Virus record (IMG/VR): IMGVR_UViG_3300027832_000014
Reading direction: 5' to 3' (one strand)
Source of the DNA: an uncultured virus (IMG/VR IMGVR_UViG_3300027832_000014)
Taxonomy: Duplodnaviria; Heunggongvirae; Uroviricota; Caudoviricetes
Length of the DNA stretch: 64,000 nucleotides
The notes under the pieces: generated by a model
Databases searched by the model: none
Told to the model about the DNA's origin: nothing
The model's input: only the letters and a program-made list of their open reading frames with translations
Program-made: the position numbers and the translations under genes
Shown here: positions 1 to 64,000 of the stretch, one piece after another
Layout of the letters: each line of letters starts with the position of its first letter
Position numbering within the stretch: the first letter of the stretch is position 1

Positions 1-726
1 TTCCTCGTCCGTACGACGGGAAGCACCACCACCAAGCACCTTTTCGATGTGCTCAACACTGTAGAAGTTCAACCACGAGGGAAGCGGGCGCTCCTGGATC
101 TTTTCCAAGAGTGCGGCAAGCTCATCATCATCCGCCAGCGCCGGAGAGGACCGCCGCGCCAACTTCACCTTGCTGTACTTGGTAGCAAGTCCCTTGCCTT
201 CTCGGCTAAACACAACGTCAAACCCATCGTAGGGGTTGTCAAGCGGGATAACGCCACCGTCTTCTTCTTCGGCCTGTCCAGCGATTTCCTTGTCCAAGGT
301 AACCGGCATGGACCAAATCTCGGGGGCGGAATCTTCATCTTTGCGGTCGACCACAAAAACCACAATGCGCCGCTTGGCCTTAAACGCCTTAGCGGACTCT
401 TCGTCATCGTCCGCCGCGGCCCGTGCCTGCTCAGCGCAGACGGGACAATGCGTGCCGTTCATCCTGTCCGCGCACAGGTAGGTGACATCATCGGGGCCAA
501 CACCGTAGTGGACCCAAATGTCCAAGCCGTAGTGCTCGGGGTCGTCCCATGTCGGCGGGAGAATACGTACCGTGTTCTTCCCCTCGCCAATGGAGTAGGT
601 CTGCGCGTCGTCCTTGAAGATAGAGTCGAAGTCCCGCCCGGACTGGTTGGCGCGCTTCTTAACCTGCTCCGCGGAACGCGGCTTGTAGTTGAACGTCTTC
701 TTGGCTGTCTTCTTCTTAAGCGCCAT
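1..726 (-). CDS. ssDNA-binding protein, T4 gp32-like (3' end runs off the window; not in the ORF track)
   Basis: Manual translation from ATG 726: MALKKKTAKKTFNYKPRS...GKNTVRILPP...YLCADRMNGTHCPVCAE...DGFDVVFSREGKGLATKY. The VRILP and CPVC motifs are typical; replication context. Confidence 0.75.
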   Translation of the reverse strand, partial: MALKKKTAKKTFNYKPRSAEQVKKRANQSGRDFDSIFKDDAQTYSIGEGKNTVRILPPTWDDPEHYGLDIWVHYGVGPDDVTYLCADRMNGTHCPVCAEQARAAADDDEESAKAFKAKRRIVVFVVDRKDEDSAPEIWSMPVTLDKEIAGQAEEEDGGVIPLDNPYDGFDVVFSREGKGLATKYSKVKLARRSSPALADDDELAALLEKIQERPLPSWLNFYSVEHIEKVLGGGASRRTDEE

Positions 727-927
727 GGTATCTTTCCTTCTTTGCTTAATTGAATTTGTCGTGGCGAGCGCCCTTTTGCACACTCTCGCCGGAGTGTGGC
801 AGCTTTGTCATTCGCACTAGGTATTTGAACTTCTCTTCGTAGTAGCAGCGTGCCAATGTTGCCGGGTTAAACAGAACAAGTGCCAGCACTGCTAACACAA
901 TCCAGGCTATTTCGATATACAGGCCCA

Positions 928-1461
928 TCACAGTTTTCTTTTCTTGGTTGCTTTCCGTTGCTGAGACATAGCGACCCTTCTTTGCGCGTAGGTTTCGTCG
1001 GTTAGGTCATTGCTGCCCTTAATGACGATGTCGCTAAAGTACCCTGCTACGTATATACGACCAAGCTCGCGCAGCATTTGACTACGTTGGTTAAAAGACT
1101 CTTTGAGTGTCTGCCATTTGGCAAGGTGATGTTGCAGTTCCTTCAAATCATCTTGCATAGCCCGCCAATGGGGTTCATTCATTATTTTGGCGGATAATTC
1201 TTCTTTGGTAACTCTGCCGGTAGTGTTGGCTTTTGTTTTTGTGTAAAATCGAGATTCATACCTTTTTATTCTAAAAAGGAGCAGATCCCGTTGAGATTGC
1301 AATACCCGGCACTTCTCCGATATTTCGTGGAAAAGTTCCGGGTGTTGCTCAAAGTGTGTGTCTAAGTTGGTTTTTTGGATACGAAGTTTGCTACGGTAGT
1401 GTTTATATTCTGCTTCGTCCTCTTCCACAACTTCGTTATTCAATGTTGGTCTACTTGCCAT
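928..1461 (-). CDS. UvsY-like recombination mediator (coiled coil)
   Basis: 177-aa helical protein next to the SSB, ending ...KESFNQRSQMLREL like UvsY-family proteins. Confidence 0.5.
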   Translation of the reverse strand: MASRPTLNNEVVEEDEAEYKHYRSKLRIQKTNLDTHFEQHPELFHEISEKCRVLQSQRDLLLFRIKRYESRFYTKTKANTTGRVTKEELSAKIMNEPHWRAMQDDLKELQHHLAKWQTLKESFNQRSQMLRELGRIYVAGYFSDIVIKGSNDLTDETYAQRRVAMSQQRKATKKRKL

Positions 1462-1463
1462 TG

Positions 1464-2420
1464 TTATTCCTCACCTTCCAACAAAGAACCAATGGCCAGC
1501 ATAACCGGGGCCATCTTCTCACTACGGTTGTATATGCCGGGGCAAAAAGCGTCCACAACGGCCAGCAGGGACATACGTTGCCCATCCTTGGTCTTGTTAT
1601 CCATGGCCACCTTGGTGCAGTAGTTGACCAATACTAACCGCAAACTTTCGGGGTCGGTACCTTCCAAGTCACGTAGAATGGAAAGAACTTTGCTCCATGT
1701 GGGCTTACCGAAGGCAAGCAGGCGACACAGGTCAATAACGTTCTTGTCGTTAACCTGCACTTGGTTAATAAGCGCCACGGCCTCGTCCGCATCTTGTGCG
1801 AAGTGGCACTGCTCCAAGTAGGTTAGCAACTGGCGTGCACTACCACCGGAACTTTCAACACAAACGTCGGCAACGCCTTCGCCAAGAGACTTGCTCTTAA
1901 TACCAAGCTCTTTGCAGCCACGCAGCAGCACCTTCCTTAATTCATCTTCTTTTAGGGGGGCGACCTTAAAGTGGGTAGCACGGGTGCGGATGGTCTTAGG
2001 TACCTTGCCTTCTTCTGTAGTGCACAAGAACCAGTAGAAATGCTCCGGGGGCTCTTCCGTGGACTTAAGCAACGCCTGCCAACTGGAATTGGAGAGGGCA
2101 TGGCACTCATCCACAACCACGCACTTGATACCCCCCTTGGACATGCTCTTGTAATTCATGTGCTGGGTAAGGGCGCGCACCGCATCGACACCGCTATTGG
2201 TTGCCGCATCAACTTCCTGCACGTTAGCGTCCGCGCAACCAAAGGCCCGCGCCATAACCTTAGCAAGCGTTGTCTTGCCTTCGCCGGAACCGCCTGTCAG
2301 TAAAAAGGTATGGGGGCGCTGCTTGGCCTCTATGATTTTCTCAATGGATCGCACAATGGGACCGTTTCCCACTACTTCATCCAATGTTTGGGGGCGACAA
2401 CGAACTGCTAGGCTGGCCAT
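1464..2420 (-). CDS. Clamp loader AAA+ ATPase (DNA pol III gamma/tau-like)
   Basis: RPQTLDEVVG, Walker A GGSGEGKTT, VVDECHAL, ALLKSTEEPP, TIRTR. Confidence 0.9.
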   Translation of the reverse strand: MASLAVRCRPQTLDEVVGNGPIVRSIEKIIEAKQRPHTFLLTGGSGEGKTTLAKVMARAFGCADANVQEVDAATNSGVDAVRALTQHMNYKSMSKGGIKCVVVDECHALSNSSWQALLKSTEEPPEHFYWFLCTTEEGKVPKTIRTRATHFKVAPLKEDELRKVLLRGCKELGIKSKSLGEGVADVCVESSGGSARQLLTYLEQCHFAQDADEAVALINQVQVNDKNVIDLCRLLAFGKPTWSKVLSILRDLEGTDPESLRLVLVNYCTKVAMDNKTKDGQRMSLLAVVDAFCPGIYNRSEKMAPVMLAIGSLLEGEE

Positions 2421-2531
2421 GGTGGTTTCTCCTACGTGCTAATGCTGTTTTGCGAGGGACACAGGGGCTTTTGACCCCTAGTAGCACCCCAACGGGCTTA
2501 ACTACCTATACGACACCTGTAGGGTCGTCGT

Positions 2532-5117
2532 TTAAGCAGCCTGTTTCTGATTGAACCAATCGTCACTGTAAAACTTGTCAACTTCGTTGAGATCGTACCA
2601 ACTACTACCCGCCTCCACTTCCACAAGAATTGGCACATCAAAAAACTTGTAGGAGCTCTGCAACATAATCTCCAGGATGTTTTCCAAGTATTCCTCGGCC
2701 TTGTTCTCAGGCAACCTAAAGGTCAAGTCATCGTGGATGTTAAGAACAGGCTGGTAACGTATGTCGCCAACCTTGCAAGCGTACTCGCTTAGCCGCGCCA
2801 TGGCATCCATAACCACGTCGGCGGCAGTGCCTTGCACTGGAGTGTTGATTGGCTGGTTCCTTTCCAACGGTCCGCGTCGGCGTCTACCAGTGAGGGTTTC
2901 CACGTAGAAGTTCTCAGCGTAGAACTTTCTGGTGTCTTCGTGCCAGCGGCGCACACCGGGGAACTGCTTCCAAAGCTCTTTTTGCAGCCACACAATTTGC
3001 TTCTCGTCTACCCCAAGGCTGTTGGCAATCCCTTTTGGCTGTGCACCAAAACAACTAGGGAACACAAACTCGTTCTTGCTACGTTGTCTCCAAATACCCT
3101 GCTCGGCCTTATCCAAGCTCTTCCAACGACCACCACCAATAAGACTAGAACACTGCGCTATAATTCTTTCCGCCCACTCCTTGTGAACGTCGTACCGTTC
3201 CCACAGTGCGGCCTTGAGCGCCTTGTCCTTGGCGCACAAACCAATCACGCGCCATTCAATTTGCCCGTAGTCCGCGGCAACAAACAGTTCACCGCTTGGC
3301 GCTACGATCTGGCTACGAATGTACTTGTCTTTATGCTTGGGGAAATTCTGCTCGTTTGGCTCCTTAGAAGTAAGACGTCCCGTCTCCGCGATGCAAGGAC
3401 TAAGAACCGGGTGTAACATGCCATCGTCGAACAGGTAGTCCCCACCTATGGCCAACCCGTCGACGTAGGTGGATTTCAGCTTGGTTGCTCCACGGAAGTC
3501 CAGCGCCAATTTAGCCAACGGGTGAGTCACCTTAGACAAAATGCCTTCATCCGCCTTAAACTTGCCGTTCACTTTAACGGAGCGCACACCAGCAAACTCA
3601 TACAACACCTTAGCTACGTCTTCGGGGCTACCCACGTTAAAATGTTTTCTGTACTTGGCCTCGTACTCGTCTACTTCCGGGAGGGACTTTATAGCTTTCT
3701 CCGCTTTCTTTATCTTCTTAGAGAGAAACTTTTGGTAGCGTACTACCTCACTCTGGTCAACGTGTAATCCGGCAAGTTGTGTAGCGGGCACCGTCTTGCA
3801 CCTGCGCAGCGCATCTTCGTACACTTCCACCAGTGATTGGTCTTCCAGCTTAGCTTGCTGTGTTAGATAGAGCTTATGTGTGTATTTAGTATCTCCCCCG
3901 TTGTAGGTGAGCACTTCAACCAACGGGGCTTGAATAAGGTTGGCGCGGTCGAGATTGCTAATTTCCTTAATTCTAAGTCCTAAGTTAATGGTACACAAAT
4001 CGTCCAAGCTAAACCCGCGCATCTGCTTGTTACGCTCGTCCAAGATGTATGCCTGCATAACCGTGTCTTGCCAATTCGCGGCCCAACAAATGTCGAACCC
4101 AAAGTAGTAACCCATATGTTCTAGTTCAAAAGGCAGGTTATGGGCAACCTTCTTTGTGGTGGTTTCTCTAAGGAATTTCTCTACTAAGGCGTACACCGCC
4201 TTCAGCCCTTTACGACTCCACTGACACTCCGGGTGTTCTAGCCCAATAGCAAGGGTGTTGCCGTAGGTACCAATAGCGATGCTAAGAAGTTTAGCGCCGT
4301 TGTTATAAGGGCGTAGCCCATGGCTTTCGATGTCGTAGGCGCAGGAATCTTCTACGGACATCTTCTTAAAGTGGCGTTCAATTGTTTTAAGATCAGAAGT
4401 TTCGTTCTTTCCAAAGACAATGTGTATGCCCTGTGCATAGTCCGCCTGCGAAAGAACTTCAGGTTTACCCAACTTGTTCTTTTTAGCCTTAAGTACAATG
4501 GCGCGGCCGCGATGCTTGGCGAGGTTGTCTGCTTCTGTGAAATACCGTTCTCCGGTGCGCTGAGACGCGCGTATATTGGCCAGCATGGTTTCCATGTCTT
4601 CCATAGGGAAGAACCAACAGTCGTGCCCGCCAATGTTAACCGGGATAAGCCTGTAAGAGAACAACTTAATGTCCGTAAGGCCCGTAGCCCACTTCATAGC
4701 AAGAAACCCAAGTCCGATAACAACCTTGGGCTTATGCAGGGCAATATCTTCTTCTACTTGTTTGCGGCAGCAGTTTATTTCTACTTCATTGGGTCGCCTG
4801 CCCTTGGGGGTATAATCCTTAGTTACAGAACCAAACCGCATATGCTGTATGTTCGCCGCACCAAAAATGCGTTTAAACTCGGACCCAGCGTCGCCAACCA
4901 AATGTCGGCCCTCGTCGTCCTGCTCCTCGGTAATACCCCCGTGTAGCACGTAGATTGGGGCGTTGTCGGCACCAGTAGACCCCATCTTTGGGGAGGTAAC
5001 CTTAGCTTTGTTCAAAGGGCAGGCGGCGCACCCCATTTCGTACAGGGTTTCCTTGCTTACCGAATCGGGCCTTCTCTTTGCCAGCTTCTTCTTTTCGTCC
5101 GCAATAAAAAAGCCCAT
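2532..5117 (-). CDS. Family A DNA polymerase with N-terminal uracil-DNA-glycosylase-like domain and 3'-5' exonuclease
   Basis: CAACPL and GRHLVGDAG (UDG family 4-like); YDIES, AHNLPFE, YNGGD (exonuclease); TGRLTS, ADYGQIE, NTPVQGTAAD, NIHDD (PolA). Confidence 0.93.
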   Translation of the reverse strand: MGFFIADEKKKLAKRRPDSVSKETLYEMGCAACPLNKAKVTSPKMGSTGADNAPIYVLHGGITEEQDDEGRHLVGDAGSEFKRIFGAANIQHMRFGSVTKDYTPKGRRPNEVEINCCRKQVEEDIALHKPKVVIGLGFLAMKWATGLTDIKLFSYRLIPVNIGGHDCWFFPMEDMETMLANIRASQRTGERYFTEADNLAKHRGRAIVLKAKKNKLGKPEVLSQADYAQGIHIVFGKNETSDLKTIERHFKKMSVEDSCAYDIESHGLRPYNNGAKLLSIAIGTYGNTLAIGLEHPECQWSRKGLKAVYALVEKFLRETTTKKVAHNLPFELEHMGYYFGFDICWAANWQDTVMQAYILDERNKQMRGFSLDDLCTINLGLRIKEISNLDRANLIQAPLVEVLTYNGGDTKYTHKLYLTQQAKLEDQSLVEVYEDALRRCKTVPATQLAGLHVDQSEVVRYQKFLSKKIKKAEKAIKSLPEVDEYEAKYRKHFNVGSPEDVAKVLYEFAGVRSVKVNGKFKADEGILSKVTHPLAKLALDFRGATKLKSTYVDGLAIGGDYLFDDGMLHPVLSPCIAETGRLTSKEPNEQNFPKHKDKYIRSQIVAPSGELFVAADYGQIEWRVIGLCAKDKALKAALWERYDVHKEWAERIIAQCSSLIGGGRWKSLDKAEQGIWRQRSKNEFVFPSCFGAQPKGIANSLGVDEKQIVWLQKELWKQFPGVRRWHEDTRKFYAENFYVETLTGRRRRGPLERNQPINTPVQGTAADVVMDAMARLSEYACKVGDIRYQPVLNIHDDLTFRLPENKAEEYLENILEIMLQSSYKFFDVPILVEVEAGSSWYDLNEVDKFYSDDWFNQKQAA

Positions 5118-5118
5118 G

Positions 5119-5379
5119 CTACCTCACGCTAATGAAAGGGTTTCCCACGGCAAACATATTCAGTTCCCCGCATTGGGGGTTAGTGCACTGGTACGCAACC
5201 AGCATTCCCTTGGGGTCCGCTTGCACAAACTCAAGGGCTGCTTGGCAGTTTGAACACTTACCGTTATTCCACCTTTTTCGATCGCGCAGTAGAATAAACA
5301 CAATGGCGATTGTTGGTACCACCAAAAAGAGCGCTAACCCCCCAAGAAGGGCGGTGCTATGGTATTGCAACCATTCCAT
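5119..5379 (-). CDS. Small membrane protein with Zn-ribbon
   Basis: N-terminal hydrophobic helix, CSNC...CTNPQC; tightly packed between clamp and polymerase genes. Confidence 0.6.
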   Translation of the reverse strand: MEWLQYHSTALLGGLALFLVVPTIAIVFILLRDRKRWNNGKCSNCQAALEFVQADPKGMLVAYQCTNPQCGELNMFAVGNPFISVR

Positions 5380-6491
5380 TAGTCTTCCTCCTCTACCGCG
5401 GCAACGGTGGGAGTGGCCAGCGGGGCAACATAGTAGTTGAAGTAGTGGGTTGTTCCGCCGAAACGACTGCCCGACTGCCCTAGGAGCATGGAAGACACCT
5501 TGTCCGACACGCGCAGCATATCTTCCGGGAGCAAGCGCACGGTGGTTTCCGCAACAGTGTGATCTTCCACCGCCTCCAACTTGAGAACTTCCCTAACCTT
5601 ACCAAAGCGGGATTCAGCCCGCAGGGTTAGCTTGTTTTCCGCAATGGAAGCTATGATGTGCGGGCTGTCCTCCGTAAGAACCAACTGGCAACGTTGGATG
5701 GCTGCGTAGAAGTTGGCGGGAATGGGAACCATGTCCCCGTTGGTATGCCCCGCATCAAAGGAAGCCACCATGGCTTCGTAATCAGGGGGGTTAACACCGG
5801 AAGCAAACTTGCTGTAAATGGAAGTACCCCCGCCGAAGGTAGCCATAACGCTCTGCTTGCCAATGCTCAACGAGGCTTCCGGGTTTTTCAGGGAAAGTAC
5901 CTCGTCGGCAATATCAACCAGCGCGGTACAAAAGTTAGTGGGGAGAATAGCGTGTGTTTCTCCGCCCTCAAGTTTCTTTCCCGGGATCTCATACGAACAG
6001 ATGGTGCGATCGTTGGTGCTAAACAGCTTTAGGAAGTCTCCAAGCCGTCTAACAAGAATGCCACTAAACTGCGGCATGGACATGTCGTCGCTAGCACTAA
6101 TAAGGCAGTGCCGAAGCGCCAGAATGAAGGATGGCGTAATATCAATGTCCCAAGCGTTCTTAATGCCCGAGGGTACTTTGAATATGTAGTCGGACTCTGG
6201 CAGGATGGGGGCGGTGAACTTGCTACGACCCTTTCCCACGGTTAGAATCTCTTTATCAACGGTGAGATCCAGTTCCTTGCCCGTGTACTTGTTGAGAAAC
6301 CCGAGCAGCTGACTACCGCGCACCAGACCACTAAACCCCGTGGGACACTTGGTTTTGATACCAAGCTGATCGTTATAGGCAACAACCTCCTTGCCGGTGA
6401 AGTGGAAGCAGGTTAGCACCGGAACAAAGTCCTTGGTAGCAAGAGCCAGCTTGGCAATACCCAACTGCTTCAGAAGTACGTGACGGTCCAT
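5379..6491 (-). CDS. DNA sliding clamp (beta subunit-like)
   Basis: About 370 aa; VPVLTCFHF, PQFSGILV, STNDRTI and PDYE resemble DnaN; clamp loader is nearby. Confidence 0.8.
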   Translation of the reverse strand: MDRHVLLKQLGIAKLALATKDFVPVLTCFHFTGKEVVAYNDQLGIKTKCPTGFSGLVRGSQLLGFLNKYTGKELDLTVDKEILTVGKGRSKFTAPILPESDYIFKVPSGIKNAWDIDITPSFILALRHCLISASDDMSMPQFSGILVRRLGDFLKLFSTNDRTICSYEIPGKKLEGGETHAILPTNFCTALVDIADEVLSLKNPEASLSIGKQSVMATFGGGTSIYSKFASGVNPPDYEAMVASFDAGHTNGDMVPIPANFYAAIQRCQLVLTEDSPHIIASIAENKLTLRAESRFGKVREVLKLEAVEDHTVAETTVRLLPEDMLRVSDKVSSMLLGQSGSRFGGTTHYFNYYVAPLATPTVAAVEEED

Positions 6492-6493
6492 TG

Positions 6494-7525
6494 TTACACT
6501 CCGGTTGGAAGGAATTCCCACGTCTTCTTATACGTGTGCAATTCCGATAGGTTACGTTGTTTTAGGAACTCATAACTTACAAGACGATTAACCACGCCTT
6601 CCCCGTTTAGAATACTGTTAAAAGAATCCTGTGCCGGGAAAGCAAAAATAATGCTTCTGTCTTTAATAACAAACCCCGGTTCATTTCGGTAACTGGAAGT
6701 ATGTATAAAACCTTGCTTTTGGAAAGTCATGTTCTTCTTGCGTAAAGTAGCCTGCACGTTAAGAAGCACACGGGTAATTAGTTTCATGCGGTCTCGGTAG
6801 TGGGTTTCCATACCAGTTACGGTAAAGCCATTGCTCTCAATGAAGTCCACGATAGCTTTCTTCTCGTGCCCCTTCATATTGAGAAAATGCTTTCCGCCCT
6901 TAATAGAGCCGCTCTTCTCGCTCATTGCTACCATGTTTGGGCTAACGGAATAATCAGGCACCCCGTCATTCATCTTGGGAAGAAGTATGTTACCAAACGC
7001 ACCAATGAGCATCCAAGACGTGCTGTCACACGTTTTCCACGGGTAGCGGTACATGAGTGGCAAACTGGTCAACCCCAACAGGTGCGTCGCTACGACAGGT
7101 TGACCAGCGCTATTAGCAATGTGGTCGTACACACGGTCGAGGAAAGCAACACGGCCCCGGCTGGAACGAATGGAGCTAGGTGAGATCCCTATGTAAGTGT
7201 ACCCCTTGCTGATGTACTTATCCAACCAACGAAGATCTTCTCCAGCATGGTAAACGGGCATACAGTGCAAACCCGCCGATTCCATAATAAGAAGATTTTC
7301 ATAACCAGCACGGGCGGACTCTTCCAGTTCCGTTGGTGTTGGCACCCTACCAAGGGCACCCGGCATCACGTCCAGGTTGATATAAGAGTTAAGTGCCAGC
7401 TCATTGTCCGTAACAAAGTCCACGTACTCCCAAAGATCTATGTAGCCACCGCTACGCCACACAGTAAAGGCCCCACTATCCAGCAGGATTTTTAGCGGAG
7501 GCCGGGTAAGGTGCGGCCTGCTCAT
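6494..7525 (-). CDS. DpdA-like DNA guanine transglycosylase (TGT fold)
   Basis: LLDSGAF, NLDVMP, PVYH, HLLG and DSTSW motifs; ATG 7525 overlaps the folE stop (ATGA). Confidence 0.75.
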   Translation of the reverse strand: MSRPHLTRPPLKILLDSGAFTVWRSGGYIDLWEYVDFVTDNELALNSYINLDVMPGALGRVPTPTELEESARAGYENLLIMESAGLHCMPVYHAGEDLRWLDKYISKGYTYIGISPSSIRSSRGRVAFLDRVYDHIANSAGQPVVATHLLGLTSLPLMYRYPWKTCDSTSWMLIGAFGNILLPKMNDGVPDYSVSPNMVAMSEKSGSIKGGKHFLNMKGHEKKAIVDFIESNGFTVTGMETHYRDRMKLITRVLLNVQATLRKKNMTFQKQGFIHTSSYRNEPGFVIKDRSIIFAFPAQDSFNSILNGEGVVNRLVSYEFLKQRNLSELHTYKKTWEFLPTGV

Positions 7526-8571
7526 TTGGGGAGCAGTGCTAGGAATTCTTGCCGGGTAGAAACGTTGTCCAAGAAGTAACCGGTCATCTTGGACGTGGTG
7601 GTGAGAACGCCTTGTACTTTGATGCCGCGCATTTCCATACACATATGTCTGCATTGGAGCATAACAGCCACACCATGGGGGTTGAGCACATCGCGCAGTG
7701 CTTCCGCGATCTGCACGGTGAGCCTTTCCTGCACTTGTAACCTCTTGGAAAACACATCCACCACACGGGCTAACTTGCTCAACCCAACAACACTTCCATT
7801 GGGAACATAAGCTATGTGCGCCACGCCAAAGAAGGGGGCGAAGTGATGCTCACAGTTATGTACCAACATACCGTTAGCAAAGAAGTTGGGGAAATCCGGC
7901 ACAGTCATGCACCAAACGTCTTCTCGCCAACGACCCTCTTCCACGCCGAGCACAGTATGGTCACCTTGTCCTCGATTTAGATAACAACCCAAAGACAGGG
8001 CGTCCCGTCTATCTTGGTATTTGGCCTTGTCGGTTTTCAACTTCGTACTTGTCCGGTAAAGAGATAACAGACTATCCCCCGAAGTTAGATGTTGCGCTTC
8101 CACCCATCCACGGTTGTAAGTAAGAAACCTGTGATCCGGTGTACATAAAACTGTGTCGTTGTCTGTGTACACGCGAACAAGTTTGGCGTTCTTCCTAGTC
8201 ACCCTAGGATTCTCACATTGTCGTAAATGCAACTGCATGGTTTGTTCGTCCACACAATACACCCAATCGCCAGTGGTCAACTGTGAGATTGGTATGAGAC
8301 CCTTCGGCGTCTCTACGAAAGTAGAGCCGACAACACACATGCTGTAAACGGGGATGTTGGTTTGGCAAACCATTTCGTCATAATTGGAACTGCCATCCTT
8401 GAACGCTTTAAGGATGTTTAAAGGATTGTGTTCGTAGCCACCAAGGTAATGCGTAAAGGCGCGAGCAAAACGTTCCGGGGTTTCTTGCAGCCCTTCCCGC
8501 TTAATGTCTTCACTGTCCGAAATACCCTTAAGGATATGGTGACAGGCTTTCTCAAAGTGCTCCGAGTTCAT
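7522..8571 (-). CDS. folE: GTP cyclohydrolase I interrupted by an intein
   Basis: REGLQETPER, CEHHFAPFFG, GLSKLAR, RLQVQERLT, HMCMEMRG. Confidence 0.95.
   Translation of the reverse strand: MNSEHFEKACHHILKGISDSEDIKREGLQETPERFARAFTHYLGGYEHNPLNILKAFKDGSSNYDEMVCQTNIPVYSMCVVGSTFVETPKGLIPISQLTTGDWVYCVDEQTMQLHLRQCENPRVTRKNAKLVRVYTDNDTVLCTPDHRFLTYNRGWVEAQHLTSGDSLLSLYRTSTKLKTDKAKYQDRRDALSLGCYLNRGQGDHTVLGVEEGRWREDVWCMTVPDFPNFFANGMLVHNCEHHFAPFFGVAHIAYVPNGSVVGLSKLARVVDVFSKRLQVQERLTVQIAEALRDVLNPHGVAVMLQCRHMCMEMRGIKVQGVLTTTSKMTGYFLDNVSTRQEFLALLPK
7855..8337 (-). mobile_element. Mini-intein (161 aa, no homing endonuclease) in FolE
   Basis: Starts CVVGSTFV, block B CTPDHRFLT, ends NFFANGMLVHN followed by extein Cys (CEHH). 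Removal gives a 188-aa FolE. Confidence 0.93.
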
Positions 8572-9352
8572 TAGCCCCTCCTGTTTTCTTGTAGGCGGTA
8601 AGAATTTCTTGTGCGCGCTTGTTGGGGTACCCTCCTGTTTGGGCTTTGTACAAAGCGCTAGTTTTCCGTCCGTACTCCATTGGGTCAGAAAGAAACTCTG
8701 TGTGGTTCGCCATGTCGTTGTTGACTAAGGCTACCCACCTTTTAAAGCAACTAGGGCACTCGCCACAATGCCCCTGCTCGCCGCTGTAGCAGGAAATTGT
8801 TTGGGAAAGCATGTCGAGTGGCCCACCAGTCACAAGATACTCATACAACGCTTCTGTTTTGTTAAGATGCCGGATAGGACTTCCTACTTTGAAATACTTT
8901 CCCTCCGTCCAGTATTGTGGGCGGTGGCTTATGTTCAACAGGGTTTCCATAACAGAGCAAAACTCCGGGCTTTTGTCGGAGTTGATTTCATCTTCTAAAA
9001 TGCCAAGCAAGATGTTTTGCCCGTATTGCGCGGCGTTTAGGACCAACTGTGCGTTCCGAAAAGGGATAATACCACTAGCAGCATCTTCGAACGGGCTCAT
9101 ATCCGTGCTAGGCATAACCACCATTCTTTGTGCGCGCTTGTCCCAACGGTGAGAAAGATTCAGGTTTTCTCGCAAAGTAGCGAGATTTTTTACTGCGGAT
9201 TGCTCTTTCTCCCCGTACTTGGCGTTGATATTGGAGTAGAGCCAAATTGCGTTTAATAGATCTTGCTGGTCTCGTAAGGACCACCAAGCAAACAGGCTGT
9301 CCATCCCACCAGACATAAGAATAACGGGGGCGGATTGTTCGGGGCGAATCAT
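8552..9352 (-). CDS. queC: 7-cyano-7-deazaguanine synthase
   Basis: SGGMDS PP-loop, IPFRN, SCY...HCGECPSCFKR. Confidence 0.88.
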   Translation of the reverse strand: MIRPEQSAPVILMSGGMDSLFAWWSLRDQQDLLNAIWLYSNINAKYGEKEQSAVKNLATLRENLNLSHRWDKRAQRMVVMPSTDMSPFEDAASGIIPFRNAQLVLNAAQYGQNILLGILEDEINSDKSPEFCSVMETLLNISHRPQYWTEGKYFKVGSPIRHLNKTEALYEYLVTGGPLDMLSQTISCYSGEQGHCGECPSCFKRWVALVNNDMANHTEFLSDPMEYGRKTSALYKAQTGGYPNKRAQEILTAYKKTGGANELGAL

Positions 9353-9441
9353 TTCAGTACCTTTTGTGCTGTATAGACAAAACGGGCGGGAAGGGGTGCA
9401 AGGGAACCCAACCCGCCCGAATGTTGTAACCCTTTCCGGGG

Positions 9442-10560
9442 TTACTCGGCCATCAGGCCCTCTTCGCGCAGCTTCTTAATGATGCGCTTGATCCACCCGA
9501 GCTGGATAGCAATGGTGCTGGCCTTAACCTCGGCACCCTTCTTCTCCAGAATCTCGGTCATCTTTTCCTTGGTGATGTCCGGCTTCTTGGCGATAGCCGT
9601 AATCATAATGTCGGCCGTCGACGGGCCGCGCTTCTTCTTGGGGGCCTTCTCAGCCGGCGCAGCCTTCTCAGCCTTCTCAGCCTTCGGCGCAGGAGCAGCC
9701 TTGCCCTTGCCCTTCTTCTTGGGGGTCTCGGTCACCTCTTCAGTGACGACAGTCTCCTCAGCAGCAACCACCTTAGCCTTGCGAGGGCTCTTCTTGGGAG
9801 CAATCTTCTTGGGGGCAGCCTTCTTGGTAGCCATATTGGTATCCTCTTCCTCGTCTTCGTCCTCGTCGGACTGGTTGTCGTCTTCGTCCTCGTCTTCGTC
9901 TTCGTCCGCGTCTTCCTCGTCTTCGTCCGCGTCTTCGTCCGCGTCTTCCTCAGGCTCGGTCTTCTTCTTGTTCTTACCCTTTTTCTTTGGTGCCGGGGCC
10001 TCGTCTTCCTCTTCGTCTTCCTCGTCTTCGTCCGCGTCTTCCTCGTCTTCGTCCGCGTCTTCCTCGTCTTCGTCCGCGTCTTCGTCCGCGTCTTCGTCCG
10101 CGTCTTCCTCGTCTTCGTCTTCCTCGTCTTCCTCAGGCTCGGGCGTCTTCTTACCCTTACCCTTTTTCTTTGGTGCCGGGGCCTCGTCTTCCTCTTCGTC
10201 TTCCTCGTCTTCGTCCGCGTCTTCGTCCGCGTCTTCCTCGTCTTCGTCGTCTTCGTCCGCGTCTTCGTCCGCGTCTTCCTCGTCTTCGTCTTCCTCAGGT
10301 TCGGGCTTCTTCTTGCCCTTACCCTTGGTAGCGACAGGCTCGAACGCGGGGATAGCTTCCTCCTCCTTAACCGCTTCAACAGCGGCGGCGTGCCAGCTCT
10401 GCACCTCTTCGGGCAGGTCTTCGTAGTCGTCGTCCTCAACCCCCTCAAAGGCGCGACAAACTCGCTCAAGGAAAGGCTGGTCCTTTTCCTTCTGGCCCTG
10501 CACCTTTTGGCCAGTAGCCTTGAGAGCTTCCTTGCCAACCTTGCCAATTTCAACAGTCAT
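9442..10560 (-). CDS. Protein with Asp/Glu-rich repeats and a Lys/Ala-rich histone-H1-like C-terminus
   Basis: Good RBS (GGAGAAGAG); long D/E repeats punctuated by KKKGKGKK; basic tail. Confidence 0.8.
   Translation of the reverse strand: MTVEIGKVGKEALKATGQKVQGQKEKDQPFLERVCRAFEGVEDDDYEDLPEEVQSWHAAAVEAVKEEEAIPAFEPVATKGKGKKKPEPEEDEDEEDADEDADEDDEDEEDADEDADEDEEDEEEDEAPAPKKKGKGKKTPEPEEDEEDEDEEDADEDADEDADEDEEDADEDEEDADEDEEDEEEDEAPAPKKKGKNKKKTEPEEDADEDADEDEEDADEDEDEDEDDNQSDEDEDEEEDTNMATKKAAPKKIAPKKSPRKAKVVAAEETVVTEEVTETPKKKGKGKAAPAPKAEKAEKAAPAEKAPKKKRGPSTADIMITAIAKKPDITKEKMTEILEKKGAEVKASTIAIQLGWIKRIIKKLREEGLMAE
9845..10330. repeat. Tandem GACGCGGACGAA / GACGAGGAA repeats in three blocks, each led by a KGK-containing basic motif
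   Basis: Directly visible as tcttcgtccgcg and tcttcctcg iterations on the + strand. Confidence 0.95.
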
Positions 10561-10635
10561 GTTTCTCTTCTCCGCTTTCTTTTGGGTTTCTTACGTGTAA
10601 GACACCTTGCATACATATACGATGTAGCATGGTGG

Positions 10636-11232
10636 TCACTTAGGCACTCGCTTCTTTACGCTTTCTTTTTTTGGGGATGGTTTTCTCCCCGGCTTCTTTG
10701 CAAAAGGATTATACCCCGGCTTTAGCAGGTGCTTGACCTTTAAGATACGAAGGGTTTGCCGGATGCTGGCGCGGCATTGTTCGACCATGCCTAAACTAAC
10801 CGTGTACCCTTCTTCAAGCAGAAGTGCATGGATGATCTTGTTGGGGATGTCGAATCTATTATCCAACATGATTTCTTTGGCACGCTCTGTTGCCGGTTTA
10901 CCCTTTTCCGTTTGGTTTTTCATTCGGTGCGGGGCGGACATGGCAGGTCCCCGCTTGGGTCGTGGTGTATCAGCCTCCTCTTCGCTTTCCAAGTAGTGAC
11001 TAAAATCGGGGAGCTTAAACCCCCTATTGTGCATAGGCACCGCAGCCTTGCACCATTCCTTTGTGGCCACCGATAGTCCGTCGAACAACTTGTCCGCCAT
11101 TTCATCCTGTGCCATCACAAGACGAGCGCGCCATGTTTGGTCGGATTCGTTGTCTCTCCTAGCTATACCAGTGGCGTTAATAAGCTCTACTTCGATAGAG
11201 CAGAGCACGCGGTTACCGGCACTGGTAGCCAT
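10636..11232 (-). CDS. Hypothetical protein, possible C-terminal HTH
   Basis: 198-aa ORF in operon; directly follows queD. Confidence 0.65.
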   Translation of the reverse strand: MATSAGNRVLCSIEVELINATGIARRDNESDQTWRARLVMAQDEMADKLFDGLSVATKEWCKAAVPMHNRGFKLPDFSHYLESEEEADTPRPKRGPAMSAPHRMKNQTEKGKPATERAKEIMLDNRFDIPNKIIHALLLEEGYTVSLGMVEQCRASIRQTLRILKVKHLLKPGYNPFAKKPGRKPSPKKESVKKRVPK

Positions 11233-11234
11233 CC

Positions 11235-11720
11235 CTAATGCCCCCCGAGGTCCGACAGGTGCTCAGGCAGGTACAAACTACCAAAGATGGCACTGTTCTT
11301 TTCGTTTTCGCGGGCTTCCACGGAAACCACGAAACACCGGCCATTTGTTACTTTGGAAAGATGCCCGTTAGCATAGTTGAACAAGTATTCCGCGGTACCC
11401 TCCATACTGGCGTTTTCGACCTCCCGCAAAAGGTACACGCCACGAGCTGCCTGCTCTCGCAGAACAGGCAGTTCTGGGTCGTCCGAGTTGACCAAAAGAG
11501 TATGGTCGTACATGTAGTCCAGGTGTTCCTTGAGCCACTTCAGATTTCCGAAGTCCACCACGAAACCGCATTTGTCCCGTTGCTTGGCCCCAAAAACAAA
11601 GGAGTACGTTCGGCTGTACCCGTGGATGTAGGAGCAGTGCCCATCGTGGCGGTGCTGCCGGTGACAGCAAGGGAAGCCCGTGTATGTCTTTGTGCTTAGA
11701 TGTATCACGCTTGTCTCCAC
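11235..11720 (-). CDS. queD: 6-carboxytetrahydropterin synthase
   Basis: CHRQ...HCSYIHGYS, GFVVDFG, DHTLL, SMEG, ENEKN. Confidence 0.92.
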   Translation of the reverse strand: METSVIHLSTKTYTGFPCCHRQHRHDGHCSYIHGYSRTYSFVFGAKQRDKCGFVVDFGNLKWLKEHLDYMYDHTLLVNSDDPELPVLREQAARGVYLLREVENASMEGTAEYLFNYANGHLSKVTNGRCFVVSVEARENEKNSAIFGSLYLPEHLSDLGGH

Positions 11721-12304
11721 TCTGTTAGTGCGCTTCTTAACGCGGTGCTTACCTTATACTTGTTTGGGTCAATGCCAATGATTCTACAAAGAAATTCATT
11801 CCTAGTTTCTCGTTTGGTTAAATCACCAACTAATTCTTTCTTGTATCCTTTTTTGAATTGTTCCATTTTTCGAGGGTCGTCGAACATGGAGACGAAAAGC
11901 CTGCACTCCACGCTGTATTCTCGTAGGAAGGTGAGAAAAGGCCCCAAATCGCTAGCTGGGTCTGCTACCTCAAGTATTGTGGGCAGTGCATCGTCATTTG
12001 CGCGGTTAAACAAGCCGACAGGGGTCTCTCTAGCCGAACGGCTGGCCCACCTTACCCCCAAGTCAATTAGCGTGTTGTGCAGTGAGGTTTTGTACAACGC
12101 CATAAAGTGCTTCTCGCAGGTTACCCGAGGGGGGCCGTACTTAAAGCGTATGTTCTCAAAAATCAAATAGGCTTCCGCGTAGAGATCTTCTACGTCTACG
12201 CTGGGGAAACGGTAAGAGTTCTTCCTACAATACTTAAGTGCGTACCAAGCAATGGCACCTTCCCATGTGGGAACAAAACCCGGTATGCGTGGTCTTGCTC
12301 TCAT
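11705..12304 (-). CDS. Hypothetical protein with sigma-factor region-2-like segment
   Basis: DVEDLYAEAYLIF...FMALYKTSLHNTLID resembles sigma70 region 2. Confidence 0.45.
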   Translation of the reverse strand: MRARPRIPGFVPTWEGAIAWYALKYCRKNSYRFPSVDVEDLYAEAYLIFENIRFKYGPPRVTCEKHFMALYKTSLHNTLIDLGVRWASRSARETPVGLFNRANDDALPTILEVADPASDLGPFLTFLREYSVECRLFVSMFDDPRKMEQFKKGYKKELVGDLTKRETRNEFLCRIIGIDPNKYKVSTALRSALTEWRQA

Positions 12305-13548
12305 TAAACAACCCCCGTGGTAATCACTTTATTAAAAGAGGGGAGTGGCTGGCGGGGCCACTGCATATTGGCACTAAAGTTAATGGTATGTAGCTTCTTT
12401 TCTTTGGAAAACTTGTCTTCCATGTTTATAATCATTGCCCGGTACCCCACCGAATCTAATGCGCCGGGGTCCTCGTACCCTTCGGGTATTTCTCCCAAGG
12501 ATACGTCAACGCCCGCAAAGTTGGATAATGCGTCCACTTGATTAACCACCGTTTCGGGGTCCAACAGGAACACTATCTTATCAAAGACCTTAGAAAGCTT
12601 CTCGAGAAGCATAACCTGCTTCTCACTAACAGTAACGCCAAACAAGCAGGTGTGCTGAAAATTCACAGGGGGTGTTCCCGGTCGCCGCCTAGCGTGTTCT
12701 CCTGCCCGAGATAACTTCCCTTTTAAATAGTCTAACTTAAGCGCGTCCATGGGGCCTTCGCACACCAGTAAAATGTTAAAAAAGGAATCTCTCCCAGTTA
12801 GGTTAATAAGGTCATCGTACCCATACAGGCAGTCTTTAATGTTCCTTTTAGCCAGTGGCATACCTTGTATGTTGCTCGGCTTCTCCGAAAGGGACTTGTA
12901 GCGTACCGAACTTTGGCCAATCGCTCGTGCTGTCCAAGTAACAACCTCTCCCTTGTGACGGATAGCAAAAAGAACCCTGTCCTTAAATAAACCCTTCTTG
13001 CAGAAGAAAACATGGTTACTGTTTAGAACCTTCATTGTTTCGCCGTTATACAAGAAACCACGACCCTGCATATACGACCAAAAGCGGCTCCCCTTGCTTA
13101 CGTTAATAGGCCGCTGCGCGGATACCATAGAAACTTTAAGTTTCCCGGGATCTTTCTTCTTTTGTTTGGCAGTACCCCCACTAGTGGCAATGTATGCCGT
13201 CGGTGTGTTTTCCATGGCCTCGCGCAACGCCTGTATAGGGCCGCTAGGGGACAGTGACGGCTTTCGGCCTGCTATGCCGTCGGCGCGGGCTTTGTCGCAG
13301 CCTAGCAGGGCCATTATAAGACGCTGGGGAGCAATTCCACGATGGTCCGCGGCACGCCAGCAAGACCAACCCCGACCATGTATGCTAACGCCCATGTGAT
13401 GACTAGGGTCGCCGCTACCGCAGAACGGGCACTTAATGTTTATGTTTCCTTGAGAGACGTTTGGTCCCGTGGTTACATACTCAATGCTGTTGCTTTCGAA
13501 GAACTTGCGCCAGTCGAAAGAAGAAGTGCCTTTTGTTTTGCGTGCCAT
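12304..13548 (-). CDS. DNA primase (Zn finger plus TOPRIM)
   Basis: CPFCGSGD..H...CWR, WTARAI, LVCEGPMDAL, FLLD, EDPG. Confidence 0.8.
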   Translation of the reverse strand: MARKTKGTSSFDWRKFFESNSIEYVTTGPNVSQGNINIKCPFCGSGDPSHHMGVSIHGRGWSCWRAADHRGIAPQRLIMALLGCDKARADGIAGRKPSLSPSGPIQALREAMENTPTAYIATSGGTAKQKKKDPGKLKVSMVSAQRPINVSKGSRFWSYMQGRGFLYNGETMKVLNSNHVFFCKKGLFKDRVLFAIRHKGEVVTWTARAIGQSSVRYKSLSEKPSNIQGMPLAKRNIKDCLYGYDDLINLTGRDSFFNILLVCEGPMDALKLDYLKGKLSRAGEHARRRPGTPPVNFQHTCLFGVTVSEKQVMLLEKLSKVFDKIVFLLDPETVVNQVDALSNFAGVDVSLGEIPEGYEDPGALDSVGYRAMIINMEDKFSKEKKLHTINFSANMQWPRQPLPSFNKVITTGVV

Positions 13549-14045
13549 TAGCTGTCACTACTCACAATGTATTCGTCCGGCACTGTGCCTCGTCTTGCCA
13601 AGCCAGCCCAATAGTCCGCTTGTTCGTTGAAAGCGTGCCCCCGGTGCCCCTTGACCCACTTGAAGGTCAAATTCCTGTGCGCTCTCTTTTGTAGCAGCAA
13701 CCGTTTCCAAAGATCCATGTTCTTTAGGTCGTCCCCGTTGGAAACTTTCCAGTCGTTTCCTTCCCAGTCCTTAATCCAAAAGCGGAAGCCGTCTACGACG
13801 TACTTACTGTCGCTGGTAACCACCACGGGAACATCGTGGGCACCAAGTATTTCCAAGGGGCAAATTGCCGCCAGTAACTCCATGCGATTATTGCTTGTGG
13901 CATTAGCAGCAACACCGCACATAATGGTAGGGTTAAGCGGATAAAATCCGTGTACGATAATAGCACCCCAACCTCCATCACGTTGTGTCTTCTTGTTTCT
14001 ACAACTGCCATCGCAGTATATGTCAATTGTCTTCATACAACTCAT
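13548..14045 (-). CDS. rnhA: Ribonuclease HI
   Basis: YCDGSC, GGWG, NNRMEL, SDSKYV, WVKGH, NEQAD. Confidence 0.95.
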   Translation of the reverse strand: MSCMKTIDIYCDGSCRNKKTQRDGGWGAIIVHGFYPLNPTIMCGVAANATSNNRMELLAAICPLEILGAHDVPVVVTSDSKYVVDGFRFWIKDWEGNDWKVSNGDDLKNMDLWKRLLLQKRAHRNLTFKWVKGHRGHAFNEQADYWAGLARRGTVPDEYIVSSDS

Positions 14046-15597
14046 CCGATCCGTTAAGAAGGATTTCCAAGAGGTTCTTGCCCTCTTTGCAGTACTCCAA
14101 TATGCGCACGTCCACCGTGCCTTTCATCAGCAAATTAAAGATAAACACTTTCTTCATCTTCTGTCCACCACGGGCCACCCGGCGCAATAACTGTTGTCTA
14201 GCAATAGAGGATATAGGCGTTTCATACACAAACATGTAATTGGCCACCTGTAGGTTTAGCCCACTACCACCGGCCTTGTGACTCATCAAGTAGCAAACGC
14301 ACGTTGGGTCTTGTTTGAACCTGCGCAACTCATCCCGCTTTTCCTGCTTGGTTAAACCATTCCCCAAGAAAGCAAAGTTTATGCCAAGTTCTGTTAGCGC
14401 TTTCTTTAAAAGGACGCCACTTTGAATGAACTCGTAGGCGATAACCATTTTCCGAGCAGAAGGAACGTTCCCCATAAGAGACAAAAGCAAATCCAACTTA
14501 GGATTCTCGGGCAGGTTAACCACGGTCACCTTTGCTGTCTTGGCATTCTTCACCTTTAGGAAACCACTGCTAATCTGTCTTAATTTCATAAACTCATTCT
14601 TCATAAGAGACTTGTTGCCTTTAGCTGCGGCCAATTTGGCTTGGTACTTCTTATAGTAATCAATACCCGTGTGGGACAAAGCCACCACTTTATTAACTTC
14701 TACTTCTTGGGGCATGTCAACACATTCAGAAGCCTCGTAGCTAATACTGCGATTCTTCATAACTTCGTGCAGTTTGTTTAGTTTGGCATCATCGAAGATG
14801 TACTCCGGGAAACCAGAAAAGTAGTTTCTCTTTGACTTAAAGAAAGCAGAGCGAAACATGCCAAGAGTTTCCCCAAGGGTATCCCCCATGTCGATAGTCA
14901 TAAATTGGTTCCAAAAGGCAGAGGGGTCTCGGCCTGCCGGGGTTCCGGTAAAGGCAAACCGGAACTCTACTTGTTTGGCAATCTTGCGGCATACCCGACT
15001 AGTAAGAGAATCGTGGTTCATAAGGGCTTGGCTTTCGTCGAACGCAACAAACCCAATGCGGTCGGTTAACCGCTTGATAACACCATCCTGCGGCTTAAGG
15101 TTCTCACCACCCCCCTTCTTTCCGCTAGCAACCTTAGTGCTTACCAAATGGTTCAACCCCGCGTAGTTGATACAGTACAAGTCCGCCGGGTCGAGCAACG
15201 CCATCTCTTTTTGGTGACTGGTCCCAACCAACGGCACAAACGAAAAATGCGGGCAGTGTTCTTCCACCTGCTCTTGCCAACCTTCGATATTGATAACGTT
15301 TGGCACTAGAACCAGCCCACTCCCAATGCCCTGCATTTGCCGGAAATAGTCATACAGGGTTAACGCTAGCAGACTTTTGCCTGTGCCCATGTCAAGGAAA
15401 TAGAGGAATTGCTCGTGGGCTACTCCCAGCAGCAAGCAAATCATCTGGTGGCTGTACAAAGTCGTGCACATGGTAGAACGCGGGTTAATCAGTTTGTATT
15501 CGCGCACGACTTCCTTAGCGGGCAGCTCTTTCATCCAGTCGTAGTTTGCCAGTTTGCGTTCTAAGAACTGGTTAACTACTCTTTTTGTTACGGGCAT
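14023..15597 (-). CDS. SNF2-family helicase
   Basis: DMGTGKS, FDESQ, TGTP, KLRQISSG, GLNLQ, RVARGGQ. Confidence 0.9.
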   Translation of the reverse strand: MPVTKRVVNQFLERKLANYDWMKELPAKEVVREYKLINPRSTMCTTLYSHQMICLLLGVAHEQFLYFLDMGTGKSLLALTLYDYFRQMQGIGSGLVLVPNVINIEGWQEQVEEHCPHFSFVPLVGTSHQKEMALLDPADLYCINYAGLNHLVSTKVASGKKGGGENLKPQDGVIKRLTDRIGFVAFDESQALMNHDSLTSRVCRKIAKQVEFRFAFTGTPAGRDPSAFWNQFMTIDMGDTLGETLGMFRSAFFKSKRNYFSGFPEYIFDDAKLNKLHEVMKNRSISYEASECVDMPQEVEVNKVVALSHTGIDYYKKYQAKLAAAKGNKSLMKNEFMKLRQISSGFLKVKNAKTAKVTVVNLPENPKLDLLLSLMGNVPSARKMVIAYEFIQSGVLLKKALTELGINFAFLGNGLTKQEKRDELRRFKQDPTCVCYLMSHKAGGSGLNLQVANYMFVYETPISSIARQQLLRRVARGGQKMKKVFIFNLLMKGTVDVRILEYCKEGKNLLEILLNGSDELYEDN

Positions 15598-16322
15598 ATC
15601 TTTTTCTCTAACCCCCTAATGTCCTTTTCTAGCTTTTCCACGTTCTTGTTATAAACATCTTGTACAGTACTCTTTTTTTCAGAACTCTGTTTCGTCTTGG
15701 GCTGCCGTTGCTCACGGGAGGTTGTGTTCCTAAGAACAACCTGTTCCAAAAAGTCTTCACAGTGCAAGCAACTTTCGGGGAATTCTTTTCGCAACTTTTC
15801 CACGGTTGTTGCTTTTTCAAAAAGTTCCGTAAAAGTAATGATGCTAGTTGTCCATAAGTTCACGTACTGGTACTGTAACTGATCCTGTCGTATTAGAAGA
15901 CCGGCCAACGGTTCTTGTGCGACGGGGGCTACCAGTCTAATTTTGTCCTTAGATGACAAACCTGGATGCGTACTCTCCCTCCTACCAGAGACATAACCAA
16001 AACAAAGGGGGGCAGGCACTAGCGTTGGGTGTTCAAACAATATGGTAATGATGCGCCAGCTTGGAGTAAGCTCTGCGCTAGCTGGTATGTTTGCCGCAAC
16101 GCTAAGCACCATGAGCGCGTTACGATGTGCGTTAATAGTCTCGTACAATGCCTCTTTCAACTCAGGGCTGCGCACGTTTGGCATGGGGTATTGCTGCTCC
16201 ATGTACTGTTCAAAAAGGAGTACAGAAGAAGCATACAGAGAGTCTCTGTGTGTCTTTAGGAGCGCATCCGCGCATAGGGAAGCAATGTGCAGCTTCTCTT
16301 TCTTGGTAAGGTAGTTGGCCAT
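15588..16322 (-). CDS. Hypothetical protein
   Basis: Long ORF packed between the two helicase genes. Confidence 0.65.
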   Translation of the reverse strand: MANYLTKKEKLHIASLCADALLKTHRDSLYASSVLLFEQYMEQQYPMPNVRSPELKEALYETINAHRNALMVLSVAANIPASAELTPSWRIITILFEHPTLVPAPLCFGYVSGRRESTHPGLSSKDKIRLVAPVAQEPLAGLLIRQDQLQYQYVNLWTTSIITFTELFEKATTVEKLRKEFPESCLHCEDFLEQVVLRNTTSREQRQPKTKQSSEKKSTVQDVYNKNVEKLEKDIRGLEKKICP

Positions 16323-16323
16323 G

Positions 16324-17754
16324 TTAGTCCTCCTCGTCGTCCGGTTCATCCGATAGTTCTTTCAACATGTCAAAGTAATTGCTGCTAAGGCGCACGCTAT
16401 CCACCACAAATTGGCTTTGCGTATAGTTCTGGCTAACCAGAACGGTAAAGGAGTCCTGGTCCCCACGGGCAAGCTGTACCGTCACCCTAGCAAGCCCAAG
16501 CATCTTTTCCATCTTTGTCTGGTTGTAAATAACCACAATGTCCGCGGTAGCCATCTTGCTAAAGTCTTCCGCGATATTGCTCTCAGTCATTTCCTTGCGG
16601 CCGACGCCCTGCCGGTTGCCCTGACTAAAGGTAACCACGGCGGCATTACGCTCTTGCCCCAAGCCGCGTAGGTCGACGTACAACTTGCCAAGCGCGTCTC
16701 GCTTGTTATCGGAAGGCACTTCCATAATGTCAGCGTAGTCAAGGATAATTAGGTCGGGGATAAAGCCTTCCCTCTGTTCCAGGTTATCCAAGTAAGCGTT
16801 AAGCCCCTTAATGGTCAACTTGCCACTAGGGAAGCCTTTAACAATAATGTTCTTAATGCGGTAGCCAACTTGGTCTATCTTCTTAAGCAGCTTGGACTTA
16901 ATGTTGTCATCTTCAAACGTGTGCTGCGGGGTGCGGTCCACCGGCAACATGTCGACCAGCTTGCCTTTCTTAACTTCTAGTCTCGTAATGGAGATGTCTT
17001 CTTTGCGCTTGGCAACAGCAAACAAGTTCTGCACATAACGCTGTGCAATAGCTTCCGCACTCATTTCTAAACTAATGTGCAAGACCTTCTTGCGATTAAG
17101 CAAAGACTGCCTTCCAAGGTTTACCGCAAACTGTGTCTTCCCCCTCTTGGGCAGAGCCACAAAGACGAATAGGGTTTGTCTAGCGGGGCACACTTGGTAC
17201 TTGTCAAATTCAGGTATGCCTGTTGGGAATTCTAGTTCTTCGTCCAGCTTGTCCAAGAAAGACAAACTACGTGTGGTATCTATAAGGCGAATACCCGGTT
17301 CAAACAGATCCAGCTTTGTTTTCTGAGCCTTGGCTAGAATCTCATCCACGTCATCAATGGCGTCGCTTCCCATGCTGGCTAGCAGTTCCGCGGATTCAAG
17401 CACGGCCTGCATGGTTACTTGCGTCCTAATAAAGTTCTGCAAGCTGGACATCACGTACTCTTCGTTGATGTCCTTATGGGACTGCTCAACATTGAGAATG
17501 GTGTCACGGTACTGCTCTGCAATGTCTTCGTCGCTATGGTTAAGCTCGTTCTCAAACAAGTCCGCCAAATGGACAAAGCCGGGGGGCTTCCCGTAGGTGT
17601 CATAGTAATCACACAGAGTTTCCATCATGTCGGCGTAGTGCCCAATGAAAAGTTCAGGCTTAATGGTATTGCGTATGATGCCCGCTTGCTTTTCACTAGT
17701 TGCCAGCAACGCTAGGAGGTTTTCCTGCGATGCCTTCCCAAGACGTTTTGCCAT
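16324..17754 (-). CDS. DnaB-like replicative helicase
   Basis: PTGIPEFD, ALPKRGKT, ISLEMS, ILDYAD, SQGNR, AEDFSK. Confidence 0.9.
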   Translation of the reverse strand: MAKRLGKASQENLLALLATSEKQAGIIRNTIKPELFIGHYADMMETLCDYYDTYGKPPGFVHLADLFENELNHSDEDIAEQYRDTILNVEQSHKDINEEYVMSSLQNFIRTQVTMQAVLESAELLASMGSDAIDDVDEILAKAQKTKLDLFEPGIRLIDTTRSLSFLDKLDEELEFPTGIPEFDKYQVCPARQTLFVFVALPKRGKTQFAVNLGRQSLLNRKKVLHISLEMSAEAIAQRYVQNLFAVAKRKEDISITRLEVKKGKLVDMLPVDRTPQHTFEDDNIKSKLLKKIDQVGYRIKNIIVKGFPSGKLTIKGLNAYLDNLEQREGFIPDLIILDYADIMEVPSDNKRDALGKLYVDLRGLGQERNAAVVTFSQGNRQGVGRKEMTESNIAEDFSKMATADIVVIYNQTKMEKMLGLARVTVQLARGDQDSFTVLVSQNYTQSQFVVDSVRLSSNYFDMLKELSDEPDDEED

Positions 17755-18593
17755 TATGGGATGGCCGTGAACAAGTGCTGCTGAATGGTAAGTCGGGCAC
17801 CATACTCCATACAAAGCTCTGCGGTGCGTGCGTAGTTGCGCGCCGTGGCCTCACGGTCAATGTGTTCCCCCGACCAGCCGCTAACCACCTCGCTAGTGGG
17901 CGCGCTATGGTACACGGCAATGGGAGACAGCCACACACGCTCCATGGGGTTTATTTTGTATGCCAAGTCTTTCCCCCAAGCCGGGATATCGTAGTACGGG
18001 CTTTCCGGGTCTGCACTAATAAGGAACTTAAACACGTCTCCGAAGGTTTTCATCCTATCTGCAATTTTGGGAACCGGTTTCTTTGCAGAATCGTACTTCT
18101 TCAACTTCTCAGCAGCTTTAGGCGAAACCACAATAGTCACTCTGCTCCCGGACATGCGCACCAACCACTCCGGCATATAGGTGCCGTTGGTTTCCAGTTG
18201 GATCTCGTACCCTTCCGCCTTCAATGCCCTAAATAGATTTTCCATGGGAATGTCGGGTTGCAGGAGGGGCTCCCCTCCGGTAAGGATAACCAGCTTGCTT
18301 TTGGTACCGCTTTGCACAATCTCTAACAGATCAAGCGGCGCGTATAACAGCGATTTGTTTATGGAGAAGTCTGTGTCACAAAAAGTGCAGCCGGGGCCAG
18401 CCTTTGTGCCCTTGCCCCCAAAGTTGCAACCACCAAAGCGAATGAAGAAAGCGGGCCTGCCCGCAAAAGGTCCTTCTCCCTGTAAGGTATCAAAGTGCGT
18501 GCGAACCAGAAGTTTACCTTCCTCAAAGAACTTCTTTTGAAAAGCCCCCTTACCATAACTGGTGTCCACGTTTACCGGATTGTATTTCGTCAT
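17754..18593 (-). CDS. queE: 7-carboxy-7-deazaguanine synthase (radical SAM)
   Basis: TLQGEG, FIRFGGCN...CTFCDT, TGGEP, ETNGT, VSPK, QQH. Confidence 0.93.
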   Translation of the reverse strand: MTKYNPVNVDTSYGKGAFQKKFFEEGKLLVRTHFDTLQGEGPFAGRPAFFIRFGGCNFGGKGTKAGPGCTFCDTDFSINKSLLYAPLDLLEIVQSGTKSKLVILTGGEPLLQPDIPMENLFRALKAEGYEIQLETNGTYMPEWLVRMSGSRVTIVVSPKAAEKLKKYDSAKKPVPKIADRMKTFGDVFKFLISADPESPYYDIPAWGKDLAYKINPMERVWLSPIAVYHSAPTSEVVSGWSGEHIDREATARNYARTAELCMEYGARLTIQQHLFTAIP

Positions 18594-18598
18594 GTTAA

Positions 18599-19099
18599 TT
18601 AACCTCTGTGTCTTACGAGAAACTTAAGCATACCATTTTTAGCATAGCCGGGGAAGGCGTGGTCCATAATAACCCCCACCCGCTCTAATGATTCAAACAA
18701 GGTCTTGTACGAGATAAACTGCCCCTGCACTTGGAGGTACTCGTTTGCAGAAATAACCATCAATTTGTAGATGTGACGGCGTTCGTTGCGTGTTGCCTTT
18801 GGCATATAAGAATCCAAGTACGCCCGCATACCAGAAAAAACATCCGATACCTTGTTGCCCCAACGAGACTTCATAACCTCTATAGGAGGGCACCGCCCTA
18901 AGCCAAGGTCGTTGAGACAAGCGCTTTGGAAGCCTTCCCAAACCTCGTGTATCCCTATGTCTTCCGCAATTTCTTTTTGGGCAAGGGGCGGCGCACCCGC
19001 AAGATCCAGCAAGGCTTGCGCAGTGCTGGCAACTTCGTTTAGTTCTGGCGCGGTTAGCTTGGGTAGAAGTGCTAGTATCTGGTCTTTGGTGGTGTTCAC
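18599..19099 (-). CDS. Hypothetical protein
   Basis: GTG start overlaps the upstream stop; ends AFPGYAKNGML. Confidence 0.65.
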   Translation of the reverse strand: MNTTKDQILALLPKLTAPELNEVASTAQALLDLAGAPPLAQKEIAEDIGIHEVWEGFQSACLNDLGLGRCPPIEVMKSRWGNKVSDVFSGMRAYLDSYMPKATRNERRHIYKLMVISANEYLQVQGQFISYKTLFESLERVGVIMDHAFPGYAKNGMLKFLVRHRG

Positions 19100-19392
19100 T
19101 TGTTGGCTAGTGCTTTCAACTGGTCGTGTATGTCTATAATATCTTGTGCAGCCAGTTTGGATGCTGGGTTGGACGTGCCAGACCAAATTGCCATTGACCG
19201 CATATTTTCGGGCAACGTGTCTCGCATGTGTGCCACAACCGGCCCAAGTCGGGCAAGGCACTGTTGCACGGCTGGGTCGACAGTGTTTGCCTTTTTGGTG
19301 GCCTGCTTAGTGTGTGAAGCCGGGTCGCTTAAGCGCGGCCGGCGCTTGGGTGCAAAGTCCTTGTCAAAGTCTATTTTTGGGACCTTGGCCAT
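19096..19392 (-). CDS. Hypothetical protein
   Basis: Operonic packing. Confidence 0.6.
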   Translation of the reverse strand: MAKVPKIDFDKDFAPKRRPRLSDPASHTKQATKKANTVDPAVQQCLARLGPVVAHMRDTLPENMRSMAIWSGTSNPASKLAAQDIIDIHDQLKALANK

Positions 19393-19394
19393 AG

Positions 19395-19919
19395 CTACTT
19401 CTTTCCACCAGTAATCACATCCAGCCTTTTGCGTGGCAAGGGGCGCTTACCAACGGACTCGATGTTTGTTGCTACTGCGACGGGAAACACCTCTTCCATA
19501 ACCGTGATGCACGCGGTATCATTCAGTGCGGCAAACAAAGGTGCCACCTTCTTCAGCACACGTAATGTTTGGGGTTTGTTGAGCACGATGCTCTTAACGA
19601 CACGGTACTCGTAGGCACCAAAGTCGTCAGGCGTACCAATCATATATTCGAAGAAAGATGGAAAGCACCCCATGTCAATAGGAGTCTTATCCATCACGCG
19701 AACCAGCGGGGTATCTTTCCGGTTGGTATGTGAGGGCTTGGTAAGCCCGGGACTCCACGTATAGGTAAGAACCCGGAGCTGAGCGGATTGCTCCGTTGGA
19801 AACGTCCTTCTCAACTCGTTAACTAAACCATGCTCGCACTGCACCATGTTCCAACTGTTGGGGCTATCGTGTATGTCCTTTTCCACCTTAGCTAGAAAAG
19901 ACTTTAAACCCTCATTCAT
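19395..19919 (-). CDS. Hypothetical protein
   Basis: RBS AGGGAG; operonic packing. Confidence 0.65.
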   Translation of the reverse strand: MNEGLKSFLAKVEKDIHDSPNSWNMVQCEHGLVNELRRTFPTEQSAQLRVLTYTWSPGLTKPSHTNRKDTPLVRVMDKTPIDMGCFPSFFEYMIGTPDDFGAYEYRVVKSIVLNKPQTLRVLKKVAPLFAALNDTACITVMEEVFPVAVATNIESVGKRPLPRKRLDVITGGKK

Positions 19920-20231
19920 AAGAGCTCCCTTTGTTATAGGCTTTCAAGGCGAAAAGGCCCTTAGCGAAGTCGGGGCCTGGACTTCTTGGTAATCACCTTT
20001 TTGGTGTCTTTTGGTTTCTTGTCTTTCTTTTTGGGATTAGCTAGCAGAAAGTCTGGTATGTCAAACACAGGGTCTGCCGGGTCATAGGGGCCACAATGTA
20101 GCCAGTACTTGTGTGATGAGTTGTTTTGCACTTTACCCCCAACTGTTAAAGACATGCGAGCGCTACTGTAGCCCAACCCCATTGAAAGGGGTAGGCAGTC
20201 CCTCGCAAAAACATTTCTTGTATGTCAGCGT

Positions 20232-20717
20232 TTAAAGGTACGGCGTTAAGTCCGTAGTGTCGTCTCTCTCCAACTTGAATCCGTACTCCCCAAAATAACG
20301 AAGCATCCTGTTGGCCGCACTACGGGCACCATCTTTGCGTCGGTACATGGTGCTGACGAGCATGGGATTCTGTACTTTCAGAACGGCAACCCGCACTACA
20401 CTGTTGCTCCGAACGAACATCGCTTCGGACTTGTGGAACATAACAAAGAAAAACTTGTCTTTCTGCTTACTAAGTAGCAGGTCCCATGTGTACTCCCCCT
20501 GAAAGCATTCACTGGTTACATTAGTGAAAGCTGTTTCTACTTGTTGGTGCGTAACCCCTGGAAAGAAGAAAAAACCGAGCGGCTTTCCGTTGGTACCAAC
20601 CAGCTTGGCGTTCCCCCTGTTATGCGCGCCTAGTTCTTCCATTGGCTTCCAAATAACACGGTTGCGATGCAAGGTGAATTCTTTGTTACATTCCTGTACC
20701 ATTTGTACGCGCTCCAC
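20232..20717 (-). CDS. Hypothetical protein
   Basis: 161-aa ORF co-oriented with its neighbours. Confidence 0.55.
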   Translation of the reverse strand: MERVQMVQECNKEFTLHRNRVIWKPMEELGAHNRGNAKLVGTNGKPLGFFFFPGVTHQQVETAFTNVTSECFQGEYTWDLLLSKQKDKFFFVMFHKSEAMFVRSNSVVRVAVLKVQNPMLVSTMYRRKDGARSAANRMLRYFGEYGFKLERDDTTDLTPYL

Positions 20718-20731
20718 TTTGTTTGAAGAAA

Positions 20732-21004
20732 TTAAGAAGTGCCTTTTGTTTCCATCAGTAGGGACGTATATTGACTGTTTCCGTTCTCCACGTTCAAAGC
20801 TACTATCTCCATGGCCATCGCAGGGGTCATGTATCTTTGGTCCTGCAAAGCTACCAGCTTACCAACAATGTTGGAAGCTATAGCTAACATTTCTTCTGCG
20901 GTTACATCTGCTTGGCGTTTGTGTAGCAAACCCAACAAATCCTGGAAAGCTACTTCTTGCGCGGGTTTGGCCAATTTGGACCGTACTCTTGGTTTGTTAC
21001 TCAC
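20732..21004 (-). CDS. Hypothetical phage protein
   Basis: RBS GGAGGAG; LAIASNIVGKLVALQDQR motif. Confidence 0.65.
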   Translation of the reverse strand: MSNKPRVRSKLAKPAQEVAFQDLLGLLHKRQADVTAEEMLAIASNIVGKLVALQDQRYMTPAMAMEIVALNVENGNSQYTSLLMETKGTS

Positions 21005-21224
21005 GGAGCACTCCTCCTACGTTCTCGTCTGAGTTGTTGTTGTAGTACAGGCTGGGACGTCTATCGTCCGAGAAGATATCATAGTTGCTTTCGCATGTGC
21101 GATTGCTCTGGTATTGGTTGCATTCGGGGTCGAGGTACTCGTTAATACCTACACCAAGCACAACACCAATGACAATAACGATTATGGAGAGAATCATGTT
21201 CTTTCTTCCGCTAGTTGTGGTGGA

Positions 21225-22016
21225 TCACGGATGGCCTATGCGCGTCTTATTCACTGTCCGAATTAACTCTGGTACGGAGCAGGAACTGACAGCGTCCGCA
21301 CTAAGCTGCTTAAGCCACGGCATAGCGCTCAAATTGTCTTGGACGTTAAGCATCTCAGAAAGACGTGTAAACCTGCCATGTAGGAAAGCGGCGCTTAACG
21401 CCCGGTGGTACTCTTCCGGGGTTTCACCTGTGCCTACGGCGGGAGGGTCGCTTGGCTTGCAGCGCATGGCCAAAGTAGATAAAGAAGTAACCAACATGGG
21501 AGAAGCGCCCACCGACCAGTTAACTATGTAGACGTGCTTTAAAGAAGAAAGCGCTATGGCACCGTGATACTGGCACAAACCAGAATTGCCCAAAGTTAGT
21601 TGGGCGGGCTCCCAACCACGATTATGTTTTGTTTGGTCTTTGTAGAATTGTAGGCGATGGCCCCCCAAAGTAAAATTACGGCTGTCCGAGTCTTCTACAC
21701 CATCAAAACCCCGTGTAGCTTTTTCCATGGAAGTTGGATCAAAAGAGAAAAAAGAACCCCGCAACGTTTTGGCACTAATGGCTACAAGACAAGAGGATGT
21801 GCCCGCCCTCATAAACTTCTTTGCATAGTACAGAGGGTACTTGCTTATAAGAAGCAAAGGACTGTTTTGTTCTCCCACGCCTTCTACTCGTTCTGGCAAC
21901 CGATGGCCAATTAACAATTTGTTATCCAAAATATTCATAAGGTGTTTATAAGAGCAGGCCGCGTACAACACCTTGGGAAAATCGTCTGGCAGTTTGTTGT
22001 GATGTTTAGTGTCCAT
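21225..22016 (-). CDS. Hypothetical protein
   Basis: 263-aa ORF. Confidence 0.6.
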   Translation of the reverse strand: MDTKHHNKLPDDFPKVLYAACSYKHLMNILDNKLLIGHRLPERVEGVGEQNSPLLLISKYPLYYAKKFMRAGTSSCLVAISAKTLRGSFFSFDPTSMEKATRGFDGVEDSDSRNFTLGGHRLQFYKDQTKHNRGWEPAQLTLGNSGLCQYHGAIALSSLKHVYIVNWSVGASPMLVTSLSTLAMRCKPSDPPAVGTGETPEEYHRALSAAFLHGRFTRLSEMLNVQDNLSAMPWLKQLSADAVSSCSVPELIRTVNKTRIGHP

Positions 22017-22178
22017 GGTTGCCCCCCTGCAATGCCCTTAGCATTCGTTGTTGATCTTCTTCCAGCATAACCTGCTTATCTTCAAGCAGACGTGGTCTTC
22101 TATTGGAAGCGCACCAAGCACAGTGTTCCTCATTGTAACTGTCCCACGCATGTTTGCAGGTAATGCAAAGCCAATGTT

Positions 22179-22385
22179 TCATCGCCCAACGGCCACTTTC
22201 AGTTTTAGATAAGCGTCCTTGTCTTCGTGGGTAACACAGCTCTTTATTTCGGGGTAGATATGGGTACCACATTCTGGGCAATGATTAGGCAATCTAGGAT
22301 TAACCCAACAAAGTTGTGTGTTGCAGCATGGAGTCTGCAACAAACGGAATTTTACCCGCTCTGTTGTAGTTGCCATGATAACCAC
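22179..22385 (-). CDS. Small Zn-ribbon protein
   Basis: PCCNTQLCWVNPRLPNHCPECG. Confidence 0.6.
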   Translation of the reverse strand: MVIMATTTERVKFRLLQTPCCNTQLCWVNPRLPNHCPECGTHIYPEIKSCVTHEDKDAYLKLKVAVGR

Positions 22386-22475
22386 TATGCCCCTCTTATT
22401 GTTAGTCTAAACAGTAACTTAACATACCCCTAACGTGGTATGTTCTAAATGGCTATTACCAGCCATTATTTATCT

Positions 22476-22481
22476 TATAAT
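22476..22481 (+). promoter_or_regulatory. TATAAT -10-like box upstream of the structured RNA
   Basis: Consensus hexamer in an AT-rich tract; no clear -35 element. Confidence 0.35.
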
Positions 22482-22489
22482 ATGAGAGT

Positions 22490-23305
22490 AGATATAGCTA
22501 TGCCCTTTCTGGCCTACATGGCGGGCTTACGCTTCTCTTCGCTAGCGCAGCTTATCACGTAGTGGCAAGTGGAATAGATGCTGGCACTTCTACGAGAAGT
22601 AGGCATCTAACAGGATAAAACCTGTAATAGAGCTTCTTTTTCCACTCTTAAGCCAACCCAAGCACTTCTTGGGGCACCATACTCGGTTCCTCCACCCGTA
22701 GGTGGCAGCGGGCTATCTGTTTCACCCGGCTGTCTGGCATCAATAAGGCCACATCGTTTTACATCCGTGACCAGTGTTGCTCTTGCTAGAAACTCTATAG
22801 GCCAGAAACAAGAGCAACACCATGTAGATGTTTAGGCTAAGTAGGCACCACGTTGTCAGGGGCACGACAGAGCGTGGATTTGTTTTAGCTACTGGTTTTA
22901 GGAGGATGACCGGGCAGGATAATGAAAGTGTGGAGAATTGCTGGCTTGTCTTAGCTACCGCGGGCGGGGCTACTGGTCTCTCTTGGAGGAGCACGATGCG
23001 CCGTGAAGTCGCATAGTTAAGACCAGTACCACTAACGCGCCTCGGTGCGTTTGGGCCAACAACATCTACCTTGGGTGCCGGTGTCATCGGGGGAGTAGTG
23101 ATGAATCCGGCGGGAGGTTGTGCATCACACAAACCAAAGTAGAAACACTCATGGGCATAAGTGCCCCACACTTTCATTATCCTGCACGATCTGCTCCCAA
23201 GCGGGAACCAAGTGTAACCGTGGGCAGTACTTCCTTGTCTGCTTGCGCAGGGCGGCCACTAGCCATAACCGCCATGGGGCAAAGGTAAGCCCGCAACAGG
23301 GCCGG
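22490..23305 (+). ncRNA. Candidate large structured ncRNA (~800 nt)
   Basis: Nested helices 22521-30/23285-94, 22560-66/23255-61, 22914-33/23166-85 (20 bp), 22774-85/22809-20, 22971-79/23020-28, 22575-81/22603-09. G-U pairs favour the + strand. Confidence 0.7.
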
Positions 23306-23501
23306 TGCAATCCTTCGCCCGCAATTATTTGTCATAGGGTTGTTATACCCCCCGCAAAGGTGTGTTTGCTTGCATTTTAAGGCCCGTAGGGGTCGTGTCG
23401 GCGACCGGGGCAGTACCAGCGGCCCGGTTTTGTCGCCGACCGCACTGGCGGGCGTTTTTTGTGCAAGGACACATTAAGCACATCCTAGCTTGGTTAACAG
23501 G

Positions 23502-23858
23502 TTACTTCTTGCGGGAGCATTTGTGTGCAACAAAAACTTCTTCAAACGATTGGTAAGCTTCTTTCTTTGGGTCCAATGCGTCCAGGTCTAACGCACCCAG
23601 CCGGGAACCTACTTGCATAATGTCATTTAATTTATTCTCGTTACGAAGGACGGTCATGACACCAGCACATTGCTGCGGACGATCACCGGCACTGTGTGTT
23701 TCTTCCCCGTCTTCGCCGCTACCGTAATACACAGTCTTGTGGCATTGGAAAGCGGTGGCAGTAAAGATTTCCTCCAGGCGCTCTTGCGCAAACCAAAAGA
23801 CTTCTCCCTTGCCCTTTCTAAACGGGCAATTTGTGCATGGCCTCTTTAAATCAAACAT
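23502..23858 (-). CDS. Cys-rich hypothetical phage protein
   Basis: PCTNCPFR...FQCHKT...QQCAG. Confidence 0.7.
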   Translation of the reverse strand: MFDLKRPCTNCPFRKGKGEVFWFAQERLEEIFTATAFQCHKTVYYGSGEDGEETHSAGDRPQQCAGVMTVLRNENKLNDIMQVGSRLGALDLDALDPKKEAYQSFEEVFVAHKCSRKK

Positions 23859-24392
23859 CCTGTGAACCTTCTCGTTTTACAAACCGTCGTGGGGGTTGTC
23901 GCTCAGGCTAAAGGCTTTATCTACAACACCCATAAGACCACCTAACAGGGCAATAGCGGGTGCGACTAGCAAATACAGCGACTCATCAGCCAGCGCCGCC
24001 GCTAAGATCGCGGGAATCCATACAATAAAAGACATAGTTAGCGCAAAGACGGCCCCAATTGTAAACGCTTCTACGTAGGTTACATGGGGCGTATGGTCTT
24101 CCATTACTAATGGCCTTTTCGGTTTCTGGTTAATTCTCAGCAAGAACCCACTGCCAGTGTTTCTTCCAGCGACATCGCCTGACCATCTTGCAGAAATGGT
24201 AATCAATTAAAATTGAATCCAGTTCGTATATTTCGTTGAAAAGTGACTCAGAGAAGCCATTCTTCTCCTGACGCTCGATGGCTTCATCACGCCACGAGCG
24301 AATTGTGTCTTCGATCTTGTCTCGAAACAACCAACCAAACATCTCTTTCTTTCCCATAGTTTTAACAAGGGTATGGTGCGCTTTTGTGGTAG

Positions 24393-24770
24393 TTAAACAA
24401 AAGGAGGAAAGCGCAGGTGTACCTTGTCGTCTGTTTCTTCGTCGGGCAGGATGTCGACCAAACGCCCGCGCCGCTTGTAGGGTACATATATGGTGCCCCC
24501 CGAGACTTGGGTAGCTTCTTCGGCGCACAGAAGCGCTTGCTCTGTGCCGCTGACATAGTAGTCCCTTCGAAAGATACCACTTCGCGTAACACGCCACGAG
24601 ATCTCCAACTCGTGTACATACTTTATTTCTTTCAGTATGTTTCTGATGGTGTGCCTAAGCAAAAACCCGCCACGGAGAACAACATCTCCGTAGGCGGGCT
24701 CTAGTGGGGGTTGGCGATTCCTCTTGCGTGTATATTCTGCAAAGAGGGGTTCCTGTTTTATGCGAGACAC
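24393..24770 (-). CDS. Hypothetical protein
   Basis: RBS AGGAG; 125 aa. Confidence 0.5.
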   Translation of the reverse strand: MSRIKQEPLFAEYTRKRNRQPPLEPAYGDVVLRGGFLLRHTIRNILKEIKYVHELEISWRVTRSGIFRRDYYVSGTEQALLCAEEATQVSGGTIYVPYKRRGRLVDILPDEETDDKVHLRFPPFV

Positions 24771-25066
24771 GTCGGTTTCTCCTAATGTTTGTTATCTCTG
24801 CCGGAATTAAAAGATACTATCTTTCCACAGGTTGTGCAGATATCATGCACGTAAGTTACCTCGCGCATGGAGTCCAGTACCTTTTTAATTTGAAGGTCCG
24901 TGGGGTTATCCATATGTACGCGTTGTACGCCGCACACGGCACCGCGGTCGTACCGTGCTTCAAAATGACAGCCCCCAAAAAAGCGGCCCAGCCGTGGGCA
25001 CGTCGGTTCTACTTTAGTTATTCAACCCCCAAAGGGAAGCGCCATGTCTGGTGACTGTTGTGTTGC

Positions 25067-25396
25067 TTAGGGAAGGCGGATACGACGCCGGGGCTTTTCC
25101 TCTTCCAGGTCTTCCGCAATCTTCTCTTCTTCCGTAATGGGGGACTCCTTCGCAGCAAGGGCCTCCTTGCGGTTGGCCGGGTCGTTAATGTCGTAGTCGT
25201 GTACGTGGTAGGACTCATCCACATGCACTCCCACAATCTTCTTAGAATCGAGGACGTACCAGTCCCGTGCCAGTGCATCGACCGGACAGATAGACTGGAA
25301 GTCCACATGGCTTTCCAGCACAATGTGGTTGCCAAGGGGTTTCAACTTGTGGCCGGGGTTGGAGATTACGGGAAGGACTTTCCGCAGTACGTACAT
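25067..25396 (-). CDS. Hypothetical protein
   Basis: RBS AAGGA; GC3-rich codon usage. Confidence 0.65.
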   Translation of the reverse strand: MYVLRKVLPVISNPGHKLKPLGNHIVLESHVDFQSICPVDALARDWYVLDSKKIVGVHVDESYHVHDYDINDPANRKEALAAKESPITEEEKIAEDLEEEKPRRRIRLP

Positions 25397-25641
25397 ATCT
25401 TTGTTCCTTTGTGTTAGTCCAGTTCGTTGCCAGCAACAAAAGCTACCACCAACAGCACCCCTAAGCCAAGCAAGAGCAACACCCGCTCAGAAGTGCCCCA
25501 AATGGCCATGTTGGAAAGCAAGTCCAATTGCCAGTACGCGAACATGAAGACCCCGTAAAAGAACATGACCAGAAGACCCCAATAACATAGGCCCACCACC
25601 ACGTCCCCTATAGTTCTAGGAATAATGCGAATCTTCATGGT

Positions 25642-26187
25642 TTATTCTCCTTCCCAAGCATTCATTAAAAACAAACGTGTTTCGGATAATTCAATGAAGT
25701 TGTTTGCGACCCGCCGAAGGTCGTCGCTTGCCATGGGAGGGTTGGTCGCCACGGTACTTACAACGGTGACCCGCACGCCTCGCCGTTGTGCAGCTTGTAC
25801 CACTGGCACGAAGTCCCCGTCGCCCGTCATAAGCACCACATGGTCGCAATGGGCGCAGCTTTCCAGCACGCCGACCGCCATGTCTACGTCCATGTTGCCT
25901 TTGATACGGTCAACCCCGTCATTGGTGTACCGCTTGGCTTCTCGGGTAACCAAGGTGTACCCATTGAAAGATAGCCAGTCCAGTAGTGGTACCAGCGCAT
26001 TGTGCTCGTCGCCGGTATCCAACACGGCGGTGTAGTAGTAAGCAGACACCAGTCGGCAGTTGCCTTGGAAGTAGGTTAGCACCTTCTTCCAGTCCATGCT
26101 GCACCTAAGTGCCTTAGCCGAGGCAGACACATTAGCGCCGTCCACGAACAACATGGTGCGTTCATCTTTATAAAACATTGTGGTCAT
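25642..26187 (-). CDS. NYN-domain (LabA/DUF88) protein
   Basis: LFVDGAN, AYYYTA, PLLDWL, KGNMDVDMAV, TGDGDF. Confidence 0.9.
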   Translation of the reverse strand: MTTMFYKDERTMLFVDGANVSASAKALRCSMDWKKVLTYFQGNCRLVSAYYYTAVLDTGDEHNALVPLLDWLSFNGYTLVTREAKRYTNDGVDRIKGNMDVDMAVGVLESCAHCDHVVLMTGDGDFVPVVQAAQRRGVRVTVVSTVATNPPMASDDLRRVANNFIELSETRLFLMNAWEGE

Positions 26188-26427
26188 TCTTTTTTTCCTT
26201 TATAAAAGAAGTTGGTAAAGGTTTCTATTCTCGGAAGTCCGGGAAACACACGGATTCATACTCACCAGCCTTCTCGTCCATGCTTTCCCTAACGTGTTCG
26301 AGAATAACCTCGCACTCCTGCTGTGTTTTGAAAGGTAGTAATACCTCCCTTGGCATAGAGGGATCCGAAAACAAAAGGATTAGTATCCAAGGAACGTAGT
26401 CCATTTTCTTCTCCAGTTACTTTGTAG

Positions 26428-26512
26428 TGGTACCCGCAGGGGGACTCGAACCCCCACGACATGTGTCAATGGATTTTAAGTCCACTGCGTCTACCAATTC
26501 CGCCATGCGGGC
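26428..26512 (-). tRNA. tRNA-Leu (anticodon UAA)
   Basis: GCCCGCATGGCGGAATTGGTAGACGC...CTTAAAA loop, long variable arm, GGTTCGAGTCC, encoded CCA. Confidence 0.93.
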
Positions 26513-26520
26513 AAACAGCA

Positions 26521-26880
26521 CTACTTGGTCCTAAACGAGGAAAAGATTCTGTTTATGTTGGCAAGAACATTGCCTAGTCCCAACAAGGCTTCGTAGACGG
26601 TAGTAGCTTCTTCTTTGGTCCTGTACGCCAAGTGCAGGTACTGCGCACCAAAGGAACCTTCTCCCTTTGCTTCTTTGAATTCGTTTGAGTAAACAGAACC
26701 AACTCCGTGCCACACCTTATCCTTGTTGCGGGGGGACATTGCTAACCAGCAATCATCCCTGTTATTGTACCTATAGCATGTGGGTTCTGCGATTCCCTCA
26801 GACGTGTTAACCCGAATAATCCAGTAGTCTTCCGATGTTTTGGGAACTGTAACCCGGGAGCTTCCACGCATCTTAGCCAT
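26521..26880 (-). CDS. Hypothetical protein
   Basis: 119-aa ORF. Confidence 0.6.
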   Translation of the reverse strand: MAKMRGSSRVTVPKTSEDYWIIRVNTSEGIAEPTCYRYNNRDDCWLAMSPRNKDKVWHGVGSVYSNEFKEAKGEGSFGAQYLHLAYRTKEEATTVYEALLGLGNVLANINRIFSSFRTK

Positions 26881-27550
26881 AGTTACATCTCATTCTTTTA
26901 GTTTGTGGTTGTTGCTATCAAAGGCTGGAAACGTTTTCCTTGCACCAGAATCGGTGTGCCCAAACGTCTCGCACGTAGAAACCACTCCAAGAAACCACAG
27001 TGCGCCTAACACACACATGAAGCAGATCATCTTACTCTTTGATGAGGTGGCCTTGCGTGCCTGTTAAGCGATGGGTTACCGCTGGACCAAGCGCGCTCTT
27101 GTCTAGTGGTTCGAACCCGGTATTAAAACTCATTGTCATAGCAACCCTCTGCACAGTAAAAAAGAACAATGTAAACAACGTACTGTAATTGCCCCAACGT
27201 GTAATGGTTCTTTTGTGAAAAAGAGGGGGGCCGGTGACCCCGCTAGGTATAGGCAACCGGCCCCATATTGTGTCGACAGGGGGCCTTACTTGCTGGCGCA
27301 CCCGGCAAGGTACTTGTCGACGGGCTTGACCAACGCCTGTGCCCTCTCAACGATACGCTCGGCAATGCGGTCACAGCGTGAATCCCGGATGTTGGTGCCA
27401 CACAACTCCCGCAGAGCTTCCTTGTCGATGGACTCTGCATCGATACCGTTCATCAGCTTGCTCAGATAGGCCGAAGCAATCTGCTTGTCGGACACGGGGG
27501 TGAAGGCTGGGGTCTTCTTCTTCTTGGGAACGCCGTCGACGGAAGGTTTC

Positions 27551-28084
27551 TTAGCCATGGTTTCTTGTACTCCAGTGAGTGCAGAAATAAGGCGGTGCAG
27601 AAGTAAGGGGGCGTACTGCTTTGCCATGAGCGCCAAAGCTAGCAGCAGCTTGCTCTTTACTTCTGCACCTAACTATGCAGAAGCGATCGGGAGGGGACCC
27701 CTCCTGCACAGTATTACTTTCCGAGGAATCTCGGGGAATGAGATAGAAGTACCGTATTAACCAATAGTCCGAGGAGGACACAAATACCAGTGCCATTTGG
27801 GTTGCCTTGCATATTTCTTTCAACTGAAGAACATTGAGGAATTCTTTACTTTTGTAGTCTTTGGCCTCTTTATATGTGGGAAGATTTCTAATGTAGTGCA
27901 ACCTCGCGCTCCCCGTTAAGCGTGGTCCTACCCAAAACCTTCTTGGACCACGAAGATTCTCTAAGAGCACGTTGGTTTGTCTAGACCGTGTTGCCAGCAC
28001 ATCGGTTAGGAAAGCATCGCACGCGGTACGCACTGTGTTAGTGCTTAGATACACACCGCTACTTTTTAGAAGAGCTTTTACCAT
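27551..28084 (-). CDS. Hypothetical protein
   Basis: 177-aa ORF with RBS. Confidence 0.55.
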   Translation of the reverse strand: MVKALLKSSGVYLSTNTVRTACDAFLTDVLATRSRQTNVLLENLRGPRRFWVGPRLTGSARLHYIRNLPTYKEAKDYKSKEFLNVLQLKEICKATQMALVFVSSSDYWLIRYFYLIPRDSSESNTVQEGSPPDRFCIVRCRSKEQAAASFGAHGKAVRPLTSAPPYFCTHWSTRNHG

Positions 28085-28300
28085 GGGCCTTCTTTCCTTT
28101 CTTCTTACTGGGATTTAGTTCGTATTGTTTTTACAGGTGCTCTACATTTTTCCACTGTACCAATTCTGGTAAGGCAAAACTGGCACTGGGAAACAAAACG
28201 TACAGTTCTTTTATAAGAGCATTTAGGCGGGTATCCGTCCACTTGCGTCGGTATGTGTTCTCCGCGCTACTTCTTACTTTGTGTAATAAGGCCATGACGG

Positions 28301-28588
28301 CTAACCGCTACACCGACCAATGCCACAAAGCCTATTGCCCGCATGTTTACTAAGAAACATTCTATTGCAACGAAGGCACCGGCGGTGCTTGGTCTCGGAA
28401 TCCTTTTCGTTGTTGCCTACCTTGGTCGGTATGTCGTAACCCAACTTGCGTAGACGCGCCGCTCTGGTGTAGACAGAATCAACGGTTATATCGAGTTCAA
28501 TAGCTATGTTGACCGCGGACGTGCTTGTTCGCCACAGAGCCATAAACTTCTGGTTTTCTTCTTTTGTGTATTTACCAACGCCAACCAT
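28301..28588 (-). CDS. GcrA-like HTH protein with C-terminal Zn finger
   Basis: YTKEENQKFMALW...AVNIAIELDITVDSVYTRAARL; CLRC...NRLC. Confidence 0.6.
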   Translation of the reverse strand: MVGVGKYTKEENQKFMALWRTSTSAVNIAIELDITVDSVYTRAARLRKLGYDIPTKVGNNEKDSETKHRRCLRCNRMFLSKHAGNRLCGIGRCSG

Positions 28589-28611
28589 AGTAAACCTCTT
28601 GTAGAAGAAAG

Positions 28612-28689
28612 TGGTGGTCCCGGTAAGACTCGAACCTACAACCGAACTGTTATGAGCAGTTAGCTACTAACCAATTGAGCTACGGGACC
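28612..28689 (-). tRNA. tRNA with CAU anticodon, probably Ile2 (elongator Met not excluded)
   Basis: GGTCCCGTAGCTCAATTGGTTAG...AACTG-CTCATAA-CAGTT...GGTTCGAGTC...ACCA; one extra base in the D stem. Confidence 0.85.
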
Positions 28690-28702
28690 GTTCTTTCTCA
28701 AA

Positions 28703-28918
28703 TCATTGTCCGCTGACATAGGTGTACAGGGTGGCCCGAACAGCGCAGTCCTTGGCTTCCAGCATCTTGCGCAGCATAACAGTGCGCTCAGGGTTGCGCG
28801 CAATGACGTGGCACATGGTTTCCGCCAATTCGTGGAACGGCTTGGAGATCTCCTGCAAGTGCGGCGGGAGGTGGTCATACTTGAAAAACTGTGCCAGTGG
28901 TTCCGTATTAAAGCTCAT
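28703..28918 (-). CDS. Conserved small helical-hairpin phage protein
   Basis: QFFKYDHLPPHLQEISKPF...NPERTVMLRKMLEAKDCAVRA; RBS GGGAG. Confidence 0.8.
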   Translation of the reverse strand: MSFNTEPLAQFFKYDHLPPHLQEISKPFHELAETMCHVIARNPERTVMLRKMLEAKDCAVRATLYTYVSGQ

Positions 28919-29080
28919 AGCGTATGCTCCCTGTAAGTGCCTAGTTGCCCATTATTATACGATAACGGCAAAAAGACCATGCCTTCTCGCTAAATGGTTT
29001 TCTGTTATGGTTTAACTTGACTGTGACCGGAGTGTGACATCCAGAGAGCGGAACCCCGAAAGGTTCCGCCTTGCTGGGTG

Positions 29081-29242
29081 TTAGGGTGTAGGGTTCTCCG
29101 TCTCGCTCCGCGCAATTCGGGCGGCGCACATGGCGATCGCCACATTGCACGCCGCTTGCGAGAAACGCAGGGCGTCCGCGGAATCGCTGGATTTCGCTGC
29201 CTTGTCCACCAAGACTTCAACTTCTTTGGTTTTGTCATTCAT
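29081..29242 (-). CDS. 53-aa hypothetical protein (not in the ORF track)
   Basis: MNDKTKEVEVLVDKAAKSSDSADALRFSQAACNVAIAM...; followed by a UUCG hairpin at 29048-29069. Confidence 0.6.
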   Translation of the reverse strand: MNDKTKEVEVLVDKAAKSSDSADALRFSQAACNVAIAMCAARIARSETENPTP

Positions 29243-29409
29243 CGGGCGCCTCTTTCAGAACGGTCCGTACAGGGGCAAACATGTTGTCGCGACCGTCGAT
29301 CGCAAGTTCAATATTCTCGACGCGACGCAGCGCGTTCATCACAGGTCGCGACACGCTTTCAATAGGTTCATAATCTGCTTCTCCTTCTCGGGCCATGCCC
29401 GGTGTGTGA

Positions 29410-30105
29410 TCAGGCAATCCATCCGCGCGCTTTGGCGATGGCCTCGATCAGTGAGACCTTGGCGATACACTCAGAACGAAGGATGGGATCGTCGGCATGA
29501 GCGGCATCCCAATGCACCTTGGCTTCGTCGAGGGTGAACCAGCGACAGCCAGCGGCGATCATCGGCCCGGTGTCGTGCTGCACGGCAACGAATCGATAGC
29601 CGCGAGCGTCCTTCCCGGCGTCGATGATGGAATTACTGTGCAGGTTGGCACCATTCAGGTTGGCGCCGATCAGGTTGGCACCACTCAGGTCGGCACCACT
29701 CAGGTCGACGTAGAGCAGGTCGGCGCGCGAAAGGTTGGCATCGCTCAGGTGGGCACCATTCAGGTCGGCACAGATCAGGTTGGCACCACTCAGGTCGGCA
29801 CAGATCAGGTTGGCACAGATCAGGTTGGCGGCGCGCAGGTAGGCATCGCTCAGGTAGGCGCCGATCAGGTCGGCACAGATCAGGTTGGCCCCACTCAGGT
29901 CGGCACAGATCAGGTTGGCGCGCGAAAGGTTGGCGCGCGAAAGGTTGGCACAGCGCATGTCGGCGGCGCGCAGGTAGGCATCGCTCAGGTAGGCAAAGCG
30001 CAGATCGGCGCCGCTTTCGACTGCAAGCATCACGCATCGGCGCAGGTCATCGGTATCGGCCTCGAACAGGACCGCCTCAGTGAGAATGTGTTTGATCTGG
30101 TACAT
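29410..30105 (-). CDS. Pentapeptide-repeat protein
   Basis: More than 20 A(D/N)Lxx repeats; C-terminal AGCRWFTLDEAKVHW. Confidence 0.93.
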   Translation of the reverse strand: MYQIKHILTEAVLFEADTDDLRRCVMLAVESGADLRFAYLSDAYLRAADMRCANLSRANLSRANLICADLSGANLICADLIGAYLSDAYLRAANLICANLICADLSGANLICADLNGAHLSDANLSRADLLYVDLSGADLSGANLIGANLNGANLHSNSIIDAGKDARGYRFVAVQHDTGPMIAAGCRWFTLDEAKVHWDAAHADDPILRSECIAKVSLIEAIAKARGWIA

Positions 30106-31018
30106 GGTCGTCTCCTCTGGTTGTGCAGCCGTTCACCTAGCCCGCGCCCGCGGGCCTGCGAGAATCTCCACGAGGGCGGCGTCAGCGGAGACCCCGCGCA
30201 CGTTCGAGCACTCCTCGTTCACGTCAGCTATTGTCAGTCCTTTTTGCCCACATCTGATGCAGACCCCGACAAACTTCTGCCCTTTGCCTTTGGGGCTGGT
30301 GCGAATTATTGAATGAGCCTCAGACATCACTCGTCTTCTTCCATTCGGTTGAGTTCACACGCTCGGGGCAGGCGGCACATCGCGTCCCAGTAAAGGAGGG
30401 CACCAAGCACTTCCCACCTTCCGCGGACTTGCACACCATGTTAAAAGATCTGCCCTCAGGGGCAAACTTTACGGATCCCTGCATAACGTCCCCGTAGTTA
30501 TCAATCTTTTTGTCTTCGTTCATTTGATTATCTCCTGTGCAGTTTAAAAGAAAAACCCGAGGGGCCGGTTAAGACCCCTCGGGTACAGTTCTCCTAGTGG
30601 CGGACCATAAAGGCCTGCACAGTTTCCCTGTTTGGGGAACCAGTAACCTCGTTAACGGTGCCAAGCAAGATAGACAAGCGGTGCTCTCGTGTAGCCGCTT
30701 GCGCGTTGGTACCGTCAGGCAAGTCCCACAGGTGGCCACGTTGCGCTTGCAGTACATCCAGCTTGGTTTGTAACGCCAAGCCGTGGAAGTGGTTGGTGGC
30801 CACGTCTGCGATAGTTTGGGCTTTGAATTCGTTCCCAAGGCAATCGTAGTACGTGGTTACCTCATGTACTTCTCTTTTCTCCATATACCCCTCCAGTGAG
30901 TTACGTGATGCGTTAATGCACCTAAACAATGTTAGCAAGGGGAGACGGGGGGGCCACGTTCGTTGTGGCCCCCCCCGTAAAATGTACCCCCGGACATCCA
31001 TGCTGGACATCCATCAGC

Positions 31019-31507
31019 TCACTTTAGCCAGTACCGCGGATTCTTTTTGGTACCAGCTTCCGAGAACTCAAAGCCGTACTTGACTCCAAGATCCATAACA
31101 CGAGTCCGCCAGCCAACCCGGTTGCCCGTAGCTTGGTCAAGGTCGTCCTTGGTAGCCCCCTCGGCCGCGCGACATAGGTCAAAGACCAGTCTCATTTTGG
31201 ACCCAACCTTGGGGCCATCACCTTTTGGTTTGTCATCGAGGCTGGGTCGCTTTGGTTTGGCAACCACGGTCGCTTTGGCAGGCAGGACCTTTTCGGCTTG
31301 TAGTCGTGGCCGTTTCGCCCCTGCCTCAACAGGCCGTACCGGATTGGCAATGTGCCCGAACTTCTGCCAAGAGAAGTTCTTGTCCAGTACATGGTAGCAC
31401 ACCAAAAAAAAGGAACCTTCGCAGGTATGGTGTTTTCTTTCTTCACCAAAGTGTTGGTTCCCTGCAAAAACAGCTTCTTCTTTTGTTATGTAACGGGTTT
31501 CTTCCAT
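31019..31507 (-). CDS. Protein with C-terminal winged-helix (DUF3489-like)
   Basis: GSKMRLVFDLCRAAEGATKDDLDQATG. Confidence 0.6.
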   Translation of the reverse strand: MEETRYITKEEAVFAGNQHFGEERKHHTCEGSFFLVCYHVLDKNFSWQKFGHIANPVRPVEAGAKRPRLQAEKVLPAKATVVAKPKRPSLDDKPKGDGPKVGSKMRLVFDLCRAAEGATKDDLDQATGNRVGWRTRVMDLGVKYGFEFSEAGTKKNPRYWLK

Positions 31508-31579
31508 TAGTTTCTCCTCTAGTTTTTTTATCGATCAGACCTTTTCAGATTCTATATATACAAAGGGATTCCCCGGTAG

Positions 31580-32428
31580 CTATATCGAATGGCTTAATGC
31601 TTCTTTCGCAGCTTGATTAAGATTTTCCAACAAGTCATGGGAATAGTTCAAACCAAACAACGAGGACGTCGAAAGCCACTTGCTCACTTCCAATAGTTTC
31701 TCGGAGAGGGTGTTCCCTTGCGGTTCTACCGACTCGCTTGGCGTACGTTTCCCGTGTAGGTATGAAATACCACTAAAAGAGCACAGGTGGTATGCGTGCC
31801 CTTCTATTGTGCAGCAGTCCTCTTCTTGCGTTTCAAGGAACCTATTCGATTGTTTTCTTTGGGAAAACGTACCGAACAACGGTTGCCCCGTTTCAAAGAA
31901 AAACAAATTATCAATTTCCTGCGGGGTTAAGTCTGTTTCCTTACCTGCCTTCCTACCGGCGTGATGTAGTAAAGGAATACGCGGGTATTCTCCGTGTTGC
32001 ACAATCAATTCTTTTTGAATGGGCTTGGTAACAAACCCTCGGAAAGTTTCATCGTGTTCCACAGTAACGCGCACTTGACAGGCAAAAGCAAGAAGTCTTA
32101 CCAAAACAGGCGGAGAGGCAGTGGCCCCGATTGTAGAGGGACTTGATACAGGCAAAGCTCTTTTTCTTACTTGGAAAGTTTTCTCTTCTTTTCTCATTAA
32201 GAATTTTTTTAGAAACTTCTTTTCTGTTAGGACTTCTCCGTCGCGCTGCAATAGTAGGTGGAACGCGTTTAGCTGATATTTTTTTGGCGACTCAGTAGGC
32301 GAGGTGTATTTTTCAACGTCGGAAAGATGCGGAACTAGGTTAAACATCATTCCTCTGTATAGAAAGCCTTTGTAGACAGCGCTCACACTTGGTTGGTAAG
32401 AGACCCCGCGCGTAAGTTGCTCAAACAT
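31580..32428 (-). CDS. Hypothetical protein (AT-rich)
   Basis: 282-aa ORF. Confidence 0.6.
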   Translation of the reverse strand: MFEQLTRGVSYQPSVSAVYKGFLYRGMMFNLVPHLSDVEKYTSPTESPKKYQLNAFHLLLQRDGEVLTEKKFLKKFLMRKEEKTFQVRKRALPVSSPSTIGATASPPVLVRLLAFACQVRVTVEHDETFRGFVTKPIQKELIVQHGEYPRIPLLHHAGRKAGKETDLTPQEIDNLFFFETGQPLFGTFSQRKQSNRFLETQEEDCCTIEGHAYHLCSFSGISYLHGKRTPSESVEPQGNTLSEKLLEVSKWLSTSSLFGLNYSHDLLENLNQAAKEALSHSI

Positions 32429-32815
32429 GCTGTTACTCGTTCCTTGCGGAGGGCAACGGGGGTTTATTGGAAGGTGTGGTCATATGCGTATCGGGGAGCA
32501 TGCCATACAGGTTTTGAAGGTCCTGCATCAAAGATGCACAGCTTTCTTTATCCAAGGGGATGGATAGAGACGCTGGTGCTGCTTTGCCATAGAAAAGACT
32601 TCTACTAAGGTACTGCTCGGTAATGGACAGCTTCCCTTGATTAAGAGAGTCTTTGGATACACTCCAAGTGTACTCGTAGGATGGCTTTTGGTTGTGTCGC
32701 GCAAACATGGTGGTGTAGGACGCGGGCTGCTTACTAGGCATTATCTCCTCCAATAGTAGTTTTTATTACTAAAAGAAGGGAGGGGCGCTAACCCCTCCCC
32801 CTAAGCGCGGGTCGC

Positions 32816-34162
32816 CTAAAAACCTTGCGACCGCAAGTCATCCATGTCAACCTTCATCACCTGCCCCCAAGGCACCTTGTCCTGGTCCGTAGTGCTGGCC
32901 CAAAGGACGGGGTACTTGGGTTCCGGCCCGAAGTCGTGGACATACAGGTCGGTAAGGAAGATGGCACAGTGGATGTCCAACCGCATTTCCGCGACGCTGT
33001 GAAAAATACTGGAGAACGCCGTTCCACCGCCACCAACCTTGTGGAGCGTGATGGGCAACTCGTCCGCATCAAAGGTATCGTGCCTCTGCAACTGTGTGTC
33101 TCCGTAGAAGACATGGCAGGTGCTAGGCCGCACCTCTTCCAGGATGTTGCTGATGATACCACCAAACACCTTGAGCTCTTCCGGCCCAATGCTGCCACTG
33201 GTATCAACGAACACAGCCATTTCACCCATCTTGCCCTCGGAGTCGAGGGTGGGCAAGTAGAAGCCGTGGTTCAACATGTACCTGTCGGGGGACATCCAAT
33301 TGTAGTCATCCATTGCCTGCTCGGTAAAGAACCGGCGAAGGATATCCTTCCAGTCGATGCGCGGGTGGAGGAAGTCGTTAATGAGTTCTTCCACGCCCGC
33401 AGGTACATCGCCAGCCGACTTTGCCGCGTGGTAAGCGCCCGCAAGAGCGCCCTTCCACTTGTCCCGCAGTACTTCCCCCAACTGTTGTGGAGTAAGGCCC
33501 GCGTCGTCGTCCCTGTGGTTGTTGGTGGTATCACTTGGCTTGCCAACCGACCCCGCAGGAAGGATGTCCTTGTTGTCCCCGAGGGCTTTTCCATAGCCAC
33601 CTTTGTTGGACGGCTTGCCCTTGCCTTTCCCGGGCTGTCCGGGTCCACCTTGGCCTTGTCCGTCCTCGTCGGCGGAACCTTCGTCGTCCCCTTCTGCACC
33701 GCTACCCTGTTCAGGTGGCGGGGGGTCAGGCAACATCTTGTAGACAGTGTCCGCGTTCATGCCCTCGTACTTGCTATCCAGCAAGCCACCTTGGGGCATG
33801 GTCATCGAACGCTGTTTCGACAAGATAAGGTTGATAACGTAGTCACAAGCGACGTTCCACTTGTCCGGCTCGCGTTCTCCAGTTCGGGCAATGTGGTCGA
33901 GTGCACAGTGGAAGGTCTGGTGCGCCACGAGGAAAACCTTTTCCTGCTTGGAAAGGCTGTCCCAAAAGTCGGGGTTAACAACGATGTACACCCCGTCCGT
34001 AGCCGCCGTGGGGATAATCCACTGGTGAATTCCCTCGGCAACCTTCAGCCGCAGATTCATGGCCAACTGCCCAAAGAAAGGATGGGCAAGCAGCATGAAG
34101 CTACGGCACTTTCGCAGGTCATCGAGCGTGGCCTGCTCTCGGGCTTTATTTACTTCGTGCAT
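32816..34162 (-). CDS. DUF2201-like metallopeptidase-fold plus VWA-like domain protein
   Basis: TAATDG, AHQTFH, WNVACDYVIN, VDTSGS, GGGGTAF, FLTD. Confidence 0.88.
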   Translation of the reverse strand: MHEVNKAREQATLDDLRKCRSFMLLAHPFFGQLAMNLRLKVAEGIHQWIIPTAATDGVYIVVNPDFWDSLSKQEKVFLVAHQTFHCALDHIARTGEREPDKWNVACDYVINLILSKQRSMTMPQGGLLDSKYEGMNADTVYKMLPDPPPPEQGSGAEGDDEGSADEDGQGQGGPGQPGKGKGKPSNKGGYGKALGDNKDILPAGSVGKPSDTTNNHRDDDAGLTPQQLGEVLRDKWKGALAGAYHAAKSAGDVPAGVEELINDFLHPRIDWKDILRRFFTEQAMDDYNWMSPDRYMLNHGFYLPTLDSEGKMGEMAVFVDTSGSIGPEELKVFGGIISNILEEVRPSTCHVFYGDTQLQRHDTFDADELPITLHKVGGGGTAFSSIFHSVAEMRLDIHCAIFLTDLYVHDFGPEPKYPVLWASTTDQDKVPWGQVMKVDMDDLRSQGF

Positions 34163-34253
34163 TTGTTTAATCTCCTCCAAGTTAGTGCAGTGTCACAAAG
34201 TGACTAAGAAAGGGTAGGGGCTTTCGCCCCTACCCCGCTGGAAACCCAGCTAC

Positions 34254-35393
34254 TTACGACGCAGCCTGCTCACCACGGTCAATGTCCGCCTCGGAAACGT
34301 CCGAGGCGGGCACATAGCTGTCGACAGGGGCGGTTTCGTCCGCCACACTGCTACCCGAACCGCCCGTGGTCGACACAGGCGACTGGTTGCCCTTCTTACG
34401 GGGCTGCTTGACCAGCTTGACCACAGGCTTCTTCTTGGGAGCAGCACCCTTCTGCGCCGCCACCTTTTCCACAGCCGCCGCCTTCTTGTCGGCCTTGGCG
34501 ACGTTGGCCTTCTTCTTCTCGTTCTCACGGGAAGGCATACCGGCCTTGGAACGCGCCGTCTTGGAAAGCTCTTTCAAGCCCTTCAAGGTAGCGCCGCGCA
34601 CCACAGTATCGCCGCGGATGGACTCAATGTCAGGCTTCAGCACGTCCTTGAACTGCTTCAGCATGTCGTTGAGTTCCGTGTCGTTGAGAACGTTCAGGGT
34701 CTCCATCGACGCCAAGGTGGCCTTCACACGACCAACAAGGCGTTCCTGCAAAGAACGGTCGGGGTCCTCGACGCGCTCCAAGAGGAGCTCGGCGTTTTCC
34801 ACGACACGTTCCCACAGGTCGGTGGCAACACTCTTCACCACCGTGCGCATGGCTTCTTCTCCCTGTGCGATCAACGCATCGCGCGATTCCGCCGACACCT
34901 TGCACCGGAAGTCGGTAGCAGGGTTGGGGACGGGAAGAAAGCGCACGTCAACCGCAAAACGGGAACCCAGCCGCTCCGACGAGGGGTAGTCTTCCTCGCG
35001 GAACAGAAGTCCCAACTCTTCCCGGGCCTTCTCACGAACGCCCGTGTAGTCCGCCACGAACAGCTTTGCGGCCTTCATCGCTTTGACGCGCATACTGGCC
35101 ATTTCCTTGTTGTAGTTATCCATGGCCTCCACGGGCAGAAGACGCAAGCCCGTGTCGAGCCACGGCAACGTGGCGTCGAGGTGGAAGGTGCGAATCTGGC
35201 TCACCATCTTGTAGAAAGTGGCATGGTGCTCGTTAGCAACCAGCCGCTTGATGAACCGGCCAGCCGAACGCTTGGCATGGCTGTCCGTGGTAACCTTGGA
35301 CGCCGTCGCCTTGTCATTCTTCTCGCCCTTCCAGCCGCCGATGAAAAGCTTCACAACGACGGCATTTTCCTCAATGAGGGAAGTGGTATTCAT
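34254..35393 (-). CDS. DUF3150-like protein
   Basis: TLPWLDTGLRLLP, LFREEDYPS; lies between the MoxR and VWA genes. Confidence 0.65.
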   Translation of the reverse strand: MNTTSLIEENAVVVKLFIGGWKGEKNDKATASKVTTDSHAKRSAGRFIKRLVANEHHATFYKMVSQIRTFHLDATLPWLDTGLRLLPVEAMDNYNKEMASMRVKAMKAAKLFVADYTGVREKAREELGLLFREEDYPSSERLGSRFAVDVRFLPVPNPATDFRCKVSAESRDALIAQGEEAMRTVVKSVATDLWERVVENAELLLERVEDPDRSLQERLVGRVKATLASMETLNVLNDTELNDMLKQFKDVLKPDIESIRGDTVVRGATLKGLKELSKTARSKAGMPSRENEKKKANVAKADKKAAAVEKVAAQKGAAPKKKPVVKLVKQPRKKGNQSPVSTTGGSGSSVADETAPVDSYVPASDVSEADIDRGEQAAS

Positions 35394-35476
35394 AACGTAC
35401 TCCTCCAATAGTTCGCAGTGGTCACATTATTATGACCTAAGTAGCGGGAGGCCCGAAGGCCCCCCGCCAATGGCAG

Positions 35477-36502
35477 TTACGACGCCCAATCCAGGCGCAC
35501 GTTGTTTTCATTCACCCAATCCAAGAACGCACGAGTGGCGACGAGCTTGTTGTTCCGCCTGCCAATCATCCGCATGGCCATGGTACCAAAGTCCACGCCA
35601 ATCTCGTCCCGGTCGATCAGCTTAACGAAATTGCTGATCGTGTTCTTGTCCACGACGCGAGAAACCGCCGTAACCAGAGCATAGGTGTAGGACACATTGT
35701 CGGCGTCCAGCTGCACCTTCATGGGGTCTGCCAGCACCTTCCTGGGATCAGGCAGCTTAGCCACCATATCCAAGAAGTGGCAGAACTCCACGGCAAAGCC
35801 GTCACCAGCCGCGCCACGAATCATCTCATTGCGGATGTGGGTAGGAAGATCCATCCGCGCGATACGCGCCGCAGCTTCCACGGTGCGGGGCACCGGGGAG
35901 TTGACTTCCACATCGGCCGTGGGCTGGAAGTCAAACAACAGGGCGGGGCGAAACTTGATGAACGCCGCCATGTCGTCGTAGCCCGCGTCGATCGCCCAAT
36001 CGCACCACTCCTGCACGCTAACCTCAAGCGTGAAGATGGTGGTGAAACGGGACTTAACAGGCTCAAGCAGCCCGCCAACGCCCGCCTTGTCCTTGCGGCC
36101 ATTGGTAGCGGCCATGAACGTAACGCAGTCAGGGACCACATACTCGTCCAAGCGCCGCTCCAACAGAAGCTGCATACATGCAGCCTGCGTGGACGGAGCC
36201 GCCTGCCCGAGATCATCCAGGAAGAACACGGTCGGCTCAGTAGCGGCCAACATGTCCCTCAAGGCCCCAATGGGCAGGAACTCTGCGCGGTATTCGTCGC
36301 CGTCCTTAATCGTGGACGGCATACCGCGGAAGTCGATCGGCTGCGACACAACGGGGTGGGTGATGATCAGGTCGTAGTCTGCAGCATCTGCCGCCATTTT
36401 GATCAACGAAGTCTTTCCCACTCCCGGGGGGCCAACCAGCAAGGCAGGCTCCCGGTTTGCAATGAGTGCCGTCAGCGCAATAACAGTGCTTTTCGGATGC
36501 AT
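35477..36502 (-). CDS. MoxR-like AAA+ ATPase
   Basis: GPPGVGKT, DFRGMP, FLDDL, AATN, SRF, PRT. Confidence 0.88.
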   Translation of the reverse strand: MHPKSTVIALTALIANREPALLVGPPGVGKTSLIKMAADAADYDLIITHPVVSQPIDFRGMPSTIKDGDEYRAEFLPIGALRDMLAATEPTVFFLDDLGQAAPSTQAACMQLLLERRLDEYVVPDCVTFMAATNGRKDKAGVGGLLEPVKSRFTTIFTLEVSVQEWCDWAIDAGYDDMAAFIKFRPALLFDFQPTADVEVNSPVPRTVEAAARIARMDLPTHIRNEMIRGAAGDGFAVEFCHFLDMVAKLPDPRKVLADPMKVQLDADNVSYTYALVTAVSRVVDKNTISNFVKLIDRDEIGVDFGTMAMRMIGRRNNKLVATRAFLDWVNENNVRLDWAS

Positions 36503-36800
36503 TTTTAAGTACTCCTCCAGTTTGCAGTTTTTGTCCAATATGGACTAAATAATACCAGCCAACAAAAGAGAGTAGCAGGGGGCCGGAGCCCCCTGCTATC
36601 TTCATGGTGCGTAAGAACCACCAATAAGTCCGTCGGAACCGGCTCTTGGGGTAGGATCCTCGTTTGGGAACGAACTTTGCGGCGGCTCCATGTCAAAGGC
36701 ACAAGAGCCAAAGACAGGCAGCATCACAAAGGCGAAGAACCAAAAGAAAACCATTCCCCCAACGAACCGCGATCCGTACTTAAACATTGTTTTCATAGTA

Positions 36801-37208
36801 CTACAACCGCGGTCTTTTCTTTGCCGCTTTCTTGGGGCTGTGCATTTCTGATTGTTTCTGGCGAACGTCTTTTGCGTTCTCACCAGAAGGGGCCGTTATC
36901 ATAACGTTACGGGTGCCTTCCAAAAGGTACTTCCTTAAGGTAATTTTCTTCTCGGCATCGGCCCGCAGGTTTTTCTGGTCGACCCATCTCCACGGTTCCT
37001 GCATCCAAGTAGCACTAATTGCGCTACCCTTCAGCATCCGTGCTCTTGTCGCCGTCGGTGGTTTCTTCATTCGCCTAGTGATCTCGACTTTCATGGCTTC
37101 CGCCTGCGACGTCAACGCTTTAACCCGCGCTTTCATTGCATGGAAGCCATCAACGAGGTCCCCATCCGAAAGATTAGCCAAATCCACGGCTTTCTTTTTC
37201 GTTGGCAT
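36801..37208 (-). CDS. Hypothetical basic protein
   Basis: Starts directly after a leader repeat. Confidence 0.7.
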   Translation of the reverse strand: MPTKKKAVDLANLSDGDLVDGFHAMKARVKALTSQAEAMKVEITRRMKKPPTATRARMLKGSAISATWMQEPWRWVDQKNLRADAEKKITLRKYLLEGTRNVMITAPSGENAKDVRQKQSEMHSPKKAAKKRPRL

Positions 37209-37244
37209 TGGTACTCCTCCAGTTAGTGCAGTGTCACAAAGTGA

Positions 37245-37694
37245 CTAAGTAATGTTCTGTTCTAGCATAGAAAACAACCAAGTACGAAAGTGCTCATAAC
37301 CACCGGGGGAGAGTACGTTCCAGTAGGTAGGCAGTTCATCCCCGGCGTCCATGGTAAGAATGTAAAACCTATCATTAAAGAACTCTTTCTTACCAAGGTA
37401 CAGGTTAAAGGACAACACCGCGTCCTTATCCATGGTCTTAGGCGATACGGTAACGCTGCCCAAACAAACACAGGGAATTACCTTGTTTTCCAATATGTGT
37501 ACGGTAGTTACATTCTTATTTGTGAACACCCCGTAAGTGCTAAGAAACTTTTTAAGGTAAGTAGTGCTGGACCAATGCTGTGTAAGTTCTTGCGTAGCAA
37601 TTTCTACGTCCAAGCTGTACAAGAACAATTTACCGGCAAAGGTGACGTAAAAGTCCACGTCGGTAGTCTCAGCATCAAGTATAGCCATAACCAA
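37245..37694 (-). CDS. Hypothetical protein
   Basis: 149-aa ORF. Confidence 0.55.
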   Translation of the reverse strand: MVMAILDAETTDVDFYVTFAGKLFLYSLDVEIATQELTQHWSSTTYLKKFLSTYGVFTNKNVTTVHILENKVIPCVCLGSVTVSPKTMDKDAVLSFNLYLGKKEFFNDRFYILTMDAGDELPTYWNVLSPGGYEHFRTWLFSMLEQNIT

Positions 37695-37871
37695 CCCCTA
37701 GCGTAAGGACCATTTAAAGCCGACAGGCTAGCCTCAGTTAACCATACAGTGACCAGCGCCACCATAGTCAACCAAGGGGCCACTCGTCGGCTTGTATGGT
37801 TGTTGTCCCCTCCGTAGCAGTGTACCAAAGAAAGGTAATAAAGGGAGGGGCACCATTGTACCCCTCCCAAA

Positions 37872-38189
37872 TCATGCGCCAACCCCGCTTTGCAGGGCGA
37901 ACGCAATTTCTTTATCAGCCACCATGGATAATGCCTTTATGGTGCCAAGTTCCACGCGGACGATTTGTTCGTCTTTTGTGGTAACATCTGCCTTGTAGCG
38001 AACGCCCGGAGTAAAGTGGTGTTTCTCCGGGTTAACACGCATACGAAAGGCATTTCCCAGCATCTGCCCGACGTTGTCCGGCTCTGCGTTAAGGCAAGGG
38101 CAGGGCCAGAAAACAGTTTCGCCCGTTCGGGCGCTGTAATGGACAACTACGAAGTGGGAAACCGTGGTACGTTCGATGAAAGCGGACAT
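37872..38189 (-). CDS. Hypothetical protein
   Basis: 105-aa ORF. Confidence 0.6.
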   Translation of the reverse strand: MSAFIERTTVSHFVVVHYSARTGETVFWPCPCLNAEPDNVGQMLGNAFRMRVNPEKHHFTPGVRYKADVTTKDEQIVRVELGTIKALSMVADKEIAFALQSGVGA

Positions 38190-38207
38190 TGTGTGCCCTT
38201 TCTTGTT

Positions 38208-38498
38208 CTACTTAAGCACAAGACCCAAGTTAGCGGACTTGTGCGTGGTTTCCGAAATGACGCTCCACACATTGTTCGGGGCAATCATGCGCACCTGAAT
38301 GGCAAGGTAGCCGTCACCGTCATTGCGCTCCGGGTCGCAGTGAAACACAATGATTGCGGTGTTGGTAGTCTGCGTCCAACAGAAAGCGCAGTGCTTGTTG
38401 AACGGAAGGTAGCCATACTGGCTGCTCTTCCATGCGGTGTAGGCCCGCTCAATGCTGCACATGATGTTGTCATTGTTGGAATGTAACAAGTTTTCCAT
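38208..38498 (-). CDS. Hypothetical protein
   Basis: Follows a leader repeat. Confidence 0.65.
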   Translation of the reverse strand: MENLLHSNNDNIMCSIERAYTAWKSSQYGYLPFNKHCAFCWTQTTNTAIIVFHCDPERNDGDGYLAIQVRMIAPNNVWSVISETTHKSANLGLVLK

Positions 38499-38577
38499 TG
38501 TAGTATCTCCTCCAATAGTTGCAGTGACACAAGATAAAGTGTCTAAAGGGCGGGGCTGTTACACCCCACCCAAATTC

Positions 38578-39063
38578 TCATTCGGTAACGGTAGGCTCTA
38601 GCAAGCGATAGACGTAGCGAGCCGCATGTCTGTGGAACTTTTGCGTGTTTTGCAGGTTTTCAGTTGCCCATGCAAGCAAACATCCTCTGGCATCCTCAAA
38701 GTCGGCCACAGGCTCACCCCACATGTAAACATCAAACGTCTCCGCTTCCACTGTAACCCGGTACTTGAAGTTTGCTCCGGGAGTGGGAAGAAGTATGTGC
38801 AAGAACACATACCACGTATGTTCGTCTTCTTCCTCACCAAACAGTTCAACGAACAGGAGTTCGTCATCTGGCTTCTCAACAGCCATGGCGTTTTCGATGG
38901 GTGTTTCGGTTACCTTACCTTTCCCAAGGAACTGTTCGGCCAGTTGTAGCAGTTTCTTCTCCGCCTCGGACTTGTTCCAAACCGGGGAAGTAACTATCGT
39001 GTTGCTGTTGGTCAGCCATGTCTTCCTCTTCGTCTTCCTCGTCTTCGTCCATGTCTTTGTCAT
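38578..39063 (-). CDS. Hypothetical protein
   Basis: 161-aa ORF; start uncertain. Confidence 0.6.
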   Translation of the reverse strand: MTKTWTKTRKTKRKTWLTNSNTIVTSPVWNKSEAEKKLLQLAEQFLGKGKVTETPIENAMAVEKPDDELLFVELFGEEEDEHTWYVFLHILLPTPGANFKYRVTVEAETFDVYMWGEPVADFEDARGCLLAWATENLQNTQKFHRHAARYVYRLLEPTVTE

Positions 39064-39066
39064 GGC

Positions 39067-39360
39067 TTACATCACAGCCGCTTCGCTGAAGCTGTACTCC
39101 AACGTCTTCTGGCACTTATTACACCAGATGAATTCTTCGCCGCGGTACAGTTCTTCTGTCTCCTCAGTGGGGCCGTCCTTGGTGAAGGTCACCAAGAAGT
39201 AGGCAGGCTCTTCCACCAAGTAGTTGTTGGCATGTTCCGAAGCGCGAAACAGCGCACCCATGAGGCTGGATTCGGGTTCGTCCCCGTCAGCCATGACCTG
39301 AATGGTTTCAGTGCTGAGATGCACCTCTTCCAAGTCTTCCAATTTGGGAAGTTTTTCCAC
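39067..39360 (-). CDS. Acidic hypothetical protein
   Basis: Follows the degenerate leader repeat. Confidence 0.65.
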   Translation of the reverse strand: MEKLPKLEDLEEVHLSTETIQVMADGDEPESSLMGALFRASEHANNYLVEEPAYFLVTFTKDGPTEETEELYRGEEFIWCNKCQKTLEYSFSEAAVM

Positions 39361-39523
39361 TAATTTCTCCTCCAGTTGGTTGCAATGAGATACTTAGCCA
39401 AGCATCCCGGTAACCTCTAGGCGCAAGCGCACCTAGAGGAAACCGGGCCGCTCCACTACGAGTGAGTGTAGCCGTCCTTTTCGCTATATACGTATGGGGT
39501 TCAGTCTCGAGATCAGCCCCTTC

Positions 39524-40057
39524 CTACTTCAGCGAGACTTCCATGGGGCCAGCGAGGAAGGTCGCCAGTACCAAGAGCGGAAGTGCTTCCGCTTCGCTAC
39601 CATGTGCCGCCAGTTCCTTAATGAAAGGGGACGGCGGGAAGGGGCACACCTCGGCTTGCATAAAGACGAGGTCGCCTTCCTTGGTAGCCAAGGTAACACT
39701 TCCATGGAAGCACCCGACGCCGTCCTTCTGCGTCAGGCTGTACCACAGGTGACCCTTTCTCAGTTCCAGTTCGCCGCGGACGTCTTCGTCCCCAAGCAAA
39801 CCCAACTTGTCCAAGCCAAACCAAGATACCATGGTGTGGATGTGGAAGTTGTCGTTGGGCAGTTCTTCAAACTGCTCAGCGGCTTCAAACCACATTTGTT
39901 CCATTTCCTCTTGGTAGCCCACAAGGTAGACACCACACACCGCGAAGTCCACACGGAAAGAAAGCATGTTGCCTCCATTTCGCGCAGCCTGCGCCATGAG
40001 TTTTCCGTGTTCCACGCCAATGTCACCACTGACGTTTGGTACCGGGGTAAACTTCAT
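39524..40057 (-). CDS. Hypothetical protein
   Basis: Follows a leader repeat. Confidence 0.7.
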   Translation of the reverse strand: MKFTPVPNVSGDIGVEHGKLMAQAARNGGNMLSFRVDFAVCGVYLVGYQEEMEQMWFEAAEQFEELPNDNFHIHTMVSWFGLDKLGLLGDEDVRGELELRKGHLWYSLTQKDGVGCFHGSVTLATKEGDLVFMQAEVCPFPPSPFIKELAAHGSEAEALPLLVLATFLAGPMEVSLK

Positions 40058-40134
40058 TTATTATCTCCTCCAGTTTGCAGTTTGGCAGGTAAATTGCCTA
40101 AGTGCAGGGGGTTTTGAGGCCCCCTGCACAATTC

Positions 40135-40386
40135 TTAGAAAGTGCTGTAGCGGTAACCAATGGCACCATTGATGGGACACCACGAATAGCCAAGGGTGCT
40201 GAACACAAAGCCCCTACCGCATAGTCGGTCGAGGTGCTTTCTTGCCGTTGTTGTGGACACTCCCGCCCTTTCGGCAACTCTTTCCGCCGAAAAATGACAG
40301 CGAAACAGTATTTCCCCCGGCGAAGGGGCTTCGCTGCACAATGAACGCAGTGCTTCTCCTACTTTGTAAGCGCTGTTTTGTTTCAT
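40135..40386 (-). CDS. Small HTH protein
   Basis: SAERVAERAGVSTTTARKHLDRL. Confidence 0.7.
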   Translation of the reverse strand: MKQNSAYKVGEALRSLCSEAPSPGEILFRCHFSAERVAERAGVSTTTARKHLDRLCGRGFVFSTLGYSWCPINGAIGYRYSTF

Positions 40387-41300
40387 TGTAATGTACTCCT
40401 CCAGTTAGTTGCAGTGACACAAGATAAAGTGTCTAAAGAATCTATAAAAGAAAGGGACGCTAAGGTTTCCCCTAGCGTCCCTCACTTTGTGCAGGACATG
40501 AAGGTGCTGTTACGCGGCCTTCTGTTCGGCAACCTCGGCCTTCAGGTCGACGGGCTTGGTCACGAGGTCAAACCCATTGCTTCATCAACGAGTTTCTTAG
40601 GGATCAACCAGTCTCGGGTCAAGTTTGTGACCTTGATGTCTGGCTCCTCTTTAAGAACTGTCTTGACAAATACCTTGCCTGCATTTTCCATTTCCTTGAC
40701 AGTAGGGTGACGCGCACCTTTGGGAAGGGTAGCCATACCTTCCTTGGTCCACGGCTTGCCAGTATCGCCGTCAATGCCGTCGTTCCAATACCATTTCCCC
40801 TTGAGAGGAAATACGACGAAACTCAGGAAATGTTTCCACTTCCTAGCACCGCCGTTAGAGATGGCATCGACCATAGCCCCGTCAGGGGTACGGAACGTAC
40901 CAAAGCCGGGAATATTCGTATCGCGAGATGCTTTGAGTTTCTTAGGCTGAACCAGCTTCTTAGCCTTGCTAGCGATAGTCATTTTCTTGTCCTTGTTTTG
41001 TTTCATTGTAATGTACTCCTCCAGTTAGTTGCAGTGACACAAGATAAAGTGTCTAAAGAATCTATAAAAGAAAGGGACGCTAAGGTTTCCCCTAGCGTCC
41101 CTCACTTTGTGCAGGACATGAAGGTGCTGTTACGCGGCCTTCTGTTCGGCAACCTCGGCCTTCTTGGCGCGGGCCTTCTTGGGAGCCGCCTTCTTCTCCG
41201 CCTTCAGGTCGACGGGCTTGGCGTCTTCCGCCTTGGCCACCTTGTAGCGCATCCGACCCATCTTCTCGTCGCGCTTGGCCACGAGGTCAAACCCGTTGCG
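40374..41300. repeat. Direct duplication: 40374-40543 identical to 40994-41163, continuing with two deletions
   Basis: 170-bp identity read directly from the sequence. Confidence 0.95.
40560..41006 (-). CDS. Hypothetical protein
   Basis: Follows a leader repeat. Confidence 0.7.
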   Translation of the reverse strand: MKQNKDKKMTIASKAKKLVQPKKLKASRDTNIPGFGTFRTPDGAMVDAISNGGARKWKHFLSFVVFPLKGKWYWNDGIDGDTGKPWTKEGMATLPKGARHPTVKEMENAGKVFVKTVLKEEPDIKVTNLTRDWLIPKKLVDEAMGLTS

Positions 41301-41483
41301 GTGGAGCACGGCCTTGAGCTTGGTCGGGTTGGTGAACGTTCCGCCGTACACGGCGTCCATCTCGTCCTTGGTCAGCGCCTTCTTACGCATGGCGTCGGCC
41401 AGCTTGCACGAGGCGGTGCCGTTGACGAAGCCAAGCGGGCTGTAGCGCTCGCTGGTCTTCTTGGTGGCGGTCTTGGTCGTCAT
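41130..41483 (-). CDS. Small basic putative DNA-binding protein
   Basis: Lys/Ala-rich tails; core aligns with the 46272 and 48613 proteins. Confidence 0.8.
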   Translation of the reverse strand: MTTKTATKKTSERYSPLGFVNGTASCKLADAMRKKALTKDEMDAVYGGTFTNPTKLKAVLHRNGFDLVAKRDEKMGRMRYKVAKAEDAKPVDLKAEKKAAPKKARAKKAEVAEQKAA

Positions 41484-41558
41484 AGTGTTTCTCCTCCAAG
41501 GAGTTTGCAGTGTGTCGGCACAGGTAAAGTGCCTAAGATAACTCTGTAACTACCCTAT

Positions 41559-41587
41559 ATGTAGGTAAGATCTTAGTTAGGCACAAG
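41559..41587 (-). promoter_or_regulatory. Alphaproteobacterial sigma70-like promoter CTTGTG-N17-CTACAT
   Basis: Resembles the rhizobial consensus CTTGAC-N17-CTATAT; lies upstream of the cassette array. Confidence 0.5.
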
Positions 41588-41724
41588 AGCAAAAACGCTC
41601 TTTGGGATAGAAAAGATCACAAGATGTATTTCTCACCTTCTTGGGTAGTTACTCCTCCAGGTAGTTGCAGTGACACAAGATAAAGTGTCTAAAGAAGGTG
41701 GGGTAACACCTACCTTCTAATGTA

Positions 41725-42051
41725 TTACTCAAAAAGGATCTCATCCATCAGGTCGGCGAACTTTCGGTCGATAGCAGCACCCCAACGAAGGGGCATTTCG
41801 GCGTACAGGTTTCCATGGTCTGGCGGGTAGGCAACAATGTCGACCCATTCGGTAAGATGCAGGTAGTCGCCGCGATGGTGCAGCGCCTTCGACAAGGGCC
41901 GTAGGCCGGTCTGTTCGTAGTCGGGCAACTCATTGCCTAACGCGGAGTAAAAGCGCGCGTAAGTCATGCCCGATTGGAAGCACCACCGGGTATGCAAGAC
42001 CAAGGAAAGTTCTTGCAGCCGTTTGTGCTGCTCGCCGGTAAGTTTTTTCAT
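41725..42051 (-). CDS. Hypothetical protein
   Basis: RBS GGGGAG. Confidence 0.65.
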   Translation of the reverse strand: MKKLTGEQHKRLQELSLVLHTRWCFQSGMTYARFYSALGNELPDYEQTGLRPLSKALHHRGDYLHLTEWVDIVAYPPDHGNLYAEMPLRWGAAIDRKFADLMDEILFE

Positions 42052-42441
42052 CTCTTTTTACTCCCCTAATTGCACCCCCAAGAACTAAATTGGCTATTGT
42101 ATGAGCAAGTTTAATAATGATACCTTGTCGATACAAGGTACATGTACTATTAAGAAGCACATTATTTATCTGCATGTTGTACATTTTAAGGAATGCAGAA
42201 GCAAAAAACCGCAGTATTCCGCCATTTTTACAGGAAATACGCGGTAGCAGGCATGATAGGCAACTACAAAAGAACAAGAAGCAACTAAAGAACAAATAGC
42301 AGAATAATCACAAGAACATGTGACTTACACCACCTTACCTACCGACTAAAATGACCCATGATCAGAATTAAGAGGTAGGCAAGCCTATTAAGAAGTGCCA
42401 TGAAATACGACGCCAAAAAGCACTTCTAAAGCAACCTAACT

Positions 42442-42900
42442 ATGAGGACATCCACCATCATGCGCCGCCCCCGTTTAAAGCACAAAAAGAGCAAGAATAT
42501 GCCACTCCCTATTTCTACAAGGGGCGGCACAGGAAAAGACCTGTTTATAGGGGGTATTGATGGCCGTACTGTACACGCCAAACGTTTTGCAGAACTCTAC
42601 TATGCCATGGCCGACGATCTAGGCGGCGTGGACAGATTGAGTGAGAGGCAAAAGCAACTTATAAGACGAGATGCTACCCTGTCCGTTCTTGCCGAAACAG
42701 AAGAAGCAGCCCTCATTGGCCAAACAGACGGTTGGAACCTGGAGGACTATTTAAACATCATTAAGACCCAAGCACGCTTAGGAAGCATCCTAGGCATTGC
42801 AAAGACAAGAACTGAGATGAAAGGTGTTAACGAACTGTTTGATTCTACAGGTAGGCATGTAGCCGACCTTGGCGAGGAAGAAGACGAACTGTCCGGCTAA
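42442..42900 (+). CDS. Possible terminase small subunit-like protein
   Basis: DGRT.HAKRF...DDLGG.DRLSE.QKQLIRR...ARLGSILGI resembles proteins found ahead of terminases. Confidence 0.5.
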   Translation: MRTSTIMRRPRLKHKKSKNMPLPISTRGGTGKDLFIGGIDGRTVHAKRFAELYYAMADDLGGVDRLSERQKQLIRRDATLSVLAETEEAALIGQTDGWNLEDYLNIIKTQARLGSILGIAKTRTEMKGVNELFDSTGRHVADLGEEEDELSG

Positions 42901-43990
42901 GGCTTGCCAATGCGACAACAAACCAAAAACCGAACAGTTCGCCCCTTTTGTGGCAACCAACCACAACTTTAAGGGATGACCAGACCTTTTCGCACTATAG
43001 TAGGAGAACCCTACTGTGCGGCCCTGCACCCCGATGCTCCATCCGCGGCAGCCCGCGGAAACTCTACAAGAGCCTGGAGGTTTTCATAGTCCCCAAGCTT
43101 CATTTCAACCGCCTTGGCAATCGCACCGTCGAGCTCCAGGAAAGTGCCCCAGAGCTGACGGCCATCGTACACGGCATAACCGAGCAACGAGCGCGGTTCA
43201 CCTTCTACGACGCCAACCAAGGTTTCAAGGTTGATAACGTCTATGCGTGCCATGGTTCCAGCTCCACTTGCCAAAGGCCACTTCCATAAGAAGCACCTTA
43301 ATTGAGACAAGCGATATAAGCCCAAAACAACACCCTGTAAAGAGTACATTTAATGAACAAATAACTTCTACAAAGCCAATAAACCATAAACCCCAAAGAA
43401 CCATAGCCTAGTGGCAAGTAGCCCGTATAAACCGAAGCTGCCATAGGTACCCAAGGAACGTACCCCACAGGGCATAAGAACCTGCGGTCCCACGACCATT
43501 GCCACAGGGGTAAATCATATGATGCGACAAGCTACCTTCCTTGGTGACCAAGGTGCATTCATGTGTGCAGGGGGTGAGCGCGATGGTGTATATGGGTTAA
43601 GATGATTTAGAAGAAGCTAAATGGTGAATTGTATGGGTAAAAGACAGCTAAATGATGGGATGGGTAGTATGTGCCGCAGTTTGTCGAAACCATCGTCTTC
43701 TGAATGCTTCTATATCAGTGTTCTTATGTTCTTACTTCACAAGAAAAGGGGTACACGGTGTCTTCCATGTACCCCCTTCCACTAGTCCAGTATGCCGAGT
43801 GAGAAGTGAACGCCGGCACCACTCACCATTACCGTACCAACACCGATGAACTGCCATGCTGTGCTGTCTACGATGGCCCCTGCACAAATGAGGAAAACAC
43901 CCATGCAGAATGCCAAGCCAAAGATGACGAAAAAAAGTACCATCGCCATGTAGCAGCGCAGCCAGTAATTCCTTGTTCGTTTGACCATGG

Positions 43991-44266
43991 TTATTTTCCT
44001 TCTCTTACGTATGCAATACCCACGATGGTCATGGTGTTGACATGGCCGGGGTTGCCCGCGGTGAGTATGAAGGCTTGGTGTTTGGTTGCCTCGATGTTGT
44101 GGCAAAAAACCAAACGGACCTCTGCCTCGTCGCTGGGAGCACCCTGAAGGCAGGCTCCTTTGTACGCATTGGCGATGTGGATGCCGTCGACGACGGGCAT
44201 AACCACGTCGTCTGTTGCCTCTTCGCCCGTCATACTGTCGTTTGTAACAAGATGAACGTTGAACAT
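43991..44266 (-). CDS. Hypothetical protein
   Basis: Follows a leader repeat. Confidence 0.65.
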   Translation of the reverse strand: MFNVHLVTNDSMTGEEATDDVVMPVVDGIHIANAYKGACLQGAPSDEAEVRLVFCHNIEATKHQAFILTAGNPGHVNTMTIVGIAYVREGK

Positions 44267-44353
44267 ATCTAGCTATCTCCTCTTGTATTAGCAGTTTGGC
44301 AGTCTAAATTGCCTAAAGAATAGTGGGGGCACTGAGGCCCCCACGCTTTCTAT

Positions 44354-44788
44354 TCAGATAGGCCAAGCGCCCGCCTTAACCGTGGCGAGATTCTTTTCAG
44401 CCCACCTACGCGCCTTACGACGGCTCTGCTTGCTTGGCATGGCCGTCTTCGGTACGTGCGTATAGTTCTTCTTGTAACGCGCCCTAAACTCTAGCGTCGC
44501 CGCCAAGCGCAGAGCGTCTTTCTCAACCAGCGTAAGCCGACGGCCATGTACGGCCTGCCTTGCGGCTTCGCCTTCTACGTACTGGCCCCACAAGAGCGTC
44601 AACAGGTGCCCTTGCGAGGTAGCCCACGTTTTGCACTCAATGCCGCTTAAAGAACAGCGACCCAAGTACATATTGCCTTCTTTTACGACCATGCCGACTT
44701 TCTTGCGGTTGGCCATAATCTTCCACACCTCAGCACCGATTTTGGCAATGCCGAGGGGGTGTAGCTTAGTCTTAGGTTCCTTAGCCAT
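44354..44788 (-). CDS. Hypothetical basic protein
   Basis: ORF followed by a terminator-like hairpin. Confidence 0.6.
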   Translation of the reverse strand: MAKEPKTKLHPLGIAKIGAEVWKIMANRKKVGMVVKEGNMYLGRCSLSGIECKTWATSQGHLLTLLWGQYVEGEAARQAVHGRRLTLVEKDALRLAATLEFRARYKKNYTHVPKTAMPSKQSRRKARRWAEKNLATVKAGAWPI

Positions 44789-46271
44789 GGTTGTATTTCT
44801 ACTTTCAACGATTGGTTGCCATGTTACATTCAAAGTACCTAAAGGGTTTTGGGGGTAACGACCGATTTCTGCGTAGAGGTAGCTGGTTTGGACGCTTTAC
44901 TACCGCGCATACTTTCTATTTTGTTGTTGCTTGTTAAGAAGTTACCCCGTTTGCCCAATTATTTCAGAACGGTGCCACCCACCCGGTAAATTATATCTAG
45001 CTTCACCGGGCCTGCCTTGGCGAATTAGAAACCAAGACAGTATGGCGGTAATGCCGAATGGCACCGCCCCACTGCTTATTTGGAGGAGGAGATTTTACTA
45101 TGGGGGCTGCCCTACTTGATTCTCCATTGTAGCCAACTACTGCGACTTTATGCTGCACTAAGTAGATATTTGGGGCCTAACCCCTGCTTACCTGACTACG
45201 ACGTGCGCCGCATGGCTGGTATTGCCCGCTAGGGGCAACTTACGAATGAATAACAAGGTACTGTATGCCCTTGCACCCTGGATGGGCCGCTTCTTAACCT
45301 TACCAGCTTGCTTGCTTGCCGCTTGTAGAATGGGCGAAGGGCGTAGTAAAGTCTTAGCGGGGCCGCTTTGCTAACGGACCGATGGCACTAGGGCTGCGGC
45401 ACATGCTGTTAGGAATACCCCGGCACTTACGATGATTCCAAAGGGGCTTTTTTAGGTTACCCCTTGTGAAACCAACTGGCTTCTCTCTTCCACCCCACCT
45501 TTTACCGTGGGCTTTGCGACTGTGCGGCTGCATGGTGGAACTTTGGACGGCCACCTGCACCCATTTTCGCCTTATTATGAACGCTTTGTTATGGGGTAGC
45601 TGCCCCCAGCCGACCGACTTAACAGCCGCTATTTAAAGTAGACACACACACACAACCTACATAATAACATAACCAGCGCCACAACATAGCTCTGCAACTA
45701 TTATTTGCCTCCGATGGGTATAAACGGGTTCAGGCACTTCTCGTATTATCCGCTATATACCCCTATGGTCCAGCTTCACCGGGCGTACCTGTCTGTTCTT
45801 GCTAGATCGTTAGATAGATAGATGCTCAAAGACACACAGTTCCATAGAATAATGAACTTCACACACACACATACCTGTATAAGGAAACTCGAACTTCTTT
45901 GTTCTTTTTTTAAAATTATCCGTTTTTATGGGTAAAACACTTCTTTTTTGACCAAAAAACAAGAAGGATGGACTTTTTCACTATATACGCCCATAGAATT
46001 AGTTTCAGTGAAGTTCGAGTCGCATTGCTAATATTCCAACCTCCCCCATCGCAAGAACCACGATACTCGAACTTCCTTTTATATATAGATCAAAGAATAT
46101 CGAACTTCGCAGGGTTTACCACAAGAACCACGATACTCGAACTTCCCCACGGAGAGATAGTGTAGAAGAAGTTCAACAGAAACTACCCTTGCAAGATACG
46201 TTCGAGTTTCTCGGCCCGGTACACAAAAAAAAAGGAGGCGAGGCCCGTAGGCCCCGCCCCCCTTCTTTCAA

Positions 46272-46682
46272 CTAGGCCCTGTGGGCGTTGGTCGAGTGCT
46301 TGCCCGCCTTGCCCTTGGTGGCCTCGCCATCGATGCTGTACAGTACCGCGCCGTGCTCGTTACGGGTGGTCGTGGTGCTGAACCCTGCCGCCCGCGCCTT
46401 GGCCAGCAACTTGGCGATGTTCGCGTAGTGCCCACCGGCCAAGTTGTTCAACGCCGCCTGCGTGGCGGGGTTGTTGTGAATGTGCGCCGCCACCATGGCG
46501 GGCACACTGTTGACACGGAAGCCGAACGGGCAGCGCGCCCCTTCAGTAACAAGCGCATACTTCCACTTTCCGCCGGAAGCCTGCCCCACGGTGAAGTGGA
46601 CCAAGGGCAGGGCGTTGGGGTTAACCAGCGCCTTGCGAGCGGCCGAAGTAGCAGCAGCCTTGGTAGCGTAAAGAGTCTTCAT
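46272..46682 (-). CDS. Basic Ala-rich protein, paralog A
   Basis: RBS GGAG, downstream terminator; highly similar to 48613-49083. Confidence 0.85.
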   Translation of the reverse strand: MKTLYATKAAATSAARKALVNPNALPLVHFTVGQASGGKWKYALVTEGARCPFGFRVNSVPAMVAAHIHNNPATQAALNNLAGGHYANIAKLLAKARAAGFSTTTTRNEHGAVLYSIDGEATKGKAGKHSTNAHRA

Positions 46683-47225
46683 AACTAATTCTCCGAGTGG
46701 TTGGTTTGAATTGGCCAAGGGGCAAGCCAAAGAAGCCCCCTGCCTTCGCTACGTTCACTATCGAACCAGTAGCGGGTACTACCTATTTAGTTGGTAGCAA
46801 ACACAATATACAAGATCTATATATTCTAGTATATGAAATAAAACAAGAACATGCTCTATAATTTTTACCCCTATGTCCTAAGATACTCGAACTTCGCTGG
46901 ACCTTTTCGCTTTAGAAGACTTTTAGAAATAAAGTCAAAGGATTCGAAGAACGCGTCCACGTATTAAAGAGTTTCGAACTTCACTGGAGGTAGAACAAGG
47001 GGAAGAAGTTCAACAGAAACTACCCTATGTCCTAAGATACTCGAACTTCACGGGGCATATATACAAAAACTCAAAACAGGGTTTGGACAAGAAAACGCGC
47101 AAACGGAATAAAAACAAGCTGTAAATGTGCTATGCTTGGAATGTACCGCCTGCATAGGTGCAGCCCGCCACTGGCGCAAACCGCGTGGCGCTTACCAACC
47201 AAGGCAACCAACTAGGAGAACTTCA

Positions 47226-47543
47226 ATGGCTACCACCAATGCAATGGACTTGGAGAACTTCCACACTGCCCATGCGGACATCCATTACCTTGCTGCAAAC
47301 GGGCAGGTTACCTTCCTCCAAACCGTGGTTAACGCCAGCCACAACGACGTTCAGGCTATTGTGCTGGCGCACGCAAAGCGCCACCATGTGGCAGGTACCT
47401 ACACCTGCACCACAATGGAAGACGCTAATTTGGAAGATCAGTGGGTATGGGTAGCGCACCACGGCTATAACCCGTACAAAAAAGAGGTGTGGTACTGTTT
47501 GGACGATCAGTATGCAGACACTCCCTACATGTACAAGTTGTAA
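47226..47543 (+). CDS. Hypothetical protein
   Basis: RBS AGGAG; terminator at 47552-47588. Confidence 0.7.
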   Translation: MATTNAMDLENFHTAHADIHYLAANGQVTFLQTVVNASHNDVQAIVLAHAKRHHVAGTYTCTTMEDANLEDQWVWVAHHGYNPYKKEVWYCLDDQYADTPYMYKL

Positions 47544-48390
47544 GTTCTATACGGGGCAGGGCACAATGCCCTACCCCTTCTTTTTTTATGTACCTGCAAT
47601 ATAGTTTCTACATTCACGGGGGTACAGGGTTAAACAAGCTACCTTGTCCAATGCACCACGGCGATCACGGCCACAGTAGTGATTGCAGCCATTTTAAAGC
47701 CCGTATAGCACGATCTGTGTCCTTGTTAGCTAGTGGGGTCGCTTAAGCCCAATAAGAAGCTATTGGGTCGCTTAATTTTGCACGTATCATAAGAACAGAC
47801 CTTTTAACTTTAGAGCAGACCTATTGAGAACGTAGAAGGATTCGACGTGTAAAAAGAAGGTTCGAATCCCCTGGATCTGACTTAAAATGCTCGAACTTCA
47901 CGCTTCCAGCCGTTCTGAAGCAGAAACTCCCCATTCTGGCAATTCTACTTCTCAGAACGTAAGAAGGTCTCCCCAGAACGTAAGAAGAAGTCAGATTCGC
48001 AAGATAACCAGTCAGATCGCAAGATGAGAAGCGATTGTTCTCGGTCGTGGCACGGTTCTTGCTTTCCGGCACTCGCGCTTGCAAGATCTGTGCCAGTTCT
48101 GCGTCAAGTTCTTTTTATTTTAAAAAGATCTTTTTTCTGTTGACGTGTTCTCTTCGCCACAAAAGAGTTGCAAGAAAGAGCCGCTCTAGGAGGCCTCGTA
48201 GAACGCGAGAAACGGAGGGACATGGATGGTGCTCCCACGGACGATCCACTTCTCTTCTACGGCGCTCTTTCACGTGCTAGAAGCTGTCATGCAAATTCTG
48301 CATAGATGGCACTGGGAGGGCTTGCGCGGGCAATTTCCGTGCCAAACGAGAACAGATTTGATAAGATAATTATGCTTGAAGGTGCGTTTT

Positions 48391-48419
48391 TTTGTATACG
48401 CCATTGCTGGCTGCTATAT
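48391..48419 (+). promoter_or_regulatory. sigma70-like promoter TTTGTA-N17-CTATAT
   Basis: Rhizobial-type spacing; sits at the left edge of the GA/TC-free island. Confidence 0.5.
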
Positions 48420-48612
48420 GGTTAGTGGCGTTGCAACTGCATAGCAACACCCCGCCACTAGCTAGCGCGTGGCGCGCCTGCCCCGCGCTAGGCCATGGCC
48501 TAGTTACTGCACACGGGGGTACGGTTACTAACTACGCCATGCCGTGCAGGCTTACCGTGCACGCCATGGCGCACTAACTGGCAACCACACCACCAACTAA
48601 AGGTACAAAACA

Positions 48613-49083
48613 ATGCGCAAACAATATGCAACAAAGGCTGCTGCTACCAGTGCGGCACGCAAGGCGCTTGCTAACCCCAACGCCCTGCCCTTGGTACACT
48701 TCACCGTTGCACAGGGCAGCGGCGACAAGTGGCGCTATGCGCTGGTTACCGCAGGGGCGCGTTGCCCCTATGGCTTTAGGGCGGGCAGCGTACCCGCTGC
48801 CGTTGCAGCGGCCATAGGGCAACAGCCACACACGCAAGCGCAACTTAACACGCTGGCGGGCGGCCACTATGCCAACATTGCCAAGCTTTTGGCAAAGGCG
48901 CGGGCGGCAGGGTTTAACACTGCCACGGCGCGCAACGTTACCGGCGCGGTAACCTACGCCATAGGCGAGCCGGCCACCAAGGGCAAGGCGGGCACACACA
49001 CCACTGGCAACGCGCACCGTGCCGCGCCAAGCGCCACCCTAGCGCCGCCAAGCGCCACCCTAGCGCCGCCAAGCGCCACCTAG
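48613..49083 (+). CDS. Basic Ala-rich protein, paralog B (GA/TC-depleted)
   Basis: Aligns end to end with 46272-46682; APPSATL repeat tail. Confidence 0.85.
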   Translation: MRKQYATKAAATSAARKALANPNALPLVHFTVAQGSGDKWRYALVTAGARCPYGFRAGSVPAAVAAAIGQQPHTQAQLNTLAGGHYANIAKLLAKARAAGFNTATARNVTGAVTYAIGEPATKGKAGTHTTGNAHRAAPSATLAPPSATLAPPSAT

Positions 49084-49135
49084 CGCCACCTAGCGCCACC
49101 TAGCGGCAGGCACGTTGCCTGCCGCTAGGGTGGCC
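49025..49135 (+). repeat. 21-bp x3 and 10-bp x3 tandem repeats followed by a 12-bp hairpin
   Basis: GCCAAGCGCCACCCTAGCGCC units; TAGCGGCAGGCA-CGT-TGCCTGCCGCTA. Confidence 0.9.
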
Positions 49136-49173
49136 TACAACCTAACAACAAGCGCCATGGGGGCGCACAAACA

Positions 49174-49356
49174 ATGGTCAACGTTATAACTTATTTTCTT
49201 GGCGTCTTTATTATAGCGGGCACCACGCTGGCCATGGTGTACATGGGCAATGACTTAACTTGGGGCGTGTTCGCTTGCGGCTTTACTTCGCAGTTAGCGG
49301 GCGGCGCGCTGGGTTTACTTGCGTTGCTTAAAGGTACTAGCCGCCCCTATTCGTAA
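49174..49356 (+). CDS. Small two-TM membrane protein
   Basis: Two hydrophobic segments. Confidence 0.55.
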   Translation: MVNVITYFLGVFIIAGTTLAMVYMGNDLTWGVFACGFTSQLAGGALGLLALLKGTSRPYS

Positions 49357-49684
49357 ACCTATTGAGTACCCTATAGGGGGCGCGCGCCGCAACGTGTACC
49401 CTATGTAGGGTCAGGGTTGTAGATAAAATACGTCGGAGTCAAAATAGTTGAACGATCTGCTTTTAGTGGAATACGTCGTAGTTAAAATAATTCCTCGAGC
49501 TGCTTTTAGTAGAATAAACACAATACCCCGGCACCAGAACAGCCAAACGATCCATTACTAATAGAATAACCCCCAATAACACCCCCGAACGAGACACCAT
49601 TTCCCAAGAACAATTACAAGAACCACACACACAATACCAGATAAAAAACATCCATTACCCATACATCTACAACCGTATCCACGG

Positions 49685-50365
49685 CTACATCCAGGAGTGT
49701 GCCCACACTCCCAAAGCAGTTTCTCGCTTCTGCATGGTACAGAGAAAAGCTTCTCTATCAAAAAGAACATAAGGGCACTGCCCTGTAAACCCCGTTACCT
49801 TGCAAAAATCCTCTGCATTCTCGTACACAAGTACATCTACAAAACAGTTTTCTATCCTATCTTTGTAAAGATGATACAAGGAAGCCCCTATGTCAGAATA
49901 TTGGTCTTCCCCCAGAAGAGGCATGTAAATTACAGATAAACCATCCATATCCTTGGGGTCTAAAGTCACGTGCCACACTATACCTTTTGGGAGTAATAAG
50001 AGGATCTCTGTAGTTCTGCTTACCGATACGGGTGTTGCTTCAGAAGGCCACCTGTTATCTATTTTCTCATTTTTGATTTTTTTGGCGAAGAAGGCTGTGT
50101 TGCTTTCTATTCGCGTTTTTAGATCCGATACCTTTATCTTAAACGTTGTTGTTTGTTGGAACCACGTAGACAGTACCTCAGAGAAGGCGTGGCCGGCGAT
50201 TATGGTCAGCAAGTCGTCCGCTATGTAGTGCGGCAGGTCTTCGTACGGCAGGTTGTTTGCCCGCAGGTACACGTTGTAGATGGGGCACACGTACACACGG
50301 TTTGGATTGTAGACGCGCTCTGGGGGCAAGATAGCCGTTCTAAACTGAGTGATACTGTTGAACAT
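49685..50365 (-). CDS. Hypothetical protein
   Basis: 226-aa ORF. Confidence 0.65.
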   Translation of the reverse strand: MFNSITQFRTAILPPERVYNPNRVYVCPIYNVYLRANNLPYEDLPHYIADDLLTIIAGHAFSEVLSTWFQQTTTFKIKVSDLKTRIESNTAFFAKKIKNEKIDNRWPSEATPVSVSRTTEILLLLPKGIVWHVTLDPKDMDGLSVIYMPLLGEDQYSDIGASLYHLYKDRIENCFVDVLVYENAEDFCKVTGFTGQCPYVLFDREAFLCTMQKRETALGVWAHSWM

Positions 50366-50833
50366 GGTTTGTCTTCCGTTTTTTTGTGGTGGGGTAGCTG
50401 TACTTCCAACAGGCAGATCTAATAGGCGAATACGTAGTTACCAGCGCTGGTGTCATCCCCGGATTTACTGCCAAGAACAATAAGATCCACCCCTGTTGAC
50501 TCCTTGCAGCCGCGGCTTTTTTTTGCCCGTGCGATCCATGGCGCGACGTGGTACTATCGCCGTTCGGGCACAAAGAAGGGTAACTCTCATGGTTGAAGAA
50601 CTCACCAGCTGGAACAAGACTCTCACCCTGCTGGCTGGCGGCATCGTGCTGGCGGCGACACTGGCCGCGGCGACACTAGCAGCGGCGTACATGGCGAAGG
50701 CGACATATGCGGCGGGGATACTGGCGGCGGATCCTGCGAGAGGAAAGCATGAGCGATGCATGGTTACATTGTACCTTAAATATCCCGCGTGTTCTTTTTC
50801 ATGTTGTAAGAACACCTTTGTTCTTGACCCCTA

Positions 50834-51346
50834 TTAGTGCACACAACAGACGTACCCTTCATATTTGCTTATTCTTTTTGTAACCACCGCTGTATCGTGC
50901 GCGTAGAGAAGGTAGGCTTTCAGATCAGTTACATTGTTAAACACGCTAAATTCTCTAGGCACTGTACCACCACCAAAGAAGGGTTTGGTTTGCACGATTA
51001 TTTTTCCGTTTGGCAGAAGGAAAGAGACTGGCCCTGGAAAGTAACTTGTCTGCTGAAGCAAAACTCTACAACTTAAGTTATATCCGGTGTGCACGAGTTT
51101 TTTAAGATGTTCATTAGACCACTGGAAAACTTTGCCCGCCCGCCCCTTTTTCTGCAGACAAGGTAACAGGGGAGTCGCATACCCAAGAACCTCTGCTATT
51201 GACCGGGAAGCTTGGTAGCGGTTTTCTTTTATAAAGTAGCTTTCGCACTTGTACACAAGTGGGGGGAGTCCCACCATGCCCGAAAACTCTTCTTGCAGAG
51301 CTTTCTTTGTTGGGGGAAGTATTATTGTAAGGTAGTTAAGTGACAT
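50834..51346 (-). CDS. ORFan family member
   Basis: C-terminal VFNNVTDLKAYLLYAHD. Confidence 0.65.
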   Translation of the reverse strand: MSLNYLTIILPPTKKALQEEFSGMVGLPPLVYKCESYFIKENRYQASRSIAEVLGYATPLLPCLQKKGRAGKVFQWSNEHLKKLVHTGYNLSCRVLLQQTSYFPGPVSFLLPNGKIIVQTKPFFGGGTVPREFSVFNNVTDLKAYLLYAHDTAVVTKRISKYEGYVCCVH

Positions 51347-51860
51347 CTTCCACCACCACTTTAGCCCATTGGGACGATATTTTCTTTAAGTAGGTATAAC
51401 CATACAGGAAGTTTATTGCTTGTGCACAATCCGCCATACTAGAAAACTCCGTAAAAGAAAGCATCCTAGGTTTCATGTAGTCAAAGAGCTTGGTTTGCTC
51501 ATTTATAAGAATAATACGGTTCTTGTTAAGAACCAATAGGCTTAGTCCAGGTGATTCTTCTTGGTAAATAGTAGCGGGGTAGGACGTGCCCGGGACCGTT
51601 TTTCTTGTTATGAGTTGCGAGAAGAATTTCTTTTTCATAATAGGGGTTTCTTTTGCCAGCACGTTTTCCAAGGAAACGGTAATACTTCTGTGCAGGGCGG
51701 TGCACATAGTTTCTTGTGCGTAGATACGCGTGGTATCTTTTGCAGAGACCGTGCCTGCAAACAAGTATGCGGGCTCGTACCCCCGTCCCGGGTGGACGTT
51801 AGGGTTACTTTCCCCCTCTCGTTTCAACCTAATTGGCAAGAAGCTTATAATAGTGTGCAT
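51336..51860 (-). CDS. ORFan family member
   Basis: C-terminal EFSSMADCAQAINFLYG. Confidence 0.65.
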   Translation of the reverse strand: MHTIISFLPIRLKREGESNPNVHPGRGYEPAYLFAGTVSAKDTTRIYAQETMCTALHRSITVSLENVLAKETPIMKKKFFSQLITRKTVPGTSYPATIYQEESPGLSLLVLNKNRIILINEQTKLFDYMKPRMLSFTEFSSMADCAQAINFLYGYTYLKKISSQWAKVVVEDVT

Positions 51861-51951
51861 AGCTAACCACCGTCGTCTCTGTCCGTTGCCCTTGGTGCCA
51901 CCCTACCAGTGTGGTCGATACATGACACTGTGTCCCTCGCAAATGTGCCCT

Positions 51952-52200
51952 TTAGGCGTGCAAAACCTCTACGTACATTGGCAGTAGCTCCCTCGGGTAC
52001 ATAAAGGGGTGCACTTTAACCAACTCACCTAGTTCTTTGAACCGTAAAACGCTTATATCAAATTCCTCTTCGTTCACGCGAGAAAAGGTCACCTATTGCT
52101 TCTCAATAAAAGATCAGTTTATTTTTCCAAAGGAGGTGGGTGCTTGTCCACAAAAGTATGCCTTATGCCTGTAAAACGATCTTATTGTGCAGCCCGGTGT
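51952..52200 (-). pseudogene. Probable degraded ORFan family member
   Basis: LLWKNKLIF / IEKQ* / ...RFKELGELVKVHPFMYP, broken by a frameshift and a stop. Confidence 0.4.
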
Positions 52201-52222
52201 CCCTAGCCACAATAGAACACGT

Positions 52223-52918
52223 TTAATACTTTTTCCTAACGCGCTGCCCTATGTTGCGGTAATCCCGCATAGGGCGCGTAGGGGCGGTCTGTTTTTGTAG
52301 TAGGTCCACAATTTTGGTTCTACGGTGCTTTCCTTTTCTAATAACAACTCTTCTTGCAGTAATAACATGGAGATCAAACATAAAGCTCAAAGCGCTTACA
52401 ATGTCCTTTGCATTGGTAAATTCAATGGGAGGACCTTCTCTTTCGTACGGTTGATTTCCTAACAGGGCAGAACCACGTACAAAAAAAGAAGTATCTTTCC
52501 CTTTCTGGTAAATAGATACCAGCCACCTGCCATCAATTTTAATTACTACACAAATCTTGCTGAGAATACCTTCCAATTCGAAGGGGGGAGGAGAAGCTCT
52601 AAAGACTTTGCTGATAGTGGGGTACATATATGCGTCTTGGTAAGCAACAATGCCATCCGCCGTTTCGCTTGGGAGAAACCTAATTGCGCTTAAAAAAGAG
52701 GCGGGCGACCGCACGGCGTAATCAAAAAGCATTTCCGGGGATAGTGGATCCTCCGGCATTCTATTTGAGAAAGTGGCTGAGACAATCCACCACGGGTCAT
52801 TTCTTCCTGGTTTAGGCACAACTCCATACTGCATAATGCTCCCGGAGTAGAACCCTTTTCTTTTTTGTATGGGAGGGAGCACTACGCAAAACTCTTCTGT
52901 CACTTTTTCTTGTATCAT
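52223..52918 (-). CDS. ORFan family member
   Basis: EFTNAKDIVSALSFMFD. Confidence 0.65.
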   Translation of the reverse strand: MIQEKVTEEFCVVLPPIQKRKGFYSGSIMQYGVVPKPGRNDPWWIVSATFSNRMPEDPLSPEMLFDYAVRSPASFLSAIRFLPSETADGIVAYQDAYMYPTISKVFRASPPPFELEGILSKICVVIKIDGRWLVSIYQKGKDTSFFVRGSALLGNQPYEREGPPIEFTNAKDIVSALSFMFDLHVITARRVVIRKGKHRRTKIVDLLQKQTAPTRPMRDYRNIGQRVRKKY

Positions 52919-53508
52919 TAGGAAAGAAACCCCGTGTTCCTTAAAGAAGCCTGCAAACCGTGCGCATATTCTAAGAAAAATGTTATTTCCTGCACACTAT
53001 TAAATTCGTTTATAGCGTACCGAACGCTTTTATTATTCTCTTCTTTACGCAGAAGAAACCATTTGCTCTTCTGGTCTTTCTTGGTAGCTGGCGTGCACTG
53101 CACCAAGATAAACTCGCAAGTAATTAGACGTTTTAAATAGCGGTACACGCTGGGGTGCATATCACACTGTTGTTGTAACAGGAGCACTATGTCTTTTCTT
53201 TTCCCGGACGATTGGTGCACGGTACTTAAAAAAGCTTGTTGTTCTGCTAGAACGCGATTAATAGTGTAGGAGTGGTCCGTGTTTTGTAACTGCGCCATCT
53301 TAAGAAGGTTTTCCAGTGGTAATTTGCCTGAATAGCCATTTGTTTCTTTCAAGTTCTTCCAAAACTGTTTTACGGAAAGACTAGGCACGGCTAACATCTT
53401 TTCCAATGGGCGCGGCTTACCTGACTCAAACTCTTTCCCGCAAGGAATCAGGTAGGCTTTTTTGGGTTGGGGATTCATTGTTCCCGAGAAAACAATCTTA
53501 CTCACCAC
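52918..53508 (-). CDS. ORFan family member
   Basis: EFNSVQEITFFLEYAHG. Confidence 0.65.
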   Translation of the reverse strand: MVSKIVFSGTMNPQPKKAYLIPCGKEFESGKPRPLEKMLAVPSLSVKQFWKNLKETNGYSGKLPLENLLKMAQLQNTDHSYTINRVLAEQQAFLSTVHQSSGKRKDIVLLLQQQCDMHPSVYRYLKRLITCEFILVQCTPATKKDQKSKWFLLRKEENNKSVRYAINEFNSVQEITFFLEYAHGLQASLRNTGFLS

Positions 53509-54088
53509 CGACCTCCACAGGGGACAGGTAAGCTTTGATAACGGATTGCCCGTGTGCGAAGGTTAATATGGCGTGCGCATCACTCATTCTTCCCAAAGTA
53601 AAAAGATGATAGGATCCTATCGCTTTTTTCTGCAATAAATCTTCATACCGAGTAGACATAGTGTCTTTTCCTTCGGAGTCCGGTTTTTGTAATAACCGTT
53701 TGTTTGCGCAAAGAACAATAAAATCCTTTCTTAGTACGAGAACGATAGCTCTTGCACCGCTGTACATCGCCATTGCATCCCCTATCTTGGGAGATCTAAG
53801 TTGTCTGTTTTTTATATGGCGAGATTTGGTGGGAACTACACCACATTTAGCCAAAATGTTCCAAAGCACTACCCCGGATAATTCCGCATCCTGCTGTGAA
53901 AAAAGACTCTCGTATTTACGTACTTCTTCATTAAGTACATAAAAAGCCGTGCGGCGCAAGTTGTTGTGATCCACTAGGCAGTACGGCATCTTCCTTGGAA
54001 GAAGCTCGTGCATAACCCTAAAGGAATATTCTTCCTCTGTTCCATCCTGAGACATTCTGGTCGCCCATCTCGTAGGTTTAAAGGCCAT
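53498..54088 (-). CDS. ORFan family member
   Basis: TLGRMSDAHAILTFAHG. Confidence 0.65.
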   Translation of the reverse strand: MAFKPTRWATRMSQDGTEEEYSFRVMHELLPRKMPYCLVDHNNLRRTAFYVLNEEVRKYESLFSQQDAELSGVVLWNILAKCGVVPTKSRHIKNRQLRSPKIGDAMAMYSGARAIVLVLRKDFIVLCANKRLLQKPDSEGKDTMSTRYEDLLQKKAIGSYHLFTLGRMSDAHAILTFAHGQSVIKAYLSPVEVGGE

Positions 54089-54108
54089 GTCTTACGTAAT
54101 TCACCACT

Positions 54109-54861
54109 TTAGTATCTCACCCCATTATTTGAGAAAGTTCGGATAAGCGTGTGATGCGTTAAGTTTACAGCATTGGCTAGATCGCTAAACGTTCTAAGAT
54201 CAAAATCGCCTTCCACCATTAAAATAGTAAAAATGGCACCCTGCCGGCGCCGGTCCATCTGCTCCGTGTGCCCAATTCCTGCTTTGGATAAAGTAATTAC
54301 CCCAAAATCAGGTATGCTCAAGCAAACGTAATATCTTCCTACAGGCTCCTTTTGGTACAAAATAAATAGAGACGTGGGCACTTCGGTAGGTAAGGTTGGC
54401 TCCCAAAAAAAGTTCTTAATTTGCAAATGATTTAAGAACAAGTTGAGTATCCTTTCTTGGTGCTGTTCTAAAAGGGTATAGTAGTTGCTAAGACGCAAGT
54501 AATTATCTTTCTTGTACCGTACCCCGGTGGGGGCAGAAGATTGTTGCCCAATGTTCCAGTTGTTAAAAGAAATCCCGCCAAATTCCGTTAGAACCACCTC
54601 ATTGTAATCTGTGTCATTTTCCTTCTTAACAAGAAGTTCTCCTTTAAAGAAACTCCACAAATCTTCTTCTGATAGATTTATACGGTAGCTGTGATCTACA
54701 ATGTCCTGCTTAACAAGAACCGCTTCCGTGGTTACAATGCACTTAATCATTTTGGAATCGTGTCCTAACAACCTAGGCACCACGAAACGCCCAATGTTTT
54801 CTTTCTCAGGGTAGTACAAAACAAAGTCAGGTGGTGCTCTTGTCTCAGATATGGGGGGCAT
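54109..54861 (-). CDS. ORFan family member
   Basis: DLRTFSDLANAVNLTHH. Confidence 0.6.
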   Translation of the reverse strand: MPPISETRAPPDFVLYYPEKENIGRFVVPRLLGHDSKMIKCIVTTEAVLVKQDIVDHSYRINLSEEDLWSFFKGELLVKKENDTDYNEVVLTEFGGISFNNWNIGQQSSAPTGVRYKKDNYLRLSNYYTLLEQHQERILNLFLNHLQIKNFFWEPTLPTEVPTSLFILYQKEPVGRYYVCLSIPDFGVITLSKAGIGHTEQMDRRRQGAIFTILMVEGDFDLRTFSDLANAVNLTHHTLIRTFSNNGVRY

Positions 54862-55082
54862 TGTTTGCTAGTCCTGTGCAGAGAAAAGGCTTGCCCGCAG
54901 TATATACAACAACTTGTTTTGGCTAAAAGGTTCACGGTGCCATTGTTTATCCGCTTTACAAATAGGTGTAGCCCCAACTAGAGGAAGACATACTCATAGT
55001 TTGGTGTGGTTGATATGGTAGTGCAGATAAAGGTATATTTCGTGTTTGCCTCAACATGCACCTGTAAAAAGGGCCGAACACA

Positions 55083-56591
55083 ATGCCTAACCTGCTTCAG
55101 CGCATTCTTACGGGCCATAGCGCCCCTTCCTTTGAGAAGGTGGGGCAGGAATTTGGTATCAACAAAGACCTGTTGCCCCCAATGTTTTCCAACTCCGTAC
55201 TTAGTGGTACCACCGCTCCCCAAACGGGTACATACGAATTACTAGAAGCCTACGGAAAGTTCCCGTGGCTTTTTTCCATTTTTGGCAAGGTAGCCAGTAG
55301 CGTTAGCCAGACTATGTGGACGCTGTACGCCGCTAAGGATAACAGCCGGAGCAAGGGTGGAAGCAAGTACCTCAAACTATCTTGTATGCAGGCGGGCGAG
55401 CAGGCGTACCGTTCGGCTTACCGAAAGTCCATGGCCCACCGTAGCAGCCTTGAGTTCGAGCAGCAGTTTAACCATCCTCTAATGGACCTGCTCTCTTACG
55501 GTAATGAGATGATGGACGGCAACGCGGTTCTTCGAGTTACCCAAACGCATATCGATCTTGCTGGCGAGGGATTCTGGTATTTGGAGAAGGACCCTAAGTT
55601 TGGTGTGCCTTCCGCTATCTGGCCCATCCCGCCGCATTGGGTAATGAACTTTCCCACAAGGGACCACATGTTCTACAAGTTGCGCTACCTTGGGCAGGAA
55701 ATTGAGATTCCAGTTACCCACATGGTAGCCTTCATTAATCCGAACCCGGCGAATCCATACGGGCGTGGCCGTGGCCTTGGCCGTGCTATTGCCGATGAGC
55801 TGGAAACAGACGAGTACGCATCCAAGCACACTAAGAACTTTTTCTACAACCAAGCCCGCCCCGACGTTATCGTTAGTGGCGCTTCCATTACGCGAGACGA
55901 TGCAAACCGCCTAGAGAACCAGTGGAACAGCAAGTTTCGTGGTTTCTGGCAGGCGTGGAAACCTTACTTCCTTACCCGGGACATTAAGGTCCACCAGCTA
56001 ACACAGGGCTTTGAGAACCTGCACATGATTGAACTGCGCAAGTTCAACCGTGATATGTTCATCAGCGTTCTTGGTGCGCCGCCCGAGAAGTTTGGTATCG
56101 TCAACGAATCCAAGCGCGCAACCATTGCCGCCGCGGACATGTTTTGGAACAAGGACATTATCTCGCCCCGCGTTAACTTCCTTCGCGGCATCATCCAACG
56201 AGAACTTGTTCCTCTGTTTGATGAACGGCTTATCTTGGACTTCGAGTCCCCGGTGTCCGAGGACAAGGACTACGAACTCGACGTAATGAAAGCTGCACCG
56301 TGGGCCTTTACCAAGAATGAGTGGCGTGTGCAGGCGGGCAAGATGGATCTTGGCGAGGCAGGCGAAGTGTTCCACAGCCCGCTTAACGCTGTCGAGTTTG
56401 GCGTAGACGAGGGTATGCCTGAAGTGAAGGTGGCTGCGGGCGCTGGTTCAGACCCTAACAAGGTACCTGAGGAGTCCGGCGATGGAACTAACCCCGCGGA
56501 CAACCAGCAGGCCAGCGCTTCGGTGCTTACTTTTCCCTCTGCGGAGATAGTTACCGAAATCAAAAAAATGATCATCGGCCCCGGTAGTTGA
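55083..56591 (+). CDS. Portal protein (HK97 family)
   Basis: LAGEGFW, IWPIPP, NFFYNQARP, LGAPPEKFG, TKNEWR. Confidence 0.92.
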   Translation: MPNLLQRILTGHSAPSFEKVGQEFGINKDLLPPMFSNSVLSGTTAPQTGTYELLEAYGKFPWLFSIFGKVASSVSQTMWTLYAAKDNSRSKGGSKYLKLSCMQAGEQAYRSAYRKSMAHRSSLEFEQQFNHPLMDLLSYGNEMMDGNAVLRVTQTHIDLAGEGFWYLEKDPKFGVPSAIWPIPPHWVMNFPTRDHMFYKLRYLGQEIEIPVTHMVAFINPNPANPYGRGRGLGRAIADELETDEYASKHTKNFFYNQARPDVIVSGASITRDDANRLENQWNSKFRGFWQAWKPYFLTRDIKVHQLTQGFENLHMIELRKFNRDMFISVLGAPPEKFGIVNESKRATIAAADMFWNKDIISPRVNFLRGIIQRELVPLFDERLILDFESPVSEDKDYELDVMKAAPWAFTKNEWRVQAGKMDLGEAGEVFHSPLNAVEFGVDEGMPEVKVAAGAGSDPNKVPEESGDGTNPADNQQASASVLTFPSAEIVTEIKKMIIGPGS

Positions 56592-56643
56592 ACACATCCT
56601 CCTTTCCACCCTATAGTTTGCCATATCAGCGGAGCTCCAAAGC

Positions 56644-58833
56644 ATGACAACCTCGAACGGGCTAACCTACGTCTCTTCCAAGCAGTTCCACCGGACTGAC
56701 GGGGGTGACACTGGACTGGTAGCCGTCAATAAGCGTATGGCGTCTTCCTTGCAGATTATGCCCGCCGTACAAGACGGGGAAGCCCCCCGCCGCCTCGTTC
56801 GCCTTACCACTTCCAACGGTAGCGTTGACCGAGAGCAGGACCGGTTTGAACCCAAGGGTTGGCAGCTCGACAACTACTTGCAGAACCCTATTGTGCTGTT
56901 TGCGCATAACCGTAGCGCCCCTCCCATTGGAAAGTCCAACAAGACCTATGTGGAGGGCGATAAGCTAATTGCCCTCACAGAGTTTGCGGACGTGGACGTG
57001 GATACCAGTGGTTTCTCGGACATGATTTACCGCATGATCGCCGCAGGTTTCCTACGTGGTTGCTCCATGTCCTTTATCCCCATTGAGTTTAAGCGGGCCA
57101 CGGACCCGGCGCGCAAGCATGGTTTTGACTTCCTTAAGCAGGAGCTTTTGGAAATCTCCATCGTACCCCTCCCCGCAAACCCTTCCACGCTCGTTGGTGC
57201 GAAGAGTTTGGGTATTAACATGTCCCCCATGGTTGCTTGGGCTACTGGCGTGCTGGATAGCTGGGATACGCTTGAAGAAGAGCTGCCTGTGGGTCGGAAG
57301 GAGGTTGAAAGCGCCCGTATTGCCGCCATGCAGAGTATGAATCAGGTGCCTTCCGTGCTGTTCGACTTAACCGCCATGCGGCCCATTACCGAAAAAGAAG
57401 ACCCCTGCGCCACAGCTAAAGAGTTGGAGGAAGAGGGTCAAACCGTTTTAATCGAAGAAGAGGAAGCCCCGGTGAATACCGAAGAAAAGATGGAGGAGGA
57501 AGATACGGTCGTTACTGAGGAAGCTTCGGTTGAGGTAGAGGAAGATCCCAAGGACGACGACGAGTACTCCGCGCCCAAGAAAAAGGGTAAGGGTAAGAAG
57601 ACGCCCGAGCCCGAGGAAGACGAGGAAGACGAAGACGAGGAGGAAGACCCCGAGGAAGACCCCGAGGAAGACCCGAAGGCTGCCGAAGCTACTATCTTCC
57701 TTGCTATTGAAGACGGCGAGATCCCCGCCTCGAAGCTGGAAAAGAGCTTTGCAGGTAACGACGTGGGCAGTGCCCTTCCCAATATCTCTTTGCGCGTGTT
57801 TGGTCGCCCGCTCCTGCTCGAAAGCAGCAAGGCGGAGATTATCCTCGGTGTGCTGCACAGCCACGCCAACAGGGCACAGGCGGACAACAATCCGTTTGGG
57901 CAGGAGAATGAGAAGGATCTGAAAGAGCGCAAACTGTTCCAAGACATTGGTGGTGGCGTTGCGCTTATTACCATTGATGGCACCTTGGTTAACCGCGGTG
58001 CTTGGATTGGTGCCAGTTCAGGCATGGTGTCCTACGAGGGTATTCGTGCACAGCTTTCCTCGGCCATGGCGGACAAGGCGGTAAAGGCCATCGCGCTGGA
58101 TATTGAAAGCCCCGGTGGTGAAGCCTCGGGCTGCTTCGACCTAGCGGAAGAGATCCACAAGATGCAGGAAACCAAGCCCATCTATGCCGTAGTCAATGAT
58201 TATGCCTTTAGCGCGGCGTATTTGATTGCTTCTTCCTGCACGCGCATCTATGTAAGCCAGTCGGGCGGCGTTGGTTCCGTTGGTGTTATTCACATGCACG
58301 CAGAAGCTTCCAAGATGCACGAACAGATGGGTGTCAAGTACACAATCGTGCGTGCGGGCAAGTACAAGGCGGAGAATAACCCCTTTGAGCCGTTGTCCAA
58401 GGGAGCCAAGCGTCGCACACAGGAAGAGGTCGATCGCAGCTACGATATCTTTACAAATGCCGTGGCGCGCAACCGCAGTATGGACGTAGAGGAAGTGGTT
58501 GCTACCGAAGCTCGCCTGTATTGGGGTGAGAAGGGTGTTGCGGTCGGGTTTGCCGATGTTGTTATGTCCCCCTCGCAGGCATTGCAGCATATCGTGGAAG
58601 AGACCTCCGGTAACAAGGACATTTCGATTGCTGTTGAAAGTATTGCAGACGCCCCCGAGGAAGAGGATGACGCAGAATACATGCGCCTCGAAATCGGCGG
58701 AGAGATCTACCGGGTTAAACAGTCGGTAGTAAATGAGTCCGTGCAGCGTGCGCTTGCCGGTTCTATCAGTGGTATGGCCATAGAAGAGCTAGTGCAGGGC
58801 GAGCTTCGGAAACGCACCGGGCGCTTGTCTTAA
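56644..58833 (+). CDS. HK97 prohead protease fused to an S49 (SppA-like) peptidase
   Basis: VDREQD, NPIVLFAHN, PPIGK, CSMSF, LLEISIVPLPAN; acidic linker; DIESPGG, AFSAAY, GSVGV, AGKYK. Confidence 0.92.
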   Translation: MTTSNGLTYVSSKQFHRTDGGDTGLVAVNKRMASSLQIMPAVQDGEAPRRLVRLTTSNGSVDREQDRFEPKGWQLDNYLQNPIVLFAHNRSAPPIGKSNKTYVEGDKLIALTEFADVDVDTSGFSDMIYRMIAAGFLRGCSMSFIPIEFKRATDPARKHGFDFLKQELLEISIVPLPANPSTLVGAKSLGINMSPMVAWATGVLDSWDTLEEELPVGRKEVESARIAAMQSMNQVPSVLFDLTAMRPITEKEDPCATAKELEEEGQTVLIEEEEAPVNTEEKMEEEDTVVTEEASVEVEEDPKDDDEYSAPKKKGKGKKTPEPEEDEEDEDEEEDPEEDPEEDPKAAEATIFLAIEDGEIPASKLEKSFAGNDVGSALPNISLRVFGRPLLLESSKAEIILGVLHSHANRAQADNNPFGQENEKDLKERKLFQDIGGGVALITIDGTLVNRGAWIGASSGMVSYEGIRAQLSSAMADKAVKAIALDIESPGGEASGCFDLAEEIHKMQETKPIYAVVNDYAFSAAYLIASSCTRIYVSQSGGVGSVGVIHMHAEASKMHEQMGVKYTIVRAGKYKAENNPFEPLSKGAKRRTQEEVDRSYDIFTNAVARNRSMDVEEVVATEARLYWGEKGVAVGFADVVMSPSQALQHIVEETSGNKDISIAVESIADAPEEEDDAEYMRLEIGGEIYRVKQSVVNESVQRALAGSISGMAIEELVQGELRKRTGRLS

Positions 58834-58857
58834 CAGGTGCCTCCCAAAACAAAGGAC

Positions 58858-60129
58858 ATGAGGAAAGACATGGAAGACGACAAGAAGACTGCCGCTGCCG
58901 ATTCCGGCAAGCCGGTTAACATTAACGACATCGTTGCCGATGCCGTTGCAAAGGCTCTCACTGGTTTCCAGCCTACCGAGGCCAACGAAGCCAAGACCAG
59001 CGACCCGGCCAGTGGTTTCGTGGACCGTGTTCGTGGCGTTAGCACGCATACGAGCGCCACACATGGCCGTGACCGTATGCCCACCAGTGGTCGCCCGCAG
59101 GACGTGGGTATCGCCGCTGGTCGATACGTGCGTGCACTGGCGTTCGGTCGTGGTGACGGCCATCGTGCCGTGCATTTCGCCAAGAACGCTTGGGACGACG
59201 ATCTGGGCGATCATCTGCAGAAGGCCCTCTCCGCTGGCGACATGACGGGCGGTGGTTTTATGATTCCCCCGGAGTACTCGGCGGAAATCATCGAGCTGCT
59301 TCGTGCCCGTTCGGTGGTTCGCGCCGCAGGTGCCCGTTCGGTGCCGATGCCCAATGGTAGCCTCACCATGCCCCGCCAGCTTACTTCGGCTAGCGCGGCC
59401 TATGTGGGCGAGAATCGTTCGATTTCTTCCTCGGAACCGACGGGCGGACAGCTCGTCATGGTTGCCAAGAAGCTGGCAGCGCTGGTTCCGATCTCGAACG
59501 ACATGCTCAACTACGCTTCGGGCAACGACGCGGACGCTTTCGTGCGTGACGACCTGATCCAGTCGCTTGCTACCCGCGAAGATCAGGCTTTCCTGCGCGA
59601 TGACGGTTCGCAGAGCAAGCCCAAGGGTATGCGCCATTGGTCGAACAACCTTGTGCCCACGACCGGCACGTCCGCGGCGCAGATCGAGGGGGACCTCAAG
59701 GACCTCATCAATGCTCTGCAGATGGACAACGTGAAGATGGTTCGCCCCGTCTTCTTCATGGCCCCCTCGGCCAAGAACGCGCTGTCGATCCTGCGGGACA
59801 GCAACGGCAACCTGATCTACCCCGAACTGAAGATGGCTGTGCCGACGCTGTGGTCGTATCCCGTCTTCACGTCCACCAACATCCCGGTCAACTTGGGCGC
59901 TGGTGGCAATGAGTCGGAAGTGTACCTCACGGACATGAACGACGCACTGATCGGCGAGATCCAGGGCATTGAGATTGCCGTGGATACTTCCGCTTCGTAC
60001 ACGGATGGCGCTTCGCAGGTGTCTTCGTTCGAGCGGGACCAGACCCTGATGCGTGCCATCGAGCGCCATGACTTCGCCATGCGCCATGACGAGTCGGTTG
60101 GTGTCCTCACCGGCATCACTTGGCAGTAA
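58858..60129 (+). CDS. Major capsid protein (HK97 fold); exact start uncertain
   Basis: GGFMIPPEYSAEIIELLR, AAYVGE, KKLAALVPISN, LRDSNG, FERDQTLMR. Confidence 0.95.
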   Translation: MRKDMEDDKKTAAADSGKPVNINDIVADAVAKALTGFQPTEANEAKTSDPASGFVDRVRGVSTHTSATHGRDRMPTSGRPQDVGIAAGRYVRALAFGRGDGHRAVHFAKNAWDDDLGDHLQKALSAGDMTGGGFMIPPEYSAEIIELLRARSVVRAAGARSVPMPNGSLTMPRQLTSASAAYVGENRSISSSEPTGGQLVMVAKKLAALVPISNDMLNYASGNDADAFVRDDLIQSLATREDQAFLRDDGSQSKPKGMRHWSNNLVPTTGTSAAQIEGDLKDLINALQMDNVKMVRPVFFMAPSAKNALSILRDSNGNLIYPELKMAVPTLWSYPVFTSTNIPVNLGAGGNESEVYLTDMNDALIGEIQGIEIAVDTSASYTDGASQVSSFERDQTLMRAIERHDFAMRHDESVGVLTGITWQ

Positions 60130-60177
60130 TCCGGTAACGGGCCAGCAGTAACCACACAAACGAAAGAGGTAACTTAG

Positions 60178-60660
60178 ATGCAGTCTATCATGCACGATAT
60201 CGGGGCCTACATTGTCGCCGTTCAGGCAATTGACCCCGACGAGATCACCACCACTGGTGATGGTGTTCTCGCTACCGGACGGGTCATTGACCGGGAGGCC
60301 AACTCCTCCTACCCGCTGCTCTCGGGCAGTCTGGTCGTGTCCTACAAGACGGTACTCACCGCCACCAAGGCGCTGACGTTGTCCACCCTGTTGGAGCATA
60401 GCGCCAGCACGGCGTCGTCCACGTTCGCTACCTTGGAGACGAAAGATGGGTCCACCGCTGCACAGTCGAATGCGGATACCAACGCCACTACCGCCGGGGT
60501 TACCCGGCGCGGCGTGCAGAAGATCGACTACGATCTTGGCCATGCCAAGCGTTACTTGCGGGCGAAGGTCACGCCGACCCTTTCGGCCAGGAGTTCGGAC
60601 GTGGCGGGCTACGCAGCCGTCCTCGTCTTCGGTGGCGGTCAGACCCGTCCCGCTGCGTAA
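60178..60660 (+). CDS. Putative head decoration or minor capsid protein
   Basis: Directly after the MCP; beta-rich, Thr/Ala-rich; KRYLRA..TP motif. Confidence 0.6.
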   Translation: MQSIMHDIGAYIVAVQAIDPDEITTTGDGVLATGRVIDREANSSYPLLSGSLVVSYKTVLTATKALTLSTLLEHSASTASSTFATLETKDGSTAAQSNADTNATTAGVTRRGVQKIDYDLGHAKRYLRAKVTPTLSARSSDVAGYAAVLVFGGGQTRPAA

Positions 60661-60700
60661 GCTGCTTTCTTGGCAGCTTAGGTAGAAGAAACCAAGACCG

Positions 60701-60735
60701 TGGGGGGGACTTCGAAAGAGGTCCCCCCCCATTTT
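60701..60735 (+). terminator. Intrinsic terminator
   Basis: GGGGGGGACTTC-GAAA-GAGGTCCCCCCC followed by ATTTT. Confidence 0.75.
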
Positions 60736-60760
60736 GGTTTAACCCACAGGAGTAAACAAC

Positions 60761-61138
60761 ATGTCGAAAGAAGATATCGTTACCGCTGTTGATGGCCTCG
60801 ATTACCACAACGAAGAACACTGGAACAACAACGGCACCGTAAGTATTGGCCACTTGCGAGAAGCCCTTGACGACAACAGTGTTACCAAGAAAGATCTTTC
60901 GGAAGCCTTCGCCCCCGGTGAAGTTCCCGTTCGATCGGACTTTGAGCACAGGGATAACGACGCACCTGCTCCCCGCGCGCGTCCCCATGTTGCAGCCATG
61001 GTGGAAGAACGCATGGGACCGTCCCTTTTGGAAGATGTTAGGGCGCTATGGCTCGATCACCCCGGAGGTCGCCTTGTCATGCACGACAAGACCGGGCAGG
61101 TGGTTCGCGTGTTGGAACCTGCGGACTACAACGAATAA
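60761..61138 (+). CDS. Hypothetical protein
   Basis: RBS AGGAG. Confidence 0.7.
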   Translation: MSKEDIVTAVDGLDYHNEEHWNNNGTVSIGHLREALDDNSVTKKDLSEAFAPGEVPVRSDFEHRDNDAPAPRARPHVAAMVEERMGPSLLEDVRALWLDHPGGRLVMHDKTGQVVRVLEPADYNE

Positions 61139-61162
61139 CTTTCTCGTAACAAGGAGCCCGCC

Positions 61163-61480
61163 ATGATAATTAAAACAAGCAAACACCCTGCCTCCGGCTG
61201 GCACCTTGTTGAAACAAGCCCGGAGGAAGTTTCTTGGGGTCTTGCCATACTGAAAAGCGCTAAAGATCTTCCAGTTGGGGTTCGTGTTTACGTTCCCGGT
61301 ACGGATAACGACAGCACTGTTCCTCAACTGGAATTTCCCTGCCATGTTGGTCTCATTAACTTCCACTCCCTGAAAGATAACACCCCTTGTGTTGTGGTCG
61401 TTAGGTCGGTTTCGTATATATGTACGACGACGGGCAAAACCATAGACAAAGTGGAAATCAAAAATGCAGAAGTTTTCTAG
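61163..61480 (+). CDS. Hypothetical protein
   Basis: RBS AGGAG. Confidence 0.65.
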   Translation: MIIKTSKHPASGWHLVETSPEEVSWGLAILKSAKDLPVGVRVYVPGTDNDSTVPQLEFPCHVGLINFHSLKDNTPCVVVVRSVSYICTTTGKTIDKVEIKNAEVF

Positions 61481-62477
61481 TGGAAAAATTAATCACGCAC
61501 TGGATAACATTTCAATCCCCGATGCACCGCTCCCCACGCGGTTTTCGGACACCGTGTACATCTGCGGCACGGCACAAAAAACACTAGAGTCATTACCCAT
61601 TGAGACAGGAGCGGACTACTGGTGTTTCGCTTGGCGGGTAGCTGGAATAGCGCACGCAACCGCTGTTTTTGACGTACACCCCTTGGGGGACTTTAGGGGA
61701 GCGGTCCCAAACAATTACGAAGAGCTGCTGGAAGAGCGCGCTGCAAACGGGTTAACTACCTATTTGCAGCGTTCCTACGAAGGCATTCCCAGCGCGCAGG
61801 TATTCCCGGCAAAAGAAGTGCTCAAATACTTTTCCAATATATCCACCTTGGGTAGCCGCGGTTACTATTTTGTGTGCTCTGTTTCCTGGTTACTCGGGTT
61901 GGCTATTGCTATGGGGTACAAGCGCATTGGATTGTTTGGCGTAGAACTTATCACCAATGATGAGTATTTTGACCAGCGGCCCAACTTAGAGCACCTTATT
62001 GGTATTGCGTTGGGGCTTGGTATTGAGGTCGACGCCCCGGAAGGAACTTCTGTGTGTTCCTACCCTGCACTGTACGGGTACTTCCACAGCGATCTCAGTG
62101 GACCTGTTACCCCGGAACTGGTCAACACTACAAAAGCCAAGCTGGAACAGGATCTTTCCGAAACACAAATCCACCAACACCAGATAGAGGGCGCGGTTTT
62201 ATGCGCCCGTAATTTTCTTAACGGAACAATGAAGTATGGCAAACTGGACTTGCCCCCGGCGACCGTGGAAACCCTGGAACTAATGCTTTCTGAAATGGAA
62301 GAAGGACAACGCAACATTTTAGAGACTGTACATAAGACACAAGGCGCACTACAAATAATGACGGCACTAAGTCGCCGTTACCTGTTTGCTTCCCGGGGAA
62401 GGCCCTTTGAATCAATGCAAGCAGCACTGAACGATACCGCCAACAACCAGAAGGACGAGATAGACGATGGCAACTAA
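61464..62477 (+). CDS. Maf/DUF115-like putative glycosyltransferase-fold protein
   Basis: VYICGTA and SVSWLLGLAIAMGYKRIGLFGVEL motifs. Confidence 0.5.
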   Translation: MQKFSSGKINHALDNISIPDAPLPTRFSDTVYICGTAQKTLESLPIETGADYWCFAWRVAGIAHATAVFDVHPLGDFRGAVPNNYEELLEERAANGLTTYLQRSYEGIPSAQVFPAKEVLKYFSNISTLGSRGYYFVCSVSWLLGLAIAMGYKRIGLFGVELITNDEYFDQRPNLEHLIGIALGLGIEVDAPEGTSVCSYPALYGYFHSDLSGPVTPELVNTTKAKLEQDLSETQIHQHQIEGAVLCARNFLNGTMKYGKLDLPPATVETLELMLSEMEEGQRNILETVHKTQGALQIMTALSRRYLFASRGRPFESMQAALNDTANNQKDEIDDGN

Positions 62478-62679
62478 GCAGGACAACGAGGAAAAGAATA
62501 CTCCCGCAGGGACGCCTTCCTCGGACAAGAAGATTAAGGCCGTGGAATTCCTGCATACGTACCCCCCATACTCCTTGGGGGAGATTGCAGGTTTCTACGT
62601 GGAAAGGGCAGAAGAGCTTATTGCCGATGGTCATGCCAAAGCAGCCAGCAAACGGCCCCGCATCTCTACCAACAAGTAA
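62467..62679 (+). CDS. Small virion-module protein
   Basis: VEFL...PYSLGEIAGF...AEELIADGHA. Confidence 0.65.
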   Translation: MATKQDNEEKNTPAGTPSSDKKIKAVEFLHTYPPYSLGEIAGFYVERAEELIADGHAKAASKRPRISTNK

Positions 62680-62704
62680 CCCCATCTAGCTAGGAGGAAT
62701 TACC

Positions 62705-63382
62705 GTGGTGAATGTGTCTGTTGTCTCCGCTACCATACGGGATTTGGCGTCGCTGGCGGTGCTTAAGGACGATTTGGGCATTTCCAGTACGGATTCCTCG
62801 GAAGACGCCAAGCTGCGTAGGTTCCTTACCGTTGCCAGCCAGATTGCGGAAAGCTACGTAGAGCGTTCTCTTGTTAAAGATCTTGTAACAGAGAAGGTGG
62901 CTGGGGACGGCAGTGTTCTTATGCAGCTCGACAGGTACCCGGTTAAGTCCGTGGTATCTGTTTCGCTTGATGGTTCTACTATTGGTAGTACCGAGTTCTC
63001 CATACAGGATCCTTCCGCTGGTGTTTTGTACAAGGAGGGTACGTGGACGGGAACACTGCACTGGCGGCACAACATCGAACGTTTCCATCTTTCGGGTGAA
63101 GAAAAACTCGACTGGTTAATTACCTATCGGGCTGGGTATGACCCGTACGACAACACTACGGCAAGTTCTCTTACTACGGCTTCCCCCGATGTGCCACACG
63201 ACCTTTCCTTTGCCGTGAGACAGCTTGCCTCGATTAACTACTACGACGTTGGGCAGAACCCTGCGGTGCGTAGTCAGCGCATTGGTGAGGCCAGTGAGAC
63301 CCGTTTTGATATCTCCAAAACAGGGAGCACTTTTCCACCAACTATTCAGGCCATCCTGGATAAATACCGACGGGTAGTGTAG
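62705..63382 (+). CDS. Head-tail connector (gp6-like adaptor)
   Basis: LASLAVLKDDLGI, ASQIAESYVER, YPVKSV, ITYRAGY, VPHDL, ILDKYRR. Confidence 0.85.
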   Translation: MVNVSVVSATIRDLASLAVLKDDLGISSTDSSEDAKLRRFLTVASQIAESYVERSLVKDLVTEKVAGDGSVLMQLDRYPVKSVVSVSLDGSTIGSTEFSIQDPSAGVLYKEGTWTGTLHWRHNIERFHLSGEEKLDWLITYRAGYDPYDNTTASSLTTASPDVPHDLSFAVRQLASINYYDVGQNPAVRSQRIGEASETRFDISKTGSTFPPTIQAILDKYRRVV

Positions 63383-63487
63383 GGGAACCAAAAAAGGCCC
63401 GCTGTCACGTTTTAGCGACCGGGAGCTTCAATGGCCCGGTCGTTTGCCTGTCTAAGCACCAGCACCCTTAAAATAAGGACTAACAGC

Positions 63488-64000
63488 ATGATTACCCCAA
63501 CCAAGCCCCTTATCGTGGCCGAGATTGGTATTAACCACAATGGGAGCCCCGAATTGCTGGACGCCATGGTGCGTTCCGCCGCTGCCAACGGTGCGGACTT
63601 CGTTAAGGTTCAAACAAGAAACCTCGATGCTGTTTACACACAAGCAGAACTAGACGCCCCCCGCAAGAGCCCATGGGGGACCACCAACCGAGAGCAGAAA
63701 GCCCACTTGGAGTTAACCTTCAAGGAGTACAAACTGCTTGACGACCTGTGCAAAGAGCTAAACATTGGATGGTTCTCGTCTCCATGGGACGTAAACAGTG
63801 TTGCTGTCCTGGAAACTTTCGACTGTGCCTACCTCAAGGTAGCCTCCGCCATGGTTACCAACCGAGCGCTCTTACAGGCAGTTGGGCAGTCTTTCCTTCC
63901 AGCCATCCTTTCTTTTGGTGGGATGGATCTGCCGTCCTGCCGAGCGGCGGTAAAGCACATGCTGGCGGCAACCGAAATGGCCCCTTCCGAAAAGATTGCA
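63488..64000 (+). CDS. neuB: N-acetylneuraminate/nonulosonic acid synthase family (3' end runs off the window; not in the ORF track)
   Basis: Manual translation: MITPTKPLIVAEIGINHNGS...GADFVKVQ...SPWGTT...WFSSPWD...LKVASA. Confidence 0.92.
   Translation, partial: MITPTKPLIVAEIGINHNGSPELLDAMVRSAAANGADFVKVQTRNLDAVYTQAELDAPRKSPWGTTNREQKAHLELTFKEYKLLDDLCKELNIGWFSSPWDVNSVAVLETFDCAYLKVASAMVTNRALLQAVGQSFLPAILSFGGMDLPSCRAAVKHMLAATEMAPSEKIA

Follow-up and report, generated by a model that had tools for sequence, protein, structure and literature searches.

A Strongly Structured Non-coding Gap in an Uncultured Freshwater Phage, a Candidate RNA Gene Probably on the Strand of Its Neighbors

Few large RNAs with an intricate fold are known from bacteria and phages, and those few (GOLLD, ROOL, OLE, and raiA) are without a clear function; each new large folded RNA widens the set that is open to study. 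A second group of systems with which the present locus can be compared consists of duplexes whose cleavage separates RNAs, as in the stems of pre-rRNA and between the cistrons of phage T7 early mRNA, where RNase III cuts. RNase III needs roughly two helical turns of duplex, and its cleavage sites in T7 are hairpins of about 50-60 nt.

According to the literature, the large RNAs ROOL and GOLLD often occur near tRNAs and in prophages (PMC5737381). The candidate described here, located in a gap between two genes of an uncultured freshwater phage, is like them in being large (hundreds of nucleotides), multibranched, non-coding, and phage-borne, but the two tRNA genes on its strand lie 3 and 5 kb upstream rather than adjacent to it, and its context resembles that of ROOL and GOLLD only loosely. 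It also differs from both in having no similarity to either covariance model at E ≤10 and in having no homologue family. With the RNase III stalks of pre-rRNA and T7 the gap shares a long, nearly perfect duplex that surrounds a folded RNA or stands between cistrons, and at 22 bp plus a 5-bp outer stem its helix is longer than the minimum of roughly two helical turns for the enzyme. The T7 sites, however, are short hairpins that have internal loops and, unlike the helix in the gap, surround no large domain.

The window, which is the whole stretch of 64,000 nucleotides that was analyzed, carries nearly all of its genes from position 1 to about 41 kb on the minus strand. This block encodes a family-A DNA polymerase (PolA) with an N-terminal UDG-like part, a sliding-clamp-like protein, a GTP cyclohydrolase I with an intein, a radical-SAM enzyme, an SNF2 helicase, a DnaB-type helicase, and an NYN-domain protein. 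The gap thus lies in a block with replication genes (DnaB, SNF2 helicase, and PolA), in which genes are otherwise tightly spaced. The gene downstream of the gap starts with GTG, has GAGGGG 4 nt upstream of its start, and gave no family match in Pfam or PHROG; the genes neighboring the gap are also orphans. The features of the region are collected in Table 1.

Table 1. Features of the gap and its surroundings, in positions of the window
Feature	Position	Strand	Basis or remark
ORF-free gap (whole candidate region)	22386-23501	between two minus-strand genes	ORF list
Upstream gene, 118 aa, DUF6283-like (phrog_5443)	23502-23858	minus	family match
Downstream gene, 68 aa, Cys-rich, zinc-ribbon-like	22179-22385	minus	translation
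Two tRNA genes	26428-26512, 28612-28689	minus	about 3 and 5 kb upstream of the gap
Largest fold unit, about 775 nt	22521-23294	minus	closed by 10-bp helix 22521-30/23285-94
Three-branch local domain	22563-22655	minus	local fold
Long hairpin	22761-22831	minus	stem of 12 bp, perfect
Core domain, 290 nt	22905-23194	minus	long closing helix and three-branch interior
Long-helix 5' arm	23164-23191	minus	pairs with 22908-22935
Long-helix 3' arm	22908-22935	minus	pairs with 23164-23191
Long-helix interior, 228 nt	22936-23163	minus	three parts
TATAAT hexamer	22476-22481	plus	seen in sequence
Terminator-like three-tier G+C-rich hairpin, then T6	23382-23460	plus	scan and fold
Weak promoter-like site, CCGACA, 16 nt, TAAAAT	23374-23401	minus	9/12 matches

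An earlier note, made from the sequence alone, had described a gap of 1.1 kb with no convincing ORF, and this description holds. Each of the six frames of the gap contains 12-22 stops of all three codon kinds, and recoded stop codons or an alternative genetic code were rejected as an explanation, since no frame in the gap opens. The longest ORF, of 145 aa (22740-23177, minus strand), has a flat G+C content over the three codon positions (0.51/0.51/0.51), whereas five real genes of the window show a clear dip at the second position. The protein-family scan took in 11 ORFs of 34-145 aa; the 145-aa ORF had no match in Pfam or PHROG, and the ten smaller ORFs had none in Pfam at E ≤1. In a comparison with 5.8 billion proteins, the only match of the 145-aa ORF was itself, with the start called two codons further in. 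A split gene containing an intron was also considered and rejected: intron models gave no match, and the flanking 118-aa gene is complete and not an exon, because its length is in the range of its homologous ORFs (104-139 aa). As far as these sequence tests reach, the gap is non-coding.

Nor does the gap match a catalogued RNA family. At the gathering score, the 4227 models of Rfam 15 recognized only the two tRNAs in the whole window, and the stretch 22200-23700 had no match even at E ≤10, so that the comparison proposed in the earlier note, with GOLLD, ROOL, OLE, and HEARO, was run without a match. ARAGORN found no tmRNA in the window, and this, with the Rfam result, agrees with the initial impression that hallmarks of RNase P, tmRNA, and introns are missing. 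Thus GOLLD, ROOL, OLE, HEARO, raiA, RNase P, tmRNA, group I and II introns, and self-cleaving ribozymes are excluded as far as the models see. A plus-strand sponge of GGA motifs like CsrB was also rejected, there being 13 GGA in the 1116 nt against 13.8 expected.

The gap is unusually structured, well beyond chance. The folding test against shuffles that had been suggested at the outset was carried out, and the gap folds beyond its shuffles on both strands. For 22490-23460 (971 nt), the minus strand has a predicted free energy of −389.5 kcal/mol, compared with −321.1 ± 4.8 kcal/mol for its shuffles (z −14.3; reached by 0 of 20), and the plus strand has z −3.2, also from 20 shuffles; the z-scores of the longest segments rest on 20-25 shuffles. 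For 22521-23325 (805 nt), with 20 shuffles per strand, the minus strand reaches −327.5 kcal/mol (z −7.8) and the plus strand −309.1 kcal/mol (z −4.6). The core domain gives −129.9 (z −9.5) on the minus strand and −121.4 (z −5.0) on the plus strand, and on neither strand was its stability reached by any of 200 shuffles. Control segments of the same length as the 971-nt segment are close to their shuffles, with z −1.4 (minus) and +0.4 (plus) for ORF-poor DNA at 44900-45870 and z −0.4 for the minus strand of DnaB coding sequence at 16500-17470. When 300-nt windows were taken over 20000-24649, those inside the gap had z from −0.8 to −4.3, and the 22 outside it were never below −2.4 on either strand. 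It should be noted that this structural evidence comes from thermodynamic folding of one sequence; it shows the stability above composition-matched shuffles that is expected of a functional structured RNA. The gap is therefore a strongly structured non-coding element that matches no catalogued family, and it is a candidate gene.

The strongest unit of the fold is the core domain, which is closed by the helix 22914-33/23166-85. The earlier note had called this helix perfect, and it is indeed complementary at 20 of 20 bp on both strands, within an inverted repeat of 26 nt and 92% identity. This is the longest inverted repeat within 1.5 kb across the entire 64 kb, and its 20-mer occurs in the window at these two sites only, with 0.01 expected. 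On the minus strand the helix grows to 22 bp and continues, past a bulge of one nucleotide, into a 5-bp outer stem; each of these extensions uses one G-U pair, which on the plus strand is a C-A mismatch. On the minus strand the potential product is thus flanked by a nearly perfect duplex of the length, about 20 bp or more, that is found in RNase III stalks. A helix of 20 bp that has neither wobble nor mismatch is unusual for an old RNA helix, and this one could stem from a recent inverted duplication or from selection at the level of DNA. The interior that it encloses consists of a hairpin (23146-23163), a branched subdomain (23065-23143), and a subdomain of 127 nt (22937-23063).

Outside the core domain, the stem of the long hairpin, counted with its G-U pairs, has 15 bp on the minus strand (22773-87/22807-21). 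All of the complementary segments named in the earlier note are present, but the two helices that were to close the whole structure are at the level of chance: the 10-bp terminal helix pairs at 10/10 bp and appears in the MFE and centroid structures of both strands, with about 0.6 matches expected by chance among the ~6×10^5 position pairs of a 1.1-kb stretch, and for the 7-bp helix 22560-66/23255-61, which was seen in the plus-strand fold, about 37 are expected (both by arithmetic). For this reason, a closed multidomain architecture is plausible but without independent support. The fold also exposes CCUCC-like motifs that could pair with ribosome-binding sites of the GGAGG type, and hairpins adjoin the ribosome-binding site of the downstream gene, whose start is at 22385.

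The structured RNA was at first assigned to the plus strand, opposite to the flanking genes, partly on the ground that G-U pairs favored that strand. Neither the orientation nor its basis is supported by comparison of the two strands. All five core segments between 22676 and 23325 favor the minus strand in their z-scores against shuffles. The hairpin segment 22757-22835 has z −5.2 on the minus strand versus −3.6 on the plus strand. For the 228-nt interior, folded without the long helix, the difference is larger, the minus strand having z −4.8, matched or bettered by 0 of 200 shuffles, and the plus strand z −1.0, matched or bettered by 36 of 200. Neither strand is preferred in 22560-22660 (z −3.5 minus, −3.6 plus), and the plus strand is slightly better at the two ends, in 22386-22520 (z −2.6 versus −2.0) and in 23326-23475, which includes the terminator-like hairpin (z −3.8 versus −3.2).

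Since base composition can bias z-scores, a strand-swap shuffle test was added. In the shuffles, the plus strand, having more G and U, folds better by about 12.5 kcal/mol. The native difference, MFE(−) minus MFE(+), is −5.5, −10.6, and −18.7 kcal/mol for three nested segments and was reached by 0 of 150, 0 of 100, and 0 of 25 shuffles; the interior 22936-23163 gave z −3.6, with none of 150 shuffles reaching the native value. Between 22521 and 23325, 157 pairs on the minus strand have a probability of at least 0.9, 11 of them G-U, compared with 129 and 5 on the plus strand, although over whole MFE structures the G-U pairs are about equal (36/362 versus 34/360). The minus-strand ensemble is also better defined, with a mean base-pair distance of 128 versus 203 and a positional entropy of 0.56 versus 0.88. 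The strong helices are mostly pure Watson-Crick and are common to both strands. The structured RNA probably lies on the minus strand, like the neighboring genes, and not on the plus strand.

The explanation that is tentatively favored, at a probability a little short of even, is a structured non-coding RNA that is transcribed from the minus strand together with the operon and released by cleavage, and that at present is an orphan candidate. One polycistronic transcript would include the 118-aa gene, the gap, and the small zinc-ribbon genes, because no minus-strand terminator-like site was found at the borders of the gap in a scan of 21800-24200; the sole minus-strand site of this kind in the scan is the apical hairpin of the core domain. 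In the modeled RNA, the 22-bp helix and its 5-bp outer stem enclose a three-branch interior of about 228 nt, and the flanking hairpin domains can close with it into a unit of about 775 nt. By analogy, the long duplex may be a processing stalk for a double-strand-specific RNase, for example a putative RNase III of the host. A cut at this duplex would free a stable, folded RNA of about 230-280 nt from the interior and uncouple the mRNAs on either side, as happens in pre-rRNA stalks and at the T7 intergenic sites. If the element is real, it would be a structured RNA that is embedded in a phage operon and probably freed by cleavage of a duplex, and not one made from a promoter of its own.

What the released RNA might do is a guess, namely that it would act on host or phage RNA metabolism, as has been suspected for GOLLD and ROOL; one possible route to action in trans would be through the exposed loops of the CCUCC type, which resemble an anti-Shine-Dalgarno sequence. 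The broader proposal is that the gap encodes a new class of large phage RNA, multibranched and of about 230-280 nt, possibly within an assembly of about 775 nt, which is carried by an operon, excised through a stalk, unrelated to the catalogued families, and acts in trans on the RNA metabolism of host or phage. This possibility is appreciably less likely than not. The value of the candidate hinges on relatives or transcripts, as it is now a prediction from a single sequence of an uncultured phage.

The best surviving alternative is an independent plus-strand RNA of about 970 nt that is antisense to the operon and extends from the TATAAT at 22476-81 to a terminator ending at 23460. The case for it starts from transcription signals. 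Hairpins and a T-run had been noticed near 23397-23460, and the scan does report a plus-strand terminator there, with its stem at 23433-23451 and the tail GCGTTTTTTG, the hairpin and T6 together occupying 23433-23460. The whole element 23382-23460 has, on the plus strand, the G+C-rich stem with a U run directly after it that is characteristic of intrinsic terminators; in the minus orientation, a run of A6 precedes the hairpin and no U run follows it, so that it is canonical in the plus orientation only. It looks like a working plus-strand terminator, because the minus-strand terminators elsewhere in the phage (30584-30555 and about 40470) are canonical, and the minus-strand model cannot explain it except as a block to antisense transcription. 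A weak plus-strand hairpin with a T-rich tail at 22448-22467 lies just upstream of the TATAAT and could insulate a transcription unit, and the two plus-strand signals bracket the region in a manner that fits such a unit.

At the opposite end from the terminator, the TATAAT that had been read as an upstream promoter element is present as a hexamer but has no usable −35 box, and it fails the criteria of the promoter scan and was not reported by it. The promoter-like site on the minus strand is itself at the level of chance, the region containing 2 such sites versus 3.1 ± 1.7 in shuffles, and motifs that resemble promoters and terminators are not enough to tell the strand of a candidate RNA. With regard to structure, the plus strand also beats its shuffles (z −3.2, −4.6, and −5.0 for 971, 805, and 290 nt) and has a closed multidomain architecture in its MFE and centroid structures, but this signal comes mostly from the Watson-Crick helices shared by the two strands, as is indicated by the poor score of the plus-strand interior alone. 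Confident pairs, and G-U pairs among them, are fewer on the plus strand, which the strand-swap test also rejects. An independent plus-strand RNA is for these reasons unlikely, although both strands may be transcribed.

A serious rival, albeit with a small probability of its own, is that the gap contains cis-acting elements of the minus-strand mRNA and gives rise to no discrete stable RNA; these could be RNase III sites, hairpins that stabilize 3'-ends, or a structured leader through which translation of the downstream zinc-ribbon genes is controlled. Such elements would be on the same strand as the genes, with no minus-strand terminator between them, and the position of hairpins directly before the ribosome-binding site of the gene starting at 22385, together with the exposed CCUCC-like motifs, would suit control of translation. 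The 300-nt windows inside the gap, at z −0.8 to −4.3, are modestly structured, as this alternative would have it. However, 1.1 kb is very long for intergenic regulation in a phage whose block is otherwise tightly spaced, and a multibranched interior of 228 nt, with z −4.8, inside a long helix resembles a folded product and not a cleavage site.

Searches for relatives bear on a further alternative, that the gap is a spacer without function. Close records of this phage are limited to two IMG/VR contigs and the metagenomes from which they derive, all of them 100% identical over the region; the nearest virus record is identical at 1301 of 1301 bases, and four DNA runs gave identical contigs, with no variants and no joints. 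Blastn in its distant mode found no match of the gap among 50,697 phage records. The neighboring genes were used as anchors. The 118-aa gene has 15 loci in IMG/VR, 2 of them identical and 13 at 53-59%, and 41 loci in the JGI metagenomes, of which 2 are identical and the full-length matches have at most 62% protein identity, which is also the ceiling for the closest relatives of any neighboring gene. In IMG/VR, both loci of the 263-aa gene are identical, as are 2 of the 7 loci of the NYN gene and 2 of the 3 of PolA, the third PolA being at 28%. Compared by blastn and nhmmer with the 13 loci and then with all 60 non-identical loci, the gap gave nothing at E<0.1, and the best E value against the 13 whole virus records in BLAST was 0.07. 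None of the 60 loci shares a second neighbor gene with the window, and there is thus no synteny.

Searches by structure and by short motifs gave a similar picture. Single-sequence covariance models of 100 nt and 127 nt found themselves in the window, which served as a positive control, but no second copy there and nothing in 19 virus records; no second copy of the gap element was found in the window. In IMG/VR, a pattern with a conserved loop and free stems matched the same two identical records only, as did an 18-mer of the helix arm. A 17-mer from a hairpin loop occurs in these two records and in one identity of 22 nt in an unrelated phage, which lies inside a coding sequence of that A+T-rich genome and has dissimilar flanks. 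By these comparisons, the gap RNA candidate is an orphan, and the phage is a singleton in the collections searched.

A non-functional spacer, derived from a decayed gene or from a recent inverted duplication with incidental stability, would account for an orphan sequence, of which only identical copies were found, among neighbors that are orphans too; a single recent inverted duplication could make the 20-bp helix. Phage genomes, however, rarely retain 1.1 kb of junk, and the 11 ORFs scanned hold no remnant of protein homology. The structure signal persists when the long helix is removed and is strand-specific, and such a reading is unlikely, with a slim chance of being right, because the excess over shuffles is strand-specific and recurs in several independent segments.

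Least probable, to the point of being a slight chance, is an element that acts as DNA: it could serve replication (as an origin), recombination, or packaging, or be what is left of a small mobile element bounded by terminal inverted repeats. Such an element would agree with the perfect, wobble-free repeat, its rank as the longest in the 64 kb, and its location among replication genes, but would be expected to be symmetrical between the strands, whereas the fold is strongly strand-biased. A MITE or other small mobile element was rejected in particular, since the inverted repeats are present but have no target-site duplication beside them and no further copies: the arm has no other copy in the window, and among one genome per GTDB species its 18-mer occurs 14 times as a single arm, in coding contexts that are unrelated, where about 17 chance occurrences are expected (arithmetic). 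With regard to an origin, the cumulative GC skew shows no turn at 22-23 kb, and iteron-like tandem repeats, which are more typical of origins, are located instead near 49 kb, at 49017-49108 and 49427-49564.

The core domain of the candidate structured RNA probably lies on the minus strand and has a predicted fold closed by a long helix (22908–22935 paired with 23164–23191), beyond which the transcript would continue into a tail (22880–22900). This tail shares two motifs, CCAGUAGC and GUAGCUAAxACAA, each occurring twice, with the 3′ strand of the interior enclosed by the helix (22944–22981), and it could pair with 23018–23028 (10 of 11 base pairs), replacing the interior partner. This hints at a possible alternative conformation or pseudoknot. 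Three of the four C-rich stretches are within the core domain, at sites predicted to be single-stranded in the minus-strand fold, and the remaining one comes straight after the long helix. The count of CCTCC is 3 versus about 0.8 expected per 1116 nt, a statistically weak excess. Upstream of the ORF-free gap that contains the core domain, the NYN-domain gene and the two tRNA genes may together constitute an RNA-related module.

Coordinates of the features discussed, with strand and setting
Feature	Coordinates	Strand	Remarks
Family-A DNA polymerase gene	2532–5117	minus	weak N-terminal uracil-DNA-glycosylase superfamily match
GTP cyclohydrolase I gene with intein	7522–8571	minus	intein splicing domain match
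Two repeat-rich genes	9442–10560, 29410–30105	minus	repeats in sequence
Radical-SAM gene	17754–18593		described as beside GTP cyclohydrolase I gene
Four C-rich, anti-Shine-Dalgarno-like stretches	22895–22906, 22980–22992, 23085–23097, 23109–23120	minus	CCUCCU, CUCCUCC, CUCCCCC, CCUCCC
NYN-domain (ribonuclease-type) gene	25642–26187	minus	2.2 kb upstream of structured gap, same strand
tRNA-Leu(UAA), tRNA-Met	26428–26512, 28612–28689	minus	beside NYN-domain gene
29-nt element, four identical copies	38518–38546, 40408–40436, 41028–41056, 41664–41692	minus	upstream of minus-strand genes
~25-nt motif (…GATACTCGAACTTC…), five occurrences over 1.8 kb	46052–47902		few long ORFs there
Tandem iteron-like repeats	49017–49108, 49427–49564		ORF-poor stretch

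The 29-nt element includes a small inverted repeat and probably serves as a promoter or operator, with a leader, specific to this phage. At the copy near 40.4 kb, the only one whose surroundings were read, a canonical terminator precedes the element and GGAGGAG and an ATG follow it. The copies at 40374 and 40994 each lie within a 184-nt unit, and the two units are 97% similar. Of the iteron-like repeats, six are 20-nt units patterned as CCTAGCGCCGCCAAGCGCCA and three are units of 43 nt; they mark a candidate for an origin or for a packaging region.

In the GTP cyclohydrolase I, the two halves of the enzyme are split by the intein splicing domain (residues 95–239); the location attributed to this gene, beside a radical-SAM gene, suggests a 7-deazaguanine (queuosine-type) pathway. 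The uracil-DNA-glycosylase superfamily match of the polymerase covers residues 65–151 (E = 5.8e-6). One of the repeat-rich genes specifies a long acidic run encoded by 9–12-nt repeats, and the other a pentapeptide-repeat protein with a 15-nt period in the DNA.

Follow-up and report, generated by a model that had tools for sequence, protein, structure and literature searches.

The closest described systems to the locus considered here are those of two cultured phages that mark their DNA by means of a DpdA enzyme. The DpdA of Pseudomonas phage Iggy has a strict GA motif, with about 97% of sites modified (PMC10484667), and that of Escherichia phage CAjan modifies GA plus GGC (PMC7544227). Glycosylases with which hosts destroy phage DNA carrying 7-deazaguanine marks are also on record (bioRxiv 10.1101/2025.10.29.685425).

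The stretch of DNA that we analysed, hereafter the window, comprises 64,000 nt from an uncultured lake virus of the Caudoviricetes (IMG/VR record IMGVR_UViG_3300027832_000014). It carries a dpdA-like gene together with genes for the preQ0 pathway (Table 1), and their order, beside polymerase and clamp genes, is the order found in Iggy, CAjan and ZHS. A tblastn search with the DpdA-like protein led to 182 phage records, with 31–35% identity to annotated phage DpdA, that of Iggy included. Alignment with the Iggy and CAjan proteins shows the blocks LDSGAF, RYPW..CDS.SW and AFG to be conserved; against Pfam, the protein gave no match at E 0.01. A second record of the same phage (G001) spans positions 1–39024 of the window and continues 21 kb further left, stopping short of the cassette described below. 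In the resulting 85 kb we found no thymidine-modification gene.

The original prediction was that an inverted pair of paralogs, here termed copies A and B, represents one gene kept in two versions, of which B has been recoded to lose GA and TC. The coordinates, strands and counts on which it relied are borne out: copy A contains 26 GA/TC in 411 nt, copy B 3 in 471 nt. The two proteins are paralogous yet diverged (BLASTP, 104 of 137 identities, 76%; E 5e-54), the quoted motif pairs VTEGA/VTAGA, RNEHG/RNVTG and SIDGE/AIGE are present, and the two versions that the phage keeps are both under purifying selection (dN/dS 0.22).

Table 1. Positions in the window of the features discussed in the text.
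Feature	Position	Strand	Description
DpdA-like DNA transglycosylase	6494..7654	-	phrog_887, E 3.7e-45
preQ0 pathway genes	7522..18593	-	FolE, QueC, QueD, QueE
FolE, with intein	7522-8571	-	PF01227
QueC	8552-9352	-	PF06508
QueD	11235-11720	-	PF01242
QueE	17754-18593	-	PF04055 with phrog_2076
Paralog C	41130..41483	-	117 aa, 14 D+E (acid-normal); 12.1 GA/TC per 100 nt; predicted winged helix
Repeat cluster, 10-nt word CTCGAACTTC	45888..47899		9 copies (7 exact, 2 with one mismatch) plus longer repeats
Copy A	46272..46682	-	136 aa, pI 10.4, 4 D+E; ordinary DNA composition, acid-poor protein
Promoter-like element of A	46784..46813	-	TTGTAT, 18 nt, TAAATA
105-aa ORF	47226..47543	+	between A and B; mildly depleted, 21 GA/TC vs 28.6 expected
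GA/TC-depleted block	48379..49411	+	one whole rightward transcription unit (predicted)
Leader/control region of B	48379..48612	+	234 nt, 0 GA or TC
Promoter-like element of B	48392..48420	+	TTGTAT, 17 nt, TATATG; just within left edge of block
Copy B	48613..49083	+	156 aa, pI 10.9, 2 D+E; recoded paralog
Tandem repeat array (21-nt, then 10-nt) and hairpin	49025..49134	+	spans 3' end of B
Hydrophobic ORF	49174..49356	+	60 aa, two hydrophobic segments, GRAVY 1.0

The loss of GA and TC is not confined to gene B, but extends over a block with sharp edges that holds, in order, a promoter-like site, the leader, gene B, a hairpin and the 60-aa putative membrane ORF. The strict part of this block (48379–49177, 799 nt) contains 3 GA/TC. 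At the density of the window about 85 would be expected, and the base composition of the block itself predicts 91.8 (Poisson P for 3 or fewer, 2e-35). In the remaining 234 nt (49178–49411) depletion is partial, with 9 GA/TC. To the left of the block (47801–48378) the DNA is GA/TC-rich, at 15–19 per 100 nt across 47801–48300. Gaps of 323, 243 and 211 nt without GA/TC, the longest three in the window, lie adjacent to one another at 48378–49178; the next longest measures 77 nt, and the maximum reached in 200 shuffles was 94 nt. Within the block the observed/expected ratio is 0.08 for GA and 0.12 for TC, with the remaining 14 dinucleotides at 0.74–1.66; the GG and GC steps show no depletion, and TT is raised (1.55 vs 1.22 elsewhere). 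Outside it the genome is not depleted (GA 0.79, TC 0.92). Such a block occurs only once in the roughly 85 kb analysed from this phage: in the 21-kb extension no GA/TC-free gap exceeds 66 nt, and a smaller GA/TC-poor stretch at 23238–23393 falls within the range of chance. Contigs from a second, later lake study contain the block and keep its GA/TC-free state, the only variants among them being at 48560 and 48561, neither of which makes a GA or TC. Since the missing steps are a reverse-complement pair, and since the non-coding leader and promoter region are depleted along with the genes, the data point to a reader of duplex DNA rather than of RNA or protein. Avoidance of 4–6-bp restriction sites (GATC, GANTC and similar) was considered and rejected, as the deficit amounts to about 90 GA/TC, far more than a handful of sites.

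Comparing the two copies for direction of change, we found a strong bias towards absence of GA/TC in B, amino-acid changes included, just as had been predicted. Such sites are found in A only at 25 positions, in B only at 2 and in both at 1 (binomial 6e-6); put differently, B retains 1 of the 26 GA/TC of A, while 219 of 380 dinucleotides of other kinds are kept (Fisher 2e-8). Synonymous resampling of the B protein with the codon usage of this phage gave 28.8 ± 4.1 GA/TC, none of 5000 samples having 3 or fewer, while the same procedure shows A to be ordinary (26 observed, 31.5 ± 3.9 resampled, p 0.096). The changes in B are both synonymous and amino-acid changing: A, V, G or P take the place of E or D; R is used for K where an AAG codon would come after one ending in G and form a GA across the junction; Ser is written AGY; and the stop codon is TAG, not TGA. 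Copy B also has an additional 19-aa tail, built from 21-nt tandem repeats. The lost TC sites show a C to T change in 3 of 13 cases and the lost GA sites a G to A change in 0 of 12, a substitution spectrum that rules out hypermutation.

The claim that acidic residues were lost in B stands only in part. Paralog C is a distant relative of A/B residues 50–117 (tblastn E 4.5e-5; hhalign 75%, E 2.7e-5), and at two positions it shares with A an acidic residue where B has none, which suggests loss in B. However, within the well-aligned domain, 6 of the 8 acidic positions of C are non-acidic in A and B alike, so that the A/B ancestor was acid-poor already.

The putative control elements of the two copies have a common form. 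The pattern TTGTAT-N15-19-TAWAWR, which was derived post hoc from these very sites, has only two occurrences in the window, ahead of A and ahead of B; a sigma-70 scan did not call the element of B. For the leader of B, the probability of containing no GA/TC is 1.5e-11. Its ribosome site is a weak one, AAAGG, because GGAG contains GA, and its RNA fold is no more stable than those of shuffles (z -1.3). A perfect 14-bp hairpin at 49099–49129 lies 3' of the tandem repeat array, whose repeat number varies across strains, so that B has 149 or 156 aa. The 60-aa ORF contains 7 GA/TC against 14.1 expected (p 0.004). Past the stop of copy A, at about 46215–46262 on the minus strand, we read a terminator-like hairpin with a T9 run by eye, which was not called by the scan.

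Copy A lies within a repeat cluster, also upstream of B, in a region that is AT-rich, GA/TC-rich and non-coding. Chance would give 3.3 matches to the word CTCGAACTTC in the window; there are 10, of which 9 belong to the cluster; one strain variant skips 45886–46135. Between the two copies, the leader of the 105-aa ORF (47139–47216) likewise has no GA/TC, and it has in common with the B leader the hairpin word CGCCAC...GTGGCG. A single sub-threshold match was all that Pfam gave for this ORF, and all that Rfam gave for the window was two tRNAs.

As to what A and B encode, the protein is an orphan for which a winged-helix domain is probable at about residues 50–117. The C model (pLDDT 58.6) has the element order of a winged helix (H-b-H-H-b-b), and its top Foldseek matches are nearly all winged-helix proteins (TFE-alpha, MarR, ScpB and ArsR types), the best at E 0.027 and none at 0.001. 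The model of A/B, with a pLDDT of 37, was unusable. No PDB sequence match was obtained for the winged-helix region of A, B or C; Pfam and PHROGs had no match for A, B, the 60-aa ORF or their neighbours; C is likewise an orphan; and protein atlas scores of 0.77 provided no lead. The N-terminal module of A/B resembles DUF5633 (PF18656) below the threshold for membership. That of A scored 12.5 bits against a gathering cut-off of 23.6, and all seven members of the family gave sub-threshold matches (best E 0.007), while a profile search retrieved surface proteins with DUF5633 repeats (E 4e-8 and 3e-7) and hhalign gave 45%. The name DUF5633 was not mentioned in the literature searched.

Relatives of the cassette were sought widely. 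Searches of viral contigs, metagenome contigs, 5.8 billion proteins and 1.84 billion representatives recovered for A/B only the phage's own proteins, strain variants and the DUF5633 surface proteins, and the only carriers of the cassette found were strain-level variants. The DNA at 45800–49500 had no match in the phage collection, and a search for close portal patterns gave nothing. Neither A, B, the 60-aa and 105-aa ORFs nor the neighbouring genes were present at any of 79 portal-aligned viral loci; in the records behind five portal loci, most of which are fragments, DpdA had no match. None of four cultured dpdA phages (Iggy, CAjan, Me-ZS1 and ZHS) has a purged gene; in ZHS, whose DpdA is the closest and whose genes stand in the same order, there is no GA/TC-free stretch at all. 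The Iggy record does have a mostly non-coding end region that is GA/TC-poor, at 2.3 per 100 nt vs 9.7 genome-wide.

The explanation that we prefer, with a probability that we would put at roughly 0.55, is that the phage's own G modification passes this transcription unit by, which leaves the unit indifferent to readers of that mark. Selection would keep the unit free of the GA/TC step on both strands, and the likeliest reader of that step would be the phage's own DpdA-type system, of a kind which in characterised phages swaps the G of GA for a 7-deazaguanine. Where both strands lack GA, a unit could never be marked, so that it would look alike in DNA that is just entering (marked) and in DNA just replicated (unmarked), and it would escape anything that binds, cuts or excises at GA, marked or unmarked. 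Production of B would then not depend on the modification state, with its twin A, among GA/TC-rich repeats, exposed to that state. It is plausible, as suggested earlier, that B can be expressed from modified DNA on its entry, given the dpdA and preQ0 genes and the fact that GA is a known DpdA motif; the glycosylases directed against 7-deazaguanine DNA would provide a concrete reason for keeping a gene unmarked. The purge itself, its sharp edges, its effect on silent and amino-acid-changing sites alike, its reach into non-coding DNA and the dpdA and preQ0 genes are observed, whereas a GA specificity of this DpdA, any modification of the DNA and the usefulness of exemption are inferred. Some observations count against the explanation. 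Most early-looking genes of the phage have escaped the purge, which shows that modified DNA can evidently be transcribed; the four cultured dpdA phages have no purged gene; and the DpdA is only distantly related to the characterised enzymes, at the identities given above.

A broader and more speculative proposal, which we regard as rather unlikely, is that purged twins form a general phage circuit for reading the modification state of the phage's own genome. Copy B, never markable, would supply a DNA-binding regulator always, including under modification-dependent attack, and copy A, markable and set among GA/TC-rich iterons, would be switched by the mark, the pair either distinguishing incoming from replicated DNA or serving as a fail-safe pioneer unit.

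There are other possible explanations for the purge. One, unlikely in our judgement, is that it avoids a GA/TC-reading activity unrelated to DpdA, for instance a host's or competitor's DNA deaminase of TC context or nuclease with a very short motif, base modification being a parallel counter-measure at the same step. The absence of a purged gene from the cultured dpdA phages would fit a reader of this sort. However, the candidate enzyme is hypothetical here, a lethal attack on GA/TC would still strike the undepleted remainder of the genome, and the changes at the lost TC and GA sites do not bear the footprint of a deaminase.

An improbable alternative makes the block a terminal repeat, or else a segment for packaging or first entry, which would have to stay unmarked for the sake of terminase, end processing or first-step transfer, with the gene copies tied to the genome ends. 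The direct terminal repeats of Iggy are 1091 bp (PMC10484667), and the block is of similar size, 1034 bp; about the last 1 kb of the Iggy record is GA/TC-poor. The block also adjoins the iteron-rich non-coding region, and the cumulative GC skew has its minimum at about 48–56 kb. Nevertheless, contigs continue across the region's two edges, and depth is 307 on a block-only contig vs 385 to the left and 267 to the right, which is not two-fold, strain mixtures being a confounder of depth. Furthermore, the block is a complete, expressed-looking unit whose ORFs are under purifying selection, and TerL lies far off, in the 21-kb extension. The original prediction had allowed for one copy at each genome end, and for this we find no support: contigs of two runs bridge 46135–49029 and 46135–48559, and thus A and B are on one continuous stretch. 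The sequencing runs were used as assembled contigs, which cannot show termini.

It is highly improbable that the purge acts at the level of RNA, with the mRNA avoiding an endoribonuclease that cuts GA or UC, such as the NYN-domain RNase encoded by the phage itself (25642–26187) or a host toxin. Depletion over the entire transcribed unit would be consistent with such avoidance, but one RNase would need to recognise two unrelated dinucleotides that chance to be reverse complements, and the promoter-proximal 5' edge, probably untranscribed, is equally depleted. Local hypermutation, foreign origin or chance, acting without selection, can hardly be credited: the raised TT would suit it, but the Poisson probability of the strict part is against it, the replacements are codon-aware, synonymous or conservative, and keep frame and protein, and we know of no genome without GA/TC and hence of no foreign donor.

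If the block is indeed exempt from the phage's own modification, then the modification motif of a phage could be read from sequence alone, as the word that its exempt cassette avoids. Phages would carry stretches, recognisable in the plain sequence, that escape their own hypermodification, and modified phage genomes would not be uniformly protected. A small set of genes, here encoding a membrane peptide and what is probably a DNA-binding protein, would be marked out as working independently of the mark, and it is among such genes that regulators or counter-defence factors could well be sought. The normal and purged twins are also a natural matched control for experiments. We found no published account of islands free of a modification motif in the literature searched, which took in the Iggy and CAjan papers.

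Compared with the DpdA systems of Iggy and CAjan, the locus shares the gene set (DpdA, FolE, QueD, QueE and QueC) and the polymerase/clamp neighbourhood, and the step missing from the block is the step that their DpdA marks. It differs in that the modification is here predicted from the genes, with a DpdA of low identity (31–35%); in that neither phage has a purged gene, Iggy having only its GA/TC-poor non-coding end; and in that a second motif of the CAjan type is not avoided in the block. In phage T5 the pre-early genes make up the first-step-transfer region in the terminal repeat, and gene 0.3 of T7 is a pioneer gene. The B block may be likened to these, as an idea only, in being a small self-contained unit that would be expressed before or independently of the remaining genome; the likeness does not extend to timing, entry order or termini. 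Modification-dependent defences (type IV restriction; the Dag1/Dag2 glycosylases against 7-deazaguanine phages, bioRxiv 10.1101/2025.10.29.685425) are a known pressure that would leave an unmarked gene intact and transcribable; any link to the host of this phage, or to B and the membrane ORF as counter-defence, would be by analogy. Finally, the purge resembles the avoidance of restriction sites and other short motifs in that words of DNA are selected and not protein, on both strands and with use of synonymous codons. It is unlike such avoidance in that the word is a dinucleotide, in that the purge is limited to one 1-kb unit in 85 kb, and in that it reaches control DNA, at a cost in amino acids, a weak ribosome site and the forgoing of TGA as a stop.

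The window's three longest gaps free of GA and TC (323, 243 and 211 nt) are contiguous, at 48378-49178; the fourth longest in the 64 kb is 77 nt, and the longest in 200 shuffles of the window is 94 nt. Within 48379-49177 we count 3 GA/TC, against ∼85 expected from the density of the window and 92 expected from the stretch's own base composition (Poisson P ∼2e-35), and past this strict part a weaker depletion runs on to 49411. Only GA and TC are missing, with observed/expected ratios across the block of 0.08 and 0.12 respectively, the other 14 dinucleotides lying at 0.74-1.66. The left flank (580 nt, 47801-48378) is unusually GA/TC-rich; counts between 47801 and 48300 are 15-19 per 100 nt. The depletion is thus a property of the block, which we read as one rightward transcription unit, and not of gene B alone. 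Our conclusion is that the block is a real, strongly selected feature. Contigs from a second lake study also have it, with two adjacent variants, neither of which creates a GA/TC; conservation of the cassette was compared at the strain level only.

Features of the window, and of the other records compared with it
Feature	Coordinates	Strand	Remarks
Copy A, ordinary twin	46272-46682	-	136 aa
Copy B, purged twin	48613-49083	+	156 aa
Tandem repeat of B	49025-49108		21-nt unit, codes the APSATLAPPSAT tail
Promoter-like site, block	48392-48420		TTGTAT-17-TATATG
B leader	within block		234 nt; GA and TC both zero
Tandem-repeat array and hairpin	within block		hairpin perfect, 14 bp
60-aa hydrophobic ORF	within block		GA/TC 7 vs 14.1 expected, p 0.004
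Paralog C	41130-41483	-	117 aa; Lys/Ala-rich tail
DpdA	6494-7654
FolE (GTP cyclohydrolase I) with intein	7522-8571	-	PF14890, residues 95-239, E 1e-16
372-aa protein	9442-10560	-	38.6% Asp+Glu, internal repeats; between QueC and QueD
Pentapeptide-repeat protein	29410-30105	-	PF00805, E 7e-46
DUF2201 metallopeptidase/VWA-like protein and AAA ATPase	32816-36538	-	∼1.3 kb apart; GC-richer segment
Unannotated 384-aa ORF	34254-35408		between the preceding two
Same phage, G001 (L092/L093)	39000-59977		21 kb past the window's left end
Iggy (L001/L002)	59600-60628		last ∼1 kb of record; ∼3 GA/TC per 100 nt vs 9.7
L039	500-1190		∼700 nt, non-coding, repeat-rich; 9 GA/TC, 230-nt gap included

B and A are transcribed divergently, away from each other, and are 76% identical in protein and 71% in DNA. 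Given a dN/dS of 0.22 with dS near 1, we conclude that both are kept as proteins. The GA/TC counts of the original prediction, 26 in 411 nt for A and 3 in 471 nt for B, proved exact on recount. When the two proteins were resampled synonymously with the codon usage of this phage, A was ordinary (26 against 31.5 ± 3.9), while B gave 28.8 ± 4.1, with 3 or fewer in none of 5000 samples. A substitution bias towards GA/TC loss had been proposed and is found: B keeps 1 of A's 26 GA/TC, whereas for all other dinucleotides 219 of 380 are kept (Fisher 2e-8). The amino-acid changes claimed for the GA/TC-poor copy are likewise present, the 25 lost sites comprising 11 synonymous and 14 protein-changing changes. 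From A to B, acidic residues are replaced as E to A, E to V, D to G and E to P, and K becomes R wherever AAG would come after a G-ending codon. Serine codons in B are AGY, its ribosome site is AAAGG (GGAG for A), and neither block ORF has a TGA stop. The A/B substitution spectrum is unlike a deaminase footprint; the recoding is codon-aware and directional. B's only TC sits in a Phe codon, and one strain variant has Tyr there, as seen at the protein level only. The 21-nt repeat differs among strains (149 or 156 aa) and interrupts assemblies.

The claimed loss of acidic residues from B stood in part. The third, distant paralog C aligns to A/B residues 50-117 (tblastn E 4.5e-5; hhalign 75%) and is of normal composition (14 D+E; 12.1 GA/TC per 100 nt); the longer plus-strand ORF that overlaps it (40707-41549) is probably not a real gene. 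Of the 8 acidic residues in C's well-aligned domain, 1 is kept in A and none in B; at one more position, where the alignment is less trustworthy, C and A are acidic and B is not. Thus B lost acids that A retains. However, the same comparison, a 25%-identity alignment, weakly suggests that the A/B ancestor was already acid-poor, and A may have partly relaxed from an earlier purged state; the polarity between A and B, resting on that alignment, is itself a weak call. The D+E count is 4 in A and 2 in B (genome average 12.9%) and the N+Q count 12 in A and 13 in B (4 in C), with net charge preserved across all three (pI 10.0-10.9).

No relatives of A/B beyond strain variants were found in the viral contigs, metagenome contigs and protein collections searched. 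Their first 45 residues resemble DUF5633 (profile search E 4e-8; hhalign 45%; Pfam below cut-off), a repeat, made up of a helix and a hairpin, that occurs in surface proteins of Gram-positive bacteria. Modelling gave no usable fold for A/B; the domain they have in common with C was modelled in C as H-b-H-H-b-b (pLDDT 58.6), and its Foldseek matches are almost all winged-helix DNA-binding proteins (best E only 0.027), suggesting that A/B is likely a basic DNA-binding protein.

A promoter-like TTGTAT element stands at both A and B, and the pattern derived from it, post hoc, is found at only these two sites in the window. On both sides of A, and upstream of B, lie nine copies of CTCGAACTTC together with longer repeats; the region they occupy is rich in GA/TC and looks like a control region or an origin. 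In two runs a strain variant omits 248 nt (45886-46135) between two CTCGAACTTC repeats (depth ∼120 vs ∼280); the array therefore recombines. Between the twins, a 105-aa ORF is mildly depleted and has a leader hairpin word in common with B. Contigs from two runs bridge A and B, and depth on the block, judged from assembled contigs only, is not doubled.

By its gene content the window is phage DNA, encoding a family-A DNA polymerase, clamp, clamp loader, primase, helicases, RNase H, portal, protease, HK97-type capsid protein and two tRNAs. The G001 record carries the same phage on for another 21 kb, where RecA, a PDDEXK nuclease, an SbcCD-like pair, TerL and a tail protein of 1778 aa are encoded; the genome therefore measures 85 kb or more. 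The G001 contig stops at a 42-nt word (window 39021-39062), which repeats in arrays at G001 28734-29126 and 39099-39370. The kilobase around the pentapeptide-repeat gene has 13 GATC, the window maximum.

The phage also encodes DpdA, the transglycosylase that in characterised phages puts 7-deazaguanine into DNA, and the preQ0 genes FolE, QueC, QueD and QueE, neighboured by the polymerase and clamp genes. Beyond the intein, the protein sequence aligns with the C-terminal end of the FolE domain. A DNA mimic is one possible role for the 372-aa acidic protein, for which no family match was found; the gene encoding it, at 18.4 GA/TC per 100 nt, is the richest among the window's longer ORFs. No thymidine-modification gene was found in the window or the 21-kb extension, and the extension has no GA/TC-free stretch. 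The DpdA of phage Iggy is described as having a strict GA motif, with ∼97% of GA sites marked (PMC10484667), and that of CAjan as marking GA and GGC (PMC7544227). A unit with GA on neither strand would escape marking by a GA-type DpdA, and the repeat region around A would be heavily marked if the motif is GA. Host glycosylases are reported to degrade 7-deazaguanine-marked phage DNA (bioRxiv 10.1101/2025.10.29.685425), and exemption would therefore have one concrete advantage for an unmarked gene; which advantage applies to this phage we can only infer. As to the mechanism of the purge, we regard the link to DpdA as the best available reading, with a probability of about 0.55.

Of 79 portal-related viral loci, two contain a stretch free of GA/TC with E below 1e-4, and another contains one with E 3e-4. 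Low-complexity coding repeats account for two of the three; the remaining one is the non-coding region of L039, a viral contig whose portal is 40% identical, and no DpdA was found in its 30-kb fragment. None of four cultured dpdA phages carries a purged gene; the check was by ORF resampling for Iggy and CAjan, and for ZHS and Me-ZS1 only by scans of gaps and of 500-nt windows. The end region of Iggy is poor in GA/TC (2.3 per 100 nt vs 9.7) and mostly non-coding, and the phage is described as having 1091-bp terminal repeats (PMC10484667). In the literature searched we found no description of a GA/TC-free transcription unit of this type. What we describe is a complete transcription unit that avoids one base-pair step, GA/TC, and that has a gene twin of ordinary composition; the genes of the phage appear to equip it to mark precisely this step. 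As in this phage, the dpdA/preQ0 genes of Iggy, CAjan and ZHS lie beside polymerase and clamp genes.
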